NCBI GenBank assembly: GCA_943354045.1
Contig: CALRBF010000001.1
Span: 259,860 to 323,859 of the forward strand
Length of the DNA: 64,000 nucleotides
Origin: Parcubacteria group bacterium
GTDB lineage: Bacteria; Patescibacteriota; Minisyncoccia; SW-4-49-11
Reading direction: 5' to 3'
Shown: piece by piece, positions 1-64,000 of the stretch
Layout of the letters: each line of letters opens with the position of its first letter
How positions within the stretch are numbered: the stretch's first letter is position 1
The notes under the pieces: model-generated
Told to the model about the DNA's origin: nothing
The model's database searches: none
What the model saw: the letters and a program-made list of their open reading frames with translations, nothing else
Position numbers and translations under genes: made by a program

Positions 1-35
1 GAGATATTAGGAGGGGGGGTCTTTCAGTCGCCTCT
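1..35. repeat. Partial copy of the GC-rich mosaic palindromic repeat family, truncated by the window start
   Basis: 'gagatattaggaggggg' plus hairpin 'ctttcagtcgcc' reproduce 52420-52450 and 60486-60515. Confidence 0.5.
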
Positions 36-120
36 ATTGTTGCAACAAAGAACTCTTAATTTCACACCCCTTAAAAGGGCATGTCTTCTATATTCTAAAT
101 TAACTCATACTCACAAGTTG

Positions 121-156
121 AAAAATAAAAACCCCTACCGCCGTGACGGTGGGGGG
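121..156 (-). terminator. Rho-independent terminator for ORF 179..559
   Basis: On the minus strand, GC hairpin 'cccctaccgcc gtga cggtgggggg' followed by a T-run (an A-run on plus). Confidence 0.55.
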
Positions 157-178
157 ATGGTTTAGATATAGGGGGAAG

Positions 179-559
179 TCAGGGAAAAGGATCTCCGTCT
201 ATACCACCTAGGGTGGACAGGGGGTCTACCCCGTCTAGAACATCATGCTCCCACGGATGGATGAGGTCATCATCCGTTTCAACCTTATGCCAACTAGTGA
301 TGGGATTCCATGCCCACAACTCTACCTCATCTCCCTCTCCAAACTTGGAGAATAGACCTCCTCCAGCTATAAGGCGAATTTCTGCCTCAGGATTGAGGCG
401 AGAGAGAAAAAGGCTGGCATCAGAGCCAAGGTATCTTAGCTCCCTGACAAAACATTTTCCTCCATTGAACTCTTTTCTTAGAGCATCAATTACTAAATCA
501 ATAGCCGAATGTGATGAAGGATGCATTAGGAATATGCAACAACTAGACAAGTAAAGCAT
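179..559 (-). CDS. Hypothetical small protein; the local segment is GC-richer than the genome
   Basis: 126-aa ORF with its own terminator; the opposite-strand ORF 213..554 is low-complexity S/R-rich and probably spurious; no domain recognised. Confidence 0.4.
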   Translation of the reverse strand: MLYLSSCCIFLMHPSSHSAIDLVIDALRKEFNGGKCFVRELRYLGSDASLFLSRLNPEAEIRLIAGGGLFSKFGEGDEVELWAWNPITSWHKVETDDDLIHPWEHDVLDGVDPLSTLGGIDGDPFP

Positions 560-709
560 ATTTTATACATTTTGTCAATATTATGTATCAAAACTTAGAT
601 GGCTTTAAAATCACCACCTCTACTACATTGAAAATTTAGCCTTCACCGCCTCTTATTGCATTTTAGAGCTATATCGACTATAATAGCAAGGGTATATAAG
701 AAATATTCT

Positions 710-1276
710 ATGCTTTCTATTTCAGATATTAAAAAAGGTAAAATTATTGTGGTTGATGAAACCCCTTATTTAATTTTATTTAGCCAATTAGCGAAAAAAG
801 GACGGGCGGGTTCAGTTCTTACCGTCAAAATGCGTAATCTATTAACCCAGAATACCCAAGAGCGTAATTTTAAACAATCAGATATGTTTGCTGAGGCCGA
901 TATTGCAGAATCCTATGCTGAATATTTGTATAATGATTCTGAGGGATATCATTTTATGGATGAAAGAAGTTTTGAGCAATATGCTTTTGATACTGAGACT
1001 TTAGGTGAGAATACTATTGGATATTTACAAGAAGGCGCTAAGGTAAAAATTATAACCTTCAATGGATCTCCCATTACTATTAATCTCCCTCCAAAAGTTG
1101 TGCTCGAAGTAATCGAGGCTGTGCCTGCAATTAAAGGAAATACCGTAGATGCTGCAGTAAAAGTAGTAAAATTAGAAACAGGATTAGAGGTAAAGGTTCC
1201 TATGTTTATCAATCAAGGAGATAAAATTCGTATTAATACCGAGACTGGAATTTACGAAGAAAAGGTTACTAATTAA
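710..1276 (+). CDS. efp: Elongation factor P
   Basis: EF-P-like sequence 'GRAGSVLTVKMRNLLT'; internal Met gives the typical 189 aa; the ORF-track start 656 adds 18 aa that are probably not translated. Confidence 0.85.
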   Translation: MLSISDIKKGKIIVVDETPYLILFSQLAKKGRAGSVLTVKMRNLLTQNTQERNFKQSDMFAEADIAESYAEYLYNDSEGYHFMDERSFEQYAFDTETLGENTIGYLQEGAKVKIITFNGSPITINLPPKVVLEVIEAVPAIKGNTVDAAVKVVKLETGLEVKVPMFINQGDKIRINTETGIYEEKVTN

Positions 1277-3849
1277 CCCCAATAGTCTTTGATAGTTACT
1301 CCAACTTTAATTGGAATACTAGCTTTATATACTGATTCCATAATATTTACTATTTTCTTTTGATATAAGTCCACCTCATCCTGTTCCACCTCGAATACTA
1401 ATTCATCATGAACTTGTAATATCATATGAATATCTTGCTTTTCTCTAAGATATTCATCAATTTGAATCATAGCTAACTTTATAATATCGGCTTGCAGTCC
1501 CTGAATTGGCATATTAACTGCAATTCGCTCGAGCAAAGCTTGATTGCGAGGATTTCTAATATCTATATTGGATAAATCCCGAATTCTTCCATATTCGGTT
1601 TGAGCATATCCATGTTGGCGTGCAAATTGCTTCAAGGATTCCATATATTCATGGAGTTCCGGATAAGCTTCTCGATACCGAGCCAAGAATTCCTGTGCCT
1701 CGGTGCGACTAATTTTGAGATTGCGAGCAAGGCTTACTGCTCCCATTCCATATAAAATTCCAAAATTAATAGTCTTGGCAAAAGTACGCATTTCTTTGGT
1801 AATGTCTTCCGAGTTTACTCCATATACTCGCTGAGCTGTGGCTGTATGAAAATCTTGTCCCTGACTAAAAATCTCTAGCATTGCTTTGTCCTGAGCAAGA
1901 TGAGCGGCTAGTCTTAATTCTATTTGAGAATAATCACAGGCAAGTAATGTCCAGTTTTTAGGAGCCACAAAACATTGTTTAATTTGGCGACCAAGTTCAC
2001 TACGAGCAGGGATATTCTGAAGATTAGGATCTACCGAGGATAATCTACCAGTAGCTGCAATATTTTGCTGATAACTAGTATGTATACGGCCTTTTTTATC
2101 CATCATCAGAGGTAGACTATCAATATAGGTAGACTTAAGTTTAGCAACTTCCCGATATTGCAAAATTAAATCGACAATTTCAAATTCTGCTCGCATTGAC
2201 TCGAGAGCATCAGCTGAGGTAGAAATTTGTCCACTTCCAGTTTTCTTTACCCCTTTTGGAGATAAGGCTAATTTGGTGAATAATATTTGAGATAATTGTT
2301 TGGGAGAATTAAGATTGAATTCCTCTCCAGCTATACTATAAATTTTTTGAGTCAAATCTTTGATTTTATTCTCCACAAAATCTTTAGTTGATTGAAGTTT
2401 ATCAATATCAAATAATACTCCAATGGCTTCCATACGAGCAAGCACCGGTAATAATGGTCTCTCAATAGTATTATATACCTCCTCAATATGCTGAGGTTTC
2501 ATCTTCTCAAGAATAATAGTATATAGGCTATGCAAGCTCAGTTCTGGATGAGATTCATTATAATCAACCCCATACGCTGAGGCCACTGCTGCCAGAGATA
2601 ATTGCCTCTCTCCAGGATTGATAAGATATGCCATCAAAACAATATCCTGCAGATTAGCCTTGAGTTCAAAAGGATATAAACCCCGTATTATAGGCTTTAT
2701 ATCGGCGCAAATAAGAATTTGATTGGTTGCAAGCAAATCTCTGAGTTCTTTTTCATTGAGTTTAGCTCGCCGTCCCCTAGCGTCTATTGCCGCATAATAC
2801 TCCCCTGATTGATATATGGCTAATGGACCAGAGACCAATGTATCAAGAGACTGATACTGCGTTTTGATATGCTCTTCTGCCTGTGCTGATTTATCTTCTT
2901 GGCTCCAAAAACTTGCCTGAGCTTTATTTGGTTTTTCTTTTTCTAATATAATATTCAAATCCTTTACTAAGGAGAAAAATTCAAAATGTTTGAATGTTTC
3001 TTTTGCCTTCTCTACCGGAAATTGATATTCTAAAGTCTCATTTACAATATCTCCAATGGGAGCATCGAGGATAATTGTCGCAAGCTCACGACTAAAAAAA
3101 GCTTGTTCTTTATTATTCTTGAGATTCTCAAAGATAGATTTAGTCAAAGCCTCTCTATCCTCTTTGGCAATATCTTCAAACTTAGTATATTTATCTACAA
3201 ATTTATAAACATTCTCTATAGTCTCAAATCGCTTTAGTAGATTCACTGCTCGCAAATCTCCAATCCCTGGTACTCCCGGAATATTATCCGAAGGATCCCC
3301 CTTTAGCCCTTTAAAATCTCTCACTTGATCGGGCCTAATCTGATATTTTGCAATCACCGCTTCAGTATCAAAAATTACCGTGTCATTAATACTTTTCCTG
3401 AGGGTATAAACCGAAATACCCGGCTTTACTAATTGCATAGTATCCATATCCCCCGTCACAATTACCAATTCATTCTTACTTTTATTGGTTTGCTCGGCAA
3501 TAGTTCCAATAATATCATCAGCCTCATATCCAGCGAGCTCCAAAACAGGGATATCGAGGCCTCGCACTAATTCTTGCACCAAAGGAATTTGGTCATACAA
3601 ATCCTGATCTGCCGCCACTCGATTGGCCTTATAATCATCAAATTGCTCATGCCGAAAAGTCCCTCCATCCACATCAAAAGCTGCTAAAACAATATCCGGT
3701 TTTATATCCTTGATAACTTTTAATAATAATTTGGCATATCCATATACCGCATTCACCATCACTCCCTCCGCTGTCGTAAAAGGAGGCAAAGCATGATAAG
3801 CTCGATGAATTACCGCATTACTATCTAGAATTACAATTTTTTTCTTCAT
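1273..3849 (-). CDS. polA: DNA polymerase I
   Basis: 858 aa; N-terminal 5'-3' exonuclease region; pol motifs 'DYSQIELR', 'HDELVFE', 'RTFAKTINFGILYG'. Confidence 0.92.
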   Translation of the reverse strand: MKKKIVILDSNAVIHRAYHALPPFTTAEGVMVNAVYGYAKLLLKVIKDIKPDIVLAAFDVDGGTFRHEQFDDYKANRVAADQDLYDQIPLVQELVRGLDIPVLELAGYEADDIIGTIAEQTNKSKNELVIVTGDMDTMQLVKPGISVYTLRKSINDTVIFDTEAVIAKYQIRPDQVRDFKGLKGDPSDNIPGVPGIGDLRAVNLLKRFETIENVYKFVDKYTKFEDIAKEDREALTKSIFENLKNNKEQAFFSRELATIILDAPIGDIVNETLEYQFPVEKAKETFKHFEFFSLVKDLNIILEKEKPNKAQASFWSQEDKSAQAEEHIKTQYQSLDTLVSGPLAIYQSGEYYAAIDARGRRAKLNEKELRDLLATNQILICADIKPIIRGLYPFELKANLQDIVLMAYLINPGERQLSLAAVASAYGVDYNESHPELSLHSLYTIILEKMKPQHIEEVYNTIERPLLPVLARMEAIGVLFDIDKLQSTKDFVENKIKDLTQKIYSIAGEEFNLNSPKQLSQILFTKLALSPKGVKKTGSGQISTSADALESMRAEFEIVDLILQYREVAKLKSTYIDSLPLMMDKKGRIHTSYQQNIAATGRLSSVDPNLQNIPARSELGRQIKQCFVAPKNWTLLACDYSQIELRLAAHLAQDKAMLEIFSQGQDFHTATAQRVYGVNSEDITKEMRTFAKTINFGILYGMGAVSLARNLKISRTEAQEFLARYREAYPELHEYMESLKQFARQHGYAQTEYGRIRDLSNIDIRNPRNQALLERIAVNMPIQGLQADIIKLAMIQIDEYLREKQDIHMILQVHDELVFEVEQDEVDLYQKKIVNIMESVYKASIPIKVGVTIKDYWG

Positions 3850-3862
3850 ATATTGTTATTAT

Positions 3863-3930
3863 ATCATATTTTGGGGAAAACAGGGACAGTTTTATTGTCC
3901 TCCTTTGCGCCTGCCTGCGGTAGGCAGGTT
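3863..3930. repeat. Palindromic repeat unit (module m1), 5' flank of the RhuM cassette
   Basis: 'atcatattttggggaaaacagggacagttttattgtcctcctttgcgcctgcctgcggtaggcagg'; near-identical to 5203-5273. Confidence 0.7.
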
Positions 3931-4179
3931 TGCACTATAAGTAATATTTACATACCCCCAGGCCATAGTAGGCCTACAGAAGAAATTTATACGGTTAGTG
4001 AGCTTAGACAAATATTGAAATCACCCCATGAAACCATAAAGCAATTTGATGGGAATAATAGCTTCATTATAGACCTCAGGGAAAAACACTACCCCCCACA
4101 GAACATTCCCCCGACTCTGCAGCGATGCAGAGTCTTTCTTTACTCAAAAATACTCTCAAAAATTTAATTTTATATACAC

Positions 4180-5175
4180 TTACTTTTTCTGAAGTTTACT
4201 TTCTAGTTGATTTATAGTATCCAGATAAGATTGTTCTACTGGGCTTAGAGTTTTTTGCTGATATTTTTTATATTCATCTTGAGCTTTTTGCATTGCTTCT
4301 TTACTACTAATTTTACCTGCATTTCGTAAGACTTCTTCCCCTGTAGCCAACAAAATACTATCTAAATGGTCTGCCCAATCTTGCATCTTCATTGGGACTT
4401 GTCTTTCTGCTTGTCTTTCAGCAAAGTCTAGATATCCTGAGACTATTTGACCCAATGCTCTTAATTCTTTTTCATCTAGATAATTTTTAGCTATTGAGAT
4501 ATCTTGTAATTGCGGGGTATTCCCAGTAAAGGTAGTGAGTCCCATAAATTCTTTTTCCGCATCAGCTCGATTATAAATCACTTCAGCTGCAGTTTGTTTA
4601 TGTACTGCATAATGTATTTTGTTCTGGACTTTTTTGAAAAATTCAATTGAAGTTTTATTATTAGCATCATAATCTATACTTGTTGCATAGATATCTAATA
4701 TCTGTCTATAAAAAACTTTCTCACTAGCTCGAATATTTCGTATACGGGTTAGCAATTCTTTCCAATAATTACCTCCGCCTAGATTTTTGAGCCTCTCATC
4801 ATCCATCGTGAAGCCTTTGAGTATATATTCTTTTAACCTTTGAGTTGCCCAAATTCTAAATTGAGTGGCTATTTTGCTATTAACTCTATAACCTACAGCG
4901 ATAATCATATCTAGATTATAATATGCAATTTCACGATTAACCTCTCTAGTACCTTCTTTTTGAACTATCCGGAAATTCCGGACAGTTGATATCTCGGCTA
5001 ATTCCTGAGTTTTATAGATATTTTGTATATGTTCACTAATAGTTCTGACATCAACTTCAAAAAGTTCTGCCATTAATTTTTGAGATAACCAAATCGTCTC
5101 ATCCTCTATAAAAACATTCAACTTTACCGCTCCATTGGAATCTGTATACAATATAAAGTTGTTTTGCTCAGTCAT
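4180..5175 (-). CDS. RhuM-family (virulence-associated, Fic/DOC-neighbourhood type) protein
   Basis: 331 aa; N-terminal block 'TIWLSQKLMAELFEVDVRTISEHIQNIY...IAVGYRVNSKIATQFRIWATQ' is typical of PF13310-like RhuM proteins; flanked by direct repeat copies. Confidence 0.6.
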   Translation of the reverse strand: MTEQNNFILYTDSNGAVKLNVFIEDETIWLSQKLMAELFEVDVRTISEHIQNIYKTQELAEISTVRNFRIVQKEGTREVNREIAYYNLDMIIAVGYRVNSKIATQFRIWATQRLKEYILKGFTMDDERLKNLGGGNYWKELLTRIRNIRASEKVFYRQILDIYATSIDYDANNKTSIEFFKKVQNKIHYAVHKQTAAEVIYNRADAEKEFMGLTTFTGNTPQLQDISIAKNYLDEKELRALGQIVSGYLDFAERQAERQVPMKMQDWADHLDSILLATGEEVLRNAGKISSKEAMQKAQDEYKKYQQKTLSPVEQSYLDTINQLESKLQKK

Positions 5176-5202
5176 GTTTTTGATTATTATATATTTTTAT
5201 TA

Positions 5203-5320
5203 TAGCATATTTTGGGTAAAAATATGGACAGTTTTATTGTCCTCCTTTACCTGCCTACCGCAGGTAGGCAGGGAGGAGCTTTAAGTCCCTCTTATACTTT
5301 TTTAGGAGAGGGAAAAGAAA
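5203..5320. repeat. Mosaic palindromic repeat (m1 + m2 modules), 3' flank of the RhuM cassette
   Basis: 'agcatattttgggtaaaaatatggacagttttattgtcctcctttacctgcctaccgcaggtaggcagggaggagctttaagtccctc...ttaggagaggg'. Confidence 0.7.
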
Positions 5321-5345
5321 AGCCCGATCTATGCCGGGCTTTGAG
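5311..5345 (-). terminator. Terminator for lipoprotein ORF 5371..5778
   Basis: Hairpin 'agcccg atctatg ccgggct' with a T-run on the minus strand. Confidence 0.45.
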
Positions 5346-5370
5346 GTCGTGTTGACTACTGCTTAGGTAC

Positions 5371-5778
5371 TTAAAGTAAAAGGACAGTAGCACGCCCATT
5401 TTCTATTATATGAGGAATTGCCACAAATCCTGGCACTACAACATTTTGTGGCAAAACACTCTTATTATTAAGACGATTATCCACTTGACCAGCGGGTAAT
5501 CTTGCCCTCACCCAACAAGACCTCCTAACTCTTGGGGATGATTGACATAAATATGAGAGCCTTTCTATGGGAACATTTCTAAACTCAAATGTCAAGAGTT
5601 TACTTGATGACACAACATCCCTAGACATTAGTGTAGCTGTGAATCTATCGGTTGGAAATATTTTAGGAGGATTACTTACTCCAGAACATCCAGAGACTCC
5701 TAGAAGGAGAATAAGCCCAAGAATGGAAGGTAGACGAAATCGGAATCTAGACATGGAAAGAACTCCAGTGATGGTCAA
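5371..5778 (-). CDS. Hypothetical lipoprotein
   Basis: Signal peptide plus lipobox 'LLLGVSGCSG'; bracketed by repeat copies; the real start is probably the internal Met. Confidence 0.4.
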   Translation of the reverse strand: MTITGVLSMSRFRFRLPSILGLILLLGVSGCSGVSNPPKIFPTDRFTATLMSRDVVSSSKLLTFEFRNVPIERLSYLCQSSPRVRRSCWVRARLPAGQVDNRLNNKSVLPQNVVVPGFVAIPHIIENGRATVLLL

Positions 5779-5825
5779 TAACCTTATATCATATTTTAGA
5801 ATTTTTGTCTATATTTTAGATTTCT

Positions 5826-5965
5826 GACGACTGAAAAGTCGCCCCTACGAGAGGAAATGTCGGCGAGGTCGCTGACTCTACGAAAAATGGAGGGATAAAC
5901 CCCCTCCCAAACTAAAATATGGGAGGGACTTAAAGCCTCCGCTACGAAAACTCCACACCACCCTT
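5826..5965. repeat. Mosaic palindromic repeat (m3 hairpin 'cgactgaaaagtcgcccctacga' + m5 'ggagggataaaccccctcc...gggagggacttaaagcctcc')
   Basis: Homologous to 50155-50225 and other copies. Confidence 0.7.
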
Positions 5966-5981
5966 ACCGATACTCCCATGC

Positions 5982-6010
5982 TTGAAAATAAGCTGGTTTT
6001 ATGGTATAAT
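5982..6010 (+). promoter_or_regulatory. Sigma70-type promoter of yebC-ruvC
   Basis: TTGAAA (5982-5987), 17-nt spacer, extended -10 'tggTATAAT' (6005-6010), 28 nt upstream of the yebC ATG. Confidence 0.6.
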
Positions 6011-6038
6011 TGTAATCAATAAGATAATAATATTCAAT

Positions 6039-6572
6039 ATGGCTGGGCATAATAAATTCTCCAAAATCAAGCATAAAAAAGCTGCTACAGATAAGTTGAA
6101 GGCTCAGAATTTTTCTAAGGTGGTCAAGATGATTCAAATTGCGGCAAGGAAAGGTTCTATTGATCCTGCTATGAATCCTGAGTTGAGATTAGCTTTAGAA
6201 AAAGCTAAAGAAGTCAATATGCCTAAAGATAATATTAATCGTATTTTGGAAAAAGCCTCTAATACCAGTGGGCAGGTGATTATGTATGAGGGTTTTGGGC
6301 CTGAGGGGGTTGGTTTGCTCATCAAGACATATACCGATAATGGTAATCGTACGGTGGCTGATTTAAGGCATCTATTATCTAAAAATGGAGGTAGTCTAGG
6401 GGCTAGTGGATCAGTGATTTGGATGTTTGAGGAAATTATCAGAGAGCAAGAATATAAAGTCAATATACCTACTGAAATTACTGAAGAGGCCCAAGAAAAA
6501 TTAGACAATCTCATTGAAATCCTAGAAGAATTAGATGATGTGGAAGAGATTTGGACTACTGCCTCCATTTAG
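6039..6572 (+). CDS. yebC: YebC/PmpR-family transcriptional regulator
   Basis: 'MAGHNKFSKIKHKKAATDKLKAQNFSK...' is typical of YebC; the conserved yebC-ruvC linkage is present. Confidence 0.85.
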   Translation: MAGHNKFSKIKHKKAATDKLKAQNFSKVVKMIQIAARKGSIDPAMNPELRLALEKAKEVNMPKDNINRILEKASNTSGQVIMYEGFGPEGVGLLIKTYTDNGNRTVADLRHLLSKNGGSLGASGSVIWMFEEIIREQEYKVNIPTEITEEAQEKLDNLIEILEELDDVEEIWTTASI

Positions 6573-6575
6573 AGT

Positions 6576-7082
6576 ATGGATAATAATTCCCCCTATCGTA
6601 TTCTCGGCATTGACCCAGGAACCGCCACCACAGGATTTGGAATTATTGATACTTCCCTATCTCGCGTATCCAATGTGGTGGATTATGGTGTTATTACCAC
6701 AGAATCTCATCTCTCAGACTCTAAGAGACTTGCCATTATAGATGAGAGTCTCAAAGAGATTATTGCCACGCATAAGCCTAATATTATTGCGGTTGAAAAA
6801 TTATTCTTTTTTCGTAATACAACTACTATTATCACGGTAGCGCAGTCTCGGGGAGTTATACTTCTTAATGCTGAATTACATAATCTTCAATTATTCGAAT
6901 TCACCCCGCTTCAAATCAAGCAAGCAATAACCGGCTATGGTAAAGCTCCTAAAGCCCAAATGCAGCAAATGGTAGCGACAATTCTAGGGCTCAAATCTAT
7001 TCCCAAACCAGATGATGCGGCTGATGGTCTTGCTGTGGCACTTTGCTGCCAATCAAGTTTAGGATATTTGTTAAAAGTGTAA
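6576..7082 (+). CDS. ruvC: Holliday junction resolvase RuvC
   Basis: 'ILGIDPGTATTGFGII' RNase H-like fold motif; 168 aa. Confidence 0.85.
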   Translation: MDNNSPYRILGIDPGTATTGFGIIDTSLSRVSNVVDYGVITTESHLSDSKRLAIIDESLKEIIATHKPNIIAVEKLFFFRNTTTIITVAQSRGVILLNAELHNLQLFEFTPLQIKQAITGYGKAPKAQMQQMVATILGLKSIPKPDDAADGLAVALCCQSSLGYLLKV

Positions 7083-8672
7083 TTATCGAGATAAATTAGA
7101 TAATATCGTATTAGATAACCTACTGGGCCAATATGTGACTCTTCTTATAGTGCATGAGGGACAAACCCCACCAACCCATGGTCCAATATCCAATCTATCA
7201 TATGGTGCTAATGTTAGTACAGAGGCTGTAACTATAGACTGCCCACCACCAGAAACGGTTACATCATTATCATTATAAGCTGACGCTATTTTTATAAGCT
7301 GATTATTTGTCAAACTAGGTGACGGTACCTGTACTGCATCACGAGTTGATCCATCACGTGCCATTAAAGAGTAATTATTAGTAGAAGTTTTTCTAGGTCT
7401 AAGAGATCCCGCGGCTGTACTAATTGTTAAATACTGTTGATCAATACCAAGTGTCGCATAAGCCTCTGTGTATAATGATCCAGGTCCCCGGGTATAAAAT
7501 GTATTAAAAGTATCCCCCGTAATATTGGCATTATCTACTGGACGTGTATTAGCGGCTCCTATGGTAATAATCAGAGAAGTAGCAGAGCTTCCAGCCTCAA
7601 CTTGTGCCCCCCAAATTGTTATATCCCAATCTGCTGTACCCCCATTAATAATATCAGCAAAATTTTTATACAGTGAACTATCTGTTTTATTAACTGTTCT
7701 CGTAATACGAACCCACTGCCCTACAATTAAAGAACTATAATAGTTCAGCCCACCCTCATCTCCAATATCTGTATTATAAACACCATTATTACTTGGGATA
7801 GCATTTAGTTTTGCATAGAAACTCACAGTATAGCTAATTCCTGTAGGTGATGTTGTTAAATTAGGAAAACTAATTCTCGTATATCCATAAGTTGGTCCCG
7901 TATTAATGAATCTCACAGCTGTATTACTCCCATCTGGAGCTAATAATCCTGTTTGGACACTAAGACCAGCTCCAACACTTTGTGCCCAAGAGCTTACATT
8001 ATATGCTGAGTGAAGCACATTATTGGTTCTCGCCTCCTCCACCAACAGCCCCAGCGATTCGCCTGTTATTGGGTTGTGGTCGAATCTTGGCTCATTGGCT
8101 GCCGCTGTCTTAAGTAGTCCATCACTCCCCACATAAGTTGCTCTATTCGGGGTTGGGTTAGTCTCTCCCCTACTAAAGCTTATAGGGATACTTCCTGTAG
8201 AATTAAATAACATTTTATCTCTGGCAAAGTTTATATCTAAATTGGGATTCCCTGCTATATTTGCTGCTGTATTACCCGCACTATCATATCCTGCACTTAC
8301 TCCATTTGCTGTCTTGGTTACCGTATATTGTCCATTGGCATCTGGAGGTACTGGTATTGATGCTATATAGATAGGACTTAATGAGCTACTTAAATTTATT
8401 CCATTACTACATGTTACGCTACATAATCCTATACTTGCTCCTACGGGTATATTTTGTAAACCTACGGGATAACTTCCTCCATTATCTATGATGAATTGTT
8501 GCACTGCTTTTGCTATACTATTTATATCTGCTCTTCGCTGCGCTGTTCTTGCTGCTTCTATTTGTTTATTGGGGTTTATTGCCACCAATACTATAGCCGC
8601 CAATATTCCTATTGCTGCTATTACTAATAATATCTCAAGTAGGGTGAAACCTTTTTGTTTTTCTCTTTTCAT
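7083..8672 (-). CDS. Type IV pilin-like protein with a large C-terminal domain
   Basis: Prepilin N-terminus 'KGFTLLEILLVIAAIGILAAIVLVAI' (class III leader and N-methylation site) followed by about 490 aa that is S/T/N/G-rich. Confidence 0.7.
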   Translation of the reverse strand: MKREKQKGFTLLEILLVIAAIGILAAIVLVAINPNKQIEAARTAQRRADINSIAKAVQQFIIDNGGSYPVGLQNIPVGASIGLCSVTCSNGINLSSSLSPIYIASIPVPPDANGQYTVTKTANGVSAGYDSAGNTAANIAGNPNLDINFARDKMLFNSTGSIPISFSRGETNPTPNRATYVGSDGLLKTAAANEPRFDHNPITGESLGLLVEEARTNNVLHSAYNVSSWAQSVGAGLSVQTGLLAPDGSNTAVRFINTGPTYGYTRISFPNLTTSPTGISYTVSFYAKLNAIPSNNGVYNTDIGDEGGLNYYSSLIVGQWVRITRTVNKTDSSLYKNFADIINGGTADWDITIWGAQVEAGSSATSLIITIGAANTRPVDNANITGDTFNTFYTRGPGSLYTEAYATLGIDQQYLTISTAAGSLRPRKTSTNNYSLMARDGSTRDAVQVPSPSLTNNQLIKIASAYNDNDVTVSGGGQSIVTASVLTLAPYDRLDIGPWVGGVCPSCTIRRVTYWPSRLSNTILSNLSR

Positions 8673-8696
8673 GAGAGTTATTTTTTTACTTTTTTA

Positions 8697-10079
8697 TTAT
8701 ACCATACTTTGTATGAGTTTTATGTCATTTGGATTACTTCCTGCCTCATAGAATACAAGCTGCCTCTCCTTTATAGTATTTGATTGAATTAATGCGTCCA
8801 CATAATTCCAAGCAGCTTCAATTTCATCAGCCCGAATAAATAATGATTGATCTTGTTCAATAATATCTTGTATAAGCCGTGTATATGCCCCTTGACTTCG
8901 CTGCCCAAACGATTCTTCATAGGTGAAATTAAGTTTTACGGGCTGTATACACATTCCTTTTCCGGGAAATTTTGCATTTACCGTATAATATACCTCTTCA
9001 TTTGGCTGTATACTAATAACGAGCTCATTTTGCTGAGGATTGCACCCCTCATCAATATGACTAAAATAGTTAAAACTTTGCTTAAATTTTATTCTAATTT
9101 CAGCTTTAGTCTCTGATAATCGTTTCCCTGTTGATATATAAATAGGAGTATTTTCCCAGCGCAAATTATCTATATAGGCAGTTAATGCTATATATGTCTC
9201 TGTCTTGGACTCTGTAGGGACACCAGTCTCTTCAAGATAACTCTTTTTATCCCCTGAGCTGATATATTGCCCTAAGATTATATCTTTTGACTGAATTGGT
9301 CTTAGGGAATTAAGAATTTTATGCTTTTCATCACGAATATATTCTGCTTCCATAGCGACAGGAGCTTCCATGGTAATCAAAGCTAAGGTTTGCAAAATAT
9401 GATTCTGTAGAATATCTTTGATAATACCGGTATTATCAAAATACTCAGCCCTCTCATTAATACCCCGCTCTTCCCACACATTAATAGAGATTGACTCTAC
9501 ATAATGATTATTGAGTAATGGCTCAAACATAGTATTACCAAATCTCAAAGCTAAAATATTTTGTATTGTCTCCTTCCCAAGATAATGATCTATTCGATAA
9601 ATTTCCTCTTCTCGAAAAGATTCTGCGAGTTGATTATTCAATGCTTTTGCAGATATAATATCCGAGCCAAATGGTTTTTCAAATACAAGAGTATATTCTA
9701 TATCTTTATATTGTTGTTTGATATCGGATAAGGTAGTAATAATATTCCCAAAGGCTTGTGGTGGTATTGCCATATACCAAATAATTCTATCCCCTTTTTG
9801 TATGTCATAATCCCGAATAAAATTCTGAATTGTGAGTATAGTATCAAAGTCTAATTGTATATAATGTAAATTATCAATAAAATCTAATTTCCAATCATGT
9901 ATACCAAGAGAATCTCTCACTAATTGCTGATATTCTTCTTGTGTATAAGGCTTTCTGCCAGCTCCAATAAATTGGGTTTCCCCGATATATTGGCCATAAG
10001 AAAACATTTCAGCTAAAGCTGGGTATAATTTGGTGCGAGCTAAATCTCCCGTAGCACCAGTAATAATAAAATATGTCAT
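8697..10079 (-). CDS. zwf: Glucose-6-phosphate 1-dehydrogenase
   Basis: 'GATGDLA', 'RIDHYLGKE', 'EKPFG' motifs; 460 aa. Confidence 0.88.
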   Translation of the reverse strand: MTYFIITGATGDLARTKLYPALAEMFSYGQYIGETQFIGAGRKPYTQEEYQQLVRDSLGIHDWKLDFIDNLHYIQLDFDTILTIQNFIRDYDIQKGDRIIWYMAIPPQAFGNIITTLSDIKQQYKDIEYTLVFEKPFGSDIISAKALNNQLAESFREEEIYRIDHYLGKETIQNILALRFGNTMFEPLLNNHYVESISINVWEERGINERAEYFDNTGIIKDILQNHILQTLALITMEAPVAMEAEYIRDEKHKILNSLRPIQSKDIILGQYISSGDKKSYLEETGVPTESKTETYIALTAYIDNLRWENTPIYISTGKRLSETKAEIRIKFKQSFNYFSHIDEGCNPQQNELVISIQPNEEVYYTVNAKFPGKGMCIQPVKLNFTYEESFGQRSQGAYTRLIQDIIEQDQSLFIRADEIEAAWNYVDALIQSNTIKERQLVFYEAGSNPNDIKLIQSMV

Positions 10080-10158
10080 CTTGAAAATATATTAACCATT
10101 ATCTAGAGTGTATCCCAAGATTATCAATACTGTCAAATAGATAAATTATTCTCTTGAT

Positions 10159-10677
10159 TTATAAACCCAATGAAGAATCTGATAAAACATCTCCTTCTAT
10201 ATCTGTATCTATACTTTGTACTTCTGCACTAATGGCATCAGCCTGCACCTTAGTATCTGTAGATACGGGAGTAGTATCAAGAGTACTTTGTGTATTAGCT
10301 GGAGTGGTTGCAGGTAATATAGATGCATCCTCTACAGGCTTATCCTGATCTTGATAATATCGATATACACTTACGGCTCCTATTACAAGCGCAAAGAATA
10401 CTAAGAATACTACTACTCCCCATAATAATGGTCGAGTTACTACTTCTTTTTTTGCTAAATTTTCTATTGGGCTTACGGGTTCAGTTACAGTAGGAGCTGG
10501 TGTTGGAACTGCTACCTCCTCAGGAGTAAATGAAGTTAGCCCAGTATTATTTTCTGGCACTGAATTAGGGGTTGAAACAGATTCAGGATTAATGGAGACT
10601 GGATTAACTGAAGCTGATATTGTGGGTTCTGATATTGTTGATTGATCTACATTATTAGTTTCAAGATTGTCGCTCAT
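10159..10677 (-). CDS. Hypothetical membrane-anchored low-complexity (P/T/S-rich) protein
   Basis: Single TM helix 'LLWGVVVFLVFFALVIGAVSVY'. Confidence 0.45.
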   Translation of the reverse strand: MSDNLETNNVDQSTISEPTISASVNPVSINPESVSTPNSVPENNTGLTSFTPEEVAVPTPAPTVTEPVSPIENLAKKEVVTRPLLWGVVVFLVFFALVIGAVSVYRYYQDQDKPVEDASILPATTPANTQSTLDTTPVSTDTKVQADAISAEVQSIDTDIEGDVLSDSSLGL

Positions 10678-10698
10678 ATGAGTACTATTATATTGATA

Positions 10699-11616
10699 TT
10701 ATTGAATTGGAGCTGTATTTGTAGCCGGGACTGTATTGGTCGGAGTTGTGGTATTACCTGATTCTGTTGAAGCTGGTTGTTGTGGTTTTATACTTCTAAG
10801 ATAAGGAATAATCGTTTCTTTCATATAAGTCCTAATGGCTTTATCCTGGCTAATAATAACCTTTAGATCAGATTTACGAGTATTCAATTCTGTTGCTGCC
10901 TTGTCTTTAGTACAAAGCTGAGCACTATCAGATTGAAGAGAAGCTATATATTTTTGGGTGAGAGTATTTAAATCAGTAACTTTTGAATTAACCTCAGCTA
11001 CATACCCATTATAGGTGGTAACATCTACACCTAATTCTGCTAATTTTACTGAAACTGATTGCAATCGAGTAATAATTTTATTATATTTACCAAGTCTTTT
11101 TTCAGCTTTTGCCTTTAATTCATTTTGATGTTCAGCAATTTTATTACTAATTTCCTGACACTTATCCTTGATTTTCTTCTCTCGCTCTGGCCCTACAGTA
11201 ATTTGCTCAGACAAAGAATCTACTGAGTCATCTTGGCCTTCATCATTTGGATTCAACCTATCTTGTTTATCTTTTTTCTCTAAATTTTGTTTTTCAGCTT
11301 CTTTTGCTTTTTCAGACATTTTTTTAGTTTGTTCTTTTTGTTTTTCTGTTAATTGCTGATTTTGCTCTTTTTGTCGCTCTAATAATTTTTGCTGAGCCTC
11401 ATTTTGATTTTCATTAGAAGGCATTTGATTAATACCTGTTTGAGACCTACCCTCTCCTGTTTTTTGTGACTGCTTCTGAAATTCAAGCTGACTTTCTTGA
11501 GCTTTTTTATCTAATTCTGAGGCTTCATCTTTAGCCAAGATGGTTTTCACCACTACAAATGAACCCCCAAGAACAATAATACTTGCGCAGATAATGGACA
11601 AAAGATGTGATTTCAT
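10699..11616 (-). CDS. Hypothetical secreted or anchored coiled-coil protein (Q/E/K-rich)
   Basis: N-terminal signal/TM helix; long charged coiled-coil-like stretch. Confidence 0.45.
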   Translation of the reverse strand: MKSHLLSIICASIIVLGGSFVVVKTILAKDEASELDKKAQESQLEFQKQSQKTGEGRSQTGINQMPSNENQNEAQQKLLERQKEQNQQLTEKQKEQTKKMSEKAKEAEKQNLEKKDKQDRLNPNDEGQDDSVDSLSEQITVGPEREKKIKDKCQEISNKIAEHQNELKAKAEKRLGKYNKIITRLQSVSVKLAELGVDVTTYNGYVAEVNSKVTDLNTLTQKYIASLQSDSAQLCTKDKAATELNTRKSDLKVIISQDKAIRTYMKETIIPYLRSIKPQQPASTESGNTTTPTNTVPATNTAPIQ

Positions 11617-11914
11617 ATATTAGTTTTATGTATATAATCAAGTATAGCACTCCCCAAAAACTTGTCAAGAATTCACACCCCGAGAGCCTCTCTTAACTCA
11701 TCACTCACTTTCCAGGTCGGGGTAAAGAGATATTAATAGTACTAGATTTAGTTGGGATACTATTATATGAGAGAGTTCTTTTATGTTGTTTTACATAAAA
11801 TGTATAGGGACTATTATTTTTGATAATAAAACTAATATAATTATAGTGATTGGTATATATGTATTTATATTTATATATATATTTAGTCTAAATGTGTTTT
11901 TAAAACTTTTATGC

Positions 11915-13753
11915 TTATTGAGCAACTTCTCTTACATCTCTATTGCCAAGATAAATTACTTTTGCCTTAGCCGTATAAAGATTATCATATGGCTCATCAG
12001 TCATTTCTACAACAAATTCTGATGCACCTATTATCGCCTCACTTACATTTGTTTTGGGATCAACAACTAATTCAACATCCCAGAAGGCGTTAGTAGTACC
12101 TGAGGCATCAGCCACCTTAACTATTTCCTCAGGAGAAGTCAACCTATACCCTTTAGGGATTTTTGCAAGTTTATACTTATGTGTATCATTCAAGTTTGCA
12201 CCTTTTGTATTAGCTAGTATTTTAGTTTTTCTAAATTTATTATAAACGATAGTTGGCTTAGCTGACGCTGCCAAAGTAACTGTTTGATCTGGATATATTG
12301 TAAATGCTTTACTAGCAGAAACTGATACTGATCCACCATAAGGATTACCTGGGTAGCTTCTCTTACAATCATCTGTATTTGAACCTGATGAGCAGTTTAT
12401 ACTAAGACTACATGTTAATGTACTCGTATAATCACCGGGCTTTAGTCGACTTGGATCATAGCTAATTGTATAGTCTGCATTCTGATCTACCTTTTCAAGA
12501 TATTGTCCTGTTGCACCATTAATAGGTAAGAAGTCTACAATTTGCTTGCCTTGTTTAAAGTCAATATTCAATCCGCTTTTAGAAAGAAATGGTATAACTT
12601 CTCCCGAAGAATTTTTTGTTTCTATATTACAACTTCCAGCATTAGCATTCTCTATTTGCCAAGATTTTCTAATTGGACTATTTCGATAAATCAGTTGACT
12701 TGGTCTATCTCTATGATTAATTAGATATGAGTTTAGAGTAATATTGGGCTGTTGCACTCTTGGAGTATAGGTAAAGTAATGCACTCTATGGCATTCTCTC
12801 CAAAATGGAAATGGGGACCAACAGGGAGCATCTCGTCGATAACTACTGTATACCATTTCATAGTTAAATGCTAATTTTAATGTTTCATAACTATTATTAT
12901 AAAATGTGCTAAAAAAAGAATATGGTCCTGGCTTTGCATTGTCGGAGCGTATACCATATTGATACAAACCACCCCATCTATATTGATTAGGGGCTGCATT
13001 TTGTAATATAGTGCTATGATCTGTAAATGCTTGATAAGGACTAGCAATTGCACCTATTGTTGTAAAACCTGGATAAGCACCAAAATTAACAGCTCCATTA
13101 TTGCATTCTGCATATACTCCTTTTACATTACCACAATCTTTGACAGCTGTCATATTATTAAAGGACCAATTTACTCTTTCTAGACGCTCTTCACTGACAC
13201 TACTCGGATAGGCACAAACATTATACTTAGGAGTAGAAGGTTGAACAGGGCGGTTCAAGAGAAACTGGTACCAGGAAGATGTACTAGTCGGAGGAGGAGT
13301 GTTATAATCAAGTATAGCTTTTAATATAGTATCACAGCTATAAGATCCATGTGTAGTCATACCCTTTACAGTATATTTACCATTACTTGAAATTGAAGCA
13401 TCTAGACCATTAATATTATATTGTGAAAGTCTTTCTACGTAAGAAACTGGCACATCTGTACATACAAAAGGTTGGGGTGGCTGTTCAGCAGGAGCTGTAC
13501 ATTTAGTTAAACTCGAGCAGTATTGTGGAAAAGCCACGCAAAGGAACTTACTCCAGTTGTTTTGGATTGAAGCCAAACAATTTGTACATTCGCCACACTT
13601 ATTACATTTAGATGTTTGTTGCTGCTGCTGTTGTTGCTGTTGTTGCCTCCCATGCACAACATTAAAGGTACCCGCAAATGATATCAAACCTATGGCGACG
13701 AACGATGCAAGCAATATAAACAGCTTTGGGTTTTTATTTAACTGTTTTACCAT
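11915..13753 (-). CDS. Hypothetical secreted Cys-containing protein with a poly-Q tract
   Basis: Signal peptide; Q11 tract encoded by an imperfect CAG/CAA run (13614-13646); 'CNKCGECTNC'. Confidence 0.5.
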   Translation of the reverse strand: MVKQLNKNPKLFILLASFVAIGLISFAGTFNVVHGRQQQQQQQQQQTSKCNKCGECTNCLASIQNNWSKFLCVAFPQYCSSLTKCTAPAEQPPQPFVCTDVPVSYVERLSQYNINGLDASISSNGKYTVKGMTTHGSYSCDTILKAILDYNTPPPTSTSSWYQFLLNRPVQPSTPKYNVCAYPSSVSEERLERVNWSFNNMTAVKDCGNVKGVYAECNNGAVNFGAYPGFTTIGAIASPYQAFTDHSTILQNAAPNQYRWGGLYQYGIRSDNAKPGPYSFFSTFYNNSYETLKLAFNYEMVYSSYRRDAPCWSPFPFWRECHRVHYFTYTPRVQQPNITLNSYLINHRDRPSQLIYRNSPIRKSWQIENANAGSCNIETKNSSGEVIPFLSKSGLNIDFKQGKQIVDFLPINGATGQYLEKVDQNADYTISYDPSRLKPGDYTSTLTCSLSINCSSGSNTDDCKRSYPGNPYGGSVSVSASKAFTIYPDQTVTLAASAKPTIVYNKFRKTKILANTKGANLNDTHKYKLAKIPKGYRLTSPEEIVKVADASGTTNAFWDVELVVDPKTNVSEAIIGASEFVVEMTDEPYDNLYTAKAKVIYLGNRDVREVAQ

Positions 13754-13817
13754 ATTGGTTTTAGTTTTGAATTATAAAAATATTATAACACTGAATACAG
13801 TTTTTTTTCAAACAAAC

Positions 13818-14105
13818 CTATATTCCTAGAGCCTCTCTTAATTCGTCACTCACTTTCCAAGGAGGAGTAAAAGTTACATTAATAGTGATAGAATGGGGTT
13901 TAAGAATAGTAAGAGCTGTTTTTAATTCTGCTTGTATGCGGCCCCCAAATGGACAAAGTGGCGTAGTATATGTCATCAAAATAGTAATATCATCCTGCTC
14001 GCTAATGGTAATATCATAAATTAGGCCAATAGTATAAATATCTATATTAATTTCTGGATCTTGAATTGTTTTGCATACTGATATAATATCTTCTTTTGTA
14101 ATCAT
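13818..14105 (-). CDS. sufT: SufT-like Fe-S assembly protein (DUF59/MIP18)
   Basis: 95 aa with 'TPLCPFGG' DUF59 signature; ATGA overlap with sufC. Confidence 0.7.
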   Translation of the reverse strand: MITKEDIISVCKTIQDPEINIDIYTIGLIYDITISEQDDITILMTYTTPLCPFGGRIQAELKTALTILKPHSITINVTFTPPWKVSDELREALGI

Positions 14106-14815
14106 ATATATGCATTATATCCTTGTGATTGAATCCGAGATAAAACTTGAATATCACCCTTTTCTACCACAATACCATTTTTGATTACTGTCACTTTATT
14201 AGGTATAAGTTCTAATTGTCCTTGATGAGTAATAATAATAAAAGTCATACCATTTTGATTCAATTGTTTGAGCTCTGATGACATTAATTTGAGAGCATCG
14301 ATATCAAGTCCGGAATCAGGCTCATCTAATATTGCTAATTGAGGCTTCAAGATAAGTAATTGTAATAATTCTAAGCGCTTTCGTTCTCCTCCGGAAAACC
14401 CCTCATTAACCCCTCGGGATAAAATTGATTCATCAAGCCCAAGCCTCTTCACCTCCTCAACCACTCGGGTACGGAATTCTAATACATTTACTGGTCCATT
14501 CATAGCTTGATAGGCATTTTTGATAAGGCTTAAAATACTTACTCCCCGTATAGCTGGAGGATATTGCATAGATAAAAATAGTCCTAATTTAGCTCGCTTA
14601 TCTGGAGATAACTCTACAATATTCTCATTTTTAAAAAATATATTTCCTTCAATATTATATTCTGGATATCCCGCAATAGCTAAAGCCAGAGTGCTTTTAC
14701 CACTTCCATTTGGCCCCATGAGATAATGGATATTTCCCTCATCTATATCAATTGATATATCCTTGATAATACTTTTCTCATCTTTTTTGATGATTATATG
14801 TTCTAATTTTAGCAT
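14102..14815 (-). CDS. sufC: Fe-S assembly ATPase SufC
   Basis: Walker A 'GPNGSGKST'; ABC signature; stop TGA. Confidence 0.88.
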   Translation of the reverse strand: MLKLEHIIIKKDEKSIIKDISIDIDEGNIHYLMGPNGSGKSTLALAIAGYPEYNIEGNIFFKNENIVELSPDKRAKLGLFLSMQYPPAIRGVSILSLIKNAYQAMNGPVNVLEFRTRVVEEVKRLGLDESILSRGVNEGFSGGERKRLELLQLLILKPQLAILDEPDSGLDIDALKLMSSELKQLNQNGMTFIIITHQGQLELIPNKVTVIKNGIVVEKGDIQVLSRIQSQGYNAYI

Positions 14816-14850
14816 AAACTATATTACCCAATTGACTTATTAATTATTCT

Positions 14851-15210
14851 TTATATTATCATCTCTTGGGCAGTGCGTAAAGCTAAAGTTACACATTTTA
14901 TACGCGTATTTTCCATATCAATACCAAGCCATTGATATAATTGTTCGGCTGAAATAGTGGAGATCTCAGCAATAGATAGCCCTTTCAATCTCTCAGTGGT
15001 AATAGAGGCTCCCGCAATACACAAAGCACAACCAACTCCGTCAAAACTCGCCCCCACAATAATTTCATCCTGAATATCTAAATATAATTTAATATCATCA
15101 CCACAATTAGGATTAAACCCCTGTTGATGATGTGTATAATGATTTAATTTCCCTTTATTGAGGGGGTTGCGATATAAATCAAGTATATATTCTCTATATA
15201 TATCATCCAT
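14851..15210 (-). CDS. sufU: SufU/IscU-like sulfur acceptor scaffold
   Basis: 'NCGDDIKLY...GVGCALCIAGAS...ERLKG' conserved Cys triad. Confidence 0.75.
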   Translation of the reverse strand: MDDIYREYILDLYRNPLNKGKLNHYTHHQQGFNPNCGDDIKLYLDIQDEIIVGASFDGVGCALCIAGASITTERLKGLSIAEISTISAEQLYQWLGIDMENTRIKCVTLALRTAQEMII

Positions 15211-15211
15211 A

Positions 15212-16414
15212 TTATTGAAATTTGTGATAAATACTATCTAATTCTCGCATTAATATATCAATTTCCTCTACCGTATTATATATCCCAAATGTTACCCGTA
15301 TACTGCCCGCTATACCCAGTTTTTCGGTAATACCACTCGCACAATGTTGCCCTGCTCTCACGCAAATACTTTGCTTGGCCAGTAAATAAGAAATATCATG
15401 CGTATGTATACCCTTAATGGTAAAAGCAAAGCATCCAATACGAGGAATGCTCTTTTCTCCACCCAATAATTCTATCCATGGACGTGAGACAATTTGCTGC
15501 CACATATATTGAATTAATTCTTGCTCATGATTTTGAATGAATTCCCAACCAATATCTTGAGTCCATTGTATGGCTCGGGCAAGCCCAATTACCTCGGCAA
15601 TGGGTGGGGTTCCCGCCTCAAATCTCTGTGGAATGGGAGCGTATTCCATAGTATCTAAGGTCACATATTCAACCATATCTCCACCAGTTCGATGGGGTTT
15701 GAGATTTTGTAATAATGTATAATTTACCCATAATACTCCTATACCTGTAGGTCCATATAATTTATGCCCCGAAAATGCATAGGCATCTATCCCCAAATCA
15801 GATACGGAAATCGGTATATGAGCAACAGCCTGGGCTCCATCTACTATACATAGAGCCCCTACTTTATGAGCTTTATCTGAGATTTTCTTCGCATCATGAA
15901 TAGTTCCGAGTACATTAGATATATGTCCTATAACTACTAAAGCTGTCTTCTCATCAATAGCAGCTAGAAGGGCTAGCTCATCTAAAATACCTCCTTTAAG
16001 CCCAATATATCGTATTTCTAAACCTTGCCTGCGCGCAAATTCTCGCCATGGAAGCATATTACTATGATGCTCAGTCACAGGAATAATAATATTTTGGCCC
16101 TTTTCAAATCTATCTTGTAGGAGTTCTGCAAGCATATTAATACCATCCGTAGTACCTCGCGTAAAAATAACTTCTTCAGGTCGATTAGCCCCAATAAATT
16201 GAGCTATTGTCTCGCGAGCATTCTCATATTCTGTAGTTGCCCTCTCGGAGAAATCATATAATCCTCTATGAATATTAGAGCGATATTCCCTGTAATACGT
16301 ATTCATAGCATCCAAAACTACATTAGGCGTAAGAGCGGACGCGCCTGAATCAAGATAAATAATATCCTGAATCAATGGTGAAAATTCTAATCTAATAGTG
16401 TCAATTAACTTCAT
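15212..16414 (-). CDS. sufS: Cysteine desulfurase SufS
   Basis: PLP lysine context 'SGHKLYGPTGIG'; 'RAGQHCA' active-site loop. Confidence 0.88.
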   Translation of the reverse strand: MKLIDTIRLEFSPLIQDIIYLDSGASALTPNVVLDAMNTYYREYRSNIHRGLYDFSERATTEYENARETIAQFIGANRPEEVIFTRGTTDGINMLAELLQDRFEKGQNIIIPVTEHHSNMLPWREFARRQGLEIRYIGLKGGILDELALLAAIDEKTALVVIGHISNVLGTIHDAKKISDKAHKVGALCIVDGAQAVAHIPISVSDLGIDAYAFSGHKLYGPTGIGVLWVNYTLLQNLKPHRTGGDMVEYVTLDTMEYAPIPQRFEAGTPPIAEVIGLARAIQWTQDIGWEFIQNHEQELIQYMWQQIVSRPWIELLGGEKSIPRIGCFAFTIKGIHTHDISYLLAKQSICVRAGQHCASGITEKLGIAGSIRVTFGIYNTVEEIDILMRELDSIYHKFQ

Positions 16415-16468
16415 ATACTCTAGTATATAATATATGGTATAATAAGTGTAGAGTAAATATAAAGTTAT

Positions 16469-17722
16469 ATGGAAACCCTAAGACCCATACAAGAACAAGA
16501 AAAACCGTTTTCTGAGTATTCATTGACGGAAATTATAGATGAGATATATACTTCAAACGCTGAGGGAGGGGATGGAGATTTAAGACAAGATTTAGACAAT
16601 ATATCCTTTCAAAAAGAAAAGGAATCTGAGATATTACAACAACTTATAATCTCCTCTGAGGAGCAATCTTCTAATACAAGATATCAAAGACAAATCCATA
16701 TTTTAAAACAAAAATTAGAAGAAATTCAATCATCTCAAAAAGTATATGAGGCTTGCCAAGAGTTGAATTCATATCATTTAGAAGGTAGTTTAGAATTAGA
16801 AGGTGATTCTGTAGAATTTTTATTAGAAAGATATCGTACATATCAGACACTTTTAAATTCTTTAGATGAATCAGAATCTAGTCTTGCCAAAACAGATATT
16901 AAAGCTATTATGGATATTTATTATGCCAAGATTTTAGAAATAATAGCTGAAACTGGAATTGATAAAAAATATGGATTTGGATTTGCTGAAGGAAGAGAGA
17001 TGTCAATAGAATATCTTAGTGATTTAATAATCCCAGATACCGAAAACCCAGAATTTGCTAGATATAAAGAAAGGTCTAGTAAAATAACTCAAGGGAATGC
17101 TAGGTTTTTAACTGAAGGGGAAGAAACAACTACTCAAGATGATTTAAAATGCGCGGAATCAGAAAGAATAGTCACTGAAGAATTATCCCAAGTTCCAGGA
17201 GTGCTAGCTACCATAGACATACCTAAATTTTCAATTGGGGATACCCGGCACAAAGCTGACACTATAGCAATTACTCTTAATCCAGAATTAGTAGATTCTA
17301 TTACTGATCAAGAGATTCAATTAGCAATATATAAAATGATAGAAGCGTATAGAGTAGCTTTATTAGATCATATGATGAAACAAGATGAAAACTCTCTTAT
17401 AAACCCTAGAGACAATATTTTAGGAGATATTATTAGGGTAAATCGTAATATAAAATTAGATAATATTGCTGCTAATTTAAAAGAAAAGGATATAGATTTG
17501 TCACAAATTTTAAGAATTCACAAAATACAAATCAAAACTCAAGCAAGTGAAATGTCCATAACAGCAGAAAAATACAAAGCTAGTAAAATGGCGGTTAGCC
17601 CAGATAAAGTTGGTTTTTTGGCTAGAGAATATCATCCATCAGGAGATCCTCAAGCTGAGGAATTTAATCGATTGCATTTTCAAATTGCAGCTCAAACAGT
17701 TTTGGGAATATCTATAAAATAA
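16469..17722 (+). CDS. Hypothetical acidic protein (no recognisable domain)
   Basis: 417-aa ORF inserted between the two suf blocks on the opposite strand. Confidence 0.45.
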   Translation: METLRPIQEQEKPFSEYSLTEIIDEIYTSNAEGGDGDLRQDLDNISFQKEKESEILQQLIISSEEQSSNTRYQRQIHILKQKLEEIQSSQKVYEACQELNSYHLEGSLELEGDSVEFLLERYRTYQTLLNSLDESESSLAKTDIKAIMDIYYAKILEIIAETGIDKKYGFGFAEGREMSIEYLSDLIIPDTENPEFARYKERSSKITQGNARFLTEGEETTTQDDLKCAESERIVTEELSQVPGVLATIDIPKFSIGDTRHKADTIAITLNPELVDSITDQEIQLAIYKMIEAYRVALLDHMMKQDENSLINPRDNILGDIIRVNRNIKLDNIAANLKEKDIDLSQILRIHKIQIKTQASEMSITAEKYKASKMAVSPDKVGFLAREYHPSGDPQAEEFNRLHFQIAAQTVLGISIK

Positions 17723-17726
17723 AAAC

Positions 17727-18065
17727 TTGCCAATATTGTTTTTATATGTTAATGTATATTTCCATTTGAGGATAATTTTGAACTATCAACAATTTCTTGA
17801 AATTTGGCCAAATTTATTTGCTATATTTGAAACAGTAAATAGAATTAATCCTCCTGACTTAACTATAAGTCTCAGTTCTCATTGGAAATACCATCCTAAC
17901 TTCACTGACTCCAAAATCTATGGGATAAATGGAGAGTTAATTGGTAGCGAAAATTGCTACTTTATATTACCCTGTAATCAAAATGGATTCCCTATAAATC
18001 CACCAACCATTTTATTGAAAGAATGGCGAGACATCAGACAATACCTATCATCCACCCCGCACTGA
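17727..18065 (+). CDS. Hypothetical protein
   Basis: 112 aa, 4 nt after the previous ORF, followed by a terminator. Confidence 0.35.
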   Translation: MPILFLYVNVYFHLRIILNYQQFLEIWPNLFAIFETVNRINPPDLTISLSSHWKYHPNFTDSKIYGINGELIGSENCYFILPCNQNGFPINPPTILLKEWRDIRQYLSSTPH

Positions 18066-18080
18066 GCGGGGTATTTTTTT
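18053..18080 (+). terminator. Rho-independent terminator
   Basis: 'ccccgc actga gcgggg' followed by T8. Confidence 0.6.
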
Positions 18081-18098
18081 ATCACATAACGATATTAT

Positions 18099-18752
18099 TT
18101 AATACTCCAAAAAGCCCTCAATAATACTATTTTGAGCTAATTCTCTCGTTAATCCCCGACTCATCAAATAAAATATATCTGTCTCTCGTATTGGATGTAT
18201 AGAAACTCCGTGTCTCGCATTACTATTATCTGTAGCGACTCTGAGTTCGGGGATAATTTCAAGTTTAGGCCTTTCGGTTAATAGTATTATCTCTGCTGAT
18301 TGCATAGCCTCGCAGTGGGATATGGTCGCAGGGATAGTGATAATGGTATGTTGTTTTAATGGATGAGAAGTCTCTATAATGTGTCGTGAATCTACTTTTG
18401 ATTTGGTATAGGGAGCCTGATGAGCAATAGTAATGGCATTATTTGATTCTCTATTACTTTTTACTCTTGATATATAATCTATATTAGCATAAGGCTCTAT
18501 AAGCTCAATATTCCAATGTATATTACCCGACCAAGATTCTTTTTCTCTAATTTCTATTTGGCTTCCTTTTGTCGCAATAATATGAATACTATGATTATAA
18601 TCTGCCTCTGGGATTATAATATTAAGCTGAGCTTGCTCTCCAATATGAATAATAGTCTCTGGGGAAAGTATATTCAGAGATAATTCTTCTTTATTGCGAG
18701 ATTTAATCACTATATATTGTCCTGTTGATTGCTGTGTGCTAAAAATTGCCAT
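18099..18752 (-). CDS. sufD: SufD-like (SufBD family) protein, short
   Basis: 217 aa; C-terminus resembles SufB/D 'HGVSIHPIRETDIFYLMSRGLTRELAQNSIIEGF'. Confidence 0.6.
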   Translation of the reverse strand: MAIFSTQQSTGQYIVIKSRNKEELSLNILSPETIIHIGEQAQLNIIIPEADYNHSIHIIATKGSQIEIREKESWSGNIHWNIELIEPYANIDYISRVKSNRESNNAITIAHQAPYTKSKVDSRHIIETSHPLKQHTIITIPATISHCEAMQSAEIILLTERPKLEIIPELRVATDNSNARHGVSIHPIRETDIFYLMSRGLTRELAQNSIIEGFLEY

Positions 18753-18753
18753 A

Positions 18754-20133
18754 TTATATTGCTGAATCTATAATTTCAAGTTCAATCAGGCGATTTAGCT
18801 CAATTGCATATTCCAGAGGCAAGGCTTTTACTACCGGTTCTATAAAGCCATTGACTATCATTTTGCGAGCCTCGGCTTCAGTCATTCCTCGACTCATCAA
18901 ATAAAATATCTCTTCATCCCCTACTCGTCCAACTCGAGCTTCATGACCGATTTGAGCATCTGCCGTTTCAACCTTCATCACGGGATAGGTATCGGATTTG
19001 GCTCCATCATTCATCAGGAGAGCATCACAGACAATATGAGACTCGCTGTGACTAGCATTTGGAGTAATTCTCACCAAACCGCGATAGGATGAAATTCCAT
19101 TATCTTGACTAATACTTTTGGCACTAATGGTGGATTTAGTATAGGGGGCTGCATGTATTACCTTTGAGCCTGTATCTTGCTCTTGCCCCTCTCCTGCAAA
19201 GGCTATCCCAAGGCTATCTGAGCGAGCATATTCTCCCCTCAATATACTACAAGGATATAACATTGTCACACCACTACCCATATTCCCATTTAGCCACTCA
19301 ATAGTTCCATAAGCATCCACGAGAGCTCTTTTGGTATTGAGATTATAGGTATTTTTACTCCAATTTTCAATACTAATATATTTAACTGTAGCTCCTTTAT
19401 GCACAAATATTTCCACTCCCCCCGCATGAAGAGCTGAGGCATTCCATCTTGGAGCAGAACAGCCCTCAATATAAGTAAGCTCTGAGCCTTCATCTGCAAT
19501 AATAAGGGTATGCTCAAATTGCCCCCCAGCCTCCATATTCATCCGAAAATAGGCTTGTAATGGTAATTCTACTTTTACCCCCTTTGGCACATAGATAAAT
19601 GTCCCACCACTCCATACCGCCGCATGCAGCATAATGAATTTATGATCATTGATAGGAATACATTGAGTCATAAAATATTTTTTGACCAAATCGGGATATT
19701 CCTGTAATGCGGTATCCATATTTTCGAATATAACCCCCTTATCTTTTAAATCTTGCTTGAGATTATGATATATCATATCTGAGTCATATTGAGCTCCCAC
19801 CCCTCCTAGAGCCTGTTTTTCAGCCTCAGGAATGCCTAATTTATCAAAAGTGTCTCGTATGTCCTGTGGCACATCATCCCAAGTCTTAGCCTCTTCTGTA
19901 TCTGGTCTACTAAAATAAATAATTTGCTCTAAATCTAATCCCTCCAAATTAGGTCCCCAATTTGGGAGTCCCGTTTGTTGATATAATTCAAAGGCTTTGA
20001 GCCGTTTTTCCAACATCCAATTAGGTTCATTTTTTTGGCGAGAAATCTCTTGTATTACCTCAATTCTCAATCCCGGTTTTGTTTGGAATTTTCCTTTATG
20101 TGAACTGGAATTATCATATACTGTTCTGTCCAT
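18754..20133 (-). CDS. sufB: Fe-S assembly protein SufB
   Basis: 459 aa; 'EARVGRVGDEEIFYLMSRGMTEAEARKMIVNGF' conserved C-terminus. Confidence 0.88.
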   Translation of the reverse strand: MDRTVYDNSSSHKGKFQTKPGLRIEVIQEISRQKNEPNWMLEKRLKAFELYQQTGLPNWGPNLEGLDLEQIIYFSRPDTEEAKTWDDVPQDIRDTFDKLGIPEAEKQALGGVGAQYDSDMIYHNLKQDLKDKGVIFENMDTALQEYPDLVKKYFMTQCIPINDHKFIMLHAAVWSGGTFIYVPKGVKVELPLQAYFRMNMEAGGQFEHTLIIADEGSELTYIEGCSAPRWNASALHAGGVEIFVHKGATVKYISIENWSKNTYNLNTKRALVDAYGTIEWLNGNMGSGVTMLYPCSILRGEYARSDSLGIAFAGEGQEQDTGSKVIHAAPYTKSTISAKSISQDNGISSYRGLVRITPNASHSESHIVCDALLMNDGAKSDTYPVMKVETADAQIGHEARVGRVGDEEIFYLMSRGMTEAEARKMIVNGFIEPVVKALPLEYAIELNRLIELEIIDSAI

Positions 20134-20218
20134 AATTTGCTACTAGTCAAAATATCTTCTTATGTTATACTATAGCAAAGTAATGCAATTATCTCAATTA
20201 GTTAAGTTATATTGACGT

Positions 20219-20860
20219 ATGGATATCTTCTTTAGCTACCTTATGGACAATGGTGTGCCGCGTGAAACTATAGACATTCTTTTGATGTTTCCGATTATGG
20301 CAGGATTTATTGTAGCCGCCCGACAAATTGTGGGGATTAAAGCTTTTGGTATATATACACCGCTTATTATTACCTTTGCTTTAACAGAAATTGGCTTCAA
20401 ATATGGGGTAAGTATTTTTATTGTATCCCTGATTGTCGCTTCTATTGTCCGATATCTCCTTCGCAAAATTCGTATTCTGTATTTACCCAAAATGGCTTTG
20501 ATACTTTCTATTACTGCCTTATCTATGTTTTTGAGCCTGGTATGGGGAATATTCTCGGATAGCACCGTCTTTGTACAGGCTTCTATTTATCAGATTCTTA
20601 TTATTATTACTCTGGTAGAAAAATTCATCAATGCTCAAATGGAAAAAGGATATCGTACCGCCGTAACTCTCTCTGTAGAAACCTTAATTCTTGCATCTCT
20701 TGGAAATTTAATTATGACCACTACTCAGCTAAGAGACCTCGTTTTCTATAATCCTTGGATTATTTTAATTGTCTTTGCGGGAATTATATTCCTTGGACGC
20801 TATGAAGGACTCCGTATTTCTGAATATATCCGATTCCGTAAAATTATTAGCAATCAATAA
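20219..20860 (+). CDS. Seven-transmembrane protein of the RimK-like ligase cassette
   Basis: 213 aa with seven predicted hydrophobic helices; 4-nt gap to the next gene. Confidence 0.55.
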   Translation: MDIFFSYLMDNGVPRETIDILLMFPIMAGFIVAARQIVGIKAFGIYTPLIITFALTEIGFKYGVSIFIVSLIVASIVRYLLRKIRILYLPKMALILSITALSMFLSLVWGIFSDSTVFVQASIYQILIIITLVEKFINAQMEKGYRTAVTLSVETLILASLGNLIMTTTQLRDLVFYNPWIILIVFAGIIFLGRYEGLRISEYIRFRKIISNQ

Positions 20861-20863
20861 GCT

Positions 20864-22285
20864 ATGAATTGGCTAGAATCATTCGTATTTAGTCAAAAAA
20901 TACTCGGGATGAATGCCCGTAATCTTATCTTTATCAAGCCTTATAATTACCGTAAATGGGTGCGCCTAGTAGATAATAAAATTAAATTCAAAAAAGAATT
21001 ACAAAAACATAATATCCCCACCCCAAAACTCATCGCCACAGTTCGCTCTTATGAAAAACTTAATGAATTTGATTATAATAAACTTCCTAAAAGCTTTGTA
21101 TTAAAACCAACCTCTGGATTTGGAGGAGAAGGTATTGTGGTAATATTTGGAGAACATAAAAAAAGAACCGCCGATGGGGAGAGACAATGGGTCAAAACTA
21201 AAGGAGTAAAACTCAGTGAGACAATGATACATAATCATATGAGCAATATTCTTGATGGAACATATTCTCGTACCAATAGCCCCGATGTGGCCTTCTTTGA
21301 AGAGCGAATTAAACTCAACAAATCATTCAAACATCTTGCCTATAAAGGAATTCCTGATATTCGCGTAATTGTATTCAATCGCATTCCCGTAATGGCAATG
21401 ATACGAATTCCTACCAAAGAATCTGATGGTAAGGCTAATCTTCATCTTGGAGGAATTGGTATTGGTATTGATATGGCAACAGGAGTTACTACCAATGCTA
21501 TTATGAGAGAAAGATTCATAGATACCATTCCAGGGACGGAAATCAGTCTTTCTGGTATACGTATACCCTATTGGAATACAATTTTAGATATTGCGATTCG
21601 TACCGCTGATATTACCAGATTAGGATTTACAGGGATAGATATTGCTATTGACCGTGATGCAGGTCCTGTTGTATTAGAAGCGAATGCCCGACCGGGTCTC
21701 GCTATTCAAATTGCCAATCTCGCCCCCCTCAAAGAAAGATTACAAAAAGTCAAAGGGCTTAAAGTGAAAACGGTAAAAAGAGCTATTAGGCTCGCTAAAG
21801 ATTTGTTCGGAGGAGAAATTGAAGAAGAAATTGAGGAAATTACTGGGCGACAAGTGATTGGACTTATTGAGGAAATTACATTATTTGGAAAAGATGATAA
21901 AAAACAAACCATAGAAGCCAAGGTAGATACGGGGGCAGGAAAAACATCTATTGATGAAAAGCTAGCTATTGAACTAGGTTATGCTGAAGTTTTAGAGCAT
22001 ATGAAAAAATTTAACATCAAGCCCGTTCTGACTTTAGATGAAATCAATGAACTATCCAAAAACAAAGTCTGGCGACAAATTGAAGAACATCCCGATATAG
22101 TGGGTGTCTCTAAAGTAAAAAGTAGTCACGGCTATTCTTATAGACCAATAATTTATATCAAGCTTAAAGTAGGAGATGAGATTTTTGAAACTAAAGCCAA
22201 TATTATAGCTAGACAAGATTTAAAATATTCAATAATTTTAGGAGAAAACTCTCTCAAAAGATTTATTATTGATCCAAGGAAGTAA
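20864..22285 (+). CDS. RimK-related ATP-grasp amino-acid ligase fused to a C-terminal retropepsin-like (DUF785/COG4067-type) protease domain
   Basis: 'IPTPKLIA', 'VLKPTSGFGGEGIVVIFG', 'VLEANARPGLAIQ' ATP-grasp motifs; C-terminal 'KVDTGAGKTSID' D-T-G-A aspartyl motif. Confidence 0.7.
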   Translation: MNWLESFVFSQKILGMNARNLIFIKPYNYRKWVRLVDNKIKFKKELQKHNIPTPKLIATVRSYEKLNEFDYNKLPKSFVLKPTSGFGGEGIVVIFGEHKKRTADGERQWVKTKGVKLSETMIHNHMSNILDGTYSRTNSPDVAFFEERIKLNKSFKHLAYKGIPDIRVIVFNRIPVMAMIRIPTKESDGKANLHLGGIGIGIDMATGVTTNAIMRERFIDTIPGTEISLSGIRIPYWNTILDIAIRTADITRLGFTGIDIAIDRDAGPVVLEANARPGLAIQIANLAPLKERLQKVKGLKVKTVKRAIRLAKDLFGGEIEEEIEEITGRQVIGLIEEITLFGKDDKKQTIEAKVDTGAGKTSIDEKLAIELGYAEVLEHMKKFNIKPVLTLDEINELSKNKVWRQIEEHPDIVGVSKVKSSHGYSYRPIIYIKLKVGDEIFETKANIIARQDLKYSIILGENSLKRFIIDPRK

Positions 22286-22287
22286 AA

Positions 22288-23643
22288 TTATTGGGGTAAA
22301 ACTATATTTTCTCTAATCCAATCGACTACTTTTTGAGTACGTAAATCATCAATATATTCCCAGGATAATATTACTCTAACTACCCTTTCTCTATTACCTA
22401 ATTGGGTAAAATTCATTGGCATTTGCGATACTATAAACTCATTTTTATTTTTATGTTCAAATTCTAGTGAATTACTTTGTCTTAATATTTTATTTTCTAA
22501 AATATAATATAATCCGGGCTGGATACTTTGCTTTGGAAATACCTTCCCTTTCAACAAATTTTTATCTATAAAAAAAACCATTTGAGATATTGAAAAAGAG
22601 TCTCTGGTGACATATAACGTTTGAATATCCTTATAATCCAAGTTGTTTTCTCCTACAAATTCCTTTATATGCAAACTTAATGGAGAAGGAATATTAACTT
22701 GTGAGTAAAACATATCAATTATAGGAAAAGCTGCTGTAATTCTTGGATTACACTCAATGATTTTAATTTCTTGTTTTTCAGTAATAATGAAATCAATTCC
22801 AAATATACCTTTATATCTAAATTCTTTATTTAATACACTTCCTATAATCTGAATGTATTCTATGACCTTATCATATAATATATGTTTATTAGGTATGCTA
22901 TTACCCATAAATTTACCATTTATATCCGTATTAGAGGCTTCTCCTAAAACTAAATTTTTATCACCAATTATTTGATTATAGGGAGATGTCACAACTGTCC
23001 CATTACCATAATTAATACCTATTATTGCCATTGTCTTACCTTTTATATATTCTGTCACAATATACTTTTGATACCCTTCATCTTTAATTTTAGATAAAAT
23101 TGAATTATAATCTAATTCAGAGAAAATAAAATATGTTCCATTTCCCCCAGAAGTACAGTCCCCTTGTATTACAAATTCCTCAACCTCATAGTCTTTATAG
23201 TTTGTTTGTAATAACTGTTCCCTTGTTAAAACCTTAGTTTTCGGACAAAAAGTATATTGCTCAATTAACTTTCTAAAATTTACTTTATTTTCTAAATATT
23301 CTTGAGTTTCTAAGTCGTTATTTAAAATATTCAAATTATACTTCAATTTCAATTCTTGAGTTAGCTCAGACTGTTTCTGAAATAAGACTCTGTTATCTAC
23401 CTTTTTTAACATCTGCATCCAATCAGGATGATTTTCAACATTAGCTTGATTATATCTTATTAAATTTAATTCTTCATCTGAAAGGTGATTATCCAAATTA
23501 TAAAATATATCAGGATCTAAAAACTGATTATCAGCACCCCCTATTACAGAAAAAACATAGCAACTTTTATTTTTCATTGCATAATCATAAAATATATTTG
23601 GGCTTGAAGAAGCTAAAATAACATCATGATTAATATTTTTCAT
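22288..23643 (-). CDS. Second ATP-grasp superfamily protein
   Basis: 'CTSGGNGTYFIF' and 'IIECNPRITAAFP' resemble ATP-grasp B-loop and catalytic motifs; convergent with the RimK-like gene (2-nt gap). Confidence 0.5.
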   Translation of the reverse strand: MKNINHDVILASSSPNIFYDYAMKNKSCYVFSVIGGADNQFLDPDIFYNLDNHLSDEELNLIRYNQANVENHPDWMQMLKKVDNRVLFQKQSELTQELKLKYNLNILNNDLETQEYLENKVNFRKLIEQYTFCPKTKVLTREQLLQTNYKDYEVEEFVIQGDCTSGGNGTYFIFSELDYNSILSKIKDEGYQKYIVTEYIKGKTMAIIGINYGNGTVVTSPYNQIIGDKNLVLGEASNTDINGKFMGNSIPNKHILYDKVIEYIQIIGSVLNKEFRYKGIFGIDFIITEKQEIKIIECNPRITAAFPIIDMFYSQVNIPSPLSLHIKEFVGENNLDYKDIQTLYVTRDSFSISQMVFFIDKNLLKGKVFPKQSIQPGLYYILENKILRQSNSLEFEHKNKNEFIVSQMPMNFTQLGNRERVVRVILSWEYIDDLRTQKVVDWIRENIVLPQ

Positions 23644-23695
23644 ATAATATTAAATTTATGATAATATATAAAAATACTACTATATCTAAACTCAT

Positions 23696-25531
23696 ATGTC
23701 TATTGAAACCAATACAAAATCTATAGCAAATAATGAGCAAAAACCGACTCTTTATCCAGAAAGACCATCATATTCTGCTCAAATACTATTATATGAAATA
23801 GCTCAATATGAGTCGGGTGAAAGAGAGAAGGAAATACTTTCTGATGAGGAAAAACAAGATTTAATAGAATTTGAAAATCCTTTTGTAGACAGAATTGCAG
23901 AATATTATAAGTTAGCAACTGGTAAAAAAGTTTTATATCCAGAATATTTTGATACCCCAGAAGGTCAAGTAACTTTAAAAGCAATTCCTGAATTTGCATC
24001 CCTTGATGGAGATATTGATATTAGGGGGAATATTGCAATTTTGAGAGCATTAAAACCTAAAATCATAACAGATTTAGTAAAAATTAGTACGGATTGGAAT
24101 ACTAATACTATGGTAGAGACTTTATCTCAACATATTAATCCTGATACGGGAGAACTTGATATAGAGGGTATTGAAAACCCAGAAAAATTAACCTATATTC
24201 AATATCCTGCTAACTTAACGGCAAAAATTGAAGGGTTAGAAGCAATAAGGCAAGAATTAAAACAAAAGCGATCTGACTTATATGCAGAAGAGGCTTCTGA
24301 CACTACCGATATAAGTAAAGCTTTAATACATGCTAAAATATTTCGCGTACAAGCATTAATTAAAAGAATTAATGTCATCATTGCAGAAACTAAAGAACAA
24401 GAAACATTTTTACGGAGCGAAGAATCCCATATTCCGCATAAACCTCCCTATAAATTAGATAAATTTATATATGGAGTAAGTACACTTGATACTGATACGG
24501 GTAATTATAATCAGGTAGATAATCATTTATTAGCAATGGCTGATGATATTGCTGAATTAAATAAATCAATTAATCAAGAAAAGGCTCAAATTCTCTTAGA
24601 AAAAGGCCTAGACCAAGAAAAATTAGAAGAGAAGAATATTACTCCCGAGGAGGCAAAACAATATTTAGATCAAATTCTTGCAAGCTATGACCTCTTGAGT
24701 GAATATCCTGCCGATGCTGAGCAAGTAGCTAAAAATATAAAGCCTGCCGATAATAAGTGGAGATGCTATATTAGACCAGGGAAAAGCACTCTTGAAATCG
24801 ATAGTCAAAGTAAGACATTATTAATCCCCCCCCTAAATATAGATGTTCAAAAACTCATTACAAAGGCAGCTACTCATGAAATAATTCATATTCTTCAAAG
24901 AGAAAATACTGTTCAAATTGGTTTACCTCTTTATACACATCCTAGTCAAATTGCAGGAGATAGAGCTGAATTATTCCAAGAAGGTGGGGCTATGTATTAT
25001 CAAGATCAAATATCTCAAGAGTTATTTGGATATGAAAGCCCTCCTCAACCCAATTATCTTAGAGCCATGGCCACCAAACAATCTGGAGGTACTTATATAG
25101 ATTGTGTAAAAACATATTATGAAAGTATTCGCTCTCTACAATCACACTCAGTAAGTCAATCTGAGTTAAAAGAATTTATACAAAAAGCACTTAGTGGCTC
25201 AATAAGATTATTCAGGAATTCCTCTTTTGATAATACTGACACCCAAATTTCTAATACAAAAGATACCGTATATTTAGAACAGAAAGCTGTAATAGAAGCT
25301 ATTTTAAAGTATCCAGAACTTAAAAACATTATATTAGTATCTGGAATTAATCTCGAAACAGCAAAAGAAATGATTCATTTTGGGTTATTAGATTTGAGTA
25401 AGCTCAGAACACCAGATTTATCTTATGTCAAAGAGCTTTGGGAAGAATTACGTCCTGATTATACATTAGATCATGAACCCCAAGACCAAAATCCCTCACT
25501 CACCCCTCCCTCCGATCTCCCCCTAGTATAA
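23696..25531 (+). CDS. DUF1704 / QEGLA-motif (MATCAP-like) putative zinc metallopeptidase with a long N-terminal extension
   Basis: 'ATHEIIHILQRE' HExxH; 'AELFQEGGAMYYQ' QEGLA-like motif; divergent from the ATP-grasp gene. Confidence 0.6.
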   Translation: MSIETNTKSIANNEQKPTLYPERPSYSAQILLYEIAQYESGEREKEILSDEEKQDLIEFENPFVDRIAEYYKLATGKKVLYPEYFDTPEGQVTLKAIPEFASLDGDIDIRGNIAILRALKPKIITDLVKISTDWNTNTMVETLSQHINPDTGELDIEGIENPEKLTYIQYPANLTAKIEGLEAIRQELKQKRSDLYAEEASDTTDISKALIHAKIFRVQALIKRINVIIAETKEQETFLRSEESHIPHKPPYKLDKFIYGVSTLDTDTGNYNQVDNHLLAMADDIAELNKSINQEKAQILLEKGLDQEKLEEKNITPEEAKQYLDQILASYDLLSEYPADAEQVAKNIKPADNKWRCYIRPGKSTLEIDSQSKTLLIPPLNIDVQKLITKAATHEIIHILQRENTVQIGLPLYTHPSQIAGDRAELFQEGGAMYYQDQISQELFGYESPPQPNYLRAMATKQSGGTYIDCVKTYYESIRSLQSHSVSQSELKEFIQKALSGSIRLFRNSSFDNTDTQISNTKDTVYLEQKAVIEAILKYPELKNIILVSGINLETAKEMIHFGLLDLSKLRTPDLSYVKELWEELRPDYTLDHEPQDQNPSLTPPSDLPLV

Positions 25532-25582
25532 AATTGTCCCCTAAATATATTTATGCTATACTAATATCAACCTATATTTTAT

Positions 25583-25996
25583 ATGACAATCAAAATACAT
25601 ACAGATGGTGCTTCTCGTGGAAATCCAGGTCCTGCTTCTCTTGGAGTAGTGATTGAGTTACCAGATGGGAGTATTAAAACCCATCATCAAACTCTTGGTA
25701 TTGCGACTAATAATTATGCTGAGTATCAGGCTATTGTGGTGGCTCTCGAGAAAACAAAATCCCTTGTCGGTAAGGTGAATACCAAAAAATATGCGGTAGA
25801 GGTGTATTTGGACTCAGAGCTTGCCCAAAAGCAATTGACAGGTATTTATGAGCTTAAAGATGAAGCTATTCAAAAAGCTTTTATTCAAATTTGGAATTTG
25901 AGAATTAAATTCAAATCCGTTGATTTTATACATATTCGCCGAGAATTCAATAAACAAGCTGATGCTCTTGCCAATAAAGCTTTAGATGAAGTATAA
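25583..25996 (+). CDS. RNase H-like protein (small type-1 RNase HI family)
   Basis: 'IHTDGASRGNPGPASLGVVIE', 'NNYAEYQAIVVAL', 'DSELAQKQL' RNase H catalytic-residue context. Confidence 0.7.
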   Translation: MTIKIHTDGASRGNPGPASLGVVIELPDGSIKTHHQTLGIATNNYAEYQAIVVALEKTKSLVGKVNTKKYAVEVYLDSELAQKQLTGIYELKDEAIQKAFIQIWNLRIKFKSVDFIHIRREFNKQADALANKALDEV

Positions 25997-27452
25997 TATA
26001 TATAATATGAATAGAAACACACAAAAAATCTTTGCCCGATCACTTGTAATTCTCTTCTTTATCATAGCTCCGATACTGGTTTTATATGGTATGGGATATA
26101 GACTTAGTCGTGATAATAATGATTCTCCTATATTGACTTCTACTGGAGGAGTTAGAATAAACACCAAAATTGCCTATGAAATCACTATCAATGATAAATT
26201 AGAATCCAAAAGTCCGCTTTTAAAAGTTGGGCTTGCTCCTCAAGATTTAAATATTGTCTTATCACTACCAGGATATCAGTCATGGCCTAAAAAAGTATCT
26301 ATACAGCCCTCTTTTGTACAATTAATTAGTGATGTAACTCTTTTTCCTGAAAAGCCTGAATTAGAGAAATTTAGTGACTTATCCACAGCTCGTAATATAC
26401 AAAGAGTGCCTGATGCTTCTTCAATATTATATACGTCTTATAATCCCAAAGAATCCGGACTTTGGATTCTTAATCTTGATACCCAAATACGCAAGAGACT
26501 GACAGATAGTGTGGCTCTTGGAGGCCTAGATAATCAAGATTATTCTGATTTTGCTTGGGATAATACAGGGAATATTCTTAGCTTCAAAACCTCACTTAAT
26601 AATGTATTCCAATATTTTGTTATAACCAATATTGATACTACTCCAATTCTTACCAATTTTACAACTTTAATTCCAATTGCTGATACTGCAGCCAGTCCCG
26701 TTAAAATTGTTAATCTAGATGCTGATAAATTATTATTCATACAGGGAGGATCATTGTATGAACTTACTCAACAATTTAGTATTCGCTCTGATGCTCTTGT
26801 AGCTGATATAACACATAGTGATTTTGTAGATAATACTATTTATTATGCTTCTGATAAAGATACTAATGTGGATATTATTCGTATTTATACTCTTGATAGC
26901 AAAAAAAGTACCGCAGTTGACACACCCGACATTGGTATTGATAAGGTATTTGTCAGTCCTAATCAAGGTCATATTATTATATTAGATGACAAACAACATG
27001 CTTGGCTCAAATCACTGGGAGATAAAACCCCAGGATTTAACCAAATTTCCGATCTTGAAATTACAGATATACAATTTAGCCTAGATTCTAAAAAAACCCT
27101 TCTCAAGGGTAAAAATAGCCTTTCCATACTATATCTTGATACCATTGAAGGGTACAAATCTCGTATAGAGGGAGATTTTGATACATTATATACAAGTGAG
27201 AATACGATCACTAAAGCTGAGTTATGGGAACCAAATTCAGAATATGTCTTATTTATTGAAAATAATACTCTGAAAGTGGTAGAATCTGATACCAGAGGTT
27301 TGGTTAACTCTTATACCTTACTAGATAATGTAATTAATACAGCTAGCATCAAATTACGTAATGATGCTAAGACAATTATAACTAATACTGATAATATTAT
27401 TCAATATTTTAGCTTCCCTATTCGCACTCCTCTTATTAATCTCAATAATTAA
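25986..27452 (+). CDS. Hypothetical membrane-anchored protein (possible PEGA-like domain plus beta-rich region)
   Basis: N-terminal TM 'LVILFFIIAPILVLYGMGY'; 11-nt overlap with the upstream gene. Confidence 0.45.
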   Translation: MKYNIYNMNRNTQKIFARSLVILFFIIAPILVLYGMGYRLSRDNNDSPILTSTGGVRINTKIAYEITINDKLESKSPLLKVGLAPQDLNIVLSLPGYQSWPKKVSIQPSFVQLISDVTLFPEKPELEKFSDLSTARNIQRVPDASSILYTSYNPKESGLWILNLDTQIRKRLTDSVALGGLDNQDYSDFAWDNTGNILSFKTSLNNVFQYFVITNIDTTPILTNFTTLIPIADTAASPVKIVNLDADKLLFIQGGSLYELTQQFSIRSDALVADITHSDFVDNTIYYASDKDTNVDIIRIYTLDSKKSTAVDTPDIGIDKVFVSPNQGHIIILDDKQHAWLKSLGDKTPGFNQISDLEITDIQFSLDSKKTLLKGKNSLSILYLDTIEGYKSRIEGDFDTLYTSENTITKAELWEPNSEYVLFIENNTLKVVESDTRGLVNSYTLLDNVINTASIKLRNDAKTIITNTDNIIQYFSFPIRTPLINLNN

Positions 27453-27490
27453 TATATATCCCCTAAGCTAACCCTATTGTAAACAAATTG

Positions 27491-27680
27491 TGTAGGGGCA
27501 ATATTGTAGCTGCTAGTACTATTATTGTCCTCCCTTAGGGGAGCTTTAAGTCCCTCCTATATTTATTTAGGAGGTGGGTGGGTGTTAGGCCGGAGGAGGA
27601 TAGATTTTAAGCTTGTATTTTATCCTCCCCAAAGTACTACATAATACAGGCGACTATAAGTTCGCCCCTACGAAGTGAAG
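27491..27680. repeat. Mosaic palindromic repeat (m1 fragment + m2 + m3)
   Basis: 'attattgtcctccc', 'ggagctttaagtccctcctatatttatttaggagg', 'ggcgactataagttcgcccctacgaag'. Confidence 0.7.
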
Positions 27681-27711
27681 AATACATACATATGAGAAAT
27701 TTTCTTATATC

Positions 27712-27740
27712 AAAAAAAGAGGATAATATCCTCTTTTTTG
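27712..27740. terminator. Bidirectional rho-independent terminator ending the r-protein operon
   Basis: 'aaaaaaagaggat aat atcctctttttt' perfect hairpin flanked by A and T runs. Confidence 0.7.
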
Positions 27741-27746
27741 AATGCT

Positions 27747-28163
27747 TTATCGTTTTGCCCATTGTGGGGATTTACGAGCTTTTTTAAGTCCTGGTTTCTT
27801 TCGTTCTTTTCCTCTTGGATCTCGAGTAAGATAATTATTATCTTTGAGCTGTTTTTTTAGACTTTCATCATATTTGACTAAAGCTCTTGCAATACCAAGC
27901 TGTATAGCATCAGCTTGTCCGGTAATTCCACCTCCTGATACTTTTACGGTAATATCAAAGTTCTCTACTCCAAGCACAGATAATGGCTTGATGATATTAG
28001 TATGTTGCTCAACTAAATCAAAGTATTCAGTTATAGCTTTATCATTTACTACAAAACTATGTTCTTTTTTTCGTGATAAAGTAATTCGAACTCTTGCAGT
28101 TGCAGATTTTCGTCGTCCTACTCCTTCATAATAATGACTTGCTGTAGTCTTAGTGATTGCCAT
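27747..28163 (-). CDS. rpsI: 30S ribosomal protein S9
   Basis: 'GRRKSATARV', C-terminal 'KKARKSPQWAKR'. Confidence 0.92.
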   Translation of the reverse strand: MAITKTTASHYYEGVGRRKSATARVRITLSRKKEHSFVVNDKAITEYFDLVEQHTNIIKPLSVLGVENFDITVKVSGGGITGQADAIQLGIARALVKYDESLKKQLKDNNYLTRDPRGKERKKPGLKKARKSPQWAKR

Positions 28164-28165
28164 AC

Positions 28166-28531
28166 TTATTTCGTTATATCATTCTTATGTAATACTAATC
28201 GAGTTAACATCTTAGCTCTTAGTCGATTTTTTGGAAGCATACCATATACTGCTTTTCTCAAAACTTCAGTAGAATCTTTAGCCATTTGCTTTTCTGCAGT
28301 AATTGACTTAATTCCTCCAGGATATCCTGTATGCCTATAATAGGTTTTGGAAGCAATTTTATTTGGGTGAATAGAAAGTTTATTCGTATTATATACAATA
28401 ACTTTTGCTCCCCCATCAATATGATATTCAAATTGTGCTGAATTTTTTCCTATCAAAAGACTAGAGATTTCAGTAGCAAGAGCTCCTAGTCGTTTATTCT
28501 TAGCATCAATGGTAATAATTTCTCTTTGCAT
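28166..28531 (-). CDS. rplM: 50S ribosomal protein L13
   Basis: Conserved L13 sequence; rplM-rpsI order. Confidence 0.92.
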   Translation of the reverse strand: MQREIITIDAKNKRLGALATEISSLLIGKNSAQFEYHIDGGAKVIVYNTNKLSIHPNKIASKTYYRHTGYPGGIKSITAEKQMAKDSTEVLRKAVYGMLPKNRLRAKMLTRLVLHKNDITK

Positions 28532-28537
28532 ATAAAC

Positions 28538-28888
28538 TTATTTAACTAATTCAATTACCGCCATTTTACTCACATCACTTACCCTAATAGGAGCTTTGAT
28601 AATACGAGTATATCCTCCCACTCTTTCTGTATAAGTAGGTGCAATATCTTCAAATAATTTATGAGTTGCACCCTTGGTCAAAAATCTTAATACATAGCGG
28701 CGAGATGCGATAGATCCTTTTTTACTATGAGTTACCATTCTTTCTACAAATGGTTGTAAAGCTTTAGCTTTAGCTTCTGTGGTAGTGATAGAACCACGAA
28801 TAATCAAATCATTAGCAAGACTTCGCAAAAGTGCTTTTCTTTGCTCTCGATTTCGCCCTATTTTATGTAACTTATTTCCCTTATTCAT
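28538..28888 (-). CDS. rplQ: 50S ribosomal protein L17
   Basis: 'HKIGRNREQRKALLRSLANDLII'. Confidence 0.92.
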   Translation of the reverse strand: MNKGNKLHKIGRNREQRKALLRSLANDLIIRGSITTTEAKAKALQPFVERMVTHSKKGSIASRRYVLRFLTKGATHKLFEDIAPTYTERVGGYTRIIKAPIRVSDVSKMAVIELVK

Positions 28889-28936
28889 AGTCTTGTGATC
28901 CTGTTAATGCACTCAATTGTACCTTATTTATCGCTT

Positions 28937-29869
28937 TTATGCAAGAGTTATATCATGCGCAGCTATTTGGTCTATTAATTTCTTAATAGAAGCCGCTGAT
29001 AATCCCTTGATCTCTAATAAATCAGCTTTAGTAAATTGTGCTAATTGAGCAATATTTTTGATACCTGCTGACTCTAAAGCCTTAATAGTTTTTTGTGAAA
29101 TATCAAGAGTTTCAATTTTGATACTTGAAGTTTCGATTTCTGAAGATTCTTGTACCTCTTCCTTTTGGGTTGAAGTAGGGGCAATATCTCCACTGAGAGC
29201 TGAGAACTGTTCTACTAAAATAGCTGCTGATTTGGTAATTACATCTACAGGAGCAATAGTTCCATCAGTAGTAATATGGAATACAATTCTATTATAATTA
29301 GTTTTATCTCCAACTCGAGTATCTTCTACATCATAAGAAACTCTCACAACTGGGGTAAAAATAGAGTCAACAGCAATAAGCCCGACCTCTGCTTGTCCCT
29401 CTTGTTCTGCTTCTTTTCTAAATCCAACACCTTTTTCAATCACTAGCTCAATTTCTACCTTTGCGTCCTTATCAGTAAGAGTAAGTATAGGAGTTTCTGG
29501 ATTAACAATAGTTACTCCTCCTGGAAGTTTAATATCTTTTCCTGTCACAAGTTTAGATCCTTGAGCCTTAATAGTAAGAAGTGTAGGAGAGTCAATTACT
29601 GCATTGAATCGTAATGCCTTGATATTAAGAGTAATATCAATTACATCTTCTAAAACATGTGGGATAGTACTAAATTCATGACTTACTCCTTTAATACTAT
29701 AATGAGTAACTGCAACTCCTTCAAGAGAAGATAACATAACTCTTCGAAGAGAATTGGCAATAGTTACTCCATATCCTGGATTAAGAGGTTCAATAGCATA
29801 ACTTGCTTGAAAAGCATTTACTTCTTTTACGAGTACTGGTGATTTAGGAAGAATGATATGATTAGGCAT
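28937..29869 (-). CDS. rpoA: DNA-directed RNA polymerase alpha subunit
   Basis: N-terminal dimerisation domain plus C-terminal domain 'LEIKGLSAASIKKL'. Confidence 0.92.
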   Translation of the reverse strand: MPNHIILPKSPVLVKEVNAFQASYAIEPLNPGYGVTIANSLRRVMLSSLEGVAVTHYSIKGVSHEFSTIPHVLEDVIDITLNIKALRFNAVIDSPTLLTIKAQGSKLVTGKDIKLPGGVTIVNPETPILTLTDKDAKVEIELVIEKGVGFRKEAEQEGQAEVGLIAVDSIFTPVVRVSYDVEDTRVGDKTNYNRIVFHITTDGTIAPVDVITKSAAILVEQFSALSGDIAPTSTQKEEVQESSEIETSSIKIETLDISQKTIKALESAGIKNIAQLAQFTKADLLEIKGLSAASIKKLIDQIAAHDITLA

Positions 29870-29887
29870 AATTGTATTGGATTATTA

Positions 29888-30487
29888 TTATCGGGAATAA
29901 TACTGAATCACGAGGGCAATGTCGAAGTTCTGACTGAGCTCCTCCACTCCTGGAGTATGAGCAATTTCTACTTTATGTGCTTTCTTATCTAAAGTAAGCC
30001 AAGTTGGTAGTTCAGAATCTTTGAGTTTTTCTCGATATTCAGCAACAAGTTTTGATTTAGTTGCTGAGTAAGTAACAATATCTCCGGGCTTTACGATAAA
30101 ACTCGCAATAGTAACTTTTTTACCATTCACTAAAATATGTCCATGTAAAATCATTTGTCGAGCTTGTTCTCTGGTAGCAGCCATATGTGAGCGATATACT
30201 ACATTATCAAGTCTACTCTCCAAAATACGAAGTAAGGCAGTAGGAGTAGGTTCGGAATCAGCCAAAGCTTTTTCATAAAATCGTCGGAATTGCTTTTCAC
30301 GAAGTCCATATACATATTTCACTTTTTGCTTTTCTTGAAGCTGTTTTCCGAATTCAGAAACAGATCGACGTCGCTTAGCTCCATGTACTCCGGGAGCTTT
30401 AGCTAAACGCTCATCACTAATCTTAACCTCAGGGAAGATTTTTTCTCCAAATTTTCTACAAATTTTAACTTTCTTACGACTATACAT
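29888..30487 (-). CDS. rpsD: 30S ribosomal protein S4
   Basis: 'MYSRKKVKICRKFGE' plus S4 domain. Confidence 0.92.
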   Translation of the reverse strand: MYSRKKVKICRKFGEKIFPEVKISDERLAKAPGVHGAKRRRSVSEFGKQLQEKQKVKYVYGLREKQFRRFYEKALADSEPTPTALLRILESRLDNVVYRSHMAATREQARQMILHGHILVNGKKVTIASFIVKPGDIVTYSATKSKLVAEYREKLKDSELPTWLTLDKKAHKVEIAHTPGVEELSQNFDIALVIQYYSR

Positions 30488-30503
30488 ATACTCTTATACT
30501 CAA

Positions 30504-30932
30504 TTATACTCTTCTTGGCTTACGGGCACGGGTTCCATTATGAGGAACTGGAGTCAAATCTTTAATAGACAAGATATTTAGTCCAGCTGCTGCAAGCCCT
30601 CGAATAGAAGCTTCTCTTCCTGGTCCTACACCTTTAATAATAACCTTAATATCCTCAAGCCCAGTTTTCTTTACTTTTTCTACTACTGTTTTTGCAACAA
30701 GAGTAGCAGCATATGGAGTTGCTTTTTTAGCACCTTTGAATCCAAGGGCTCCAGAGGAAGACCATGCAAGAGTATTTCCTGAAAGATCAGCTAAAGAAAC
30801 CATAGTATTATTATATGTAGAAATAATATACCCGATTCCTCGAGATACTTTTTTCTTAGATGAAGTTTCCTTTACCCCGACTTTTAGTCCAGATGCTGTA
30901 TCTCCCTTCTGTGCAACGCGCTTCTTTCCCAT
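30504..30932 (-). CDS. rpsK: 30S ribosomal protein S11
   Basis: Conserved S11 sequence. Confidence 0.92.
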   Translation of the reverse strand: MGKKRVAQKGDTASGLKVGVKETSSKKKVSRGIGYIISTYNNTMVSLADLSGNTLAWSSSGALGFKGAKKATPYAATLVAKTVVEKVKKTGLEDIKVIIKGVGPGREASIRGLAAAGLNILSIKDLTPVPHNGTRARKPRRV

Positions 30933-30949
30933 AAATACTTATTTAATGA

Positions 30950-31333
30950 TTATGTCTTCTCTACTTTTCGTCGTCCACTACCCATGGTTCGAACAACATT
31001 TCCACGAATAGTTCGAGAGTTAGTTTTGGTTCGGCCCTTAATTGGAAGTTTTTTGGCATGCCGACTTCCTCGATATGATCCAATATCCTTAAGTCTCTTG
31101 ATATTAGTAGCGACTTCTCTTCGAAGATCTCCTTCAATTTTATAATTTTTTTCAATACACTCTTTTAGTAAAGCAACTTCTTTTTCATCTAATTCTTTAG
31201 CTTTCTTATAAGGATCAATACCGGTTATAGCCAAAACTTTTTGTGAACGAGTTAACCCAACACCATATATGTAGGTGAGTGCAATTTCAACATTTTTATA
31301 CTCTGGGATGACAACTCCTGCAATTCTAACCAT
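30950..31333 (-). CDS. rpsM: 30S ribosomal protein S13
   Basis: 'MVRIAGVVIPEYK'. Confidence 0.92.
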   Translation of the reverse strand: MVRIAGVVIPEYKNVEIALTYIYGVGLTRSQKVLAITGIDPYKKAKELDEKEVALLKECIEKNYKIEGDLRREVATNIKRLKDIGSYRGSRHAKKLPIKGRTKTNSRTIRGNVVRTMGSGRRKVEKT

Positions 31334-31351
31334 AATTTACTCTATCTTATA

Positions 31352-31468
31352 TTATCCTTGACGTTGCTTATGTCGTGGATTTGCTTCACAAATAACACGA
31401 ATCACTCGCTTTCGCTTGATGACTTTACATTTGATACATCGTTTTTTAACTGAAGCATGAACTTTCAT
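31352..31468 (-). CDS. rpmJ: 50S ribosomal protein L36
   Basis: Hand-translated 38 aa '[38 protein letters not shown]'; absent from the ORF track (shorter than 60 aa). Confidence 0.85.
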
Positions 31469-31476
31469 ATAATATC

Positions 31477-31710
31477 CTAATTCCTTCTAGTAATTCTTCC
31501 TTGCGCGAGATTATAAGCACTCAATTCTACAGTAACCTTATCTCCTGGCAATACTTTGATATAATGCATACGCATTTTTCCCGAAAGATGGGCTAATATC
31601 TCTGAATTGTTTTCCAGTATAACACGAAAGGTTGTATTTGGCAATACCTCACTGACAACTCCTTCTTGTATAAGAAGGTTTTTTTCGTTTAAATCCTGGC
31701 TTTCGAGCAT
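31477..31710 (-). CDS. infA: Translation initiation factor IF-1
   Basis: S1-like 77 aa '[14 protein letters not shown]...[16 protein letters not shown]'. Confidence 0.9.
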
Positions 31711-32285
31711 AGGGTGTAATAACTCACTATCAATAATCTATTTCCTAGTATAGGACAGTTTTCTTATCTTGTCAATATTATATTATAAATATCAAATAAT
31801 TATCTTGATATTGCCCTAATTTAATCAATTACCAGTGGTTTTAAAGCGAAACTCTATCAAAAATATTTTTATACAATTCAGGTATAGGATAATTACTATA
31901 AAAATAAAATACTCTTCCTTTTCCTTCTTGACTCTGTTAGTGCAAAGGGGGGTAAGAGTATTTTATTTTGCTCTATTTCTGACAACCTCGTGGTATATAT
32001 AGAGTTTGCCAGAAAATAGATATTCTTTTCTAATCTTTGGCTAACGCCTGTTTATTTTTGCCAAAGGTGCTATTGTGTTTGGGACTTTGTTTTTATATTA
32101 CTTAAACGATTATTAGTTTGGGTTTTTGTTTATGATTGTAAAGATTAGAGCAAGAATTCAATCACAAGTATATATATAACTAAGGACTAATATGTACCAA
32201 TACTTGTGATTGTATGATTACTCTATACCTCACTCTTGTATTCTATCAGTTTAATTATATACACACTAGAGGACTTATCCACAAT

Positions 32286-33500
32286 TTATTTAATTTGGTC
32301 CAAAAGATATTTCATTGAAGTCTGTGATGAGGCTATCACAATATAATTTTCTAAACTTGACACATCAGCTGAATCGGTTGGAGAAGTATAATTATAATAA
32401 TAATTATTATAAACTTTTCCTGCAGAGTTAGTTATAGTTGTTGTTTTAATTTCTGGGTTATTTACAATTCGTGAAGGAGAATTGAGTGAGAATGAAGACA
32501 AATCACGAGGTATTGAGGTAGCCCAATTATCTACAAGAGTCTTTGCTGTTTGACCTGTATTAAGTTGAATTACTGCTGTTAGCTTGTATATACCCTCTTG
32601 ACTATATCCATATAACCAATATTCAGTAATATTATCAGTGATAGTTGTAGGTATGATTAATCCAAAAGCTGTAGAGATATCAATTAATGAAACTTTTTTA
32701 CCATCTTTTGTTAAATTCAACTCTATCAATGGAGACTTTTGTCCATTTAGACTTGTAGCAATAGTTTTACGTATTGGTTCAGTGTCATTAAAAGCTATAT
32801 CATTTTTTGCAATACCGGTAAATAATGGTTTAGTAACAACTGTTGGAGTTAGAGCTGTTGTAGGAGTATTAGGTTTTTCGGTATTATTGGTCTGAGTAGG
32901 AGTTGTGGGAGTGGAGCGAGAAATATAGAGATATATTCCAGCACCAATAAGTCCTAATAAGAGAAACATCACTAATCCTGTAATAATAGCTTTGGATGGT
33001 AATTTTTTTGGTGAATTACTCACAACTTCTTGTGATTCAGTAAAATTTGGTATATTGCTTAATGGCGGAATAGTAGCAGTACTCAAATCAGGCTTAGCTG
33101 AATCATTCAATGGCAAATCTACTGTTGAATCTAAAGCAGAAAATCCCGATTTCAATTCTGGCTTTGTAACTGAAGAATTGGGAAGAGATATATCCTTTTT
33201 ACTATCAACTACAGTAGATGAACCGGTATTAATATTACTCCAAGAGTAGCTGGAATCTTGCGGAGCCAATGGTTTTGACTGTGGAATATCTTGTTTTGTA
33301 TCATTAATATCTAAAGTCGATAAACCTCCTTTATTAGATACAGGTTCTGTTGATGTAACTGGACTATCAAGATCTGGTCTTGCTTGTACAAAATTACCAG
33401 CTTGCTGCAATCTATCCTGTGGATTGACATTATTCAAATCTAAGTCTGTTTTGAGAGTTCTTAATGTTCCTGGAATTGTATTTTGATTTTGATCGGGCAT
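32286..33500 (-). CDS. Hypothetical S/T/P-rich membrane protein (central TM helix)
   Basis: TM 'IITGLVMFLLLGLIGAGIYLYI'; low-complexity N-terminal half. Confidence 0.45.
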   Translation of the reverse strand: MPDQNQNTIPGTLRTLKTDLDLNNVNPQDRLQQAGNFVQARPDLDSPVTSTEPVSNKGGLSTLDINDTKQDIPQSKPLAPQDSSYSWSNINTGSSTVVDSKKDISLPNSSVTKPELKSGFSALDSTVDLPLNDSAKPDLSTATIPPLSNIPNFTESQEVVSNSPKKLPSKAIITGLVMFLLLGLIGAGIYLYISRSTPTTPTQTNNTEKPNTPTTALTPTVVTKPLFTGIAKNDIAFNDTEPIRKTIATSLNGQKSPLIELNLTKDGKKVSLIDISTAFGLIIPTTITDNITEYWLYGYSQEGIYKLTAVIQLNTGQTAKTLVDNWATSIPRDLSSFSLNSPSRIVNNPEIKTTTITNSAGKVYNNYYYNYTSPTDSADVSSLENYIVIASSQTSMKYLLDQIK

Positions 33501-33521
33501 AATTGTATATTTATCAGTTTA

Positions 33522-35582
33522 TTATTCAGTATAGGGAATAAGACTTATTTTTCCCTCCGCATCTACTTTTTTAATTTTTACTCGTATATTCTGATGTAAT
33601 TGTAACACATCTTCCACATTATTAATATGTTCTTTAGATAATTCTGAAATGTGGATAAGTCCATCTATTCCTGGCTTTATCGATACAAAGGCTCCAAATG
33701 GCATAATTTTTACTACCCTTCCCTCAAATATCTCTCCTTCTTGTGGCTCATATACTAAATCCTTTATCCACTCTTTAGCTCGAATCACCTGAGTTGCATC
33801 TTGACCAGTAATAAATACTTGCCCATCATCTTCTATATCAATTTTTACTCCCGTCTCATCAATAATACTATTGATGATTTTACCTCCGGTTCCAATAACT
33901 TCTCCAATTTTCTTGGGGTTAATTGCAAAGGTTTCAATTTTAGGAGCATATTCTGAAACTTGATTACGAACTTCTGCAATCACACTCTTTAGCGTGTCAA
34001 GAATAGTAAGCCTAGCTATTTTAGCTTTTTCCAAAGCTTCTTTTATCATAACAATAGACATACCCTGCCCCTTAATATCCATTTGTATTGCATTAACTCC
34101 ATTATGCGTTCCTGCAACTTTAAAGTCCATTTCTCCAAAATGATCTTCTGGCCCCTGTATATCTGTTAAAATCTTATATTTACCATTTTGCTCTACAATA
34201 CCCATAGCAATTCCAGCCACAGGAGCTATTATAGGAACACCTGCTGCCAAAAGAGCCAGGGTTGAAGAACATACACTTGCCATAGAAGATGATCCATTAG
34301 ACCCCAATACCTCTGTTACAATACGAATAGTATAAGGAAAATCAGCTACATTAGGCAATACTCCTTCGAGAGCCTTCTCAGCCAAAGCCCCATGACCTAT
34401 TTCTCGTCGTCCAGGTCCACGAAGTTGCCTAACCTCTCCTACAGAAAAAGGAGGGAAATTATAATGATGCATAAATCGCTTTTTGATTTCATCTTTCATC
34501 TCATCAATAATTTGAGCCTCCCCCGGAGAACCCAAAGTCAAAATAGATAATGTTTGTGTAGTTCCACGATTGAATAATCCAGACCCATGTACTCGAGGTA
34601 ATATATCAATTTCTCCACTCAGTTTTCTAAGCTCATTTACAGCTCTTCCATCAGGACGTTTTTCTTGTTCAATAATATTTTGCTTAAATACAGCATCTAA
34701 TTCTTTATCCAAAGTATGCTCTACCAAATCTTTATGATCAGGATAAGCCTGATTGAGTTCAGTTAGCAATATATGATGAGCTTGTTTGGTAGAAGGAGTA
34801 TCCCCATACAAAGCAGAGTCTAATTTCCCTTGCACAAGAGACTTAATCCCCTCTATAATCTCATTATTCGATTCTGAGACAGAAACCTCTCTTTTAGACT
34901 TACCAATATCGGCAATAATAGTATTCTGGAAATCTATTATTTTTTTAATTTCTGGAGTCACTACTTCAAAAGCTTTCAGTATAGTCTCTTCAGGAATTTG
35001 TTTCCCTCCAAACTCCATCATTACCAATCTCTCATCAGCATTAAGCGTAATAATAGTATCAAAATCTCCTTCTTCCCTTTCATCAAATGAAGGGTTAACA
35101 ATTATCTCTCCATTTTGCTGCCCTACCCTGAGAGCGGCAACAGGACCATTCCATGGAATATCTGATATAGATAAAGCCAGAGACACTCCCAATAAAGCAA
35201 CTGCATCAGGATCATTCCTCTCATCCAGAGACAATGTCGTCACAATAACTTGTATCTCATTACGAATTGATTCATCAAAAAAAGGTCTTATAGCGCGATC
35301 AACTAGACGGCCAGTCAATATAGACTCATCACTAGGGCGACCTTCACGCTTTACAAAGCGGCTCCCCTTGATCTTACCATTGGCATAAAATTTTTCCTGA
35401 TAATCAACAAAAAGGGGTAAATAATTAGAGCTTACTGGTTTATCCGACATTACAACAGTTACTAATACTGTCGTCTCTCCTAGAGAAACCAAAACAGAGC
35501 CATCGGCTTGATTAGCTAATTTACCCGTTTCTACTTTTAGTATTTGTCCAGCTATTTGTGTTTGATATGTTTTGAAACTCAT
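33522..35582 (-). CDS. pnp: Polynucleotide phosphorylase
   Basis: 686 aa; two RNase PH domains plus KH/S1 C-terminus; rpsO upstream. Confidence 0.92.
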   Translation of the reverse strand: MSFKTYQTQIAGQILKVETGKLANQADGSVLVSLGETTVLVTVVMSDKPVSSNYLPLFVDYQEKFYANGKIKGSRFVKREGRPSDESILTGRLVDRAIRPFFDESIRNEIQVIVTTLSLDERNDPDAVALLGVSLALSISDIPWNGPVAALRVGQQNGEIIVNPSFDEREEGDFDTIITLNADERLVMMEFGGKQIPEETILKAFEVVTPEIKKIIDFQNTIIADIGKSKREVSVSESNNEIIEGIKSLVQGKLDSALYGDTPSTKQAHHILLTELNQAYPDHKDLVEHTLDKELDAVFKQNIIEQEKRPDGRAVNELRKLSGEIDILPRVHGSGLFNRGTTQTLSILTLGSPGEAQIIDEMKDEIKKRFMHHYNFPPFSVGEVRQLRGPGRREIGHGALAEKALEGVLPNVADFPYTIRIVTEVLGSNGSSSMASVCSSTLALLAAGVPIIAPVAGIAMGIVEQNGKYKILTDIQGPEDHFGEMDFKVAGTHNGVNAIQMDIKGQGMSIVMIKEALEKAKIARLTILDTLKSVIAEVRNQVSEYAPKIETFAINPKKIGEVIGTGGKIINSIIDETGVKIDIEDDGQVFITGQDATQVIRAKEWIKDLVYEPQEGEIFEGRVVKIMPFGAFVSIKPGIDGLIHISELSKEHINNVEDVLQLHQNIRVKIKKVDAEGKISLIPYTE

Positions 35583-35597
35583 ATATATAGGGTGAGC

Positions 35598-35873
35598 TTA
35601 TGCTCGAAGCCCAAGTTCTTTGACAATTGTCTCAAAGGCCTTGGGGTCAGTTTTTTTTAGATAAGATAGTAGTTTCTTTCTTTGAGAAACAAGATGAATA
35701 AGCCCTCTTCGAGAATGAAAATCTTTTCGATTAACTTTTAAATGCTCAGTTAAGTATAAAATTCTCTCCGTAATCAAAGCAATTTGTACAGAAGTAGAGC
35801 CATTGTCAGTTTTATGACTTTGGAATTTTTCAATAATCTGCTCTTTTGAGGCTGTATTTAACATAATTAACAC
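35598..35873 (-). CDS. rpsO: 30S ribosomal protein S15
   Basis: 'GSTSVQIALITERILYLTEHLKVNRKDFHSRRGL'. Confidence 0.92.
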   Translation of the reverse strand: MLIMLNTASKEQIIEKFQSHKTDNGSTSVQIALITERILYLTEHLKVNRKDFHSRRGLIHLVSQRKKLLSYLKKTDPKAFETIVKELGLRA

Positions 35874-35963
35874 CTATTAAACTTAGTAGTTAGCTTTATA
35901 ATAGCATAGTTTTACTCTTATTGCAAGAGTTGGGGTGTTGTAATTACATATTATTATATTATG

Positions 35964-36125
35964 TAGGGGAGCTAGAAAAATTGTCCTCCTTTGCCTGCCT
36001 GCGGTAGGCAGGGAGGAGCTTTCAGTCCCTCCTAAATAAATATAGGAGGAGGTGGCACAGAGTGCCGGAGGTGGATTTTTTCTCTGGTTGGTGTAGCCAG
36101 GCGACTTGGAGGTCGCCCCTACGAT
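35964..36125. repeat. Mosaic palindromic repeat (m1 + m2 + m3)
   Basis: 'ttgtcctcctttgcctgcctgcggtaggcagggaggagctttcagtccctcctaaataaatataggagg...ggcgacttggaggtcgcccctacga'. Confidence 0.75.
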
Positions 36126-36145
36126 ATTTATAAGATATATAAACT

Positions 36146-36170
36146 AAAAACTCCCCCAAGGGGAGTTTTT
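36146..36170. terminator. Bidirectional terminator
   Basis: 'aaaaactcccc aa ggggagttttt' perfect hairpin. Confidence 0.65.
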
Positions 36171-36187
36171 AGTACTGTGATCTAATA

Positions 36188-36742
36188 TTATTTAGACCAC
36201 TTAGACTTGCTGGCATTCCATGCTCCAATACCTCCACGAGAGATTTTGAAAGCCATGGCCTCAACATTAGTCTTAGCGTCAAATGGGGTTACCCATTCGC
36301 GACCCATTTGTTTTAAAGTTCCAGCCCAAGTTCCTCGAATAAACTGTCCACAACCAGAAGCTGTAGAGTTCTTATTCTTAGCAAGAGCATTTCCACCAGA
36401 CTCAGCTTTGATAATTCTAGTCATCAAATCAGCATCAACTCCGTATTTTTGAGACATCTCAGGCACATAATCAAAACATGAACCCTGAGTAGGAATACTT
36501 TGTAACTCAGCTTCAACAGAAGCAAAGTAAGATTTTTGGGTCTGTACAGTAACTTGTTTTACAGGTACCTCTACAGGTTTTGGAGTAATAACTGTTTCAG
36601 TTGAATTAACTCCATGTAAAACAGAGATTTGAGACTCGGTATACGAGTTATCAATGACAGCTTGTTGATCAGCAGGAACAACTCCTGTAGCACCAACAAT
36701 CAAGGCCATTGCAATATATAATGTATCCATTAAGTGGGACAA
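36188..36742 (-). CDS. Lytic transglycosylase-like (SLT/lysozyme-like domain) secreted protein
   Basis: N-terminal signal peptide; 'KAESGGNALAKNKNSTASGCGQFIRGTW' resembles the SLT catalytic region. Confidence 0.5.
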   Translation of the reverse strand: MSHLMDTLYIAMALIVGATGVVPADQQAVIDNSYTESQISVLHGVNSTETVITPKPVEVPVKQVTVQTQKSYFASVEAELQSIPTQGSCFDYVPEMSQKYGVDADLMTRIIKAESGGNALAKNKNSTASGCGQFIRGTWAGTLKQMGREWVTPFDAKTNVEAMAFKISRGGIGAWNASKSKWSK

Positions 36743-36874
36743 CCAGTAATCACTCTCAAGACTCTAATCATAAACAGGGTAAACATAGATAAATCTAGTC
36801 TTATCTTTGAGAGATGGGAAAGAGTATAGCATATAATTGACAAAAAGTCAATACATTAGTAGAATAGTACCATT

Positions 36875-36958
36875 GCCGAGGTGGTGGAATTGGTAGACAC
36901 GCATGCCTTAGGAGCATGTGCTTATAGCGTGGGGGTTCAAGTCCTCTTCTCGGCACCA
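36875..36958 (+). tRNA. tRNA-Leu (anticodon TAG), CCA encoded
   Basis: 'gccgaggtggtggaattggtagacac gcatgc cttagga gcatg...ggttcaagtcc...cggcacca' with long variable arm. Confidence 0.85.
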
Positions 36959-37031
36959 AGTAAAAAATATATATTGACAATAGAATAGCTTTTGTTATAC
37001 TGAATTCGTTCAAGTTCGAAGTTCCTTAACA

Positions 37032-37604
37032 ATGATTACTCAAAAAATCGTTGGGCTTGTTGTGTATGCCTTTGGTACACCTCACTCAAACGAGTCCAAC
37101 AAGGCTTTAGTAGGATATGTTCTGCAACTTATTCAACAAAGGTCTGAGATTAGATTTCGTATCTATACTCAAAATGACATCCAGTTTGAATTTTCTGACA
37201 TGGACGTCACTTATTTTCCTCAACTTCATGATGAAGAGGCTCCACCGACCTTGCGCATTGCTCGTGGCGCAGCTCAATGGGCTAGACATCACATAGACGA
37301 GCTGTTTGTGATAGCTGCAACACCTCATCGTTGGAGAGCTCTTCGAGACACTCGAAAAGCCTTCAAGGAGGCCGTTGTCCATATCCCTATCGAGCTTGCC
37401 AATTTCAAACACCCGTATTATATTCATGATAATGGACTCTATTTTTATGAATATGAGTCCAAAGGGATCATCGATGATGATACGGGCTACTGGTTTGATC
37501 CCAATGGGACACAAATCCGAGCAACCTCTCGTAAACACTGGGAAGGGCGAGAACGCATTCTGCGTTTTATGCCTTATCCCCTCTACTGCATCGTCGCCAA
37601 ATAG
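37032..37604 (+). CDS. Hypothetical protein (GC-richer than its surroundings), tRNA-adjacent
   Basis: 190-aa ORF about 75 nt after tRNA-Leu. Confidence 0.4.
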   Translation: MITQKIVGLVVYAFGTPHSNESNKALVGYVLQLIQQRSEIRFRIYTQNDIQFEFSDMDVTYFPQLHDEEAPPTLRIARGAAQWARHHIDELFVIAATPHRWRALRDTRKAFKEAVVHIPIELANFKHPYYIHDNGLYFYEYESKGIIDDDTGYWFDPNGTQIRATSRKHWEGRERILRFMPYPLYCIVAK

Positions 37605-37708
37605 TCCTTCCCCATCATATCTTCGGATATCGATGGGGTTTTTCTTTTTACCTTGCTTTTTTATCAAAATTTCTTTATACTAAATATAATATTGGAGAAA
37701 ATACTGAC

Positions 37709-38437
37709 ATGAGTACAAAAAAATTAATTCAGGTAGATAGCGTTACCAAATACTTTAATCTTCAGAGTAAGAATACTAGCCGCTCTGGCGGGCAAATGGA
37801 TGGTTTTCAATCATTCAAAAATACTATTAATCCTGTACTCAAGGATATAAGCCTAGATATTAATCAGGGTGAATGGATTGGTATTATTGGAAAAAATGGG
37901 AGTGGTAAAAGTACTTTTCTTAAACTTTTGGCTGGAGTACATAGTCCTGACCAAGGAAATATCAATATAGAAGGCTCAGTATTGCCCTTTTTTGGTCCTG
38001 ATGAAATGCTACATCCTGAAGGAAGAGTTGAAGATGCAGTGCTTGTGAAGGCTCTTCAAGTTGGGCTTCCTCGTGAAGATGCAGCTAAAATCTATACTAA
38101 TATCGTCAATTTTTCTGAACTTCATGATTATACTTCTCAAAAAATTAAATTTCTCTCTACTGGGATGAAAACCCGTTTGATTCTTGGTCTTATATTAAAT
38201 ATTAATGCAGATATTTATCTTTTTGATGAAATTCCTGCTACTACTGATGCTAATTTTCAAGTAAAAGTAAATAATAGATTACAAAGACTAAAGAAAATGG
38301 GTAAAACTGCTATTATTGTTAGCCATAATATGGACGAAATTCAACAACATTGTAATAAATGTATACTTCTACACAAAGGAGAGCTAATCGCCTATGATGA
38401 TACCGCATCTATTTTAAAATTATATAATCAAATGTAA
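37709..38437 (+). CDS. ABC transporter ATP-binding protein (TagH/Wzt-like export ATPase), no adjacent permease
   Basis: Walker A 'GKNGSGKST', signature 'LSTGMKTRL', Walker B 'IYLFDE'. Confidence 0.75.
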   Translation: MSTKKLIQVDSVTKYFNLQSKNTSRSGGQMDGFQSFKNTINPVLKDISLDINQGEWIGIIGKNGSGKSTFLKLLAGVHSPDQGNINIEGSVLPFFGPDEMLHPEGRVEDAVLVKALQVGLPREDAAKIYTNIVNFSELHDYTSQKIKFLSTGMKTRLILGLILNINADIYLFDEIPATTDANFQVKVNNRLQRLKKMGKTAIIVSHNMDEIQQHCNKCILLHKGELIAYDDTASILKLYNQM

Positions 38438-38444
38438 TAAGGAT

Positions 38445-38897
38445 TTAATCCTGCAATAATTTATCGATTTCGTGACGGAATCCTTTAATAGTGCGAAAAT
38501 CTCGATAAATCGATGCAAATCGAATATAAGCAACTTCATCAAATACTTTTAGATGCTTTAAAACGGTATCTCCAATTTGTTTAGTTGAAATTTCTTTGGG
38601 ATCTTTTTTGAATAAATCCACTTCAATTTTAAGGATAAAGTCTCTAATTTTATCTTGAGTAAAAGGTCTTTTGTGTAGCGAAATTGAAACTGCTTTTAAT
38701 AATTTTTCACTACTATATCGCTCTTTTATACCTGATTTTTTGATTACCATTACATCGAGCACTTCCCTTGTCTCAGCAGTAGTAAATCGATAATTACATT
38801 GTTCACAAATTCGACGACGTCTTACAATAACTCCATCACGGGATAGCCTAGAATCAGCAATGCGAGTATCTATATGTGAACATTGAGGACATTTCAT
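38445..38897 (-). CDS. nrdR: Transcriptional repressor NrdR
   Basis: Zn-ribbon 'MKCPQCSHIDTRIADSR...CEQCNYRFTT' plus ATP-cone. Confidence 0.88.
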   Translation of the reverse strand: MKCPQCSHIDTRIADSRLSRDGVIVRRRRICEQCNYRFTTAETREVLDVMVIKKSGIKERYSSEKLLKAVSISLHKRPFTQDKIRDFILKIEVDLFKKDPKEISTKQIGDTVLKHLKVFDEVAYIRFASIYRDFRTIKGFRHEIDKLLQD

Positions 38898-39415
38898 TTT
38901 TTCTTGGAGCTAGATTTTTTGATAGCAGGCTTGAGGAATGGGAGGAATAATAATGGAGATATAGTCCAAAATACCTGAAATGAATCTTTACTAAATAATG
39001 ATTTTTCTATCGTATTAAGGATAGATTTGTCTTGAGTTTTGATTACACTCAAGATATTGACAAGCAAAAGTCCCGCTACTGATACTCCAAATAATAAATT
39101 AAGTCCAAGATTTTTCTTTGATATGGAGAGTCCGCTGCCCAAAGCTGATATTTGCAAAGCCCAATTCACAATAAGAGAAAAAAGTATGAATAATACCGCA
39201 TCCCCAGGTAAATTCCCTATTTTAGGAATATCCCAGGGAAATACAGATACTACTACTTGTCCGATATACAGGGCGAGAGCTAAAATAAAAATATCTTTCA
39301 CCCCTTTTTGATAAATATAAATGGAAAGTCCAATTATAAGTACTATGCTAATCACAAAGTCTCCGGACAATGAGCTAAATGTTACTTTACCAAATAACGG
39401 TTCAAATGCATCCAT
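38894..39415 (-). CDS. Small integral membrane protein
   Basis: 4-5 predicted TM helices; 4-nt overlap with nrdR. Confidence 0.45.
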   Translation of the reverse strand: MDAFEPLFGKVTFSSLSGDFVISIVLIIGLSIYIYQKGVKDIFILALALYIGQVVVSVFPWDIPKIGNLPGDAVLFILFSLIVNWALQISALGSGLSISKKNLGLNLLFGVSVAGLLLVNILSVIKTQDKSILNTIEKSLFSKDSFQVFWTISPLLFLPFLKPAIKKSSSKKK

Positions 39416-39448
39416 ATTTTTATATACTTAAAGTTTAATTTAAGTATA

Positions 39449-40543
39449 TCATATTCCTTCAGATTGCAAATCTTTTAGCAATTGTTGTGCTCGGCGAGAT
39501 AAATGTTTTGGGGTAATAATTCTCACCGTTACAAACATATCTCCTTTACCTCGGCTTTGTAAATGAGGCATACCTTTTTCCCGAATACGGAATATTTCAC
39601 CTGATTGCGTAGATTTAGGAATTTTTAAATTCAATTCTCCTGCTAAAGTATTAATATCTACATCTCCCCCTAATGCCGCTGTGGTATATACTATATCTTG
39701 TGTATAATAAATATCATAGCCTCGTCTTTCGAATTGTTTATGTTTTTTTACTCTGATATGAACATAAATATTTCCAGCTCTACCCCCAGCTGATGCTTCT
39801 CCCGCTCCTCGCATTTCTAGGGTTTGCCCATCGGATATTCCTTCTGGCACTGTGATTTCAATAGATTTACGCTGTTTCTTGACACCCTTTCCCTGACAAC
39901 TTTTACAAATAGATTCTGGAATTTCTCCTCTTCCCTGACACGTATTACAGGTTTCTCTTTGGGCAAAATTTCCGAGCATAGTCCTCACTTGCCTCTCAAC
40001 AAAGCCTTGTCCCCGACACTCAGTACATTGTTTCATTTTTTTATTCTGCGCTCCTGTTCCATCACAAGAATCACAAGCTATATTCAAATCTAATTCGACT
40101 GATTTAGATATACCACTATAAGCTTCTTCTAAGCTAATTTCTACCTCTAATTGTATATCGCGGCCTCTGGCTTGACCCTGAGAGCGACTTCGCCCATTTC
40201 CTCCAAATACATCAGAGAAAACATCTTCAAATCCTCCCCCAAAAGAAAATCCAGATTGCCCAAATAAATCTTCAAAAGAAAAACCTTGAGCATTTCCATA
40301 TCCTCCGAATCCACCAGCACCACCTCCAGCTTGCTGATAATTGGAGCCAAATTGATTATATTGTTGACGCTTTTGAGGGTCACTAAGAGTCTGATAAGCC
40401 TCATTTACTTCTTTAAACTTAGCCTCATTTCCACCTTTTTTATCTGGATGATAGGTGTGAGCAAGTTTGCGATACGCTTTTTTTATCTCAGCATCATTGG
40501 CATCCTTGGATACTCCCAAAATGTCATAATAATCTTTTGCCAT
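39449..40543 (-). CDS. dnaJ: Chaperone DnaJ
   Basis: J-domain 'DYYDILGV...HPD', G/F region, four CxxCxGxG repeats. Confidence 0.9.
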   Translation of the reverse strand: MAKDYYDILGVSKDANDAEIKKAYRKLAHTYHPDKKGGNEAKFKEVNEAYQTLSDPQKRQQYNQFGSNYQQAGGGAGGFGGYGNAQGFSFEDLFGQSGFSFGGGFEDVFSDVFGGNGRSRSQGQARGRDIQLEVEISLEEAYSGISKSVELDLNIACDSCDGTGAQNKKMKQCTECRGQGFVERQVRTMLGNFAQRETCNTCQGRGEIPESICKSCQGKGVKKQRKSIEITVPEGISDGQTLEMRGAGEASAGGRAGNIYVHIRVKKHKQFERRGYDIYYTQDIVYTTAALGGDVDINTLAGELNLKIPKSTQSGEIFRIREKGMPHLQSRGKGDMFVTVRIITPKHLSRRAQQLLKDLQSEGI

Positions 40544-40610
40544 TACCTTTATTCTAATTAATAATTCTTGTATTATAGTATATCGTATTAGCAGTAATCT
40601 GTGAAGAGTG

Positions 40611-41534
40611 CTAAAGAATAATAGTCTCTTTTTCGATATTTTTGATATGCAGATTAATGAATTTATATTTTATTGCATTTTTATGAACAATATAAATTAC
40701 GAATCTTATTCCTGTCTGATACCAGCCTACAAAGGGAATAAGGCTTAAAAACACTACAAAGGATACCAAAGCTCCCCAAATAGGACCACTCATCCAAGGT
40801 TTAAGGAATTTGTTGACATAACTAACAAATCCTTCTGCAATCGGGGTATCCGGATTAAGAGAAATACCAAACTTTTCAGATAATGCAGTTACTTGCTGTT
40901 TGACTATTTCATCCTGATTAGTGACTTTGACTCCTAATGACTGTTCTCTAATTTGTCCTTCTATATAATTACCCACAGAGCCTTGTATATTTACTCCAGG
41001 GGCAACTTCTTTTAATAGAGGGCTCAAAGCAGTAACTTGGCTTGAGATAAATGATTCATCTAATATAATTCCATTGGGATTTGTTTTGATTGTATTTCCA
41101 TACACTAAAATAGAAGCTAACAGCATAAGCCAAATAACCAATCCACTTGTGTGGGGAAGAATAATGGTCTTCGCTCGAAACTTAATATGATCTTTTTCAC
41201 TGGTAATAATATTACGAGAAGTAGTTAATAATACTTCTATTCCTAAAAACAAAGTGGCAATTATCATACATTTTGTGATGATATCAAAAAACGGTATTAA
41301 TACAAGTAAAGGTATACTATGTATGGCAATAAGAGTTTTGATGTGTAAATAACTATCTTCAATACAAGAATACCAACCGAAAATCCCCACATATACTATT
41401 CCCCATATACTTGTGATGATAATACCCAGTAAACCCGCAATATAGCCACCTATTGTGAGGATAATACTACTTATTGTACAAAAAAATAATACCAATATTA
41501 TTATTTCTATATAGAGAATTTTTTTATTTTGCAT
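40611..41534 (-). CDS. Hypothetical polytopic membrane protein
   Basis: 307 aa, multiple hydrophobic helices. Confidence 0.45.
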   Translation of the reverse strand: MQNKKILYIEIIILVLFFCTISSIILTIGGYIAGLLGIIITSIWGIVYVGIFGWYSCIEDSYLHIKTLIAIHSIPLLVLIPFFDIITKCMIIATLFLGIEVLLTTSRNIITSEKDHIKFRAKTIILPHTSGLVIWLMLLASILVYGNTIKTNPNGIILDESFISSQVTALSPLLKEVAPGVNIQGSVGNYIEGQIREQSLGVKVTNQDEIVKQQVTALSEKFGISLNPDTPIAEGFVSYVNKFLKPWMSGPIWGALVSFVVFLSLIPFVGWYQTGIRFVIYIVHKNAIKYKFINLHIKNIEKETIIL

Positions 41535-41540
41535 ATATAT

Positions 41541-43313
41541 TTATCGTGAAAATTGTTTTTCAAACCAATCTTTATCTAATTGTACCATAGTTGGGCGTCC
41601 ATGACAGCAAGCAAATCCAAAGTCTGTCTTGGAGGCATCTTTAATCAAAGATTCTATTTCAGGCACTGTCATACTATAGCCTGCTTTGATAGCAGATTTA
41701 CAGGCTACTGTCTTTAATAATTCTACTCTTAGCTCTTTGATGTCTGTAGTATGACCTCTTTCTTGAATAAGAGCAATAAGCCCTGCAATATACTCTTCTG
41801 CTTTTTGTGTTTTGGCAAGGAATACTGGTATTGCTCGAATAATAATTTCAGCAGCTCCAAAATCATCAACCTCAAATCCTGGTAATTGAGATAATACTTC
41901 AATAGTTATATCTTTTTCTGATTGGGGCACATTATGTGCAATAGGGAATAATAATTGTTGAGAAGCCACGGGGTTATCTTGGCTCATCAATTGCTCTAGT
42001 ATAACTTTTTCATGAACTGCATGTTGATCCAGAATCATAATCCCTTGCTGATTTGGGTATACAATATAAGTGTCAAAAATATGAAGATATTGAGGTTTTT
42101 CCACTTCAGCTTCTAGTAATTCTCTAAAATTAGGTTTGAGTTTTTCAAAAGAATATTCATCTTTTGTATTATGTTGTTTGTGACGATACTCAGCAATATG
42201 GGGTTCTGATATATGAGAGGTTTGTGTTCGCTCTTTTAGGTGATAACCTTCAAAGGGCTTATCTGAAGAGGGTTTTGGTATATAGTTTGAGTTGGTCGGA
42301 GCATTAAAGGCGGGGGATTTTGGTTTTAAAACTACTTCAAAAGCTGATTTTTGCAAAGTATCTCGTATAATATATTTTACTGCTTGAAATATAGCTCTCT
42401 CATCTATGAATTTTACCTCTGTTTTACGAGGATGTACATTTACATCTACTGCTTCTGAGGGAATGGACAATGATACAAAGGCAAATGGATAATGACCAAC
42501 TTCTAACATAGTATCAAAACCTTGCTGTATGGCTTTGGTGAGCAATGGCTGTATAACCGGTCTATTATTGACAAATATATGATATTGAGGAGATTTTTTA
42601 GAAATACGAGGATGTCCAATAAAACCTCTTGCCTGTATATTGGCTCCTACCGAATCAAGGGGAAGTAAATATTCTGATTCTTGTACTTTCAAAATTGCTA
42701 TCACTCGAGACAAGGCATCGCTCGAACTAACATTAATAATTTCTCTTTTTTGAGAAGTATATATAAAAGATATCTCAGGATGTACTAAAGCAATTTCCTC
42801 AATAATACGGGTAATATGAGCAAGTTCGGTATTATGCGTTTTGAGAAATTTTTTGCGAGCAGGGACATTATAAAAGAGATTCCGAATAATAATAGTAGTA
42901 CCAGTATTATGTTTGGCAACTTGTTTAATCTCATCGGTATGAGGATTATATTGATATCCAGTCTCTTCTGTAGCGGTGCGTGTAATAAGTTCAACTTGAG
43001 CCACTGCCTGAATACTGGAGAGGGCCTCTCCTCGAAACCCCATAGTAGATAATGTTTGTAAATCCTCTATGCTCTGGATTTTGCTGGTAGCATGTCTTTG
43101 AAATACTTTATCAAAATCAGCCTTTTCAATACCAATACCATTATCTTTTATACTAATTTCCGTAAGTCCCGCATCTAATATATCAATACTAATATCAGTT
43201 GCTCCTGCATCGAGGGAGTTTTCAATTAATTCTTTTACAATAGAAGCTGGTCTCTCCACAACCTCTCCTGCCGCAATTTGATTAATTATGTGTTTGGGTA
43301 ATAATTGTATCAT
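41541..43313 (-). CDS. mutL: DNA mismatch repair protein MutL
   Basis: GHKL ATPase 'ELIENSLDAGA', 'GFRGEAL'; 4-nt overlap with mutS. Confidence 0.9.
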   Translation of the reverse strand: MIQLLPKHIINQIAAGEVVERPASIVKELIENSLDAGATDISIDILDAGLTEISIKDNGIGIEKADFDKVFQRHATSKIQSIEDLQTLSTMGFRGEALSSIQAVAQVELITRTATEETGYQYNPHTDEIKQVAKHNTGTTIIIRNLFYNVPARKKFLKTHNTELAHITRIIEEIALVHPEISFIYTSQKREIINVSSSDALSRVIAILKVQESEYLLPLDSVGANIQARGFIGHPRISKKSPQYHIFVNNRPVIQPLLTKAIQQGFDTMLEVGHYPFAFVSLSIPSEAVDVNVHPRKTEVKFIDERAIFQAVKYIIRDTLQKSAFEVVLKPKSPAFNAPTNSNYIPKPSSDKPFEGYHLKERTQTSHISEPHIAEYRHKQHNTKDEYSFEKLKPNFRELLEAEVEKPQYLHIFDTYIVYPNQQGIMILDQHAVHEKVILEQLMSQDNPVASQQLLFPIAHNVPQSEKDITIEVLSQLPGFEVDDFGAAEIIIRAIPVFLAKTQKAEEYIAGLIALIQERGHTTDIKELRVELLKTVACKSAIKAGYSMTVPEIESLIKDASKTDFGFACCHGRPTMVQLDKDWFEKQFSR

Positions 43314-45859
43314 AATGAATTTTTCTCTTGTAATGTGGCCAATATACTCAAAGCCTCCAGCGGGGTAATATCATTGAGATTATATGAATGAATATCGTGT
43401 AATAATGCTTTATATTTAGAAATATCAGGATGAGGAGTTATAATAGGCTGACTAGGGGTACTCGGCAAAAAAGATATTTGAGATTTTTTTTGCTCATATT
43501 GGTCTAAAGCTTTCTTTGCTAATTCTAACACATCAGAGGGAAATCCTGCTAACTGGGCTATTGCAATTCCATAGCTTTTATCTGCTCCACCCTTTTCAAT
43601 ACGGTGCAGGAACACAATATCTCCATTTGATTCTTGAATTTTTACCTGATAATTAACCACGCCCTTAAATTCACTTTCCAGCCCTAATAACTCATGATAA
43701 TGTGTCGCAAATAGAGTTCTGGCTCTGATAGTATTATGAATATATTCAATTAGTCCGCGTGCTATACTCATTCCATCATAGGTAGAAGTACCTCTACCCA
43801 CTTCATCCAGAATAATCAAACTCAAGTCTGTTGCATTATGCAAAATATTTGCAACTTCCAACATCTCCACCATAAAGGTACTTTGACCCTCTCCCATATT
43901 GTCTGAAGCCCCAACTCGGGTAAATATTCTATCCACGATACCAATACGAGCTTGTTGAGCTGGGACATAATAGCCCATTTGAGCCAATAATACAATTAAT
44001 GCAATTTGCCTAATATAAGTCGACTTCCCCCCCATATTAGGGCCCGTGATTAGCATCAGAGAATGATTAGGCTCAGTGAGTTCACAGTGATTGGGAATAT
44101 ATTCTGATACAATTTGCTCTAATACCGGATGGCGGCCAGATTCTATCTCAATATTTTTATCATTATGTATTTGAGGTCTTGTATATTTCCAGTTTATCGC
44201 AAGTTCAGCTCCTGATTGTATACAGTCAATATAGGCAATAGCCTCTGATATGGTATATATTTCATTTACATATTGCAGAATTAATTGTCGAAGCTCCTCG
44301 AATATAATTTGCTCTTGGGCCAAGAGATCAGCCTCTGAGGCTAATATTTTTTCTTCAAATTCTTTGAGTTCTGGCGTAATATATCTCTCGGCATTAGCTA
44401 ATGTTTGTTTTTTGATATAATCATCAGGGAGACTAATTTGTTTATAGGCATTACTAATTTCAATATAATAGCCAAATACCTTATTATATTTTACTTTGAG
44501 GGAATTAATACCTGATCTTTGTTGTTCGCGAGCTTGAAAATCTAATAACCAATCCTTACCTCCCTGACTCAGATCGAGCAAAGCATCAATATCATCCCGA
44601 TATCCTCTTGCAACAAAACCACCATCACGGGCAAGTAATGGGACGCTCTCCTGTAAAGCCTTGCTAAGTTCCTCTCTTAGAGGCTGTAATTCTCGTATAG
44701 CCTTAGTCGCTAATTGAGTATAATCTTCGATATCGATATTCAATATATTCTCAATATAATTAAAACTTTGATTCAAGAGCAACATATCTCTTGGGCCTCC
44801 CACATTACTAGAAAGCCGAGCCAATAATCTTTCAATATCTGCAATAGAGACACATATTCCTCTTATCTCTTGTCTTTTGGCAGTATTCTCAACATAACCT
44901 GAGATATGATTTTGCCTTAATTCAATATGATGTATATCAAGAAGAGGGTTAAGTATCCATTGACGCAATAATCGTATACCGAGTGCAGTCTTGGTATAAT
45001 TAATAGCCTGATAAAAACTTTTGGCCTTATTACTTGCCCGATTAACCTGGAATAATTCTAAATTCTGTATTGTCTGAGCATCTAATTGCATATATTGAGA
45101 TTGTCTCATTTCTTGTAATCGAGTAATATGCCTTAAATCCTCTTGTTGTGTATAGACAAGATAAGACAGCAGAGCCCCTGCTGGTATCAGTCTATTATCC
45201 TCAATATCAAACCCAAAGCCAGACATATTACTAATACCAAAATGCTTAGTCAATACTTCCTCGGCTCTTGCTAATTCAAAATTCCAACGAGACTCTGAGA
45301 CTATTTTTATCCCTAAATCCTGTATCAAATTGATAATATGAGCATTCTCTGGAATAATTACTTCTCTCACTTGCCTTGCCTTCAATATATCTCTTATCTC
45401 ATTTTCCCCAAATTGACCTGTCTCAAATAATCCCGTACCCAAATCAGCAAAAGATACAAAAAACCCTTTTTTATTCTGATATATACTCGCAATATATCGT
45501 GATTCTGCCGATTCACCTTCTAGTAAAGCCGTACCAGGGGTAATAACCTTTACTACTTTACGAGGTACTAAACCCTTAATCTCTGAGGCATTGCCTTGTT
45601 GCTCACATATAGCCACTGAATATCCTGCCCGAATCAGCTTTTTGATATATTGAGCTGAAGAATGATAAGGGACTCCACACATCGGGATTACACCGTCCAC
45701 CGTATTCTTCCGAGCAGTCAAGACTAAATCTAGAATAGGAGCTGCTAACTTCGCATCCTCACCAAACATTTCATAAAAATCCCCTAGGCGAAAAAACAAA
45801 ATATCATTAGGATATGCCTGTTTTAATTCATAGAATTGAGTCATCATCGGAGAAGGCAT
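43310..45859 (-). CDS. mutS: DNA mismatch repair protein MutS
   Basis: 'TPMMQQY'-like N-terminus 'MMTQFYELK'; Walker A 'GPNMGGKSTYIRQ'; 849 aa. Confidence 0.92.
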   Translation of the reverse strand: MPSPMMTQFYELKQAYPNDILFFRLGDFYEMFGEDAKLAAPILDLVLTARKNTVDGVIPMCGVPYHSSAQYIKKLIRAGYSVAICEQQGNASEIKGLVPRKVVKVITPGTALLEGESAESRYIASIYQNKKGFFVSFADLGTGLFETGQFGENEIRDILKARQVREVIIPENAHIINLIQDLGIKIVSESRWNFELARAEEVLTKHFGISNMSGFGFDIEDNRLIPAGALLSYLVYTQQEDLRHITRLQEMRQSQYMQLDAQTIQNLELFQVNRASNKAKSFYQAINYTKTALGIRLLRQWILNPLLDIHHIELRQNHISGYVENTAKRQEIRGICVSIADIERLLARLSSNVGGPRDMLLLNQSFNYIENILNIDIEDYTQLATKAIRELQPLREELSKALQESVPLLARDGGFVARGYRDDIDALLDLSQGGKDWLLDFQAREQQRSGINSLKVKYNKVFGYYIEISNAYKQISLPDDYIKKQTLANAERYITPELKEFEEKILASEADLLAQEQIIFEELRQLILQYVNEIYTISEAIAYIDCIQSGAELAINWKYTRPQIHNDKNIEIESGRHPVLEQIVSEYIPNHCELTEPNHSLMLITGPNMGGKSTYIRQIALIVLLAQMGYYVPAQQARIGIVDRIFTRVGASDNMGEGQSTFMVEMLEVANILHNATDLSLIILDEVGRGTSTYDGMSIARGLIEYIHNTIRARTLFATHYHELLGLESEFKGVVNYQVKIQESNGDIVFLHRIEKGGADKSYGIAIAQLAGFPSDVLELAKKALDQYEQKKSQISFLPSTPSQPIITPHPDISKYKALLHDIHSYNLNDITPLEALSILATLQEKNSL

Positions 45860-45922
45860 AACTTGCAGTCATTATCTTTATTATCACTATATCTATTATA
45901 GCAAATAATCCTAAAAGCTTCT

Positions 45923-45954
45923 AAAAAAAAACCCGCGATTGCACGCGGGGGGGG
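45923..45954 (-). terminator. Terminator between ORF 45968..46414 and mutS
   Basis: 'cccgcg attgca cgcggg' with a T9 run on the minus strand; an adjacent G9/C9 tract. Confidence 0.6.
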
Positions 45955-45967
45955 GTATCTGTCATCT

Positions 45968-46414
45968 TTATGTCACTATTTCAATTTTACCCACCCTTAT
46001 CCATTCACAATCATTTGGACTAGGACAAATAGGGCCTCTCATTCTTATTTGATACAAAAGATGTATTTTTATTTTTGCCCCAATGAATAAGAGTGACTTT
46101 TTCATTGACCCTGCCCCCGGACCCCATTTTGGGAGAATTCCTACTCTTGACTGATAATCAAAGTGTAAAATATCACTATCACTTAACTCCCACTCTTCAA
46201 TAAATTTAATAATAATATACTCTGGAGGTTGTATATTAGCACCTTCAAACTTTTGTTGAGAGTCATTAGAAATAGTTAAGGCCATTCTTCTATATTCCCT
46301 ATCAAGTTTTGTAAGGATATAATCCAAACTGTACAATCTACTAAAGTCTGATGAGTTGAAAATTACGAATTCTGCCTCCTCGAATACATCTATATCAGAT
46401 TGAGAGTTAGCCAT
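45968..46414 (-). CDS. Hypothetical protein
   Basis: 148-aa ORF with its own terminator. Confidence 0.4.
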   Translation of the reverse strand: MANSQSDIDVFEEAEFVIFNSSDFSRLYSLDYILTKLDREYRRMALTISNDSQQKFEGANIQPPEYIIIKFIEEWELSDSDILHFDYQSRVGILPKWGPGAGSMKKSLLFIGAKIKIHLLYQIRMRGPICPSPNDCEWIRVGKIEIVT

Positions 46415-46519
46415 AATACCCTCCTCAGGGTGAAAATTGAACCCTAGATTACTCTAGAGCCTGGACAAACAGAAACATATCATATTTTTAAGCTTTTGTA
46501 AACTATCTGTCAAATTAAA

Positions 46520-46745
46520 TTCTTCGTAGGGGCGACCTTTCAGTCGCCTGTGCTTTATAAAGATCATTTATTGCAGGAGACAAGAAAATACTGTCCTCCT
46601 TTGCCTGCCTGCGGTAGGCAGGCAGGCAAAGGAGGTGGATTGGGTTTCAGATTACATTTTATCCACCCTCCCCCTACGGGTACTCCCTCCAAAGGGAGAC
46701 AAAAACACAACTTCACGCAAACTCACACATGGCTCCGACTTTCGA
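46520..46745. repeat. Mosaic palindromic repeat (m3 + m1 long palindrome + m4)
   Basis: 'cgtaggggcgacctttcagtcgcc', 'ctgtcctcctttgcctgcctgcggtaggcaggcaggcaaaggagg', 'ttatccaccctccccctacgggtactccctccaaagggagac'. Confidence 0.75.
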
Positions 46746-46752
46746 GTCCTGA

Positions 46753-46786
46753 GCAATAGTCAAAACTGACTATTGCTTTTTATTTT
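46753..46786 (+). terminator. Plus-strand intrinsic terminator immediately after the repeat
   Basis: 'gcaatagtca aaac tgactattgc' followed by 'tttttatttt'. Confidence 0.55.
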
Positions 46787-46799
46787 ATTCTTTGTACTA

Positions 46800-46886
46800 G
46801 GAGAGGGACTCGAACCCTCACAGTGTTTAATCACCGACGGATTTTAAGTCCGTTGCGTCTACCATTCCGCCACCCTAGCTGGTGTT
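46800..46886 (-). tRNA. tRNA-Leu (anticodon TAA)
   Basis: Reverse complement 'gctagggtggcggaatggtagacgc aacgga cttaaaa tccgt...gagggttcgagtccctc'; long variable arm; ends approximate. Confidence 0.8.
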
Positions 46887-46973
46887 TCACTATTGTACAT
46901 TATTTCTATTTACTTGGCAAGATAATAGTTTTTTTATTTTCTCTATACTATCTATTGTTCTACATGGAACAGC

Positions 46974-47360
46974 TTAGTCAAGCCCTTCTAATATATTAGG
47001 ATAAAAACGAATATAACTTTTACGATGACAATTATCCACAATACAGCCAATAGCATCTATTGTAATATCCATATTCTCTAATTTCTGCTTCTGCACATAG
47101 ATTAGAGCTCCTTTTTTGAGATGTTGTACCTTGCGTGGAGTAATATTATATATGGGGAATTCGAGGTTTTCCACAAGTTTTCCACATTTATACACAGTTT
47201 TCACTTCTATGATGTGGAGAACCTTATCCTTGCTCGCAATAATATCGAGTTCAGATAATTTTCCTAGTCTGACATTCTGATCAATAATTTCAAACCCCTT
47301 AGATAATAAAAACTTTATTGCCAATCTCTCCCCAAGACTACCTTTATCTTTTGTATCCAT
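46974..47360 (-). CDS. yraN: YraN-family (UPF0102) endonuclease
   Basis: 'LGERLAIKFLLSKGFEIIDQNVR...LDIIASKDKVLHIIEVKT'. Confidence 0.75.
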   Translation of the reverse strand: MDTKDKGSLGERLAIKFLLSKGFEIIDQNVRLGKLSELDIIASKDKVLHIIEVKTVYKCGKLVENLEFPIYNITPRKVQHLKKGALIYVQKQKLENMDITIDAIGCIVDNCHRKSYIRFYPNILEGLD

Positions 47361-48603
47361 AAATTCTTGTATAATACTCTAATATAATAATCGTAATAAG
47401 CAAAACCATCCCCACAAACCCAATTTCACTCCATATTAAGAGAAAAATATTATGCACAGGTTCATATTGCCAGAATTCTCTACCCACATCTGGGAGACTA
47501 GCAACATATTGCCCCAAACCAATACCCCAAAACCAATTATTTTGAATTATTTGCCAAGCATCTTCTATATAATAGATTCTTTTAGATATTGTCGCAACAA
47601 TTTGAGTATAAGGGATAATTAAAGTAATCAAGAGACTTCCCACAATAATAGCTCTCCACGTGATTCTCCCTATACTTCTCATATTGTTTTGAAATTGTTC
47701 CATATGGAACAATTGAGAGTTTCTCAACATTGTCAAATATATTACATCTAGCGGAATAATAAGTATGAGAGCCACCTTAGAGAATGTTAGCAGAATAATA
47801 CTATGTAAGACCAAAATACTTAATTGGGTAAACCATCGGGGAAATTGAATACTTTTCCCATATCCAATATATAGTCCCGTGATTATTGCAATTACAAAAG
47901 CCTGTATCGATGTAATAAGATAATGATCAATAAATCCAGCGAAAACCAATATTAGACCATATACTATACTGGCTTGCTTTCGGGTAAACATCGCAATATA
48001 TACTATAAGCAAAGCCATCAAAGCCGCAAAGGCGAGTATATTAGGATGAGGGAAAGTTCCATAAGCTCGAATAAAAACACCCCCATTAATTATTGTTTTG
48101 GATATTCCTGCTAAAAGCGGGGATAATGCCGGCTCTACAACTAATGGCAAATTAAGATTTTTTTGTAATATTATCTGCATTATTGCAATAAGACTTTGTC
48201 CCAGCATCCCAATAACAAAACCCTGCGCAATAAAGGCTAAAGATTTGGCCCAATTTTGTAATCGAGATATATACCAGACAATACTTATTCCCAAATAAAA
48301 CCTAAGTCCATAAACCCAGCTTATAAGCGGGTATTCAGCAAATATTCCCCGTAAAAATATATAGGAAAACAGAATTACCCACAACTTATCCACAATACTA
48401 CCATAACTAAATGGGAGTTTTTTGGTTATAAATATCAAATACCCCCATATCAAAAAAAGTAATATATCGAGGCTATACCAATATATCGTAAGATAGGGAG
48501 AAATAACTCCTTGTAAGGGGTAACTCACAAGAGTTGTACGTATTAAAAAGGGAATACTAATTCCTATTAATCCCAATACTATTGGTATACTTGCCTTTTT
48601 CAT
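47344..48603 (-). CDS. Polytopic membrane protein (possibly O-antigen ligase/Wzy-like)
   Basis: 419 aa with at least 10 hydrophobic helices; family call is tentative. Confidence 0.35.
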   Translation of the reverse strand: MKKASIPIVLGLIGISIPFLIRTTLVSYPLQGVISPYLTIYWYSLDILLFLIWGYLIFITKKLPFSYGSIVDKLWVILFSYIFLRGIFAEYPLISWVYGLRFYLGISIVWYISRLQNWAKSLAFIAQGFVIGMLGQSLIAIMQIILQKNLNLPLVVEPALSPLLAGISKTIINGGVFIRAYGTFPHPNILAFAALMALLIVYIAMFTRKQASIVYGLILVFAGFIDHYLITSIQAFVIAIITGLYIGYGKSIQFPRWFTQLSILVLHSIILLTFSKVALILIIPLDVIYLTMLRNSQLFHMEQFQNNMRSIGRITWRAIIVGSLLITLIIPYTQIVATISKRIYYIEDAWQIIQNNWFWGIGLGQYVASLPDVGREFWQYEPVHNIFLLIWSEIGFVGMVLLITIIILEYYTRIYGYKR

Positions 48604-48752
48604 CTCTTTTCTTTATCGATATTCAGTATTTCTGTATTCAAGAGCAATATAGTATGCTATTATAATCATATCATATACAAATATATGGATAACTTGTATA
48701 AAAAGACATACTTATACCCAGGTTATCCACAATTACCCCCTAGATAAATCTC

Positions 48753-49739
48753 ATGGCATTCAAAAATATTGTTGTTATTGGTGGAGGAACAGGAAGCTTT
48801 ACCGTATTATCTGGGCTTAAAGTTTTTAATAATCTCAATCTTCAGGCCATTGTCACTATGGCTGATAATGGTGGTTCTACAGGGAAGCTCAGAGACGAAT
48901 TAGGAGTACTTCCCCCGGGAGATGCTCGGCAATGCCTAGTTGCTTTAGCTGAATCTCCTGAGATTTTAAGAGAATTATTCAATTATCGATTTGACTCTGG
49001 GGAATTATCTGGACATAATTTTGGAAATTTATTTTTATCAGCCCTTGAAAAGGTTACGGGAAATTTTGAGGAAGCCATTAAAACCGCAAGCAATATCCTG
49101 TCAATTAGAGGGCAAGTTATACCTGTTACTACTGAAAATATACATCTTGCACTTACTCTTGGCAATGGAGATATTTTATTAGGAGAAGATTGTATTTCCT
49201 CATCTGAAATCCTCTCCCAACATAGCGTAAAACATATTGAATTAACTCCTGAGACAGAAATCAATCCCAAAGCCTATGATGCCATTATGAAAGCTGATAC
49301 CGTCATTATTGGGCCGGGGAATTTTTATTGTAGTTTGGCTCCCAATATGATTGTACCTGGTATGAAAGAGGCTTTGAGCAAAACTTCCGCCCAGATTATT
49401 TATAATGTAAATTTAATGTCTAAAGTTGGACATTCCAATAATTGGTCAGTAGAAAAACATATTGATGAATTACATCGATTTATTGGGACAGAAGTTATTG
49501 ATATTGCCCTATATAATACTACTCACCCCAATAAAGAATTAGTAGAAAAGTATAAAGAAGAAGGAGAGCCTGTTGCTCGGAGCACTAAATCATCTAAAAG
49601 AGGCAAAACCACCCTTATTGGAGTAGATCTTATCGCAGACACTATATTTATCAATTCCAATAAAAAAGACCCTATACGCCGCACTTTAATCCGTCACGAT
49701 CCCTTGAAGCTCGCTGAAGCTTTGTATCGGCTAATTTAA
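48753..49739 (+). CDS. YvcK/CofD-family (gluconeogenesis factor, UPF0052) protein
   Basis: 'VVIGGGTGSFTVLSGLK', 'MADNGGSTGKLR'. Confidence 0.8.
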   Translation: MAFKNIVVIGGGTGSFTVLSGLKVFNNLNLQAIVTMADNGGSTGKLRDELGVLPPGDARQCLVALAESPEILRELFNYRFDSGELSGHNFGNLFLSALEKVTGNFEEAIKTASNILSIRGQVIPVTTENIHLALTLGNGDILLGEDCISSSEILSQHSVKHIELTPETEINPKAYDAIMKADTVIIGPGNFYCSLAPNMIVPGMKEALSKTSAQIIYNVNLMSKVGHSNNWSVEKHIDELHRFIGTEVIDIALYNTTHPNKELVEKYKEEGEPVARSTKSSKRGKTTLIGVDLIADTIFINSNKKDPIRRTLIRHDPLKLAEALYRLI

Positions 49740-49905
49740 TTATAAATTATTTTATTGTTGCCTTAAATTCCCCTCCCCATTTAAAGAACGCATATAAAAA
49801 TTTCAAAGCACTTGCAATTTAATAACATTTTGTGGTATATAAATATGGTAAACTCGCTCCAAAATTTGTCATGGTTTTTTTTCTTTTCTCAAGCCTACTC
49901 TCAAA

Positions 49906-50139
49906 ATGAAGAAATGTGATTGGGCTGCAATAATGACAGATGAAAATTATAATTTGTTGATAAAAAGAATCAGAAAGAGATATCATAAAGATTTAGATAT
50001 ATTGAGAAATGAGATTCTAGGTATTATACATTCTTCCAATTATAAATATGATGATCTTTTAACCTTCACAGTACCTAGTCATTCATGCAAACATACTATA
50101 CTTAGACTTTTATACTCTTGGAATTATAGCCCAGCATAA
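49906..50139 (+). CDS. Hypothetical small protein
   Basis: 77-aa ORF followed by a repeat and a terminator. Confidence 0.3.
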   Translation: MKKCDWAAIMTDENYNLLIKRIRKRYHKDLDILRNEILGIIHSSNYKYDDLLTFTVPSHSCKHTILRLLYSWNYSPA

Positions 50140-50154
50140 TCAAGAATCTGACAA

Positions 50155-50225
50155 AAACAGAGGGGTAAACCCCCTCCTAAACAAAGTATAAGAGGGGCTT
50201 AAAGCCTCTACTACGAAATCACACT
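50155..50225. repeat. Mosaic repeat (m5 type)
   Basis: 'gaggggtaaaccccctcctaaac...gaggggcttaaagcctctactacgaaa', homologous to 5885-5950. Confidence 0.65.
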
Positions 50226-50228
50226 CCC

Positions 50229-50258
50229 AGCCTCACAATGTGGGGCCTTTTTATTTTT
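50229..50258 (+). terminator. Plus-strand terminator
   Basis: 'gcctcac aat gtggggc' followed by 'ctttttattttt'. Confidence 0.55.
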
Positions 50259-52068
50259 ATCTATTAGATCTCTTTCGCTCATTGGCATCTAATACTCTTT
50301 TGCGAATTCTGAGACTCATTGGAGTTACCTCGAGGAGTTCATCATCAGCTAAATATTCAATACTAGCTTCTAGAGACATATCTTTAGGAGGAGCAATAAA
50401 TACCCCATCATCAGATCCAGATGCTCGCATATTGGTAAGCTTTTTTGCCTTTACCGGATTAATTTCTACATCTTGCTCCCGATTAGATTCTCCAAGCACC
50501 ATACCAGGATATACTTCTGTTCCATCAGTTACAAAGAATACCCCTCGATCTGAAGCTCCATCGAGAGCATATTTGGTGATTTTCCCGAGCTCCAGAGAGA
50601 CAATAGATCCAGTTAAACGCCCTTTACCACTGGATGCTCGAGGTCCATATTCAAGAAAAGAACTATTCATAATTACCGTTCCCTTAGACAGGGTAAGAAG
50701 AATACTTCTAAGTCCAATCAAATTCTGTGTGGTAATCTTATATTCAATATGAGACTCATTATGATCATTGATTTCCATATTCACAAGCTCACCCTGTCGC
50801 TTATTGACGGCTTCAATGATTTTACCGCTATATTCTTCTGGTACATCTAAACTTAATAGCTCATAAGGCTCTTCGGTAGCTCCATTATTGTCTCGAAGGA
50901 TTACCTGCGGTCTCCCGACAGAGAATTCATATCCCTCACGCCGCATAGTCTCAATCAATACCGCTAAATGAAGCTCACCTCGCCCTGCTACCAAAAATTT
51001 ATCCGGACTATCGGTATCTGCAATATTTAAGCTAATATTAGTCTCTTGCTCCTTATATAATCTATCTCGAATCATACGAGAAGTAGAATATTTTCCTTCT
51101 TTGCCTGAGAAAGGACTATCATTAATCGCAAACATCATCTGAAGAGTTGGGCTTTCCACTTCAATAGGAGCTATTTGTACCGGATTTTGAGAGTCAGCAA
51201 TAGTATCTCCAATTTCAATACCTCCTATTCCTGCAATTACAGCAATATCTCCCGCAATCAACTCATCAGTATCAATAAGTTCCATACCATTATATCGAAG
51301 TAGACTGGTAATAGTGTTTTTGGTCTGATTACCTGCTTTATCTATACGCACTACTGACATACCTTTTACAATTTTCCCAGCATCAATACGGCCTACAGCC
51401 ATAGTCCCTTTGAATTTATCAAATTGAAGATTCAAGGTAAGCATTCTAAATGAATCTACAATAGGAGATGTTGGAGCTGGAATTTCATTCACAATAACCT
51501 CGAATAATTCGGTCAAATCCTTACCTGTCTGATCAGTTTCAAGGGATGCAGAGCCATTGATAGCAGAAGCATATACAATAGGGAAATCTAATTGTTTATC
51601 ATTAGCATTAAGAGTTACGAATAAATCAAAAGTCTTATCTACCACAGAGTCTGGATTAGCATCAGGGCGGTCAATTTTATTAATTACCACCACTACCCGA
51701 AGCCCCAAAGCTAAAGCTTTTTTGAGCACAAATTTGGTTTGTGGCATAGGTCCCTCTTTAGAATCCACCAAAAGTAAGGCTCCATCAGCCATTTTGAGCA
51801 CTCGCTCTACTTCTCCACCAAAATCAGCATGGCCAGGAGTATCAATAAGATTAATAGTATAATCCTTATAGCTAACTGAGGCGTTCTTGGCTCTAATAGT
51901 AATACCTTTTTCTCGCTCCAAATCCATAGAATCCATAACACGCTCCTGCACAGCCTGATTTTCACGAAAAATCTGAGTCTGATGCAAAATAGCATCCATC
52001 AAAGTGGTTTTACCATGATCAACATGAGCAATAATAGCAAGATTACGGATATGTGAATTCATAAACAA
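50257..52068 (-). CDS. typA: Translational GTPase TypA/BipA
   Basis: 'NLAIIAHVDHGKTTL' G1, 'DTPGHADF' G3; 603 aa. Confidence 0.92.
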   Translation of the reverse strand: MFMNSHIRNLAIIAHVDHGKTTLMDAILHQTQIFRENQAVQERVMDSMDLEREKGITIRAKNASVSYKDYTINLIDTPGHADFGGEVERVLKMADGALLLVDSKEGPMPQTKFVLKKALALGLRVVVVINKIDRPDANPDSVVDKTFDLFVTLNANDKQLDFPIVYASAINGSASLETDQTGKDLTELFEVIVNEIPAPTSPIVDSFRMLTLNLQFDKFKGTMAVGRIDAGKIVKGMSVVRIDKAGNQTKNTITSLLRYNGMELIDTDELIAGDIAVIAGIGGIEIGDTIADSQNPVQIAPIEVESPTLQMMFAINDSPFSGKEGKYSTSRMIRDRLYKEQETNISLNIADTDSPDKFLVAGRGELHLAVLIETMRREGYEFSVGRPQVILRDNNGATEEPYELLSLDVPEEYSGKIIEAVNKRQGELVNMEINDHNESHIEYKITTQNLIGLRSILLTLSKGTVIMNSSFLEYGPRASSGKGRLTGSIVSLELGKITKYALDGASDRGVFFVTDGTEVYPGMVLGESNREQDVEINPVKAKKLTNMRASGSDDGVFIAPPKDMSLEASIEYLADDELLEVTPMSLRIRKRVLDANERKRSNR

Positions 52069-52271
52069 TACAAAGATAAGTAATATATGGGTTCTTTTTG
52101 TTTATTCTACCTAATATCTGATAAAAATGCAAATCTATAACAATATATTATTAGTTTTTATATAAATGTTATCTCTTGACATTTATGATAGTTGAGTGTA
52201 TATTATAAATCTGCTTAAGCAATACAATTCAATATCACATATCAAAAGGAGCGCTCAGCTCCTTTTGTCGT

Positions 52272-52306
52272 AGAATAACTGTTCCATGTGGAACAGTTAT
52301 TCTACC
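52272..52306. promoter_or_regulatory. Perfect 16+16-bp palindrome in the typA divergent intergenic region
   Basis: 'tagaataactgttcca tg tggaacagttattcta', preceded by a second hairpin 'aaaaggagc gctca gctcctttt' (52243-52268). Confidence 0.4.
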
Positions 52307-52319
52307 CACCTCAGGCGAA

Positions 52320-52600
52320 GAGGTTGTGGGCTGTTCTAAAAATTCCCCTCTCCACCTACGGTCGATAAATTGAGGGCTTTAAGTCCCTCCTATTATTTCT
52401 TGTAAAGAGATATTAGGAGGGGGCGACCTTTCAGTCGAGTGTATTATAAATCTGTCTCCCTTTGGAGGGAGAACCCACAGGGGGAGGGTGGATTATACGC
52501 AAAATCTAGCTATAACACCTATATTAGAATAGGCTACCAATTATACTTTATCCACCCCCGCCTTTTAGGCACTCCCTTCGACAAAGGTGTCAAAATATTC
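52320..52600. repeat. Composite mosaic palindromic repeat
   Basis: 'gagggctttaagtccctcctattatttc...gagatattaggagggggcgacctttcagtcg', 'tctccctttggagggaga', 'gggtggat...tatccaccc'. Confidence 0.7.
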
Positions 52601-52632
52601 TATACTAAAGCTAAATTTATAATCTCAAATCT

Positions 52633-53220
52633 ATGAAATATTTTCACAAAATCATTATCTGGCTAACATATATAAGTCCTATTGTATTCATCCCTTTAGC
52701 CACACTTACTCCAGCCCTAAGATCAGATTATGGAAAGAAATTTGGGACAATAGCTTTAATATTATTTGTAATAACCCTTATTCCTGGTATAATTCAGAGG
52801 TTTGGGCTAGCTAAAGAGTTTAATCTCATAATCAAGCTAATTTTACCAGTTAGGAGACAGTTTGGAATTTTGATGTTTGTAGCTACTTTTACACATTATC
52901 TAGCGATGAAAGTAATCCCTACATTACAATTCAAACTCCCCCCATCTCTACCAGTTTATCAGGCCTTTGGACTAGTGGCTCTGATATTCTCCTTTGCTTT
53001 ATTTATAACCTCCAATAATTGGGCTACTCGTAAGCTCAAGTCAAACTGGAAAAGACTACATCGCCTTACTTATATAATTGGTTGGCTAATTTTGGGGCAT
53101 GTTTTATTAGGAGGACTTAAATCCGAAAGCGAAGTCTCCCTACAGGCTATTGTAATCGGAGTTGTAATGGTATTAGAAGTAGCTTCTCTTATCAAAGCTA
53201 AGGTGAAGGTGTTGAGTTAG
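52633..53220 (+). CDS. Membrane protein (possibly ferric-reductase-like/MsrQ-like haem-binding TM domain)
   Basis: 6 TM helices with conserved His in 'FTHYLAMK' and 'ILGHVLL'; family call is tentative. Confidence 0.35.
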   Translation: MKYFHKIIIWLTYISPIVFIPLATLTPALRSDYGKKFGTIALILFVITLIPGIIQRFGLAKEFNLIIKLILPVRRQFGILMFVATFTHYLAMKVIPTLQFKLPPSLPVYQAFGLVALIFSFALFITSNNWATRKLKSNWKRLHRLTYIIGWLILGHVLLGGLKSESEVSLQAIVIGVVMVLEVASLIKAKVKVLS

Positions 53221-53504
53221 TTTTTAGTCCTGTTAATTTTTATTGTTAAAATCAATACTGTTAAATTAGCAATCAAATATATACTTGAAACCCCAATATA
53301 TAAACTATCTTCTAATATAAATATACCATATAAAAGCGAAACTCCTGACGTAGAAGCCCATAGCTCATAAGATCTACTATTAGCACTATATTTTTTATGG
53401 ATATACAAATCTTTTATAGTAGGCCAATATCCTATGATATCTATTATAGCGGTAGCTCCAAACAAAAAGATTATAAGTTGTATAAATATCTGATATAAAT
53501 CCAT
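53217..53504 (-). CDS. Small hypothetical membrane protein
   Basis: 95 aa, three hydrophobic helices. Confidence 0.3.
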   Translation of the reverse strand: MDLYQIFIQLIIFLFGATAIIDIIGYWPTIKDLYIHKKYSANSRSYELWASTSGVSLLYGIFILEDSLYIGVSSIYLIANLTVLILTIKINRTKN

Positions 53505-53559
53505 TTTGTTTAGATTAAATTATATATATTTGTATTATATACTATATTAATTCTAGATA

Positions 53560-54189
53560 CTATCCCAAATGAGCATGGTCATTCCAAGTAACTATTTTCC
53601 AATCCTTTTTTATTTCGTCAAATTGCATCCATACAATACCCGTATTACTCATAATAAAGTTATCTGTGATAATTTTTGCCTCTTTTGGTGTAACATTAGA
53701 ATCAAATAGTCTATACCAGATAAGACAATGCAGAAAATTTTTATGGGTTACAATAATAATATTGTCTTCCTTCCTAGACTCGATAAATTCAAATGCTTTT
53801 TGGGCTCTTTGTTTTAAATCCTCAAAATTTTCTTCATCAGAATGTCTATAACTTAATATTTCCCAATTATCTGCAATTGCTTTATCTATAGCTTTTAATT
53901 CTTCCAGCTCTTTACTCTTTTCTTCTTGAATAGATGGTCTTTTTCTTTCTCTAAATAATTCATTCTTCTCAATAGGTAAATTCACTGTCTTAGATATATA
54001 TTCAGCTGTTTCATATGCCCTCGTATAAGGACTTGATATCAGTAAATCAACTGTAATATTACTTAACCGCCTAGACGTTGTCTGCGCTTGTTCATGACCT
54101 AATTCAGACAATGGGATACTCGCCGATTGATATACCCTCAATGTATTTCCCTCTGATTGCCCATGGCGTACAAAATATATATTTTTCAT
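53560..54189 (-). CDS. Histidine phosphatase family (phosphoglycerate mutase-like) protein
   Basis: 'MKNIYFVRHGQSEGN' RHG motif. The ORF-track N-terminal extension to 54240 reads through the tRNA-Ala 3'-end duplicate and is rejected. Confidence 0.7.
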   Translation of the reverse strand: MKNIYFVRHGQSEGNTLRVYQSASIPLSELGHEQAQTTSRRLSNITVDLLISSPYTRAYETAEYISKTVNLPIEKNELFRERKRPSIQEEKSKELEELKAIDKAIADNWEILSYRHSDEENFEDLKQRAQKAFEFIESRKEDNIIIVTHKNFLHCLIWYRLFDSNVTPKEAKIITDNFIMSNTGIVWMQFDEIKKDWKIVTWNDHAHLG

Positions 54190-54190
54190 A

Positions 54191-54320
54191 TGTGGACCTG
54201 ACTGGGATACAAACCAGACTGGTAGTCTTGGGAAACCCACGGTTTCCCAACCTTCCTAGACAGGAAACTCCCGTTTCCCGACCCCTTCCCAACTGGCTCG
54301 ATCATTTGTTTAGTTAATAC
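54191..54320 (-). mobile_element. Miniature insert 3' of tRNA-Ala: partial tRNA 3'-end duplicate (18-nt exact direct repeat) plus a conserved two-hairpin GC-rich module
   Basis: 'tgtggacctgactgggat' at 54191-54208 and 54321-54338; module 'ggaaacccacggtttccc...ggaaactcccgtttcccgaccccttcccaactggctcgatc' shared with 57187-57300. Confidence 0.5.
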
Positions 54321-54322
54321 TG

Positions 54323-54395
54323 TGGACCTGACTGGGATCGAACCAGCCACCTCCTCGGTGCAAGCGAGGCGCTCTACCAGATGAGCTACAGGCCC
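54323..54395 (-). tRNA. tRNA-Ala (anticodon TGC)
   Basis: Reverse complement 'gggcctgtagctcatctggtagagcgcctcg cttgcac cgagg aggtg gctggttcgatcccagtcaggtcca'. Confidence 0.85.
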
Positions 54396-54451
54396 TAATT
54401 ACAGATTAGAGTATATCAGATTGTGATTATCTATGCAAGAGTTAAAGATAT

Positions 54452-55360
54452 CTAATTTAGATTTGTATGGGTAAAATCTAATAACTGGAAGTTATTTTCT
54501 TGAATATATTCTGGTGTCACTGTATACAATACTGGTGCAAAATTTGTCGTAACATATTCTGTAGACTGTATTTTGCCATTTACTCTACACTCCTTCAAAA
54601 TTTCATTATATCGAAAATATATATCGCCCCTTTTTACAAAACAATGATTTTTTTCAATAATATGGTATTTTTCTGGAATTCTTTTTGTGGTTAGAACTTG
54701 CCCCTTAAGATGTGTGTCTGTAAGCCATATTTTTAATTGAAGAGGTTGATTTGATATATTTTCTAACTTTAGATCAATAAAATTATATAATATCGTAGCT
54801 CCACCACCAAAAGGTAATGTTCTCCCAGAATCAGGAAAAACGTCCATGGAATGATGATATCTCTCTATAGTTTGCATTGATGTGTGTAAAAATATCCAGT
54901 ATAAAAAATTAGAGAGCTGACATAGTCCTCCCCCTAAACCTGGGATAACCGCCCCGTTTGCAAGTAACATTCCATCTACATATCCTTTGTCATATGTGGG
55001 TTTCCCAATCAATTTCCATAAAGAAAATATTTTTCCCGGCTCAATAACTACTCCATCTAAATGTTTAATTGCCTGTTTAAGATTAGTTATCTTTTGTTCT
55101 TGTAACTCCAAGTCACTATCACCAAGCCTCCTCCTAAGTACCGATTGATGCCGCGCAACTACCATTGGCAAAAAATCTTCCGTCTGATAACATCGTATTT
55201 TAGAATCTAAAATATTAGATATCGTACGAGATGTATGTCTTACAAATAAAATTGGCTTTTGAATAAAAGGATATTGTTTTGATAATGCAGTTCTCTTTGG
55301 CGACTCATATTCTGTTAATAATTTTTGTACCTTACTCCACAAGTCTCCTGGCTCATCCAT
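54452..55360 (-). CDS. VanW-like protein
   Basis: 302 aa; 'GGGLCQLSNFLYW' resembles the VanW-domain G-G-G-x-C-Q motif. Confidence 0.5.
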   Translation of the reverse strand: MDEPGDLWSKVQKLLTEYESPKRTALSKQYPFIQKPILFVRHTSRTISNILDSKIRCYQTEDFLPMVVARHQSVLRRRLGDSDLELQEQKITNLKQAIKHLDGVVIEPGKIFSLWKLIGKPTYDKGYVDGMLLANGAVIPGLGGGLCQLSNFLYWIFLHTSMQTIERYHHSMDVFPDSGRTLPFGGGATILYNFIDLKLENISNQPLQLKIWLTDTHLKGQVLTTKRIPEKYHIIEKNHCFVKRGDIYFRYNEILKECRVNGKIQSTEYVTTNFAPVLYTVTPEYIQENNFQLLDFTHTNLN

Positions 55361-55495
55361 ATAATATAATATAATTTATATTATATTATATTATATTTTA
55401 TACTACATCACCAGTATACTTATCCACATTATTCGTGTTCGACAGTATCAGCCGTCCCTAAATAAAAGAGAGAAGTATAACTCCTCTCTTTATTT

Positions 55496-55572
55496 TGGCG
55501 GGGACGGCCGGGCTCGAACCGGTGACCTTCTGCGTGACAGGCAGACGCTCTAACCAACTGAGCTACGCCCCC
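55496..55572 (-). tRNA. tRNA-Asp (anticodon GTC), CCA encoded
   Basis: Reverse complement 'gggggcgtagctcagttggttagagcg tctgc ctgtcac gcaga aggtc...ggttcgagcc...cgtccccgcca'. Confidence 0.85.
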
Positions 55573-55623
55573 ATAATTGTTGTAGTATATCAATGATCTT
55601 ATACTTCTGCAAGAGCAATACTA

Positions 55624-55698
55624 TGGGGTGGCCAACGGGAATCGAACCCGTAATGTCGGAACCACAACCCGAAGTTTTACCGTTAAACTATGGCCACC
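55624..55698 (-). tRNA. tRNA-His (anticodon GTG) with G-1, CCA encoded
   Basis: Reverse complement 'g gtggcca tagtttaacggtaaaac tcggg ttgtggt tccga...gggttcgattcccgt tggccac c cca'. Confidence 0.8.
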
Positions 55699-55772
55699 AC
55701 ATAATATTTCTCCTTTTGACAAGAAGTCTAGGATATTCTATCAAAAATAAGCTTGATTTGCAACTATACCCC

Positions 55773-57104
55773 CTACTTATTTTGTAATATTACTTTTAAT
55801 ACCTCATCTTTGTCAGAAGTTAGGGTAAATAATTTTTCATCTTCCAGCTTAATAGTACCATATTCATGAACAAATACTTTGTCGATATATTCTACTAATG
55901 GCCACCAAAACTCAGTGTCAAAGAGTATAAGAGGAGTTTTATCTACTTTATGTGTTTGTACTAAGGTTAATACCTCAAATAATTGATGCAGGGTTCCAAG
56001 CCCTCCCGGACAAAACAAATATTGATTAGTAGGTCCTGTTAATATAAATTGCCGAGTAAATGGAAATCTAAAATGAATAGAATCACTTACATAATTATTC
56101 ATTGTTTTTCCCGCCTGATGCAAAAGAGTTGCAAAAGCTGGTTTTCCGGCTTCTGCAGATGCTTTATTAGCTGCTTCTGCTATACCAAAACCACCTCCTG
56201 TAAGAATACTAAAGTCATATTTGATTAATTCCTGTGCAATAACATAGGTATCCTGATAATAGTGACTATCTTGTGAAACTTTATTACTTCCGAGTATTGT
56301 CACATTTTGGGATAAAGACTCAAGAAACTCAAGCCCCTCTACTAATTCCGCCATTATACGAAATATTCGCCAATTCACACTAGCGATAGCAGTACTATTG
56401 GATGAAGTAGCTAATATATTAGGATAATCCTCTGTCTTACTAATAATTTCAAAGGCTTCTTCGGCAGTCTCTACTATATGTATCATTTCTAAATCCTCAG
56501 CTTTTATGGCCCCAAGTACAGAATGACAAGTGTTTCGTAAAAATTGTATCAGAGGGTTCCAGAAGTCCTGTCCTACCAAAATAACGGGAACTCTTTGCAT
56601 AAAGCCAAGTGCCATTTCATTTAATACTTGAAATAATTCATCTACAGTTCCATATCCCCCAGGAAAATAAACAAAAGCCTGAGAAGGACTTGTAAGCATA
56701 ACTTTACGAGTAAAGAAATAGCTAAAATTAACCGAATCAGTAACATAAGAATTGATACGCTGTTCCATAGGAAGTTCAATCCCGAGCCCAATAGAATCGC
56801 CTTTTACTTGAAAAGCTCCACGATTGGCAGCCTCCATAATACCAGGTCCTCCTCCTGTAATCACCGTATAATTATTGAGTCCTAATAATTCCCCTAATTT
56901 ACGTGCTTTTATATAATATTGATCATCTTCATGAGTACGGGCTGAGCCAAATATCGTAACTTCATTTTTGTATTTTGCCATCAAATCATAACCCTCTACA
57001 AATTCTGCCATTACCTTGAATAATTTCCAAGAATCTGTTTGGGCGAGCTTATAGGGAGCTCCTATGGTGTCTTGAAGAGTTTTGAGTTTTTCGGTATATG
57101 CCAT
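55773..57104 (-). CDS. Tandem LOG-family (TIGR00730, cytokinin-riboside-5'-monophosphate phosphoribohydrolase-like) protein
   Basis: Domain 1 'GGGPGIME' + 'PGGYGTVDE'; domain 2 'GGGFGIAE' + 'PGGLGTLHQ' (E to Q). Confidence 0.75.
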   Translation of the reverse strand: MAYTEKLKTLQDTIGAPYKLAQTDSWKLFKVMAEFVEGYDLMAKYKNEVTIFGSARTHEDDQYYIKARKLGELLGLNNYTVITGGGPGIMEAANRGAFQVKGDSIGLGIELPMEQRINSYVTDSVNFSYFFTRKVMLTSPSQAFVYFPGGYGTVDELFQVLNEMALGFMQRVPVILVGQDFWNPLIQFLRNTCHSVLGAIKAEDLEMIHIVETAEEAFEIISKTEDYPNILATSSNSTAIASVNWRIFRIMAELVEGLEFLESLSQNVTILGSNKVSQDSHYYQDTYVIAQELIKYDFSILTGGGFGIAEAANKASAEAGKPAFATLLHQAGKTMNNYVSDSIHFRFPFTRQFILTGPTNQYLFCPGGLGTLHQLFEVLTLVQTHKVDKTPLILFDTEFWWPLVEYIDKVFVHEYGTIKLEDEKLFTLTSDKDEVLKVILQNK

Positions 57105-57137
57105 AATTTTGTTTTGAATAATTGAGGGGGGGGGTAT

Positions 57138-57324
57138 TCGATTTCTGGTTTTTTACTCGTTTACGGGGGTGTCTCCGATTGGGATCTCAGTCGCTATAGC
57201 TCCTTGGAAACCCACGGTTTCCAACACTCGGAGTAAACTCCTCGCTGCCTTCCTTCACGGGGAACTCCCGTTCCCCGACCCCTTCCCAGTTCGATCCTTT
57301 AATTATTTACTTTTAATTAATATT
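57138..57324 (-). mobile_element. Miniature insert 3' of tRNA-Arg: 49-nt exact direct repeat of the tRNA 3' end plus trailer, enclosing the conserved two-hairpin GC-rich module
   Basis: 'tcgatttctggttttttactcgtttacgggggtgtctccgattgggatc' at 57138-57186 and 57325-57373; module 'ttggaaacccacggtttccaac...ggggaactcccgttccccgaccccttcccagttcgatcc'. Confidence 0.55.
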
Positions 57325-57356
57325 TCGATTTCTGGTTTTTTACTCGTTTACGGGGG

Positions 57357-57430
57357 TGTCTCCGATTGGGATCGAACCAATAACCTACAGCTTAGAAGGC
57401 TGTTGCTCTATCCAATTGAGCTACAGAGAC
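57357..57430 (-). tRNA. tRNA-Arg (anticodon TCT)
   Basis: Reverse complement 'gtctctgtagctcaattggatagagcaacagc cttctaa gctgt aggttattggttcgatcccaatcggagaca'. Confidence 0.85.
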
Positions 57431-57750
57431 GATATACAAAAGCATTATAGCAAATATGATTGGTTTTTACAAATAAAAAAAGCCCCGACAAATGCGGGAG
57501 CTGATAGTGGTGTGGGGAGACTCATCAAGGAAAAAATTTGCCCCCCCTTATAAGGCCATAGTGCAATAATCAGAGTTATTATTAAGATTATAATGGAAAA
57601 AAACCATTTGTAGGAGCTATAGCAACAACTAAAACTGCTCCAGCCACAATGGTAATGCCTCGACGGAACATAGCACAAAGCTGAGAAAAGTTCATGGGAA
57701 AATTACAGTAACCACACAAATAGTACTATATTTTTCAAAAATATCAATTT

Positions 57751-59754
57751 TTACCATTCCGAATCATAATCAGTATAAGTGAGCGACAATTGCTCCAAAA
57801 GATGATCTGGTATCTCAGTAATAAATCGTGAAGAAGGATTGGATTGAATTTGCCCAAATATACGCCTCAGCTGAGTATATGTCATATACAGCTTATCCTT
57901 GGCTCTAGTAATACCAACATAACACAGTCGACGCTCTTCCTCTAATTCTTTATGCGAGATGAGACTTCGGGAGTGGGGGAGTATACCTTCTTCCATACCA
58001 ATCATAAATACTACCGGAAATTCCAACCCCTTAGCTGCATGATAAGTCATCAAAGTAACAGCTTGAGTAGCCTGCATTCCATCAATATCGGATAATAATG
58101 CAGTTTCTTGCAAGAATTCATATAAAGCCTCCTCCACAGGGAGATTATCAAATTTCTGCGTTACCGTGAATAATTCTTCAATATATTCCATTCTAGCTTC
58201 ATTTTCTTTGCTTTTTTCCCAATGGCTAGTATATTGGGTGATTTTCAAGATATCTGCCACCAGCTGAGATAATGTATATTTATCTCTCTCAAAAGCCCCC
58301 TTAAGCTCAAAAATTTGCTCGCAGAAGACCATTATTCCTCTTCGGGCTCCTCCAGTTATCTTCAGAGAATATTTATCCGTATGGGTCAATAATTCGAGCA
58401 AATCGATATTTTGCTCATTTTCATTGCTCAATGAATAGGCTTCAAGGATTTTATCAATACTAGTCTTACCAACTGATCGCTTTGGCACATTGATAATACG
58501 CCGAAAAGAAGCCGTATCATTGGTATTATATAAGAATTTGAGATAGGCCAAAAGATCTTTGATTTCGGCTCTCTCATAGAATTTGGTACCCCCTACAATT
58601 TGATAGGGAATTCTCATCTGCAAAAAGGCTTCTTCCAAAGCTCGAGATTGCGCATTGGTGCGATACAGACAAGCAAATCCTGACAAAGTATATTTACCTC
58701 TAGCCACCAAGTCTTTGATGGTGCGAGCCACGAATAAACTTTCCTGATACTCATTTTCCGCCTCTACCAAATGAATTAATTCTCCTGATTCTTTATCTGT
58801 CCACAAATTTTTATCCTTTTTTTGGGTATTTTTATCGATAACCTGATTGGCAGCATCCAGAATAATTTGGGTAGAGCGATAATTCTGCTCTAATAGCACA
58901 ACTTTAGTATCTTTATAATCTTTTTCAAAATTAAGAATATTCTTAAAATCCGCTCCTCTCCAAGAATAAATTGCCTGAAAGTCGTCCCCAACCACACAAA
59001 GATTCTTATACTTATGCGCCAATAATTTTACCAATTCATATTGAGCCTGATTGGTATCCTGATACTCATCAATCATAATATAACGGTATCTATCCTGATA
59101 ACGCGCAAGTACATCTGCAAATTCCTTGAATAATATTACCGTATTCATAATAATATCATCAAAATCCATGGCATTATTCTTCCGTAATTGCTTCTGATAT
59201 TCTTGATATAATTCAATAGCCAATTCCTCTAGGGGAGTAGTAGGATTATAGTCAGCAAATTGACTGGCAGTAATGAGATTATTCTTAGCCTTAGAGATAA
59301 TATATTGTATGGAAGCTGGTTTCACCTGATCTTTGGGGATATCTCGTTTTTTGAGCAAATCCTTGATAATATTCTGACTATCAGTAGTATCATAAATCAA
59401 AAATGACTTATCATACCCCAAAGCCTCAGCCTCTCGATGTAATATATTCAGACAAACGGAGTGAAAAGTCCCCACCATAGGCATAGCGGGCACATTGTCC
59501 CCAAAAGAAGTCTCAAGCAAATGTTTGATTCGCTCCTTCATCTCTTTTGCCGCCTTATTAGTAAAGGTTACCGCCAATATACTATAAGGGGAAATTCCCT
59601 GAGCAATCATATAGGCAATACGCTTGGTAAGCGTAGAGGTCTTCCCTGAACCCGCTCCAGCTAATACCAAAACAGGACCTTCTATGGTCTGGGCTGCTTC
59701 CAATTGTTTGTCATTAAGTCCTTGTAGAATAGGATGAATTTTGTCTTTTGGCAT
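57751..59754 (-). CDS. uvrD: ATP-dependent DNA helicase UvrD/PcrA
   Basis: 'LAGAGSGKTSTLTKRIAYMI' Walker A; helicase motifs 'DEYQDTN', 'VGDDFQAIYSWRGA', 'TYHAAKGLEFPVVF'. Confidence 0.9.
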   Translation of the reverse strand: MPKDKIHPILQGLNDKQLEAAQTIEGPVLVLAGAGSGKTSTLTKRIAYMIAQGISPYSILAVTFTNKAAKEMKERIKHLLETSFGDNVPAMPMVGTFHSVCLNILHREAEALGYDKSFLIYDTTDSQNIIKDLLKKRDIPKDQVKPASIQYIISKAKNNLITASQFADYNPTTPLEELAIELYQEYQKQLRKNNAMDFDDIIMNTVILFKEFADVLARYQDRYRYIMIDEYQDTNQAQYELVKLLAHKYKNLCVVGDDFQAIYSWRGADFKNILNFEKDYKDTKVVLLEQNYRSTQIILDAANQVIDKNTQKKDKNLWTDKESGELIHLVEAENEYQESLFVARTIKDLVARGKYTLSGFACLYRTNAQSRALEEAFLQMRIPYQIVGGTKFYERAEIKDLLAYLKFLYNTNDTASFRRIINVPKRSVGKTSIDKILEAYSLSNENEQNIDLLELLTHTDKYSLKITGGARRGIMVFCEQIFELKGAFERDKYTLSQLVADILKITQYTSHWEKSKENEARMEYIEELFTVTQKFDNLPVEEALYEFLQETALLSDIDGMQATQAVTLMTYHAAKGLEFPVVFMIGMEEGILPHSRSLISHKELEEERRLCYVGITRAKDKLYMTYTQLRRIFGQIQSNPSSRFITEIPDHLLEQLSLTYTDYDSEW

Positions 59755-59924
59755 TATATATCAATATTATATTTTTTCTTTTGTACGGATAATTGTGGAG
59801 GCTCCAAGCAGACTCGCACTGCTGTAGAGGGTTTTGCAGACCCTTGCCTAACTTCTCGGCCATGGAGCCAATTACGGCTTTTAGTATAGCATAGATTCAG
59901 TTTTTAGGGAAATGATAGGAGAAA

Positions 59925-59958
59925 GAAAAAGCCCACCGTCCGAAGAGGTGAGCTGGGG
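59925..59958 (-). terminator. Terminator of small acidic gene 1 (shared terminator type)
   Basis: Minus-strand hairpin from 'cccagctcacctcttcggacggtgggc' followed by T5; same 'gcccaccgtccgaaga' core as 62074-62100. Confidence 0.5.
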
Positions 59959-59975
59959 GAGCTGGAAGTGGAGCG

Positions 59976-60272
59976 CTAGACTTCTCGAGGCATATCCTTG
60001 AGGATACGCTCGCGGGAAGATAGAGCTCCTGGTCTCAAAGATTCCATACAGTCAAGAACTGCTTGACTCAACCCCACCAGAAAATTTATCCCTTCGGGAC
60101 TCAACTCCTCAGAGAGAGGCATCTCGGGGTCCATCGGGTCCATCGAATCAATGAGGTCTATGGCATCAGTAGCCTCTGGAATCACAAAATTTCGATCAAC
60201 AAAGGCTTCGAGCGCTCGCTCGGCAAACCCTTCATTAAGTGCAGAGTCTAACTCTTCTTGGGAAATGGACAT
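59976..60272 (-). CDS. Small acidic protein (paralogue family member 1), GC-rich
   Basis: 98 aa, D/E/P-rich; consensus promoter 17 nt upstream; paralogous context to 62132..62281. Confidence 0.45.
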   Translation of the reverse strand: MSISQEELDSALNEGFAERALEAFVDRNFVIPEATDAIDLIDSMDPMDPEMPLSEELSPEGINFLVGLSQAVLDCMESLRPGALSSRERILKDMPREV

Positions 60273-60295
60273 AAAACTTATGCATCAACGCAAAC

Positions 60296-60324
60296 ACCAT
60301 ACCACATTTTTCTAATTTTGTCAA
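60296..60324 (-). promoter_or_regulatory. Strong sigma70-type promoter of small acidic gene 1
   Basis: Minus strand TTGACA (60324-60319), 17 nt, tgg-TATGGT (60301-60296); homologous to 62304-62332. Confidence 0.55.
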
Positions 60325-60371
60325 TATGTTTTGTGTTTTTGCTATAATGCTTATCTCTATTTTATAAACAT

Positions 60372-60515
60372 AATAGCTTATTTACTTATTTTTATATAAT
60401 TTTATATTTTACTATTATGTTATGTTTTATTATTATACATTTTAAATTTCGTAGTGCTTTAAGTCCCTCCTAAATAAATATAGGAGGGGGCGACCTTTCA
60501 GTCGCCCGAAACCTA
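60372..60515. repeat. AT-rich about 70-nt block duplicated at 62381-62450, plus a GC-rich repeat (m2 + m3)
   Basis: 'aatagcttatttacttatttttatataattttatatttt...' matches 62381+; 'gctttaagtccctcctaaataaatataggagggggcgacctttcagtcgccc'. Confidence 0.65.
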
Positions 60516-60597
60516 ACCCCAAAACTTGACAAAAAAACACTACTATTATAAAATATATTTACATTTGGCGTTAGCCACGTCCCTCGTTTACGAGGGC

Positions 60598-60996
60598 TCA
60601 TTGATAAAGATTTATAAATCCTTCTTTTACTTTAGCAAAATCTATTTCATTCAAAGACCCCATTTTGTTATGCCGTCTCCTATAATCAATTGTTCTGACC
60701 TGCTGTAAACAAGCTGTTATTCTCTTACCTTGATATTCATAGGCCACATACCAAGTACCTGTTTTATTTTTGGTAGTTGTAGGAATAACCAAATATGTCC
60801 ATTTACTTAATCTTTTTAATATAATAACTGGTCTAGAAAACTTATCTCCCTTACCGCTGACTTCTGTTCCAATATTCTCTCCTAATTGACACCACCAAAT
60901 ATCTCGTTCTTTGACAAATGGAGCTTTGTGATTACTTTTATCTAACTTAGATTTTAATACTAACCATTCCTTAAATCTTTTGATAAATTTTTGCAT
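60598..60996 (-). CDS. MazF/PemK-family endoribonuclease toxin-like protein; no antitoxin ORF evident
   Basis: 'ERDIWWCQLGENIGTEVSGKGDKFSRPVIILKR...YLVIPTTTK' matches the MazF/PemK core; surrounded by repeats. Confidence 0.55.
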   Translation of the reverse strand: MQKFIKRFKEWLVLKSKLDKSNHKAPFVKERDIWWCQLGENIGTEVSGKGDKFSRPVIILKRLSKWTYLVIPTTTKNKTGTWYVAYEYQGKRITACLQQVRTIDYRRRHNKMGSLNEIDFAKVKEGFINLYQ

Positions 60997-61054
60997 ATAG
61001 TATTGATATAATTTGTATAGATTATATCTTAACTAAAGCTATGTGTATAGGAGG

Positions 61055-61440
61055 AGGACGGGGTGGAATGTTCTGTATTCGTAGGGCTTTAAGTCCCTCC
61101 TATATTTATTTAGGAGGGGGCGACCTCTCAATCGCCCGTGGTATTATTGTCTCCCTTTTGGGGTAGTTTATTATTGTCCTCCTTTGGAGGAGGTGGATAG
61201 TTATTAAAGTTGTATTCTAGTTTTTGAATAAAATTTAGTAATATACTTTATCCACCCTCCCCCTACGGGTACTCCCTCCAAAGGGAGACAAAAATACAGT
61301 CCACACCCGTCACTTCGTGACACCCTCGCCAGCGAGGCCTGCCTGCGGTAGGCAGGGACAGTTTTTGTCCTCCCTTGGGGGACATTAAAACCCTCCACCC
61401 CGTCAGGCAAGCCTGCCACCCCCTCCCAAACTCTATGCTA
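61055..61440. repeat. Largest composite of mosaic palindromic repeat modules (m2, m3, variable-loop 'ggtggata...tatccacc' hairpin, m4, inverted m1, 'ccaccccgtcagg')
   Basis: Modules seen directly and shared with 46520-46745, 52320-52600 and 62455-62650. Confidence 0.75.
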
Positions 61441-61470
61441 TAATATGGATATATATACTAAATATTTTCT

Positions 61471-62070
61471 ATGCCCAAGCTCAAATCATCAACCTATACT
61501 TTCTCCCCCCTACAGGAGGGGACTTTGCCTTTTGATGCCAATAGCAAGCGCAATGTAACAGATCAATTAGCTTGGGCTAAAAGAGAGGATATTCTAGAGA
61601 CTATTAACCCACATAAAATCCCTATATCGCTCTTACTCGTGAATATTGACCGGGATAATAATATTGGTAATATAATCAGATCAGCTAATACTTTCGGGGT
61701 GCAGGAGGTGCTAATTTATGGCAGGAAAAAATTTGACCGTAGAACTAGTGTTGGAGCTGAATTTTTTATGCAATTTTGGCATATTCGCTTTGTTGAGGAG
61801 TTAGAGACTCTACAACAAGAATTTGATATTATACTCGGATTAGAACAAACCTCTGATTCAGTAGAATTACATAGCTATCAATGGCCTCAAAATGCTAAAA
61901 TACTAATTGCTATTGGGCATGAGGGTACTGGGCTTCCCCAAGAAATACTGGATATTTGTGATACTACCCTTGAGATTGAGCAATACGGCACCACCAGATC
62001 CCTGAATGTATCAGTTGCTACAGGGATTGTACTATATGATTATCGGGTGAAAAGAGAGTTAGTAAAGTAA
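61471..62070 (+). CDS. TrmH/SpoU-family RNA 2'-O-methyltransferase
   Basis: SPOUT motifs 'LLLVNIDRDNNIGNIIRSANTFG', 'IAIGHEGTGL', 'LNVSVATGIVLY'. Confidence 0.75.
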   Translation: MPKLKSSTYTFSPLQEGTLPFDANSKRNVTDQLAWAKREDILETINPHKIPISLLLVNIDRDNNIGNIIRSANTFGVQEVLIYGRKKFDRRTSVGAEFFMQFWHIRFVEELETLQQEFDIILGLEQTSDSVELHSYQWPQNAKILIAIGHEGTGLPQEILDICDTTLEIEQYGTTRSLNVSVATGIVLYDYRVKRELVK

Positions 62071-62100
62071 AAAGCCCACCGTCCGAAGACGGGGGCTGGG
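62069..62100 (-). terminator. Terminator of small acidic gene 2
   Basis: Minus strand 'cccagcccccgtcttcggacggtgggc' followed by T5. Confidence 0.55.
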
Positions 62101-62131
62101 AGTGGCTGAGAATCCACTCAAGATGAAGACG

Positions 62132-62281
62132 TTAGCTCTCCTGAGTGGGTTCAACCTCATGGGCTTCGGGGTCTACAAAGAACCCTTTAGCAGCTTCATT
62201 AGCCACTGGCCTGAAGAGATTCTCCAGAACCTCAAAGCCAAGCTGCACCAGCTGCTGGTCGGTGGTGGGGGTGGAGGACAT
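62132..62281 (-). CDS. Small acidic protein (paralogue family member 2), 49 aa from an internal Met; GC-rich
   Basis: 'MSSTPTTDQQLVQLGFEVLENLFRPVANEAAKGFFVDPEAHEVEPTQES'. The segment is open in three frames, so coding status is uncertain; the ORF-track N-terminal extension is AT-rich promoter sequence. Confidence 0.35.
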   Translation of the reverse strand: MSSTPTTDQQLVQLGFEVLENLFRPVANEAAKGFFVDPEAHEVEPTQES

Positions 62282-62303
62282 GTCAGACCTGAAAGACAAG
62301 CTA

Positions 62304-62332
62304 TATATACCACATTTCCTTAATTTTATCAA
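62304..62332 (-). promoter_or_regulatory. Strong sigma70-type promoter of small acidic gene 2
   Basis: Minus strand TTGATA (62332-62327), 17 nt, tgg-TATATA (62309-62304). Confidence 0.55.
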
Positions 62333-62454
62333 TACATCTTGTGATTTAATCATAATATCCACCCTTACTTTATCAATTTAATAGCTTATTTACTTGTTTT
62401 TATATAATATTATATTTTGATATTACTTTATGTTTCATCCTGAATAATTTTGAC

Positions 62455-62655
62455 TTTCGTATGGCTTTTGTCCTAAAATTCCCCTCTTGAGGGGTGTCAT
62501 ATTTACCTGACGGGGTGGAAAAGAAAATATTCATAAATAATACAGAAACACTCCACCCCGTCTTCCTGCTATGTAAACATGGCAGGAATCCACCCCTCAA
62601 CGAGGGGAATTTAACTCAATCCACCTGCTATCGATAAAAAGGGAGGACAAAATAA
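62455..62655. repeat. MITE-like nested palindromic element with about 30-nt imperfect terminal inverted repeats
   Basis: Left end 'ttttgtcctaaaattcccctcttgaggggtg'; right end is the reverse complement 'cacccctcaacgaggggaattt...gggaggacaaaataa'; inner inverted repeat 'tgacggggtgga...tccaccccgtc'. Confidence 0.6.
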
Positions 62656-62718
62656 TATCCGCCTCCCTACACACTAATAGCCAGTGTAAAAACTGGCTTT
62701 TTTATTATATATAAAATT

Positions 62719-62756
62719 AAAAAAAGCCAGTCGTCTTGTAGGCGGCTGGTGGTTTT
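62719..62756 (-). terminator. Terminator of the infB-rbfA transcription unit (bidirectional-looking)
   Basis: 'ccagtcgtcttgtaggcggctgg' flanked by an A-run and a T-run; a second hairpin 'gccagt gtaaaaa actggc tttttt' at 62684-62709. Confidence 0.5.
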
Positions 62757-62773
62757 TGAGTGAGTATGAACAC

Positions 62774-63028
62774 TCAGAGAGTCGGCGGAATAGGGATTTC
62801 CCATTGAGCCATAAGGCTTTCATGGCGGACAAGAGCATATCTCGATTCATTACTATTTTCTTTTTTATGTTTTTCTCTGAAAATTTTTAACCAATAAAGA
62901 AATTTTTGAGTAACAGGATGATTAACATCCATAAACCCTCCAAAGAACAAATTATAAAAAATACTATACCACAAATTCTGACTTTTATCAAAAAAGTTAA
63001 GTTTTTTACAAGTTGAGGTAAAATACAA
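62774..63028 (-). CDS. Hypothetical protein downstream of rbfA
   Basis: 84-aa ORF; its C-terminal codons overlap the hairpin region, so the real gene may be shorter. Confidence 0.3.
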   Translation of the reverse strand: MYFTSTCKKLNFFDKSQNLWYSIFYNLFFGGFMDVNHPVTQKFLYWLKIFREKHKKENSNESRYALVRHESLMAQWEIPIPPTL

Positions 63029-63373
63029 TTATTTTTCTTCCTCTAACTCATCCAATAACTTTTCTAATTCATAAGCTTCGAGAGCCTCGGTATCTATCTC
63101 AAATCGGAGTTCCGGGGAGCGACCTCTTGAGAGTATATCAGCGAGGAAATATTCATATTCTTTATGAGTTTTACGTAGTTTTTGTAATACGGTACCCTGT
63201 TTGTCATTCGGGAAAACTGTCACCTTAATATCAGCAACTTGCAAATCTGCACTCACAATAACCCGTGATACGGTAACCAGAATTCCAGGATCCACATCTA
63301 ATTCTCGGAGTAGCAATAGGGATAATTGCTCCTGAATAAGTTGTTGATACCGAATTAAATGTCTGTCTGCCAT
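63029..63373 (-). CDS. rbfA: Ribosome-binding factor A
   Basis: 114 aa; KH-like RbfA sequence; follows infB. Confidence 0.8.
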   Translation of the reverse strand: MADRHLIRYQQLIQEQLSLLLLRELDVDPGILVTVSRVIVSADLQVADIKVTVFPNDKQGTVLQKLRKTHKEYEYFLADILSRGRSPELRFEIDTEALEAYELEKLLDELEEEK

Positions 63374-63376
63374 TGC

Positions 63377-64000
63377 TTATTTTTTAATTTGTTCATATAC
63401 ATAGAGTATATCTCCCTCTATTGGAGTAGTTTTCTTAAAAGAACAAGAGATTACCATTCCACATTCATTTCCGTCTGAGACATCAGATACATCTTGTTTA
63501 TCTTGTTGAAGATTAGTTAATTTACCTTGTACAATAACCTTGCCTTCGGAATTCTCTATTTCAATCAGACCATTGCGCACCATACGCCCAATTTGTACAA
63601 TTCCTCCCAAAATAAGACTTTTTTTATCTTCTTTGAATACTTTCAATACTTTGAGTTCCCCGAGATCTGTTCTGGTCACTTTTGGACCTTCTAATTGAAT
63701 GATTTGGTCTCGAATTTCATCGATTAATTCATATATCAGCCGATAATATTTGATAGCGACATCCTTGAGGTCTGCTAATTCTTTTATTTTCTTATCTTGT
63801 TTGATACCAAACCCTAATATTACCGCTTGTTGTACTTTTGCTTGAGCAATATCATTAGCGGTAATATCTCCTACTTCTCGTCCTACAATAGTAATTTTGA
63901 TATCAAGTTGTACAATTTGCCCAAGAGCATATTCTATAGCATCCAGGGAGCCGATAGAATCGGCTTTGATAATAAGATTGAGAGTTTTCTCTTTTTCGAG
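63377..64000 (-). CDS. infB: Translation initiation factor IF-2, C-terminal part (5' end lies beyond the window)
   Basis: Reading frame stays open to nt 64000; IF-2 C-terminal beta-barrel sequence 'KVLKVFKEDKKSLILGGIVQIG'. Confidence 0.85.
   Translation of the reverse strand, partial: LEKEKTLNLIIKADSIGSLDAIEYALGQIVQLDIKITIVGREVGDITANDIAQAKVQQAVILGFGIKQDKKIKELADLKDVAIKYYRLIYELIDEIRDQIIQLEGPKVTRTDLGELKVLKVFKEDKKSLILGGIVQIGRMVRNGLIEIENSEGKVIVQGKLTNLQQDKQDVSDVSDGNECGMVISCSFKKTTPIEGDILYVYEQIKK

Follow-up and report, generated by a model that had tools for sequence, protein, structure and literature searches.

The interval 61055-61440 of the window (the whole stretch of DNA analysed here, 64,000 nucleotides) holds some eight small GC-rich stem-loop modules, which together form a BIME-like cluster. 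The modules belong to a repeat family with three layers, namely GTAG-tagged REPs, 40-nt arms X and Y, and the small nested hairpins m1 and m2. We consider it probable (roughly 0.75) that the interval is a BIME-like cluster of REPs specific to a lineage of freshwater Parcubacteria, likely arising by RAYT-like mobilisation in trans together with template switching and gene conversion. The cluster ends just 5' of the promoter-like TGCTATAAT of a SpoU-type methyltransferase gene (ATG at 61471), and its modules are listed with those of the other loci in Table 1.

Genes are densely packed in the 64-kb window, which is bacterial DNA with a GC content of about 35%. The window contains seven tRNA genes, which were the only Rfam families found at the gathering score, as well as polA, mutS, pnp, typA, and pcrA, and its intergenic share is 13.8% (8,851 nt) according to a greedy ORF map. 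Organelle or chloroplast short dispersed repeats, a first impression gained from the GC content, were rejected since the gene content is dense and consists of bacterial housekeeping genes. Positions 53924-59915 are syntenic with contig JBEAQD010000040 of a 'Candidatus Parcubacteria' MAG (JBEAQD01) at 76-82% nucleotide identity, and other stretches are syntenic with freshwater metagenome contigs at about 80% identity. The synteny with JBEAQD01, taken together with the title of that record, places the window in the Patescibacteria group (CPR), and it fits the reduced genome that had been guessed in an earlier interpretation of the letters alone (hereafter the sequence-only reading). For the comparison of modules, the window was set against 6 loci of 2 related MAGs and 79 metagenome loci, and the related fragments pooled for the REP and RAYT searches amounted to about 0.77 Mb. 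In the Logan assembly of run ERR3997377, contig L001 was 100% identical to the window over 2.6 kb, and contig L243 coded for a toxin protein identical to that of the window, with the same gene order.

All of the 12 loci named by the sequence-only reading were found to hold GC-rich modules. At these loci the GC content was 0.41-0.54; it was about 0.35 in the window as a whole and 0.11-0.32 in intergenic DNA free of modules, in agreement with the description of GC-rich islands in an AT-rich genome. In the window, m2 (GCTTTAAGTCCCTCC, up to 2 mismatches) occurred in 8 copies against 0.11 expected, the R1 sequence CGTAGGGGCGAC occurred in 4 copies against 0.62 expected, and the m1 core was present in 4 exact copies and 1 variant. 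The modules were not confined to the window, as they were also found in related MAGs and metagenome contigs, and they matched no rRNA, tRNA, or Rfam family; confinement to the window, or a match to an rRNA or tRNA fragment, had been named beforehand as speaking against a dispersed family. The Rfam scans at E-values up to 1 of positions 54100-57500 and 60200-62800 gave chance-level matches only. CRISPR and TIGR-type arrays were rejected, since none of the module loci holds a tandem array and the spacing is irregular. On the other hand, the statement that the family occupies most intergenic regions went too far: modules were present in 12 of the 28 intergenic regions of at least 100 nt and in 12 of the 42 of at least 40 nt. 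Likewise, the density claimed as notable was overstated. In total, the modules cover about 1.9 kb, or roughly 3% of the window and 22% of the intergenic part of it.

The modules are strictly intergenic and have no clear strand bias. Self-BLAST of the window and BLAST against the relatives located all family segments in intergenic DNA, and intragenic module copies numbered zero in the window. Similarly, of the 28 perfect hairpins that contain GC and measure 7 bp or more, 25 fell within the intergenic 13.8%. Several ORF calls over modules were spurious, as had been suspected (e.g., 61204-61419 on the minus strand). R1 and m2 occurred in tandem, convergent, and divergent gene contexts roughly as these were available, and their orientation relative to the flanking genes showed no clear bias (14 vs 11 for R1 and 9 vs 5 for m2); the X and Y arms do appear biased in orientation, but their count is confounded, as it includes orthologous copies from many metagenomes. 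When the cluster 61055-61440 was folded and compared with shuffled sequences, the z scores were -7.7 for the plus strand as DNA and -8.3 for the minus strand as RNA.

The basic units of the family are GTAG-tagged REPs with at least three stem types behind a common (T)TCGTAG head. Among the 29 CGTAG sites of the window, 15 were intergenic; a hairpin follows most of these, and 13 are succeeded by a recognisable module of the family. In R1, R2, and R3, and also in the longer m2-type and c-type units, the stem comes after CGTAG. R1 has an unpaired head, (T)TCGTAG, and a 7-bp GC stem that closes a loop of 6 nt. It was represented by 4 canonical and 3 partial or composite copies in the 64 kb of the window, and by 37 distinct copies in the pooled related DNA (about 0.77 Mb), in which GTAG was near-invariant and 91% of the stem cells were paired. 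In 33 distinct R1 sequences, the positions G4, A6, and G7 were each conserved in at least 90%. G-T wobbles were common on the GTAG strand, and the pair at the foot of the stem was G-U in 20 of 33 copies. Two-sided covariation in the R1 stem did not go beyond that of shuffles, the copies being too similar to inform, so the conservation of the hairpin may reflect recent common descent and not selection. The REP units appeared as singletons, as tandem trimers (5826-5947), and in mixed clusters.

The second layer consists of the related arms X and Y, which are paired inversely (X..Y', Y..X', or Y..Y') about a variable AT-rich centre of 20-65 nt (92 copies). The Y' arm was found at 79 freshwater metagenome loci, and several of these loci showed synteny to the window, with an identity of about 80%. 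The second hairpin of arm X was swapped for other perfect palindromes (GGCAC/GTGCC, GCCCC/GGGGC, and GGCC/GGCC), and the Y arm itself includes a CGTAG head ahead of its stem. The X-20 nt-Y' core of relatives lies inside an element of 230-420 bp with terminal inverted repeats of 23-28 nt (GATGAGGTTATCGTCGACAAAAG...). These terminal repeats had 86 ends in related loci, several per contig, and none in the window. Replication as a unit was seen only for the MITE-embedded arm pairs of relatives, and the pairs were often of mixed type.

Other modules carry the small hairpins m1 and m2 as clean insertions, which lie in hairpin loops in the case of m1 and after the GTAGGG of R1 in the case of m2. The 33-nt m2 hairpin lies between GTAGGG and GGCGAC in the window, while R1 is intact at the orthologous loci L150 and L158. 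The 20-nt m1 was present or absent exactly in the arm X loop CCTCCTTT^GGAGG between otherwise near-identical element copies, and it was also found, with its relative orientation unchanged, in the arm Y' loop CCCTCC^AAAGGGAG (L126, L162, and L174). At 46595-46635, m1 has merged with its host hairpin into an 18-bp perfect palindrome, and the m2 loops were flipped between copies with a common stem. The modules outlined by the sequence-only reading did recur, with boundaries that were partly arbitrary. Its m4 is a real module, but represents one arm (Y') of an inverted pair, and what it took for a stem of ggtggat and atccacc corresponds to the inner ends of two arms. Its m2 proved to be a hairpin nested inside the REP that it called m3, and its m5 is composed of m2 and a third REP type on the opposite strand.

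Table 1. Repeat units of the family and their positions in the 64-kb window
Position	Strand	Feature	Sequence and remarks
		R1, GTAG-tagged REP (m3 of the sequence-only reading)	(T)TTCGTAG-GGGCGAC-CTTTCA-GTCGCCY
		R2, GTAG-tagged REP	CGTAG-a-GTCGGCG-ACCC-CGCCGAC
		R3, GTAG-tagged REP	CGTAG-y-GGAGGG-TTTAY-CCCTCC
		Longer GTAG-headed units	m2-type starts GCTTTAAGTCC; c-type starts GCTTTTGTCC
		Arm X (40 nt)	GTCCTCCTTTGGAGGAGGTGGCACGGAGTGCCGGAGGTGGAT
		Arm Y (40 nt, related to X)	GTCTCCCTTTGGAGGGAGTACCCGTAGGGGGAGGGTGGAT
61054..61077	+	Tail of c-type GTAG-headed element	GGACGGGGTGGAATGTTCTGTATT; head (CGTAGTGCTTT) at 60450-60460, beyond the toxin cassette
		Intact c-type element in orthologous L150, L158, and L179	CGTAGTGCTTTTGTCC...GGACGGGGTGGAATG
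61078..61138	+	R1 GTAG-REP composite with nested m2	TTCGTAGGG...GGCGACCTCTCAATCGCCCG; 89% identical to 60448-60508
61086-61118		m2 hairpin (33 nt) after GTAGGG	CCCTCCTA-tatttatt-TAGGAGGG; clean indel vs L150/L158
61147..61166	+	Truncated Y arm	GTCTCCCTTTTGGGGTAG; from alignment to the full Y arm of L150/L158
61172..61198	+	Short X arm without second hairpin; left arm of inverted pair	GTCCTCCTTTGGAGGAGGTGGAT
61199..61249		AT-rich variable centre, 51 nt	between arm ends GGTGGAT and ATCCACC
61250..61291	-	Y arm (m4 of the sequence-only reading)	Y' on +: ATCCACCCTCCCCCTACGGGTACTCCCTCCAAAGGGAGAC; 95% identical to 46653-46709
61292..61337	+	m6 double hairpin	GTCAC-ttc-GTGAC; CCTCGC-cag-CGAGG; matches L056 1388-1428 and L059
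61337..61356	+	m1 hairpin	GCCTGCCTGCGGTAGGCAGG
61364..61430	+	Hairpin, then C-rich module (mapped as two hairpins)	GTCCTCCC-tt-GGGGGAC; CCTCCACCCCGTCAGGCAAGCCTGCCACCCCCTCCC
60448..60508	+	Second R1+m2 composite, loop flipped	TAAATAAATAT vs TATATTTATTT in the other copy
62455..62655	+	c-type GTAG(T)-headed element and related C-rich/G-rich modules	CGTATGGCTTTTGTCC...CCCCTC-tt-GAGGGG; GGGGTGGA modules
52320..52600	+	Cluster	m2-like hairpin, R1-like unit, Y arm (52450-52493), 56-nt centre, diverged right arm
50155..50225	-	R3-like GTAG head and m2-type hairpin	adjoins terminator downstream of typA
46521..46709	+	Cluster	R1 REP 46521-46548; X-type hairpin and m1 as 18-bp palindrome 46595-46635; GGTGGAT-20 nt-ATCCACC; Y' arm
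35964..36125	+	Cluster	X hairpin with m1, flipped-loop m2, GGCAC hairpin, GGTGGAT; R1 36100-36124 on -
27491..27680	+	Cluster	X-type head, m2, arm pair, R1 on -; convergent intergenic region
5826..5965	-	GTAG-REP head-to-tail trimer	R1 5826-5851, R2 5859-5884, R3+m2 5902-5947; divergent promoter region
5203..5320	+	X hairpin head, m1 variant, m2	m1 variant with 10-bp stem
3863..3930	+	X hairpin head and m1	
1..35	+	End of m2/R1 composite	cut by the window edge

Relatives whose coding DNA differs by about 20% have gained, lost, and swapped modules at orthologous sites. The comparison with related genomes for presence/absence polymorphism, which the sequence-only reading had proposed as a check, revealed whole modules that were cleanly gained or lost at orthologous intergenic sites. 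In the convergent region 27453-27746, a module block of about 190 nt is present in the window and absent in L173, and both have a bidirectional terminator made of an A-run, a hairpin, and a T-run. The terminator hairpin downstream of typA was conserved with compensating changes, and beside it a different GTAG module was found in each of the window, L166, and L124, and none in L191. On the upstream side of typA, three species (the window, L166, and L124) have an orthologous Y element in common, and the approximately 110 nt of modules 5' of Y are specific to the window. In the interval from tRNA-Ala to tRNA-Asp, the window and L066 have wholly different gene content, and in L066 this interval is flanked by clusters of modules. 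Insertion could have caused the presence/absence differences, but so could deletion or gene conversion.

A gene coding for a PemK/MazF toxin (60598-60996, minus strand; PF02452, E = 1.5e-10) is bracketed by two direct R1+m2 composites, 60448-60508 and 61078-61138, that are 89% identical. L150, L158, and L179 have no toxin, and in these three loci the c-type element that the toxin cassette splits in the window is intact. The junctions of the cassette lie exactly in the shared CGTAGNGCTTT heads. To judge from this layout, the arrangement is the pattern that would be expected if the cassette had entered via a crossover in the shared module. When the cassette was sought in other contexts, matches came from the same genome only.

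The REP superfamily is defined by GTAG-tagged, extragenic, multi-copy palindromic units, and the GTAG REPs have been sorted into 24 numbered families (Di Nocera et al., 2013, PMC3733652). Its members are small palindromes of 20-40 bp with a stem of 6-13 bp, a short loop, and an unpaired GTAG (GTRG) at one end, and R1, R2, and R3 agree with this description. In anatomy the units described here resemble GTAG REPs, with some 27 nt in which an unpaired GTAG head is joined to a GC-rich stem of 7 bp and a short loop, and they resemble them also in their extragenic, multi-copy distribution, in the presence of several stem types per genome, and in G-T stem pairs (PMC3733652). However, the host here is a Parcubacteria member of about 35% GC, a phylum that is absent from two broad surveys including PMC3733652. 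The loops here are AT-rich, the units are interleaved with non-REP arms and have other hairpins nested inside, and no RAYT gene was found in the window or in the related fragments of about 0.77 Mb, which are further differences from GTAG REPs. As in the REPs and BIMEs of Enterobacteria and Pseudomonas, there are singletons, dimers, and mixed clusters, often near the 3' ends of genes. Mixed REP types combined with short motifs in variable order, as is characteristic of BIMEs, were found at 61055-61440, 46521-46709, 5826-5965, and 35964-36125. BIMEs elsewhere are bound by IHF, DNA gyrase, or DNA polymerase I.

REPINs are inverted REP doublets that have been proposed to be non-autonomous mobile DNA (Bertels and Rainey, 2011). 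In contrast to REPINs (PMC3116915), the arms here are 40 nt long and each has 2-3 small hairpins. The paired arms are also often unlike (X with Y'), the spacer of 20-65 nt is AT-rich and variable, and a RAYT partner was not found. Modular GC-rich palindromes in AT-rich genomes are known as pneumococcal BOX elements, yeast mitochondrial GC clusters, and the short dispersed repeats of the Chlamydomonas chloroplast. The present family shares with them recombining modules in AT-rich intergenic DNA and a fast turnover, but it has no known sequence kinship with them; they are not known to carry the GTAG tag and occur in unrelated hosts. RPEs are 100-150 bp in length and are often inserted in frame in protein-coding genes. 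The likeness to RPEs consists of palindromic repeats in the small AT-rich genome of a host-dependent bacterium, whereas every copy here is intergenic. From the 'REP/BIME/RPE-like mosaic' of the sequence-only reading, the REP/BIME part can be retained in view of the R1 anatomy, the extragenic and multi-copy occurrence, and the clusters, and the RPE part is to be dropped, as there is no intragenic copy. The same reading suggested that the family may be undescribed for this lineage. In agreement with this, no description of REP/BIME-type repeats in Parcubacteria or CPR was found in the literature searched, these phyla are absent from two broad surveys, and the m1 sequence was not found in the literature searched either. 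The REP/BIME/REPIN kind is well known; for its occurrence in Parcubacteria/CPR no published description was found, and the hairpin-in-hairpin nesting is unusually clear.

GTAG-tagged REPs are thought to be mobilised by RAYT transposases of the Y1/HUH type. We propose that the modules would be non-coding, non-autonomous selfish DNA. When single-stranded, they would fold into hairpins and be copied to new intergenic sites and into exposed loops, and the likeliest agent would be a RAYT-like HUH/Y1 single-strand nuclease that works in trans on the GTAG-tagged hairpin. The arm palindromes might then be perfected, and the arms shuffled, by template switching and gene conversion. As a side effect, the identity of the modules may provide crossover points for the gain or loss of small accessory genes such as the PemK cassette, and a role at the RNA level (e.g., 3'-end protection) would be secondary. 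Searches with tblastn and phmmer using three approximate Y1 queries, together with a motif scan based on PMC6006769, found no RAYT or Y1 gene flanked by modules in the window or in the related fragments of about 0.77 Mb. The yield was one IS200-type TnpA (Y1_Tnp) in L141 and a fragment in L145. The L141 protein belongs to an ordinary IS200 whose own hairpins are single-copy and unrelated to the modules. RAYT genes were also not found near the cross-phylum matches. REPtrons, in which a RAYT gene is flanked by REPs, can be missing (Di Nocera et al., 2013, PMC3733652).

Template switching with gene conversion is a serious rival for the mode of spread. In such a model there is no transposase; the palindromes arise and grow locally by replication template switching (quasi-palindrome correction) and are spread by homologous recombination or gene conversion. 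This would agree with the m1 at 46595-46635, which was extended to an 18-bp perfect palindrome by absorbing the loop of its host hairpin, with the flipped m2 loops on a common stem, and with the replacement of the second hairpin of arm X by alternative perfect palindromes. The toxin cassette junctions, located exactly in the shared heads, and the lack of a RAYT gene in the window and the approximately 0.77 Mb of related fragments point in the same direction. However, the same units of 20-33 nt recur, sharply bounded and with constant target and orientation, at numerous unrelated sites, which insertion explains more easily, and the conserved unpaired GTAG tag has no role in such a model. A spread without any transposase is, in our view, unlikely, though to be taken seriously. 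A slightly less probable alternative is to regard the X/Y arm pairs as MITEs that descend from a classical IS with terminal inverted repeats (DDE), the GTAG REPs being a separate family that is merely co-located. The inverted-repeat architecture and AT-rich centre of the arm pairs in the window are consistent with this, as is the X-20 nt-Y' core of relatives inside its 230-420-bp element with 23-28-nt terminal inverted repeats (86 ends). But the window is free of those terminal repeats, the search for a full-length element whose ends enclose a transposase gave no result, and the Y arm contains a CGTAG head followed by a stem. The window itself does not show the features of MITEs: there is no visible target-site duplication around the arm pairs and there are no matching terminal repeats, and no autonomous partner was found.

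It also appears improbable, still more so than an origin as MITEs, that the clusters are primarily functional RNA kept by selection, such as terminators, attenuators, 3'-end stabilisers, or decoys of the ribosome-binding sequence. The predicted folds are very stable (z of -7.7 and -8.3), R1 has frequent G-T wobbles on the GTAG strand, with G-U closing the base of the stem in 20 of 33 copies, GGAGG and CCTCC words are many, modules often adjoin terminators, and an action on mRNA has been reported for REPs elsewhere (PMC3733652). However, in a terminator test of positions 59900-62800, a T-rich tail was found only on the family modules 61338-61356 and 62481-62494, and the lack of a T-run in most modules argues against terminators as their primary identity. 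Modules are present, moreover, in the divergent, promoter-only regions 5755-6038, 52063-52632, and 60997-61470, R1 and m2 show no orientation bias with respect to flanking genes, and no Rfam match was found. At orthologous sites, a separate canonical terminator is kept while the modules turn over. Finally, chimeric joins or misassembled low-complexity sequence could in principle simulate such a mosaic, as the window is probably metagenome-assembled. The Logan contigs of ERR3997377 end at about 61103 and about 61403 of the window, indicating that an independent short-read assembly breaks within the flagged cluster. Nevertheless, the modules recur in assemblies of independent origin, made by several projects and collections (GTDB MAGs, JGI metagenomes, and Logan), with conserved flanks at orthologous positions, and an artefact of assembly or binning is extremely unlikely. 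RAYT-like mobilisation in trans of lineage-specific REPs, followed by template switching and gene conversion, is the reading that we prefer.

The cores of two modules recur far outside the lineage. The m1 20-mer was found in at least 120 genome stretches from many phyla; among the matches listed, it was usually located mid-way in those genomes' own palindromic repeats and was multi-copy in several. The head and stem of R1 (CGTAGGGGCGAC..GTCGCC) occurred in 38 stretches of a viral collection, mostly of high GC, and the other modules were absent from the loci of other phyla. The recurrence of m1 and R1 across phyla may be due to convergence on simple GC hairpins, to ancient REP types, or to horizontal spread. 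A more speculative proposal, which we regard as a long shot, is that the family represents a REP system without a resident RAYT. The palindromes of 20-33 nt would then be minimal mobile units that enter hairpin loops (CCTCC^AAAGG) at a fixed site and in a fixed orientation. The cores of m1 (GCCTGCCTGCGGTAGGCAGG) and R1 would perhaps be shared with unrelated phyla and viral contigs through mini-palindromes or enzymes that cross lineages, for example between episymbiotic CPR bacteria and their hosts.

The genomes of CPR/Patescibacteria are usually described as minimal and streamlined. The repeats reported here, at about 3% of the DNA and about one-fifth of the intergenic space, indicate that selfish palindromic DNA persists even in CPR genomes. 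Short-read assembly breaks at the module clusters, and the completeness and binning of MAGs are affected by this. The modules can serve as lineage-specific markers for strain typing and population genomics, and they mark sites at which small accessory genes, such as that of the toxin, are gained or lost. If complete genomes confirm the absence of RAYT, the family would become a test case for the spread of GTAG REPs without their usual enzyme.

The slot between the tRNA-Ala and tRNA-Asp genes is a variable-cassette site. In the window it holds a VanW-like gene, while the same slot in a related MAG (locus L066) carries two unrelated small genes with repeat clusters at the borders. Short GC-rich inserts were also observed directly 3' of tRNA genes, each edged by a duplicated tRNA 3' end. 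The tRNA-Arg(tct) gene is followed by a 137-nt insert lying between exact 50-nt direct repeats, and a second copy of the final ~18 nt of tRNA-Ala is located ~110 nt downstream of that gene. A core, GGGAAGGGGTCGGGRAACGGGAGTT...TTGGAAACCGTGGGTTTCCAA, is common to these inserts. Of its 16 copies in the pooled data, 8 were found on the same strand as a tRNA gene (Arg, Ala, Asp, Asn), 27-70 nt downstream of it, and some of the remaining copies sit within a MITE-like element of the relatives. The inserts gave no match in Rfam. One possibility is a tRNA-targeting mini-element, another is what remains of an integrative element.

The MITE-like element is 230-420 bp long, and its central module consists of two related 40-nt arms in inverted orientation, separated by 20 nt (X-20 nt-Y'). 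Its terminal inverted repeats are GATGAGGTTATCGTCGACAAAAG and the reverse complement of GATGAGATGCATCGTAGACAAG. In total, 86 ends of the element were detected in the related loci, with several copies per contig, and none was detected in the window. In addition, an IS200-type Y1 transposase is encoded in the related contig L141. On either side of it lie hairpins of its own, CCCCGCCC-TTTTAA-GGGCGGGG and CCCCGCC-TTTTAA-GGCGGGG, of which no further copies were found elsewhere in the data.

Coordinates of the features in the window and in related loci
Feature	Locus	Position	Strand	Match
tRNA-Ala/tRNA-Asp slot	window	54452-55360		
tRNA-Ala/tRNA-Asp slot	L066	540-2230		
tRNA-adjacent insert	window	57137-57373		
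tRNA-adjacent insert	window	54190-54321	-	
tRNA-adjacent insert	L066	~2140-2200		
50-nt direct repeats at tRNA-Arg(tct)	window	57137-57186 = 57324-57373		
MITE-like element (examples; many others)	L181	1752-2009, 6752-7006		
MITE-like element	L115	4334-4610		
MITE-like element	L006	675-931		
IS200-type Y1 transposase	L141	3326-3727		PF01797, E = 1.4e-39
Recurring upstream motif	window	3850-3873, 5176-5214		
Recurring upstream motif	window	8673-8711	-	
162-nt duplicated segment	window	60299-60460, 62307-62468		
Small unannotated ORFs	window	59976-60272, 62132-62362		
Palindromes upstream of typA	window	52243-52305		

On the gene strand, a motif recurring upstream of genes resembles an extended -10 box (TGATATAAT, TGCTATAAT or TGGTATAAT). 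Its end lies ~8 nt upstream of the ATG with no Shine-Dalgarno sequence between them, which suggests that 5'-leaderless mRNAs are common in the source genome. A 162-nt AT-rich segment is duplicated in the window at 75% identity. It contains promoter-like sequence and precedes two small unannotated ORFs, for which a Pfam search returned no match. Both copies of the segment are terminated by a GTAG-headed module, and the segment is also present in the related loci L150 and L158, upstream of an orf98 homologue. Upstream of typA, two perfect palindromes lie side by side, CAAAAGGAGC-gctca-GCTCCTTTTG and GTAGAATAACTGTTCC-atgt-GGAACAGTTATTCTAC, and L166, L124, and L191 keep their cores, AGCTCCTTTT and TGTTCCAYGTGGAACA, at the orthologous position. 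The two palindromes are probably a terminator and an operator-like site, and they do not belong to the repeat family.

At least 120 stretches of DNA, spread over many phyla, contain the 20-nt m1 hairpin of the repeat family, GCCTGCCTGCGGTAGGCAGG; the loci are L002-L121 from the genome contig collection, together with L201-L204. Among the matches listed, these phyla include Bacteroidota, Acidobacteriota, Thermodesulfobacteriota, WOR-3, and several CPR groups; several MAGs hold multiple copies, and the hairpin usually occupies the middle of the host genome's own palindromic repeat, for example gtcattgcgagg-hairpin-cgaagcaatctc. The unpaired head and stem of R1, one of the GTAG-tagged REPs of the family (CGTAGGGGCGAC-N6-GTCGCC), were found in 38 IMG/VR stretches (L205-L242), nearly all of them with a GC content of 50-70%, and in most of these copies the loop is CGGCCG and the tail CCTAC. 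This stem type is thus widespread beyond Parcubacteria.

Follow-up and report, generated by a model that had tools for sequence, protein, structure and literature searches.

The analysed window, a 64-kb stretch of about 36% GC with tightly packed genes, contains mosaics of short GC-rich hairpin modules in roughly a dozen of its intergenic spacers. One of them, the TrmH-RbfA spacer in the 3' region of the TrmH gene, is occupied by a nested inverted repeat (positions 62466-62652), which is the feature considered here. Of the window ORFs, 21 were scanned against Pfam (most of them located beside repeat clusters) and proved to be ordinary genes, e.g., EF-P, YebC, S9, S15, BipA, and CofD, together with a RhuM protein and a PemK/MazF toxin; none of the 21 was a transposase, the kind of gene with which the original prediction had proposed to match the element. 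At the Rfam gathering threshold only tRNAs were recovered in the window, an E-value scan of the element returned weak matches far under the threshold (STnc430, c-di-AMP), and 10 canonical copies gave sub-threshold matches, mostly to generic hairpin (microRNA-precursor) models. The element thus corresponds to no known RNA. One public contig, identical to the window over 61403-64000, ends at GC-rich repeats on both sides.

Other repeats of the window were recorded alongside. The PemK/MazF-type toxin gene (60598-60996) is situated between two repeat mosaics (60448-60508 and 61047-61425), and no antitoxin ORF was identified for it. A module consisting of (TTC)GTAG and GGGCGACC..GTCGCC, present at 46522-46551, 60481-60507, 61113-61138, 27646-27675, and 36098-36124, bears a GTAG tag, as is typical for REPs associated with RAYT. 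Two 50-nt stretches (57137-57186 and 57324-57373, 187 nt apart) form a perfect direct repeat that includes the 3' end of a tRNA-Arg gene (57355-57430, minus strand); an integrated element that is very small or has decayed would leave att sites of this appearance. A related 65-nt repeat (54251-54315 and 57248-57312) adjoins tRNA-Ala.

The nested palindrome is composed of three arm pairs of 9, 21, and 11 nt. The middle arms, AAATTCCCCTCTTGAGGGGTG (62476-62496) and CACCCCTCAAcGAGGGGAATTT (62591-62612), pair at every one of their 21 aligned positions, the loop of the right-hand arm having an additional C (an ungapped repeat finder reports 23 nt at 78%), and 0.00 copies of the 21-mer are expected from shuffles. 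The inner arms, GACGGGGTGGA (62509-62519) and TCCACCCCGTC (62552-62562), match at 11/11 positions, and their motif occurs five times in the window at ≤ 1 mismatch (four of them exact) against 0.27 expected from shuffles. Further exact copies lie at 61057-61067 (-) and at 61394-61404 (+), the latter within the repeat near 61395 where the motif had already been noticed. The outer arms, TTTTGTCCT (62466-62474) and AGGACAAAA (62644-62652), match at 9/9 positions and are asymmetric, the left one adjoining the middle arm and the right one lying 31 nt past it. Folded as DNA, the element reaches -44.5 kcal/mol versus -18.3 for shuffles (z -7.8), and folded as RNA it has z -10.2 on the plus strand and z -9.0 on the minus strand. 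The repeat strings quoted in the original prediction are in place, and arm matches and folding both confirm a nested palindrome; its terminal inverted repeat of ~30 nt is interrupted on the right by the 31 nt just mentioned. This palindrome is a genuine feature, and the dispersed family of which it is a member behaves like mobile DNA.

The feature consists of two copies, placed head-to-head, of one half-element of ~45-60 nt, referred to here as U. The left one, U(-), at 62476-62519 in plus-strand coordinates, is inverted relative to the right half and contains a pyrimidine block CCCCTC (62481-62486), a purine block GAGGGG (62489-62494), and a mirror G/T block GGGGTG (62512-62517), with a terminal GGA at 62519. 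After an AT-rich spacer of 32 nt (62520-62551) follows the right one, U(+), at 62552-62612 on the plus strand, made up of TCCACCCCGTC (62552-62562), a variable hairpin (62563-62588), and the 3' part CACCCCTC-AAC-GAGGGG-AATTT (62591-62612). The variable hairpin TTCCTGC..GCAGGAA is found in the right half only, and the equivalent position of the left half has a weak hairpin, GTCA..TGAC (62496-62511). A strict scan for potential intrastrand triplexes matched the left half at 62481 (+) and the right half at 62607 (-).

On its left flank, the outer arm TTTTGTCCT (62466-62474, plus strand) has the appearance of a half-element end of a neighbouring type (ending in ...GGGACAAAA / TTTTGTCC) that has been truncated, and the junction GTCCTAAAATTCCCC at this arm recurs in two other loci, L188 and L002, the latter a Candidatus Parcubacteria MAG whose UvrD is 89% identical to that of the window. 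The outer right arm is part of a degenerate further half-element, ATCCACCTGCTATCGATAAAAAGGGAGGACAAAA (62619-62652, plus strand), which is conserved in L002, and a short remnant, ATCCGCCTCCC (62656-62667, plus strand), may correspond to the start of a V-type half-element (see below), which it resembles. Outside the element, the terminator-like hairpins noted downstream were confirmed at 62679-62698 and 62726-62750 (plus strand); in relatives with an empty site, both come straight after TrmH. Upstream, an AT-rich stretch on the minus strand (62307-62468) is the promoter region belonging to a small ORF at about 62132-62280 on that strand. It is paralogous to 60299-60460 (75% identity) and has probably arrived with the left half. 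On the plus strand, the promoter-like TTGACT-18-TAAAAT at 62450-62479 is followed by the terminator at 62679-62698, and this copy of the element could thus be transcribed as RNA; the promoter-like site is not conserved in L002.

The U consensus reads TCCACCCCG(T/C)C, variable hairpin, CACCCCTC-AA-GAGGGG-AAT, and comprises a hairpin with CCCCTC and GAGGGG arms, a second, variable hairpin for which CGTC is the usual tag, and, mirroring the purine arm, a GGGGTG block. This three-block rule applies to every type of half-element, with the G/T block at the inner end mirroring the purine arm (G opposite G, T/A opposite A). The pyrimidine, purine, and mirror blocks are CCCCTC, GAGGGG, and GGGGTG in type U; CTCCTC, GAGGAG, and GAGGTG in type V; CTCCCTCC, GGAGGGAG, and GAGGGTGG in type M4; CCCTC, GAGGG, and GGGTG in type W; and CCCCTCT, AGAGGGG, and GGGGTGT in the types of loci L213 and L214, so that the mirror block covaries with the hairpin in six variants. 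In all fetched loci taken together, GAGGGG hairpins had a GGGGTG partner 191 times and a GAGGTG partner three times, GAGGAG hairpins had GAGGTG 22 times and GGGGTG twice, and AGGGAG hairpins had GAGGGT 14 times versus one or two times for other blocks, a covariation that rests on a handful of subfamilies and hence on few independent events. The mirror block accompanies about half of the strand-wise hairpin matches, as expected if essentially every element has the block on one strand. Strict three-block motifs were found five times in the window, two of them being the halves described here, and not once in 30 Markov controls. The layout is that of a class II purine-motif potential intrastrand triplex, and the formation of such a triplex is predicted.

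The V half has the form ATTCTCCTCTTGAGGAGTACCC..GGGGGAGGTGGA, and a consistent subfamily pairs U with V as the left half; the window module M4 (ATCCACCCTCCCCCTACGGGTACTCCCTCCAAAGGGAGAC) is a V-like half. A reading of the third block as a direct repeat was rejected, since types V and M4 fit the mirror alignment only. The long-range stem was likewise rejected as the selected structure: V changes C-G to T-A within its own hairpin and thereby mismatches the long-range pairing, which shows that the local hairpins, rather than the long-range stem, are conserved. The variable hairpin had 98 distinct sequences in 134 units among the matches listed, folding at a mean of -3.8 kcal/mol versus -1.3 for shuffles, and 64% formed ≥ 4 base pairs. 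Directly after ...CCCC, 56 of the 98 distinct sequences (57%) start with GTC, giving the CGTC tag, and 20 start with GCC; both halves of the window copy read CGTC/GACG. The variable hairpin differs in nearly every copy (window 62496-62511 and 62563-62588; loci L082-L201), and the inspected copies are still palindromic.

A metagenome scan with the 21-mer identified at least 120 loci, with 141 units among the matches listed; the search pattern fixes AATTT and so constrains the composition downstream of the unit. Among these listed matches, 128 of the 141 units had a CCACCCC-type motif ≤ 70 nt upstream, 32 formed head-to-head pairs built like that of the window (spacers of 7-60 nt), and 109 had no U- or V-type partner ≤ 220 nt upstream. 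U halves also occur alone. Copies with the same architecture therefore exist elsewhere, as had been anticipated, both as these 32 metagenome pairs and in L002 (reverse complement 17232-17375). The window itself has one full U-U pair, and partial U units lie near 61057 and near 61394; the 17.6 kb of L002 contain a full pair, a mixed pair of M4 and U, and a half that stands by itself. The U family is made up of dispersed, modular, GC-rich palindromic repeats that fill many spacers of an AT-rich Parcubacteria (CPR) genome. The suggestion that the element is the mobile progenitor of the local repeats was not borne out: the mosaics of the window and of the fetched loci include at least six related types of half-element, and it belongs to one of these.

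Viral contigs scanned with the 21-mer gave no match, a full-text literature search for the core sequence found no paper, and the literature on palindromic repeats in Parcubacteria yielded CRISPR-related papers only. Some family members are located in frame within protein-coding genes, i.e., inside T9SS C-terminal sorting domains (L105, L106, and also L095, L181), as a C-terminal tail on KsgA/RsmA (L177), and as internal inserts in a conserved CPR protein (L120, L116, L187, L200). The copies in T9SS sorting domains imply that family members occur outside the CPR.

The history of the site was followed in relatives whose TrmH is 82-92% identical, by comparing the orthologous stretch after that gene. 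In L202/L203 and L204, the TrmH-RbfA spacer measures 306-335 nt and contains terminators only, so that the site is empty of the element. The same spacer is occupied by a W(-)...M4(+) pair in L206, by an M4(-)...U(+) pair in L002, and by U(-)...U(+) in the window. A spacer that is empty in two close relatives and carries different pairs in two others turns over quickly, and close relatives thus differ at orthologous sites by gain, loss, and exchange of half-elements. The right half with its flank is common to the window and L002 (81% identity over 235 nt; the right half is orthologous to L002 reverse complement 8683-8760), but their left halves differ, and the point at which the homology ends is only a few bases away from where TCCACCCCGTC starts. 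The left half comes after the small minus-strand ORF with its promoter region, a module paralogous to 59925-60460, and another paralogous small-ORF unit in L002 is likewise followed by a U(-) half. The window copy is therefore a composite, in which an older right half is joined to a left half brought in with the small-ORF/promoter module, and it was assembled at a hot spot and not by a single insertion. No target-site duplication, which the original prediction had proposed to look for, was found at the boundaries of the window copy, of other pairs, or of gene-carrying units.

The three paralogous modules (window 59925-60460 and 62070-62468; L002 reverse complement 4720-5150) each consist of a terminator hairpin, a small, unrelated minus-strand ORF, a conserved AT-rich promoter region (TTGATA-17-TATAxT), and then GC-rich repeats. 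The small ORFs seem to travel together with the repeats, and the two in the window had no Pfam match.

In other genomes, which represent many uncultured lineages, U halves are associated with a gene. Among the matches listed, 13 of the 120 loci, which were selected by U, encode a DUF559 protein (Pfam PF04480), and in 12 of the 120 the distance from the DUF559 gene to a U unit is no more than ~120 nt; there, U halves in inverted orientation enclose the gene, forming a unit of ~0.5 kb of which they are the ends. Two geometries were observed. The largest Parcubacteria subfamily has U(+)-gene-U(-), where the TGA within AAATTCCCCTCTTGA serves as the stop codon, resulting in the C-terminal peptide KFPS; in U(-)-gene-U(+), the gene takes the spacer position of a head-to-head pair (L166, L162, L192, L182, L163). 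A total of 1424 DUF559 homologues were found, the named ones being labelled Parcubacteria, Paceibacterota, or Nomurabacteria. In 20 homologues selected by protein, the U(+) read-through peptide HPSRGE was present in 18, and the U(-) peptide KFPS or a close variant in 17. In L210 and L211, the two gene-flanking halves are the sole U units in 20 kb, and the gene is located inside conserved operons (a pilus operon and the secY-adk-map operon), placed as a selfish insert would be. Among the profile matches, a Cloacimonadota MAG and an Aenigmarchaeota MAG show this arrangement in their DNA as well, each with a half-element variant of its own. The nearest solved structure to the DUF559 protein is 3HRL, named 'endonuclease-like protein', and YcjD-type proteins are profile-level relatives of Vsr (PMC1189080). 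By tblastn, DUF559 had no match in the 64-kb window or in the 17.6 kb of L002. The link between U and DUF559 is, from these sequence comparisons, strong as an association; its mechanism is put forward below as a proposal.

Two arrangements around DUF559 were additionally recorded. In the Aenigmarchaeota and Cloacimonadota MAGs (L213, 3480-3600; L214, 3490-3625), the U(+) unit downstream of DUF559 is present in two or three tandem copies and the gene lies inside a restriction-modification gene cluster. The RhuM-family gene of the window (4180-5175) is located between two repeat clusters (3895-3980 and 5235-5312); in other lineages (L182; protein P0238), U(-)-DUF559 comes after a RhuM gene or is fused with it, and no DUF559 remnant is visible in the sequence downstream of the RhuM gene at 4180.

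The sole DUF559 gene of E. coli K-12 is ycjD (in the region 11196-11761 of L212, NC_000913). TMECO number 9 is located 167 nt from it (supplement of PMC4666352), and a degenerate inverted BoxC/TMECO copy overlaps its stop codon. The BoxC/TMECO repeat near ycjD occurs at a median of 18 places per E. coli genome, and ycjD was found in 3378 of 5426 complete E. coli genomes. In two evenly spaced samples, 69 genomes with ycjD had 11-26 BoxC-like places, and among 42 genomes without it, 24 had ≤ 4 and the others 8-18; O157:H7, which is devoid of ycjD, has ~12 BoxC-like copies. The gene is distributed over phylogroups A, B1, and C (PMC12817139), and because its distribution tracks phylogroups the correlation between ycjD and BoxC is confounded and suggestive only.

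We consider it probable that the window pair is a REPIN/BoxC-like selfish repeat, for which DUF559 would be the mobilising or targeting enzyme. The nuclease would recognise the half-elements as folded DNA (a hairpin, possibly a triplex), and nicking followed by repair or recombination would copy or move them. Gene-less pairs such as that of the window would then be non-autonomous passengers, by analogy with what REPINs are for RAYT transposases, and no host function would be required for a pair in the 3' region of TrmH. More tentatively, DUF559 (Vsr-like) nucleases might be the missing partner enzymes of BoxC/PIT-type and CGTC-type repeats across bacteria and archaea, with the window element as a non-autonomous member. 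It is possible, and we hold this with the same reserve, that they form a second RAYT-REPIN-like system in which a PD-(D/E)XK nuclease recognises a hairpin-plus-mirror-block (possibly triplex) fold.

The same DUF559 association is equally expected if the nuclease gene homes into the repeats. In such a reading the pairs are targets rather than passengers: either a free-standing, homing-type DUF559 gene inserts into U pairs that already exist, or H-DNA-prone repeats spread and rearrange by host recombination alone. This would agree with the gene being exactly in the spacer position of the pair in the five loci of U(-)-gene-U(+) geometry, with its selfish-insert-like placement inside conserved operons, and with the genomic rearrangements linked to TMECO loci that have no transposase nearby (PMC4666352). 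We nevertheless regard it as unlikely, as the largest Parcubacteria subfamily has the opposite geometry with its two U units being the sole ones within 20 kb, and as the DUF559 clades each have their own matching half-element variant, which enzyme-substrate pairing fits equally well. A structured element retained for a function in the host, for instance as a small RNA, as a stabiliser or attenuator in the 3'-UTR, or as a binding site for a protein, would account for the very stable fold on both strands and for the promoter-like site (62450-62479) and terminator (62679-62698) on the plus strand, and there is precedent in REPs of 3' regions, which have known effects on mRNA (PMC3733652). Given that the element has no Rfam match, that its site is empty in close relatives and filled by other module types in others, that the promoter-like site is not conserved in L002, that members of the family also lie within coding sequence and form the two ends of a gene, and that purine-motif triplexes do not form in RNA (introduction of PMC4666352), such a function is very unlikely.

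The foldback element of the original prediction survives as a non-coding, self-folding member of a dispersed repeat family, but not as a classical MITE, that is, as a deletion derivative of a DDE-transposase IS inserted as one unit with TIRs and a target-site duplication. Its nested inverted ends, small size, lack of coding capacity, and copies in other genomes would all be in keeping with a MITE; however, there are no flanking direct repeats at the window copy, at 32 other pairs, or at gene-carrying units, halves are found alone, the history of the left half at the site differs from that of the right half, and no transposase was seen among the scanned neighbours, the only gene bounded by U ends being the DUF559 nuclease. 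We thus view the MITE explanation as highly improbable and largely refuted. A chance palindrome in GC-rich intergenic DNA, for which nothing speaks apart from the shortness of the 9-nt outer arms, is refuted by the 0.00 expected 21-mers, the fold z of -7.8 to -10, and more than 100 related copies elsewhere, and has practically no chance of being correct.

Small palindromic repeats (REP, BoxC, CGTC-REP) are common in bacterial genomes, and the propagating enzyme (RAYT) is known for the GTAG class only; the literature states no associated mobility gene for BoxC/TMECO and CGTC repeats. The locus leads to a CPR repeat family that joins a BoxC-like three-block layout with a CGTC-tagged variable hairpin, and the U units, being systematically the inverted ends of a DUF559 nuclease gene, offer a concrete candidate enzyme, including YcjD in E. 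coli. The family also bears on how very small CPR genomes tolerate, gain, and lose repeat mosaics, and on why assemblies break there.

Compared with known systems, the element shares with MITEs (Nezha, Correia/NEMIS, RUP, ERIC) a size of < 300 bp, non-coding character, inverted ends, a capacity to fold into a long hairpin, and copies in other genomes, but it differs by the absence of a target-site duplication and of a matching DDE transposase and by its modular half-elements that are also found independently. As with Rickettsia palindromic elements (RPEs), some family members lie in frame within protein-coding genes, although the window copy is intergenic; the likeness drawn here is one of location. 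The resemblance to the REP/REPIN-RAYT system (PMC3733652, PMC3116915) extends to a short palindrome with a conserved tag, a varying stem, and a CA/CCA-like tail, to inverted doublets whose spacer allows one long hairpin to form and which have no target-site duplication, to units that flank a single small nuclease-type gene as inverted repeats, and to BIME-like mosaics with occasional copies inside genes. Here, however, the flanked gene encodes a DUF559/Vsr-like PD-(D/E)XK nuclease and no Y1 HUH transposase, and each U unit has an extra conserved hairpin and mirror blocks compared to REPs. In CGTC-REP families 1-4 (Di Nocera 2013), the stem has 8-9 bp with the first two pairs A/T and a loop of 4-5 nt, whereas the variable hairpins of U have GC-rich stems of mostly 4-7 bp and loops of 3-4 nt, which places them outside that definition.

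The layout itself is the one described for the BoxC/PIT/TMECO repeats of E. coli (Hoyne and Maher 2000; Holder et al. 2015, PMC4666352), where a pyrimidine arm, a purine arm, and a G-rich mirror block are likewise present. The element departs from the BoxC/TMECO consensus CCCTCNCCC-N3-6-GGGNGAGGG-N3-GGGNGAGGG: the stems here have 6-8 triplets and not 9, with CCCCTC instead of CCCTCNCCC, and in place of the 3-nt second loop of BoxC there are 14-40 nt across the family, with a variable hairpin of their own (the window copy has a 6-nt stem and a second loop of 17 nt in the left half and 37 nt in the right half). The host, furthermore, is a CPR bacterium, and the triplex is predicted from sequence. 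BoxC/PIT/TMECO repeats have been described as inverted pairs of unlike partners at rearrangement-prone loci with no transposase nearby (PMC4666352), and both BoxC/TMECO and the U family are GC-rich, dispersed, intergenic, often arranged as inverted pairs of unlike partners, and located at loci that are unusually rearranged between strains and have no associated transposase.
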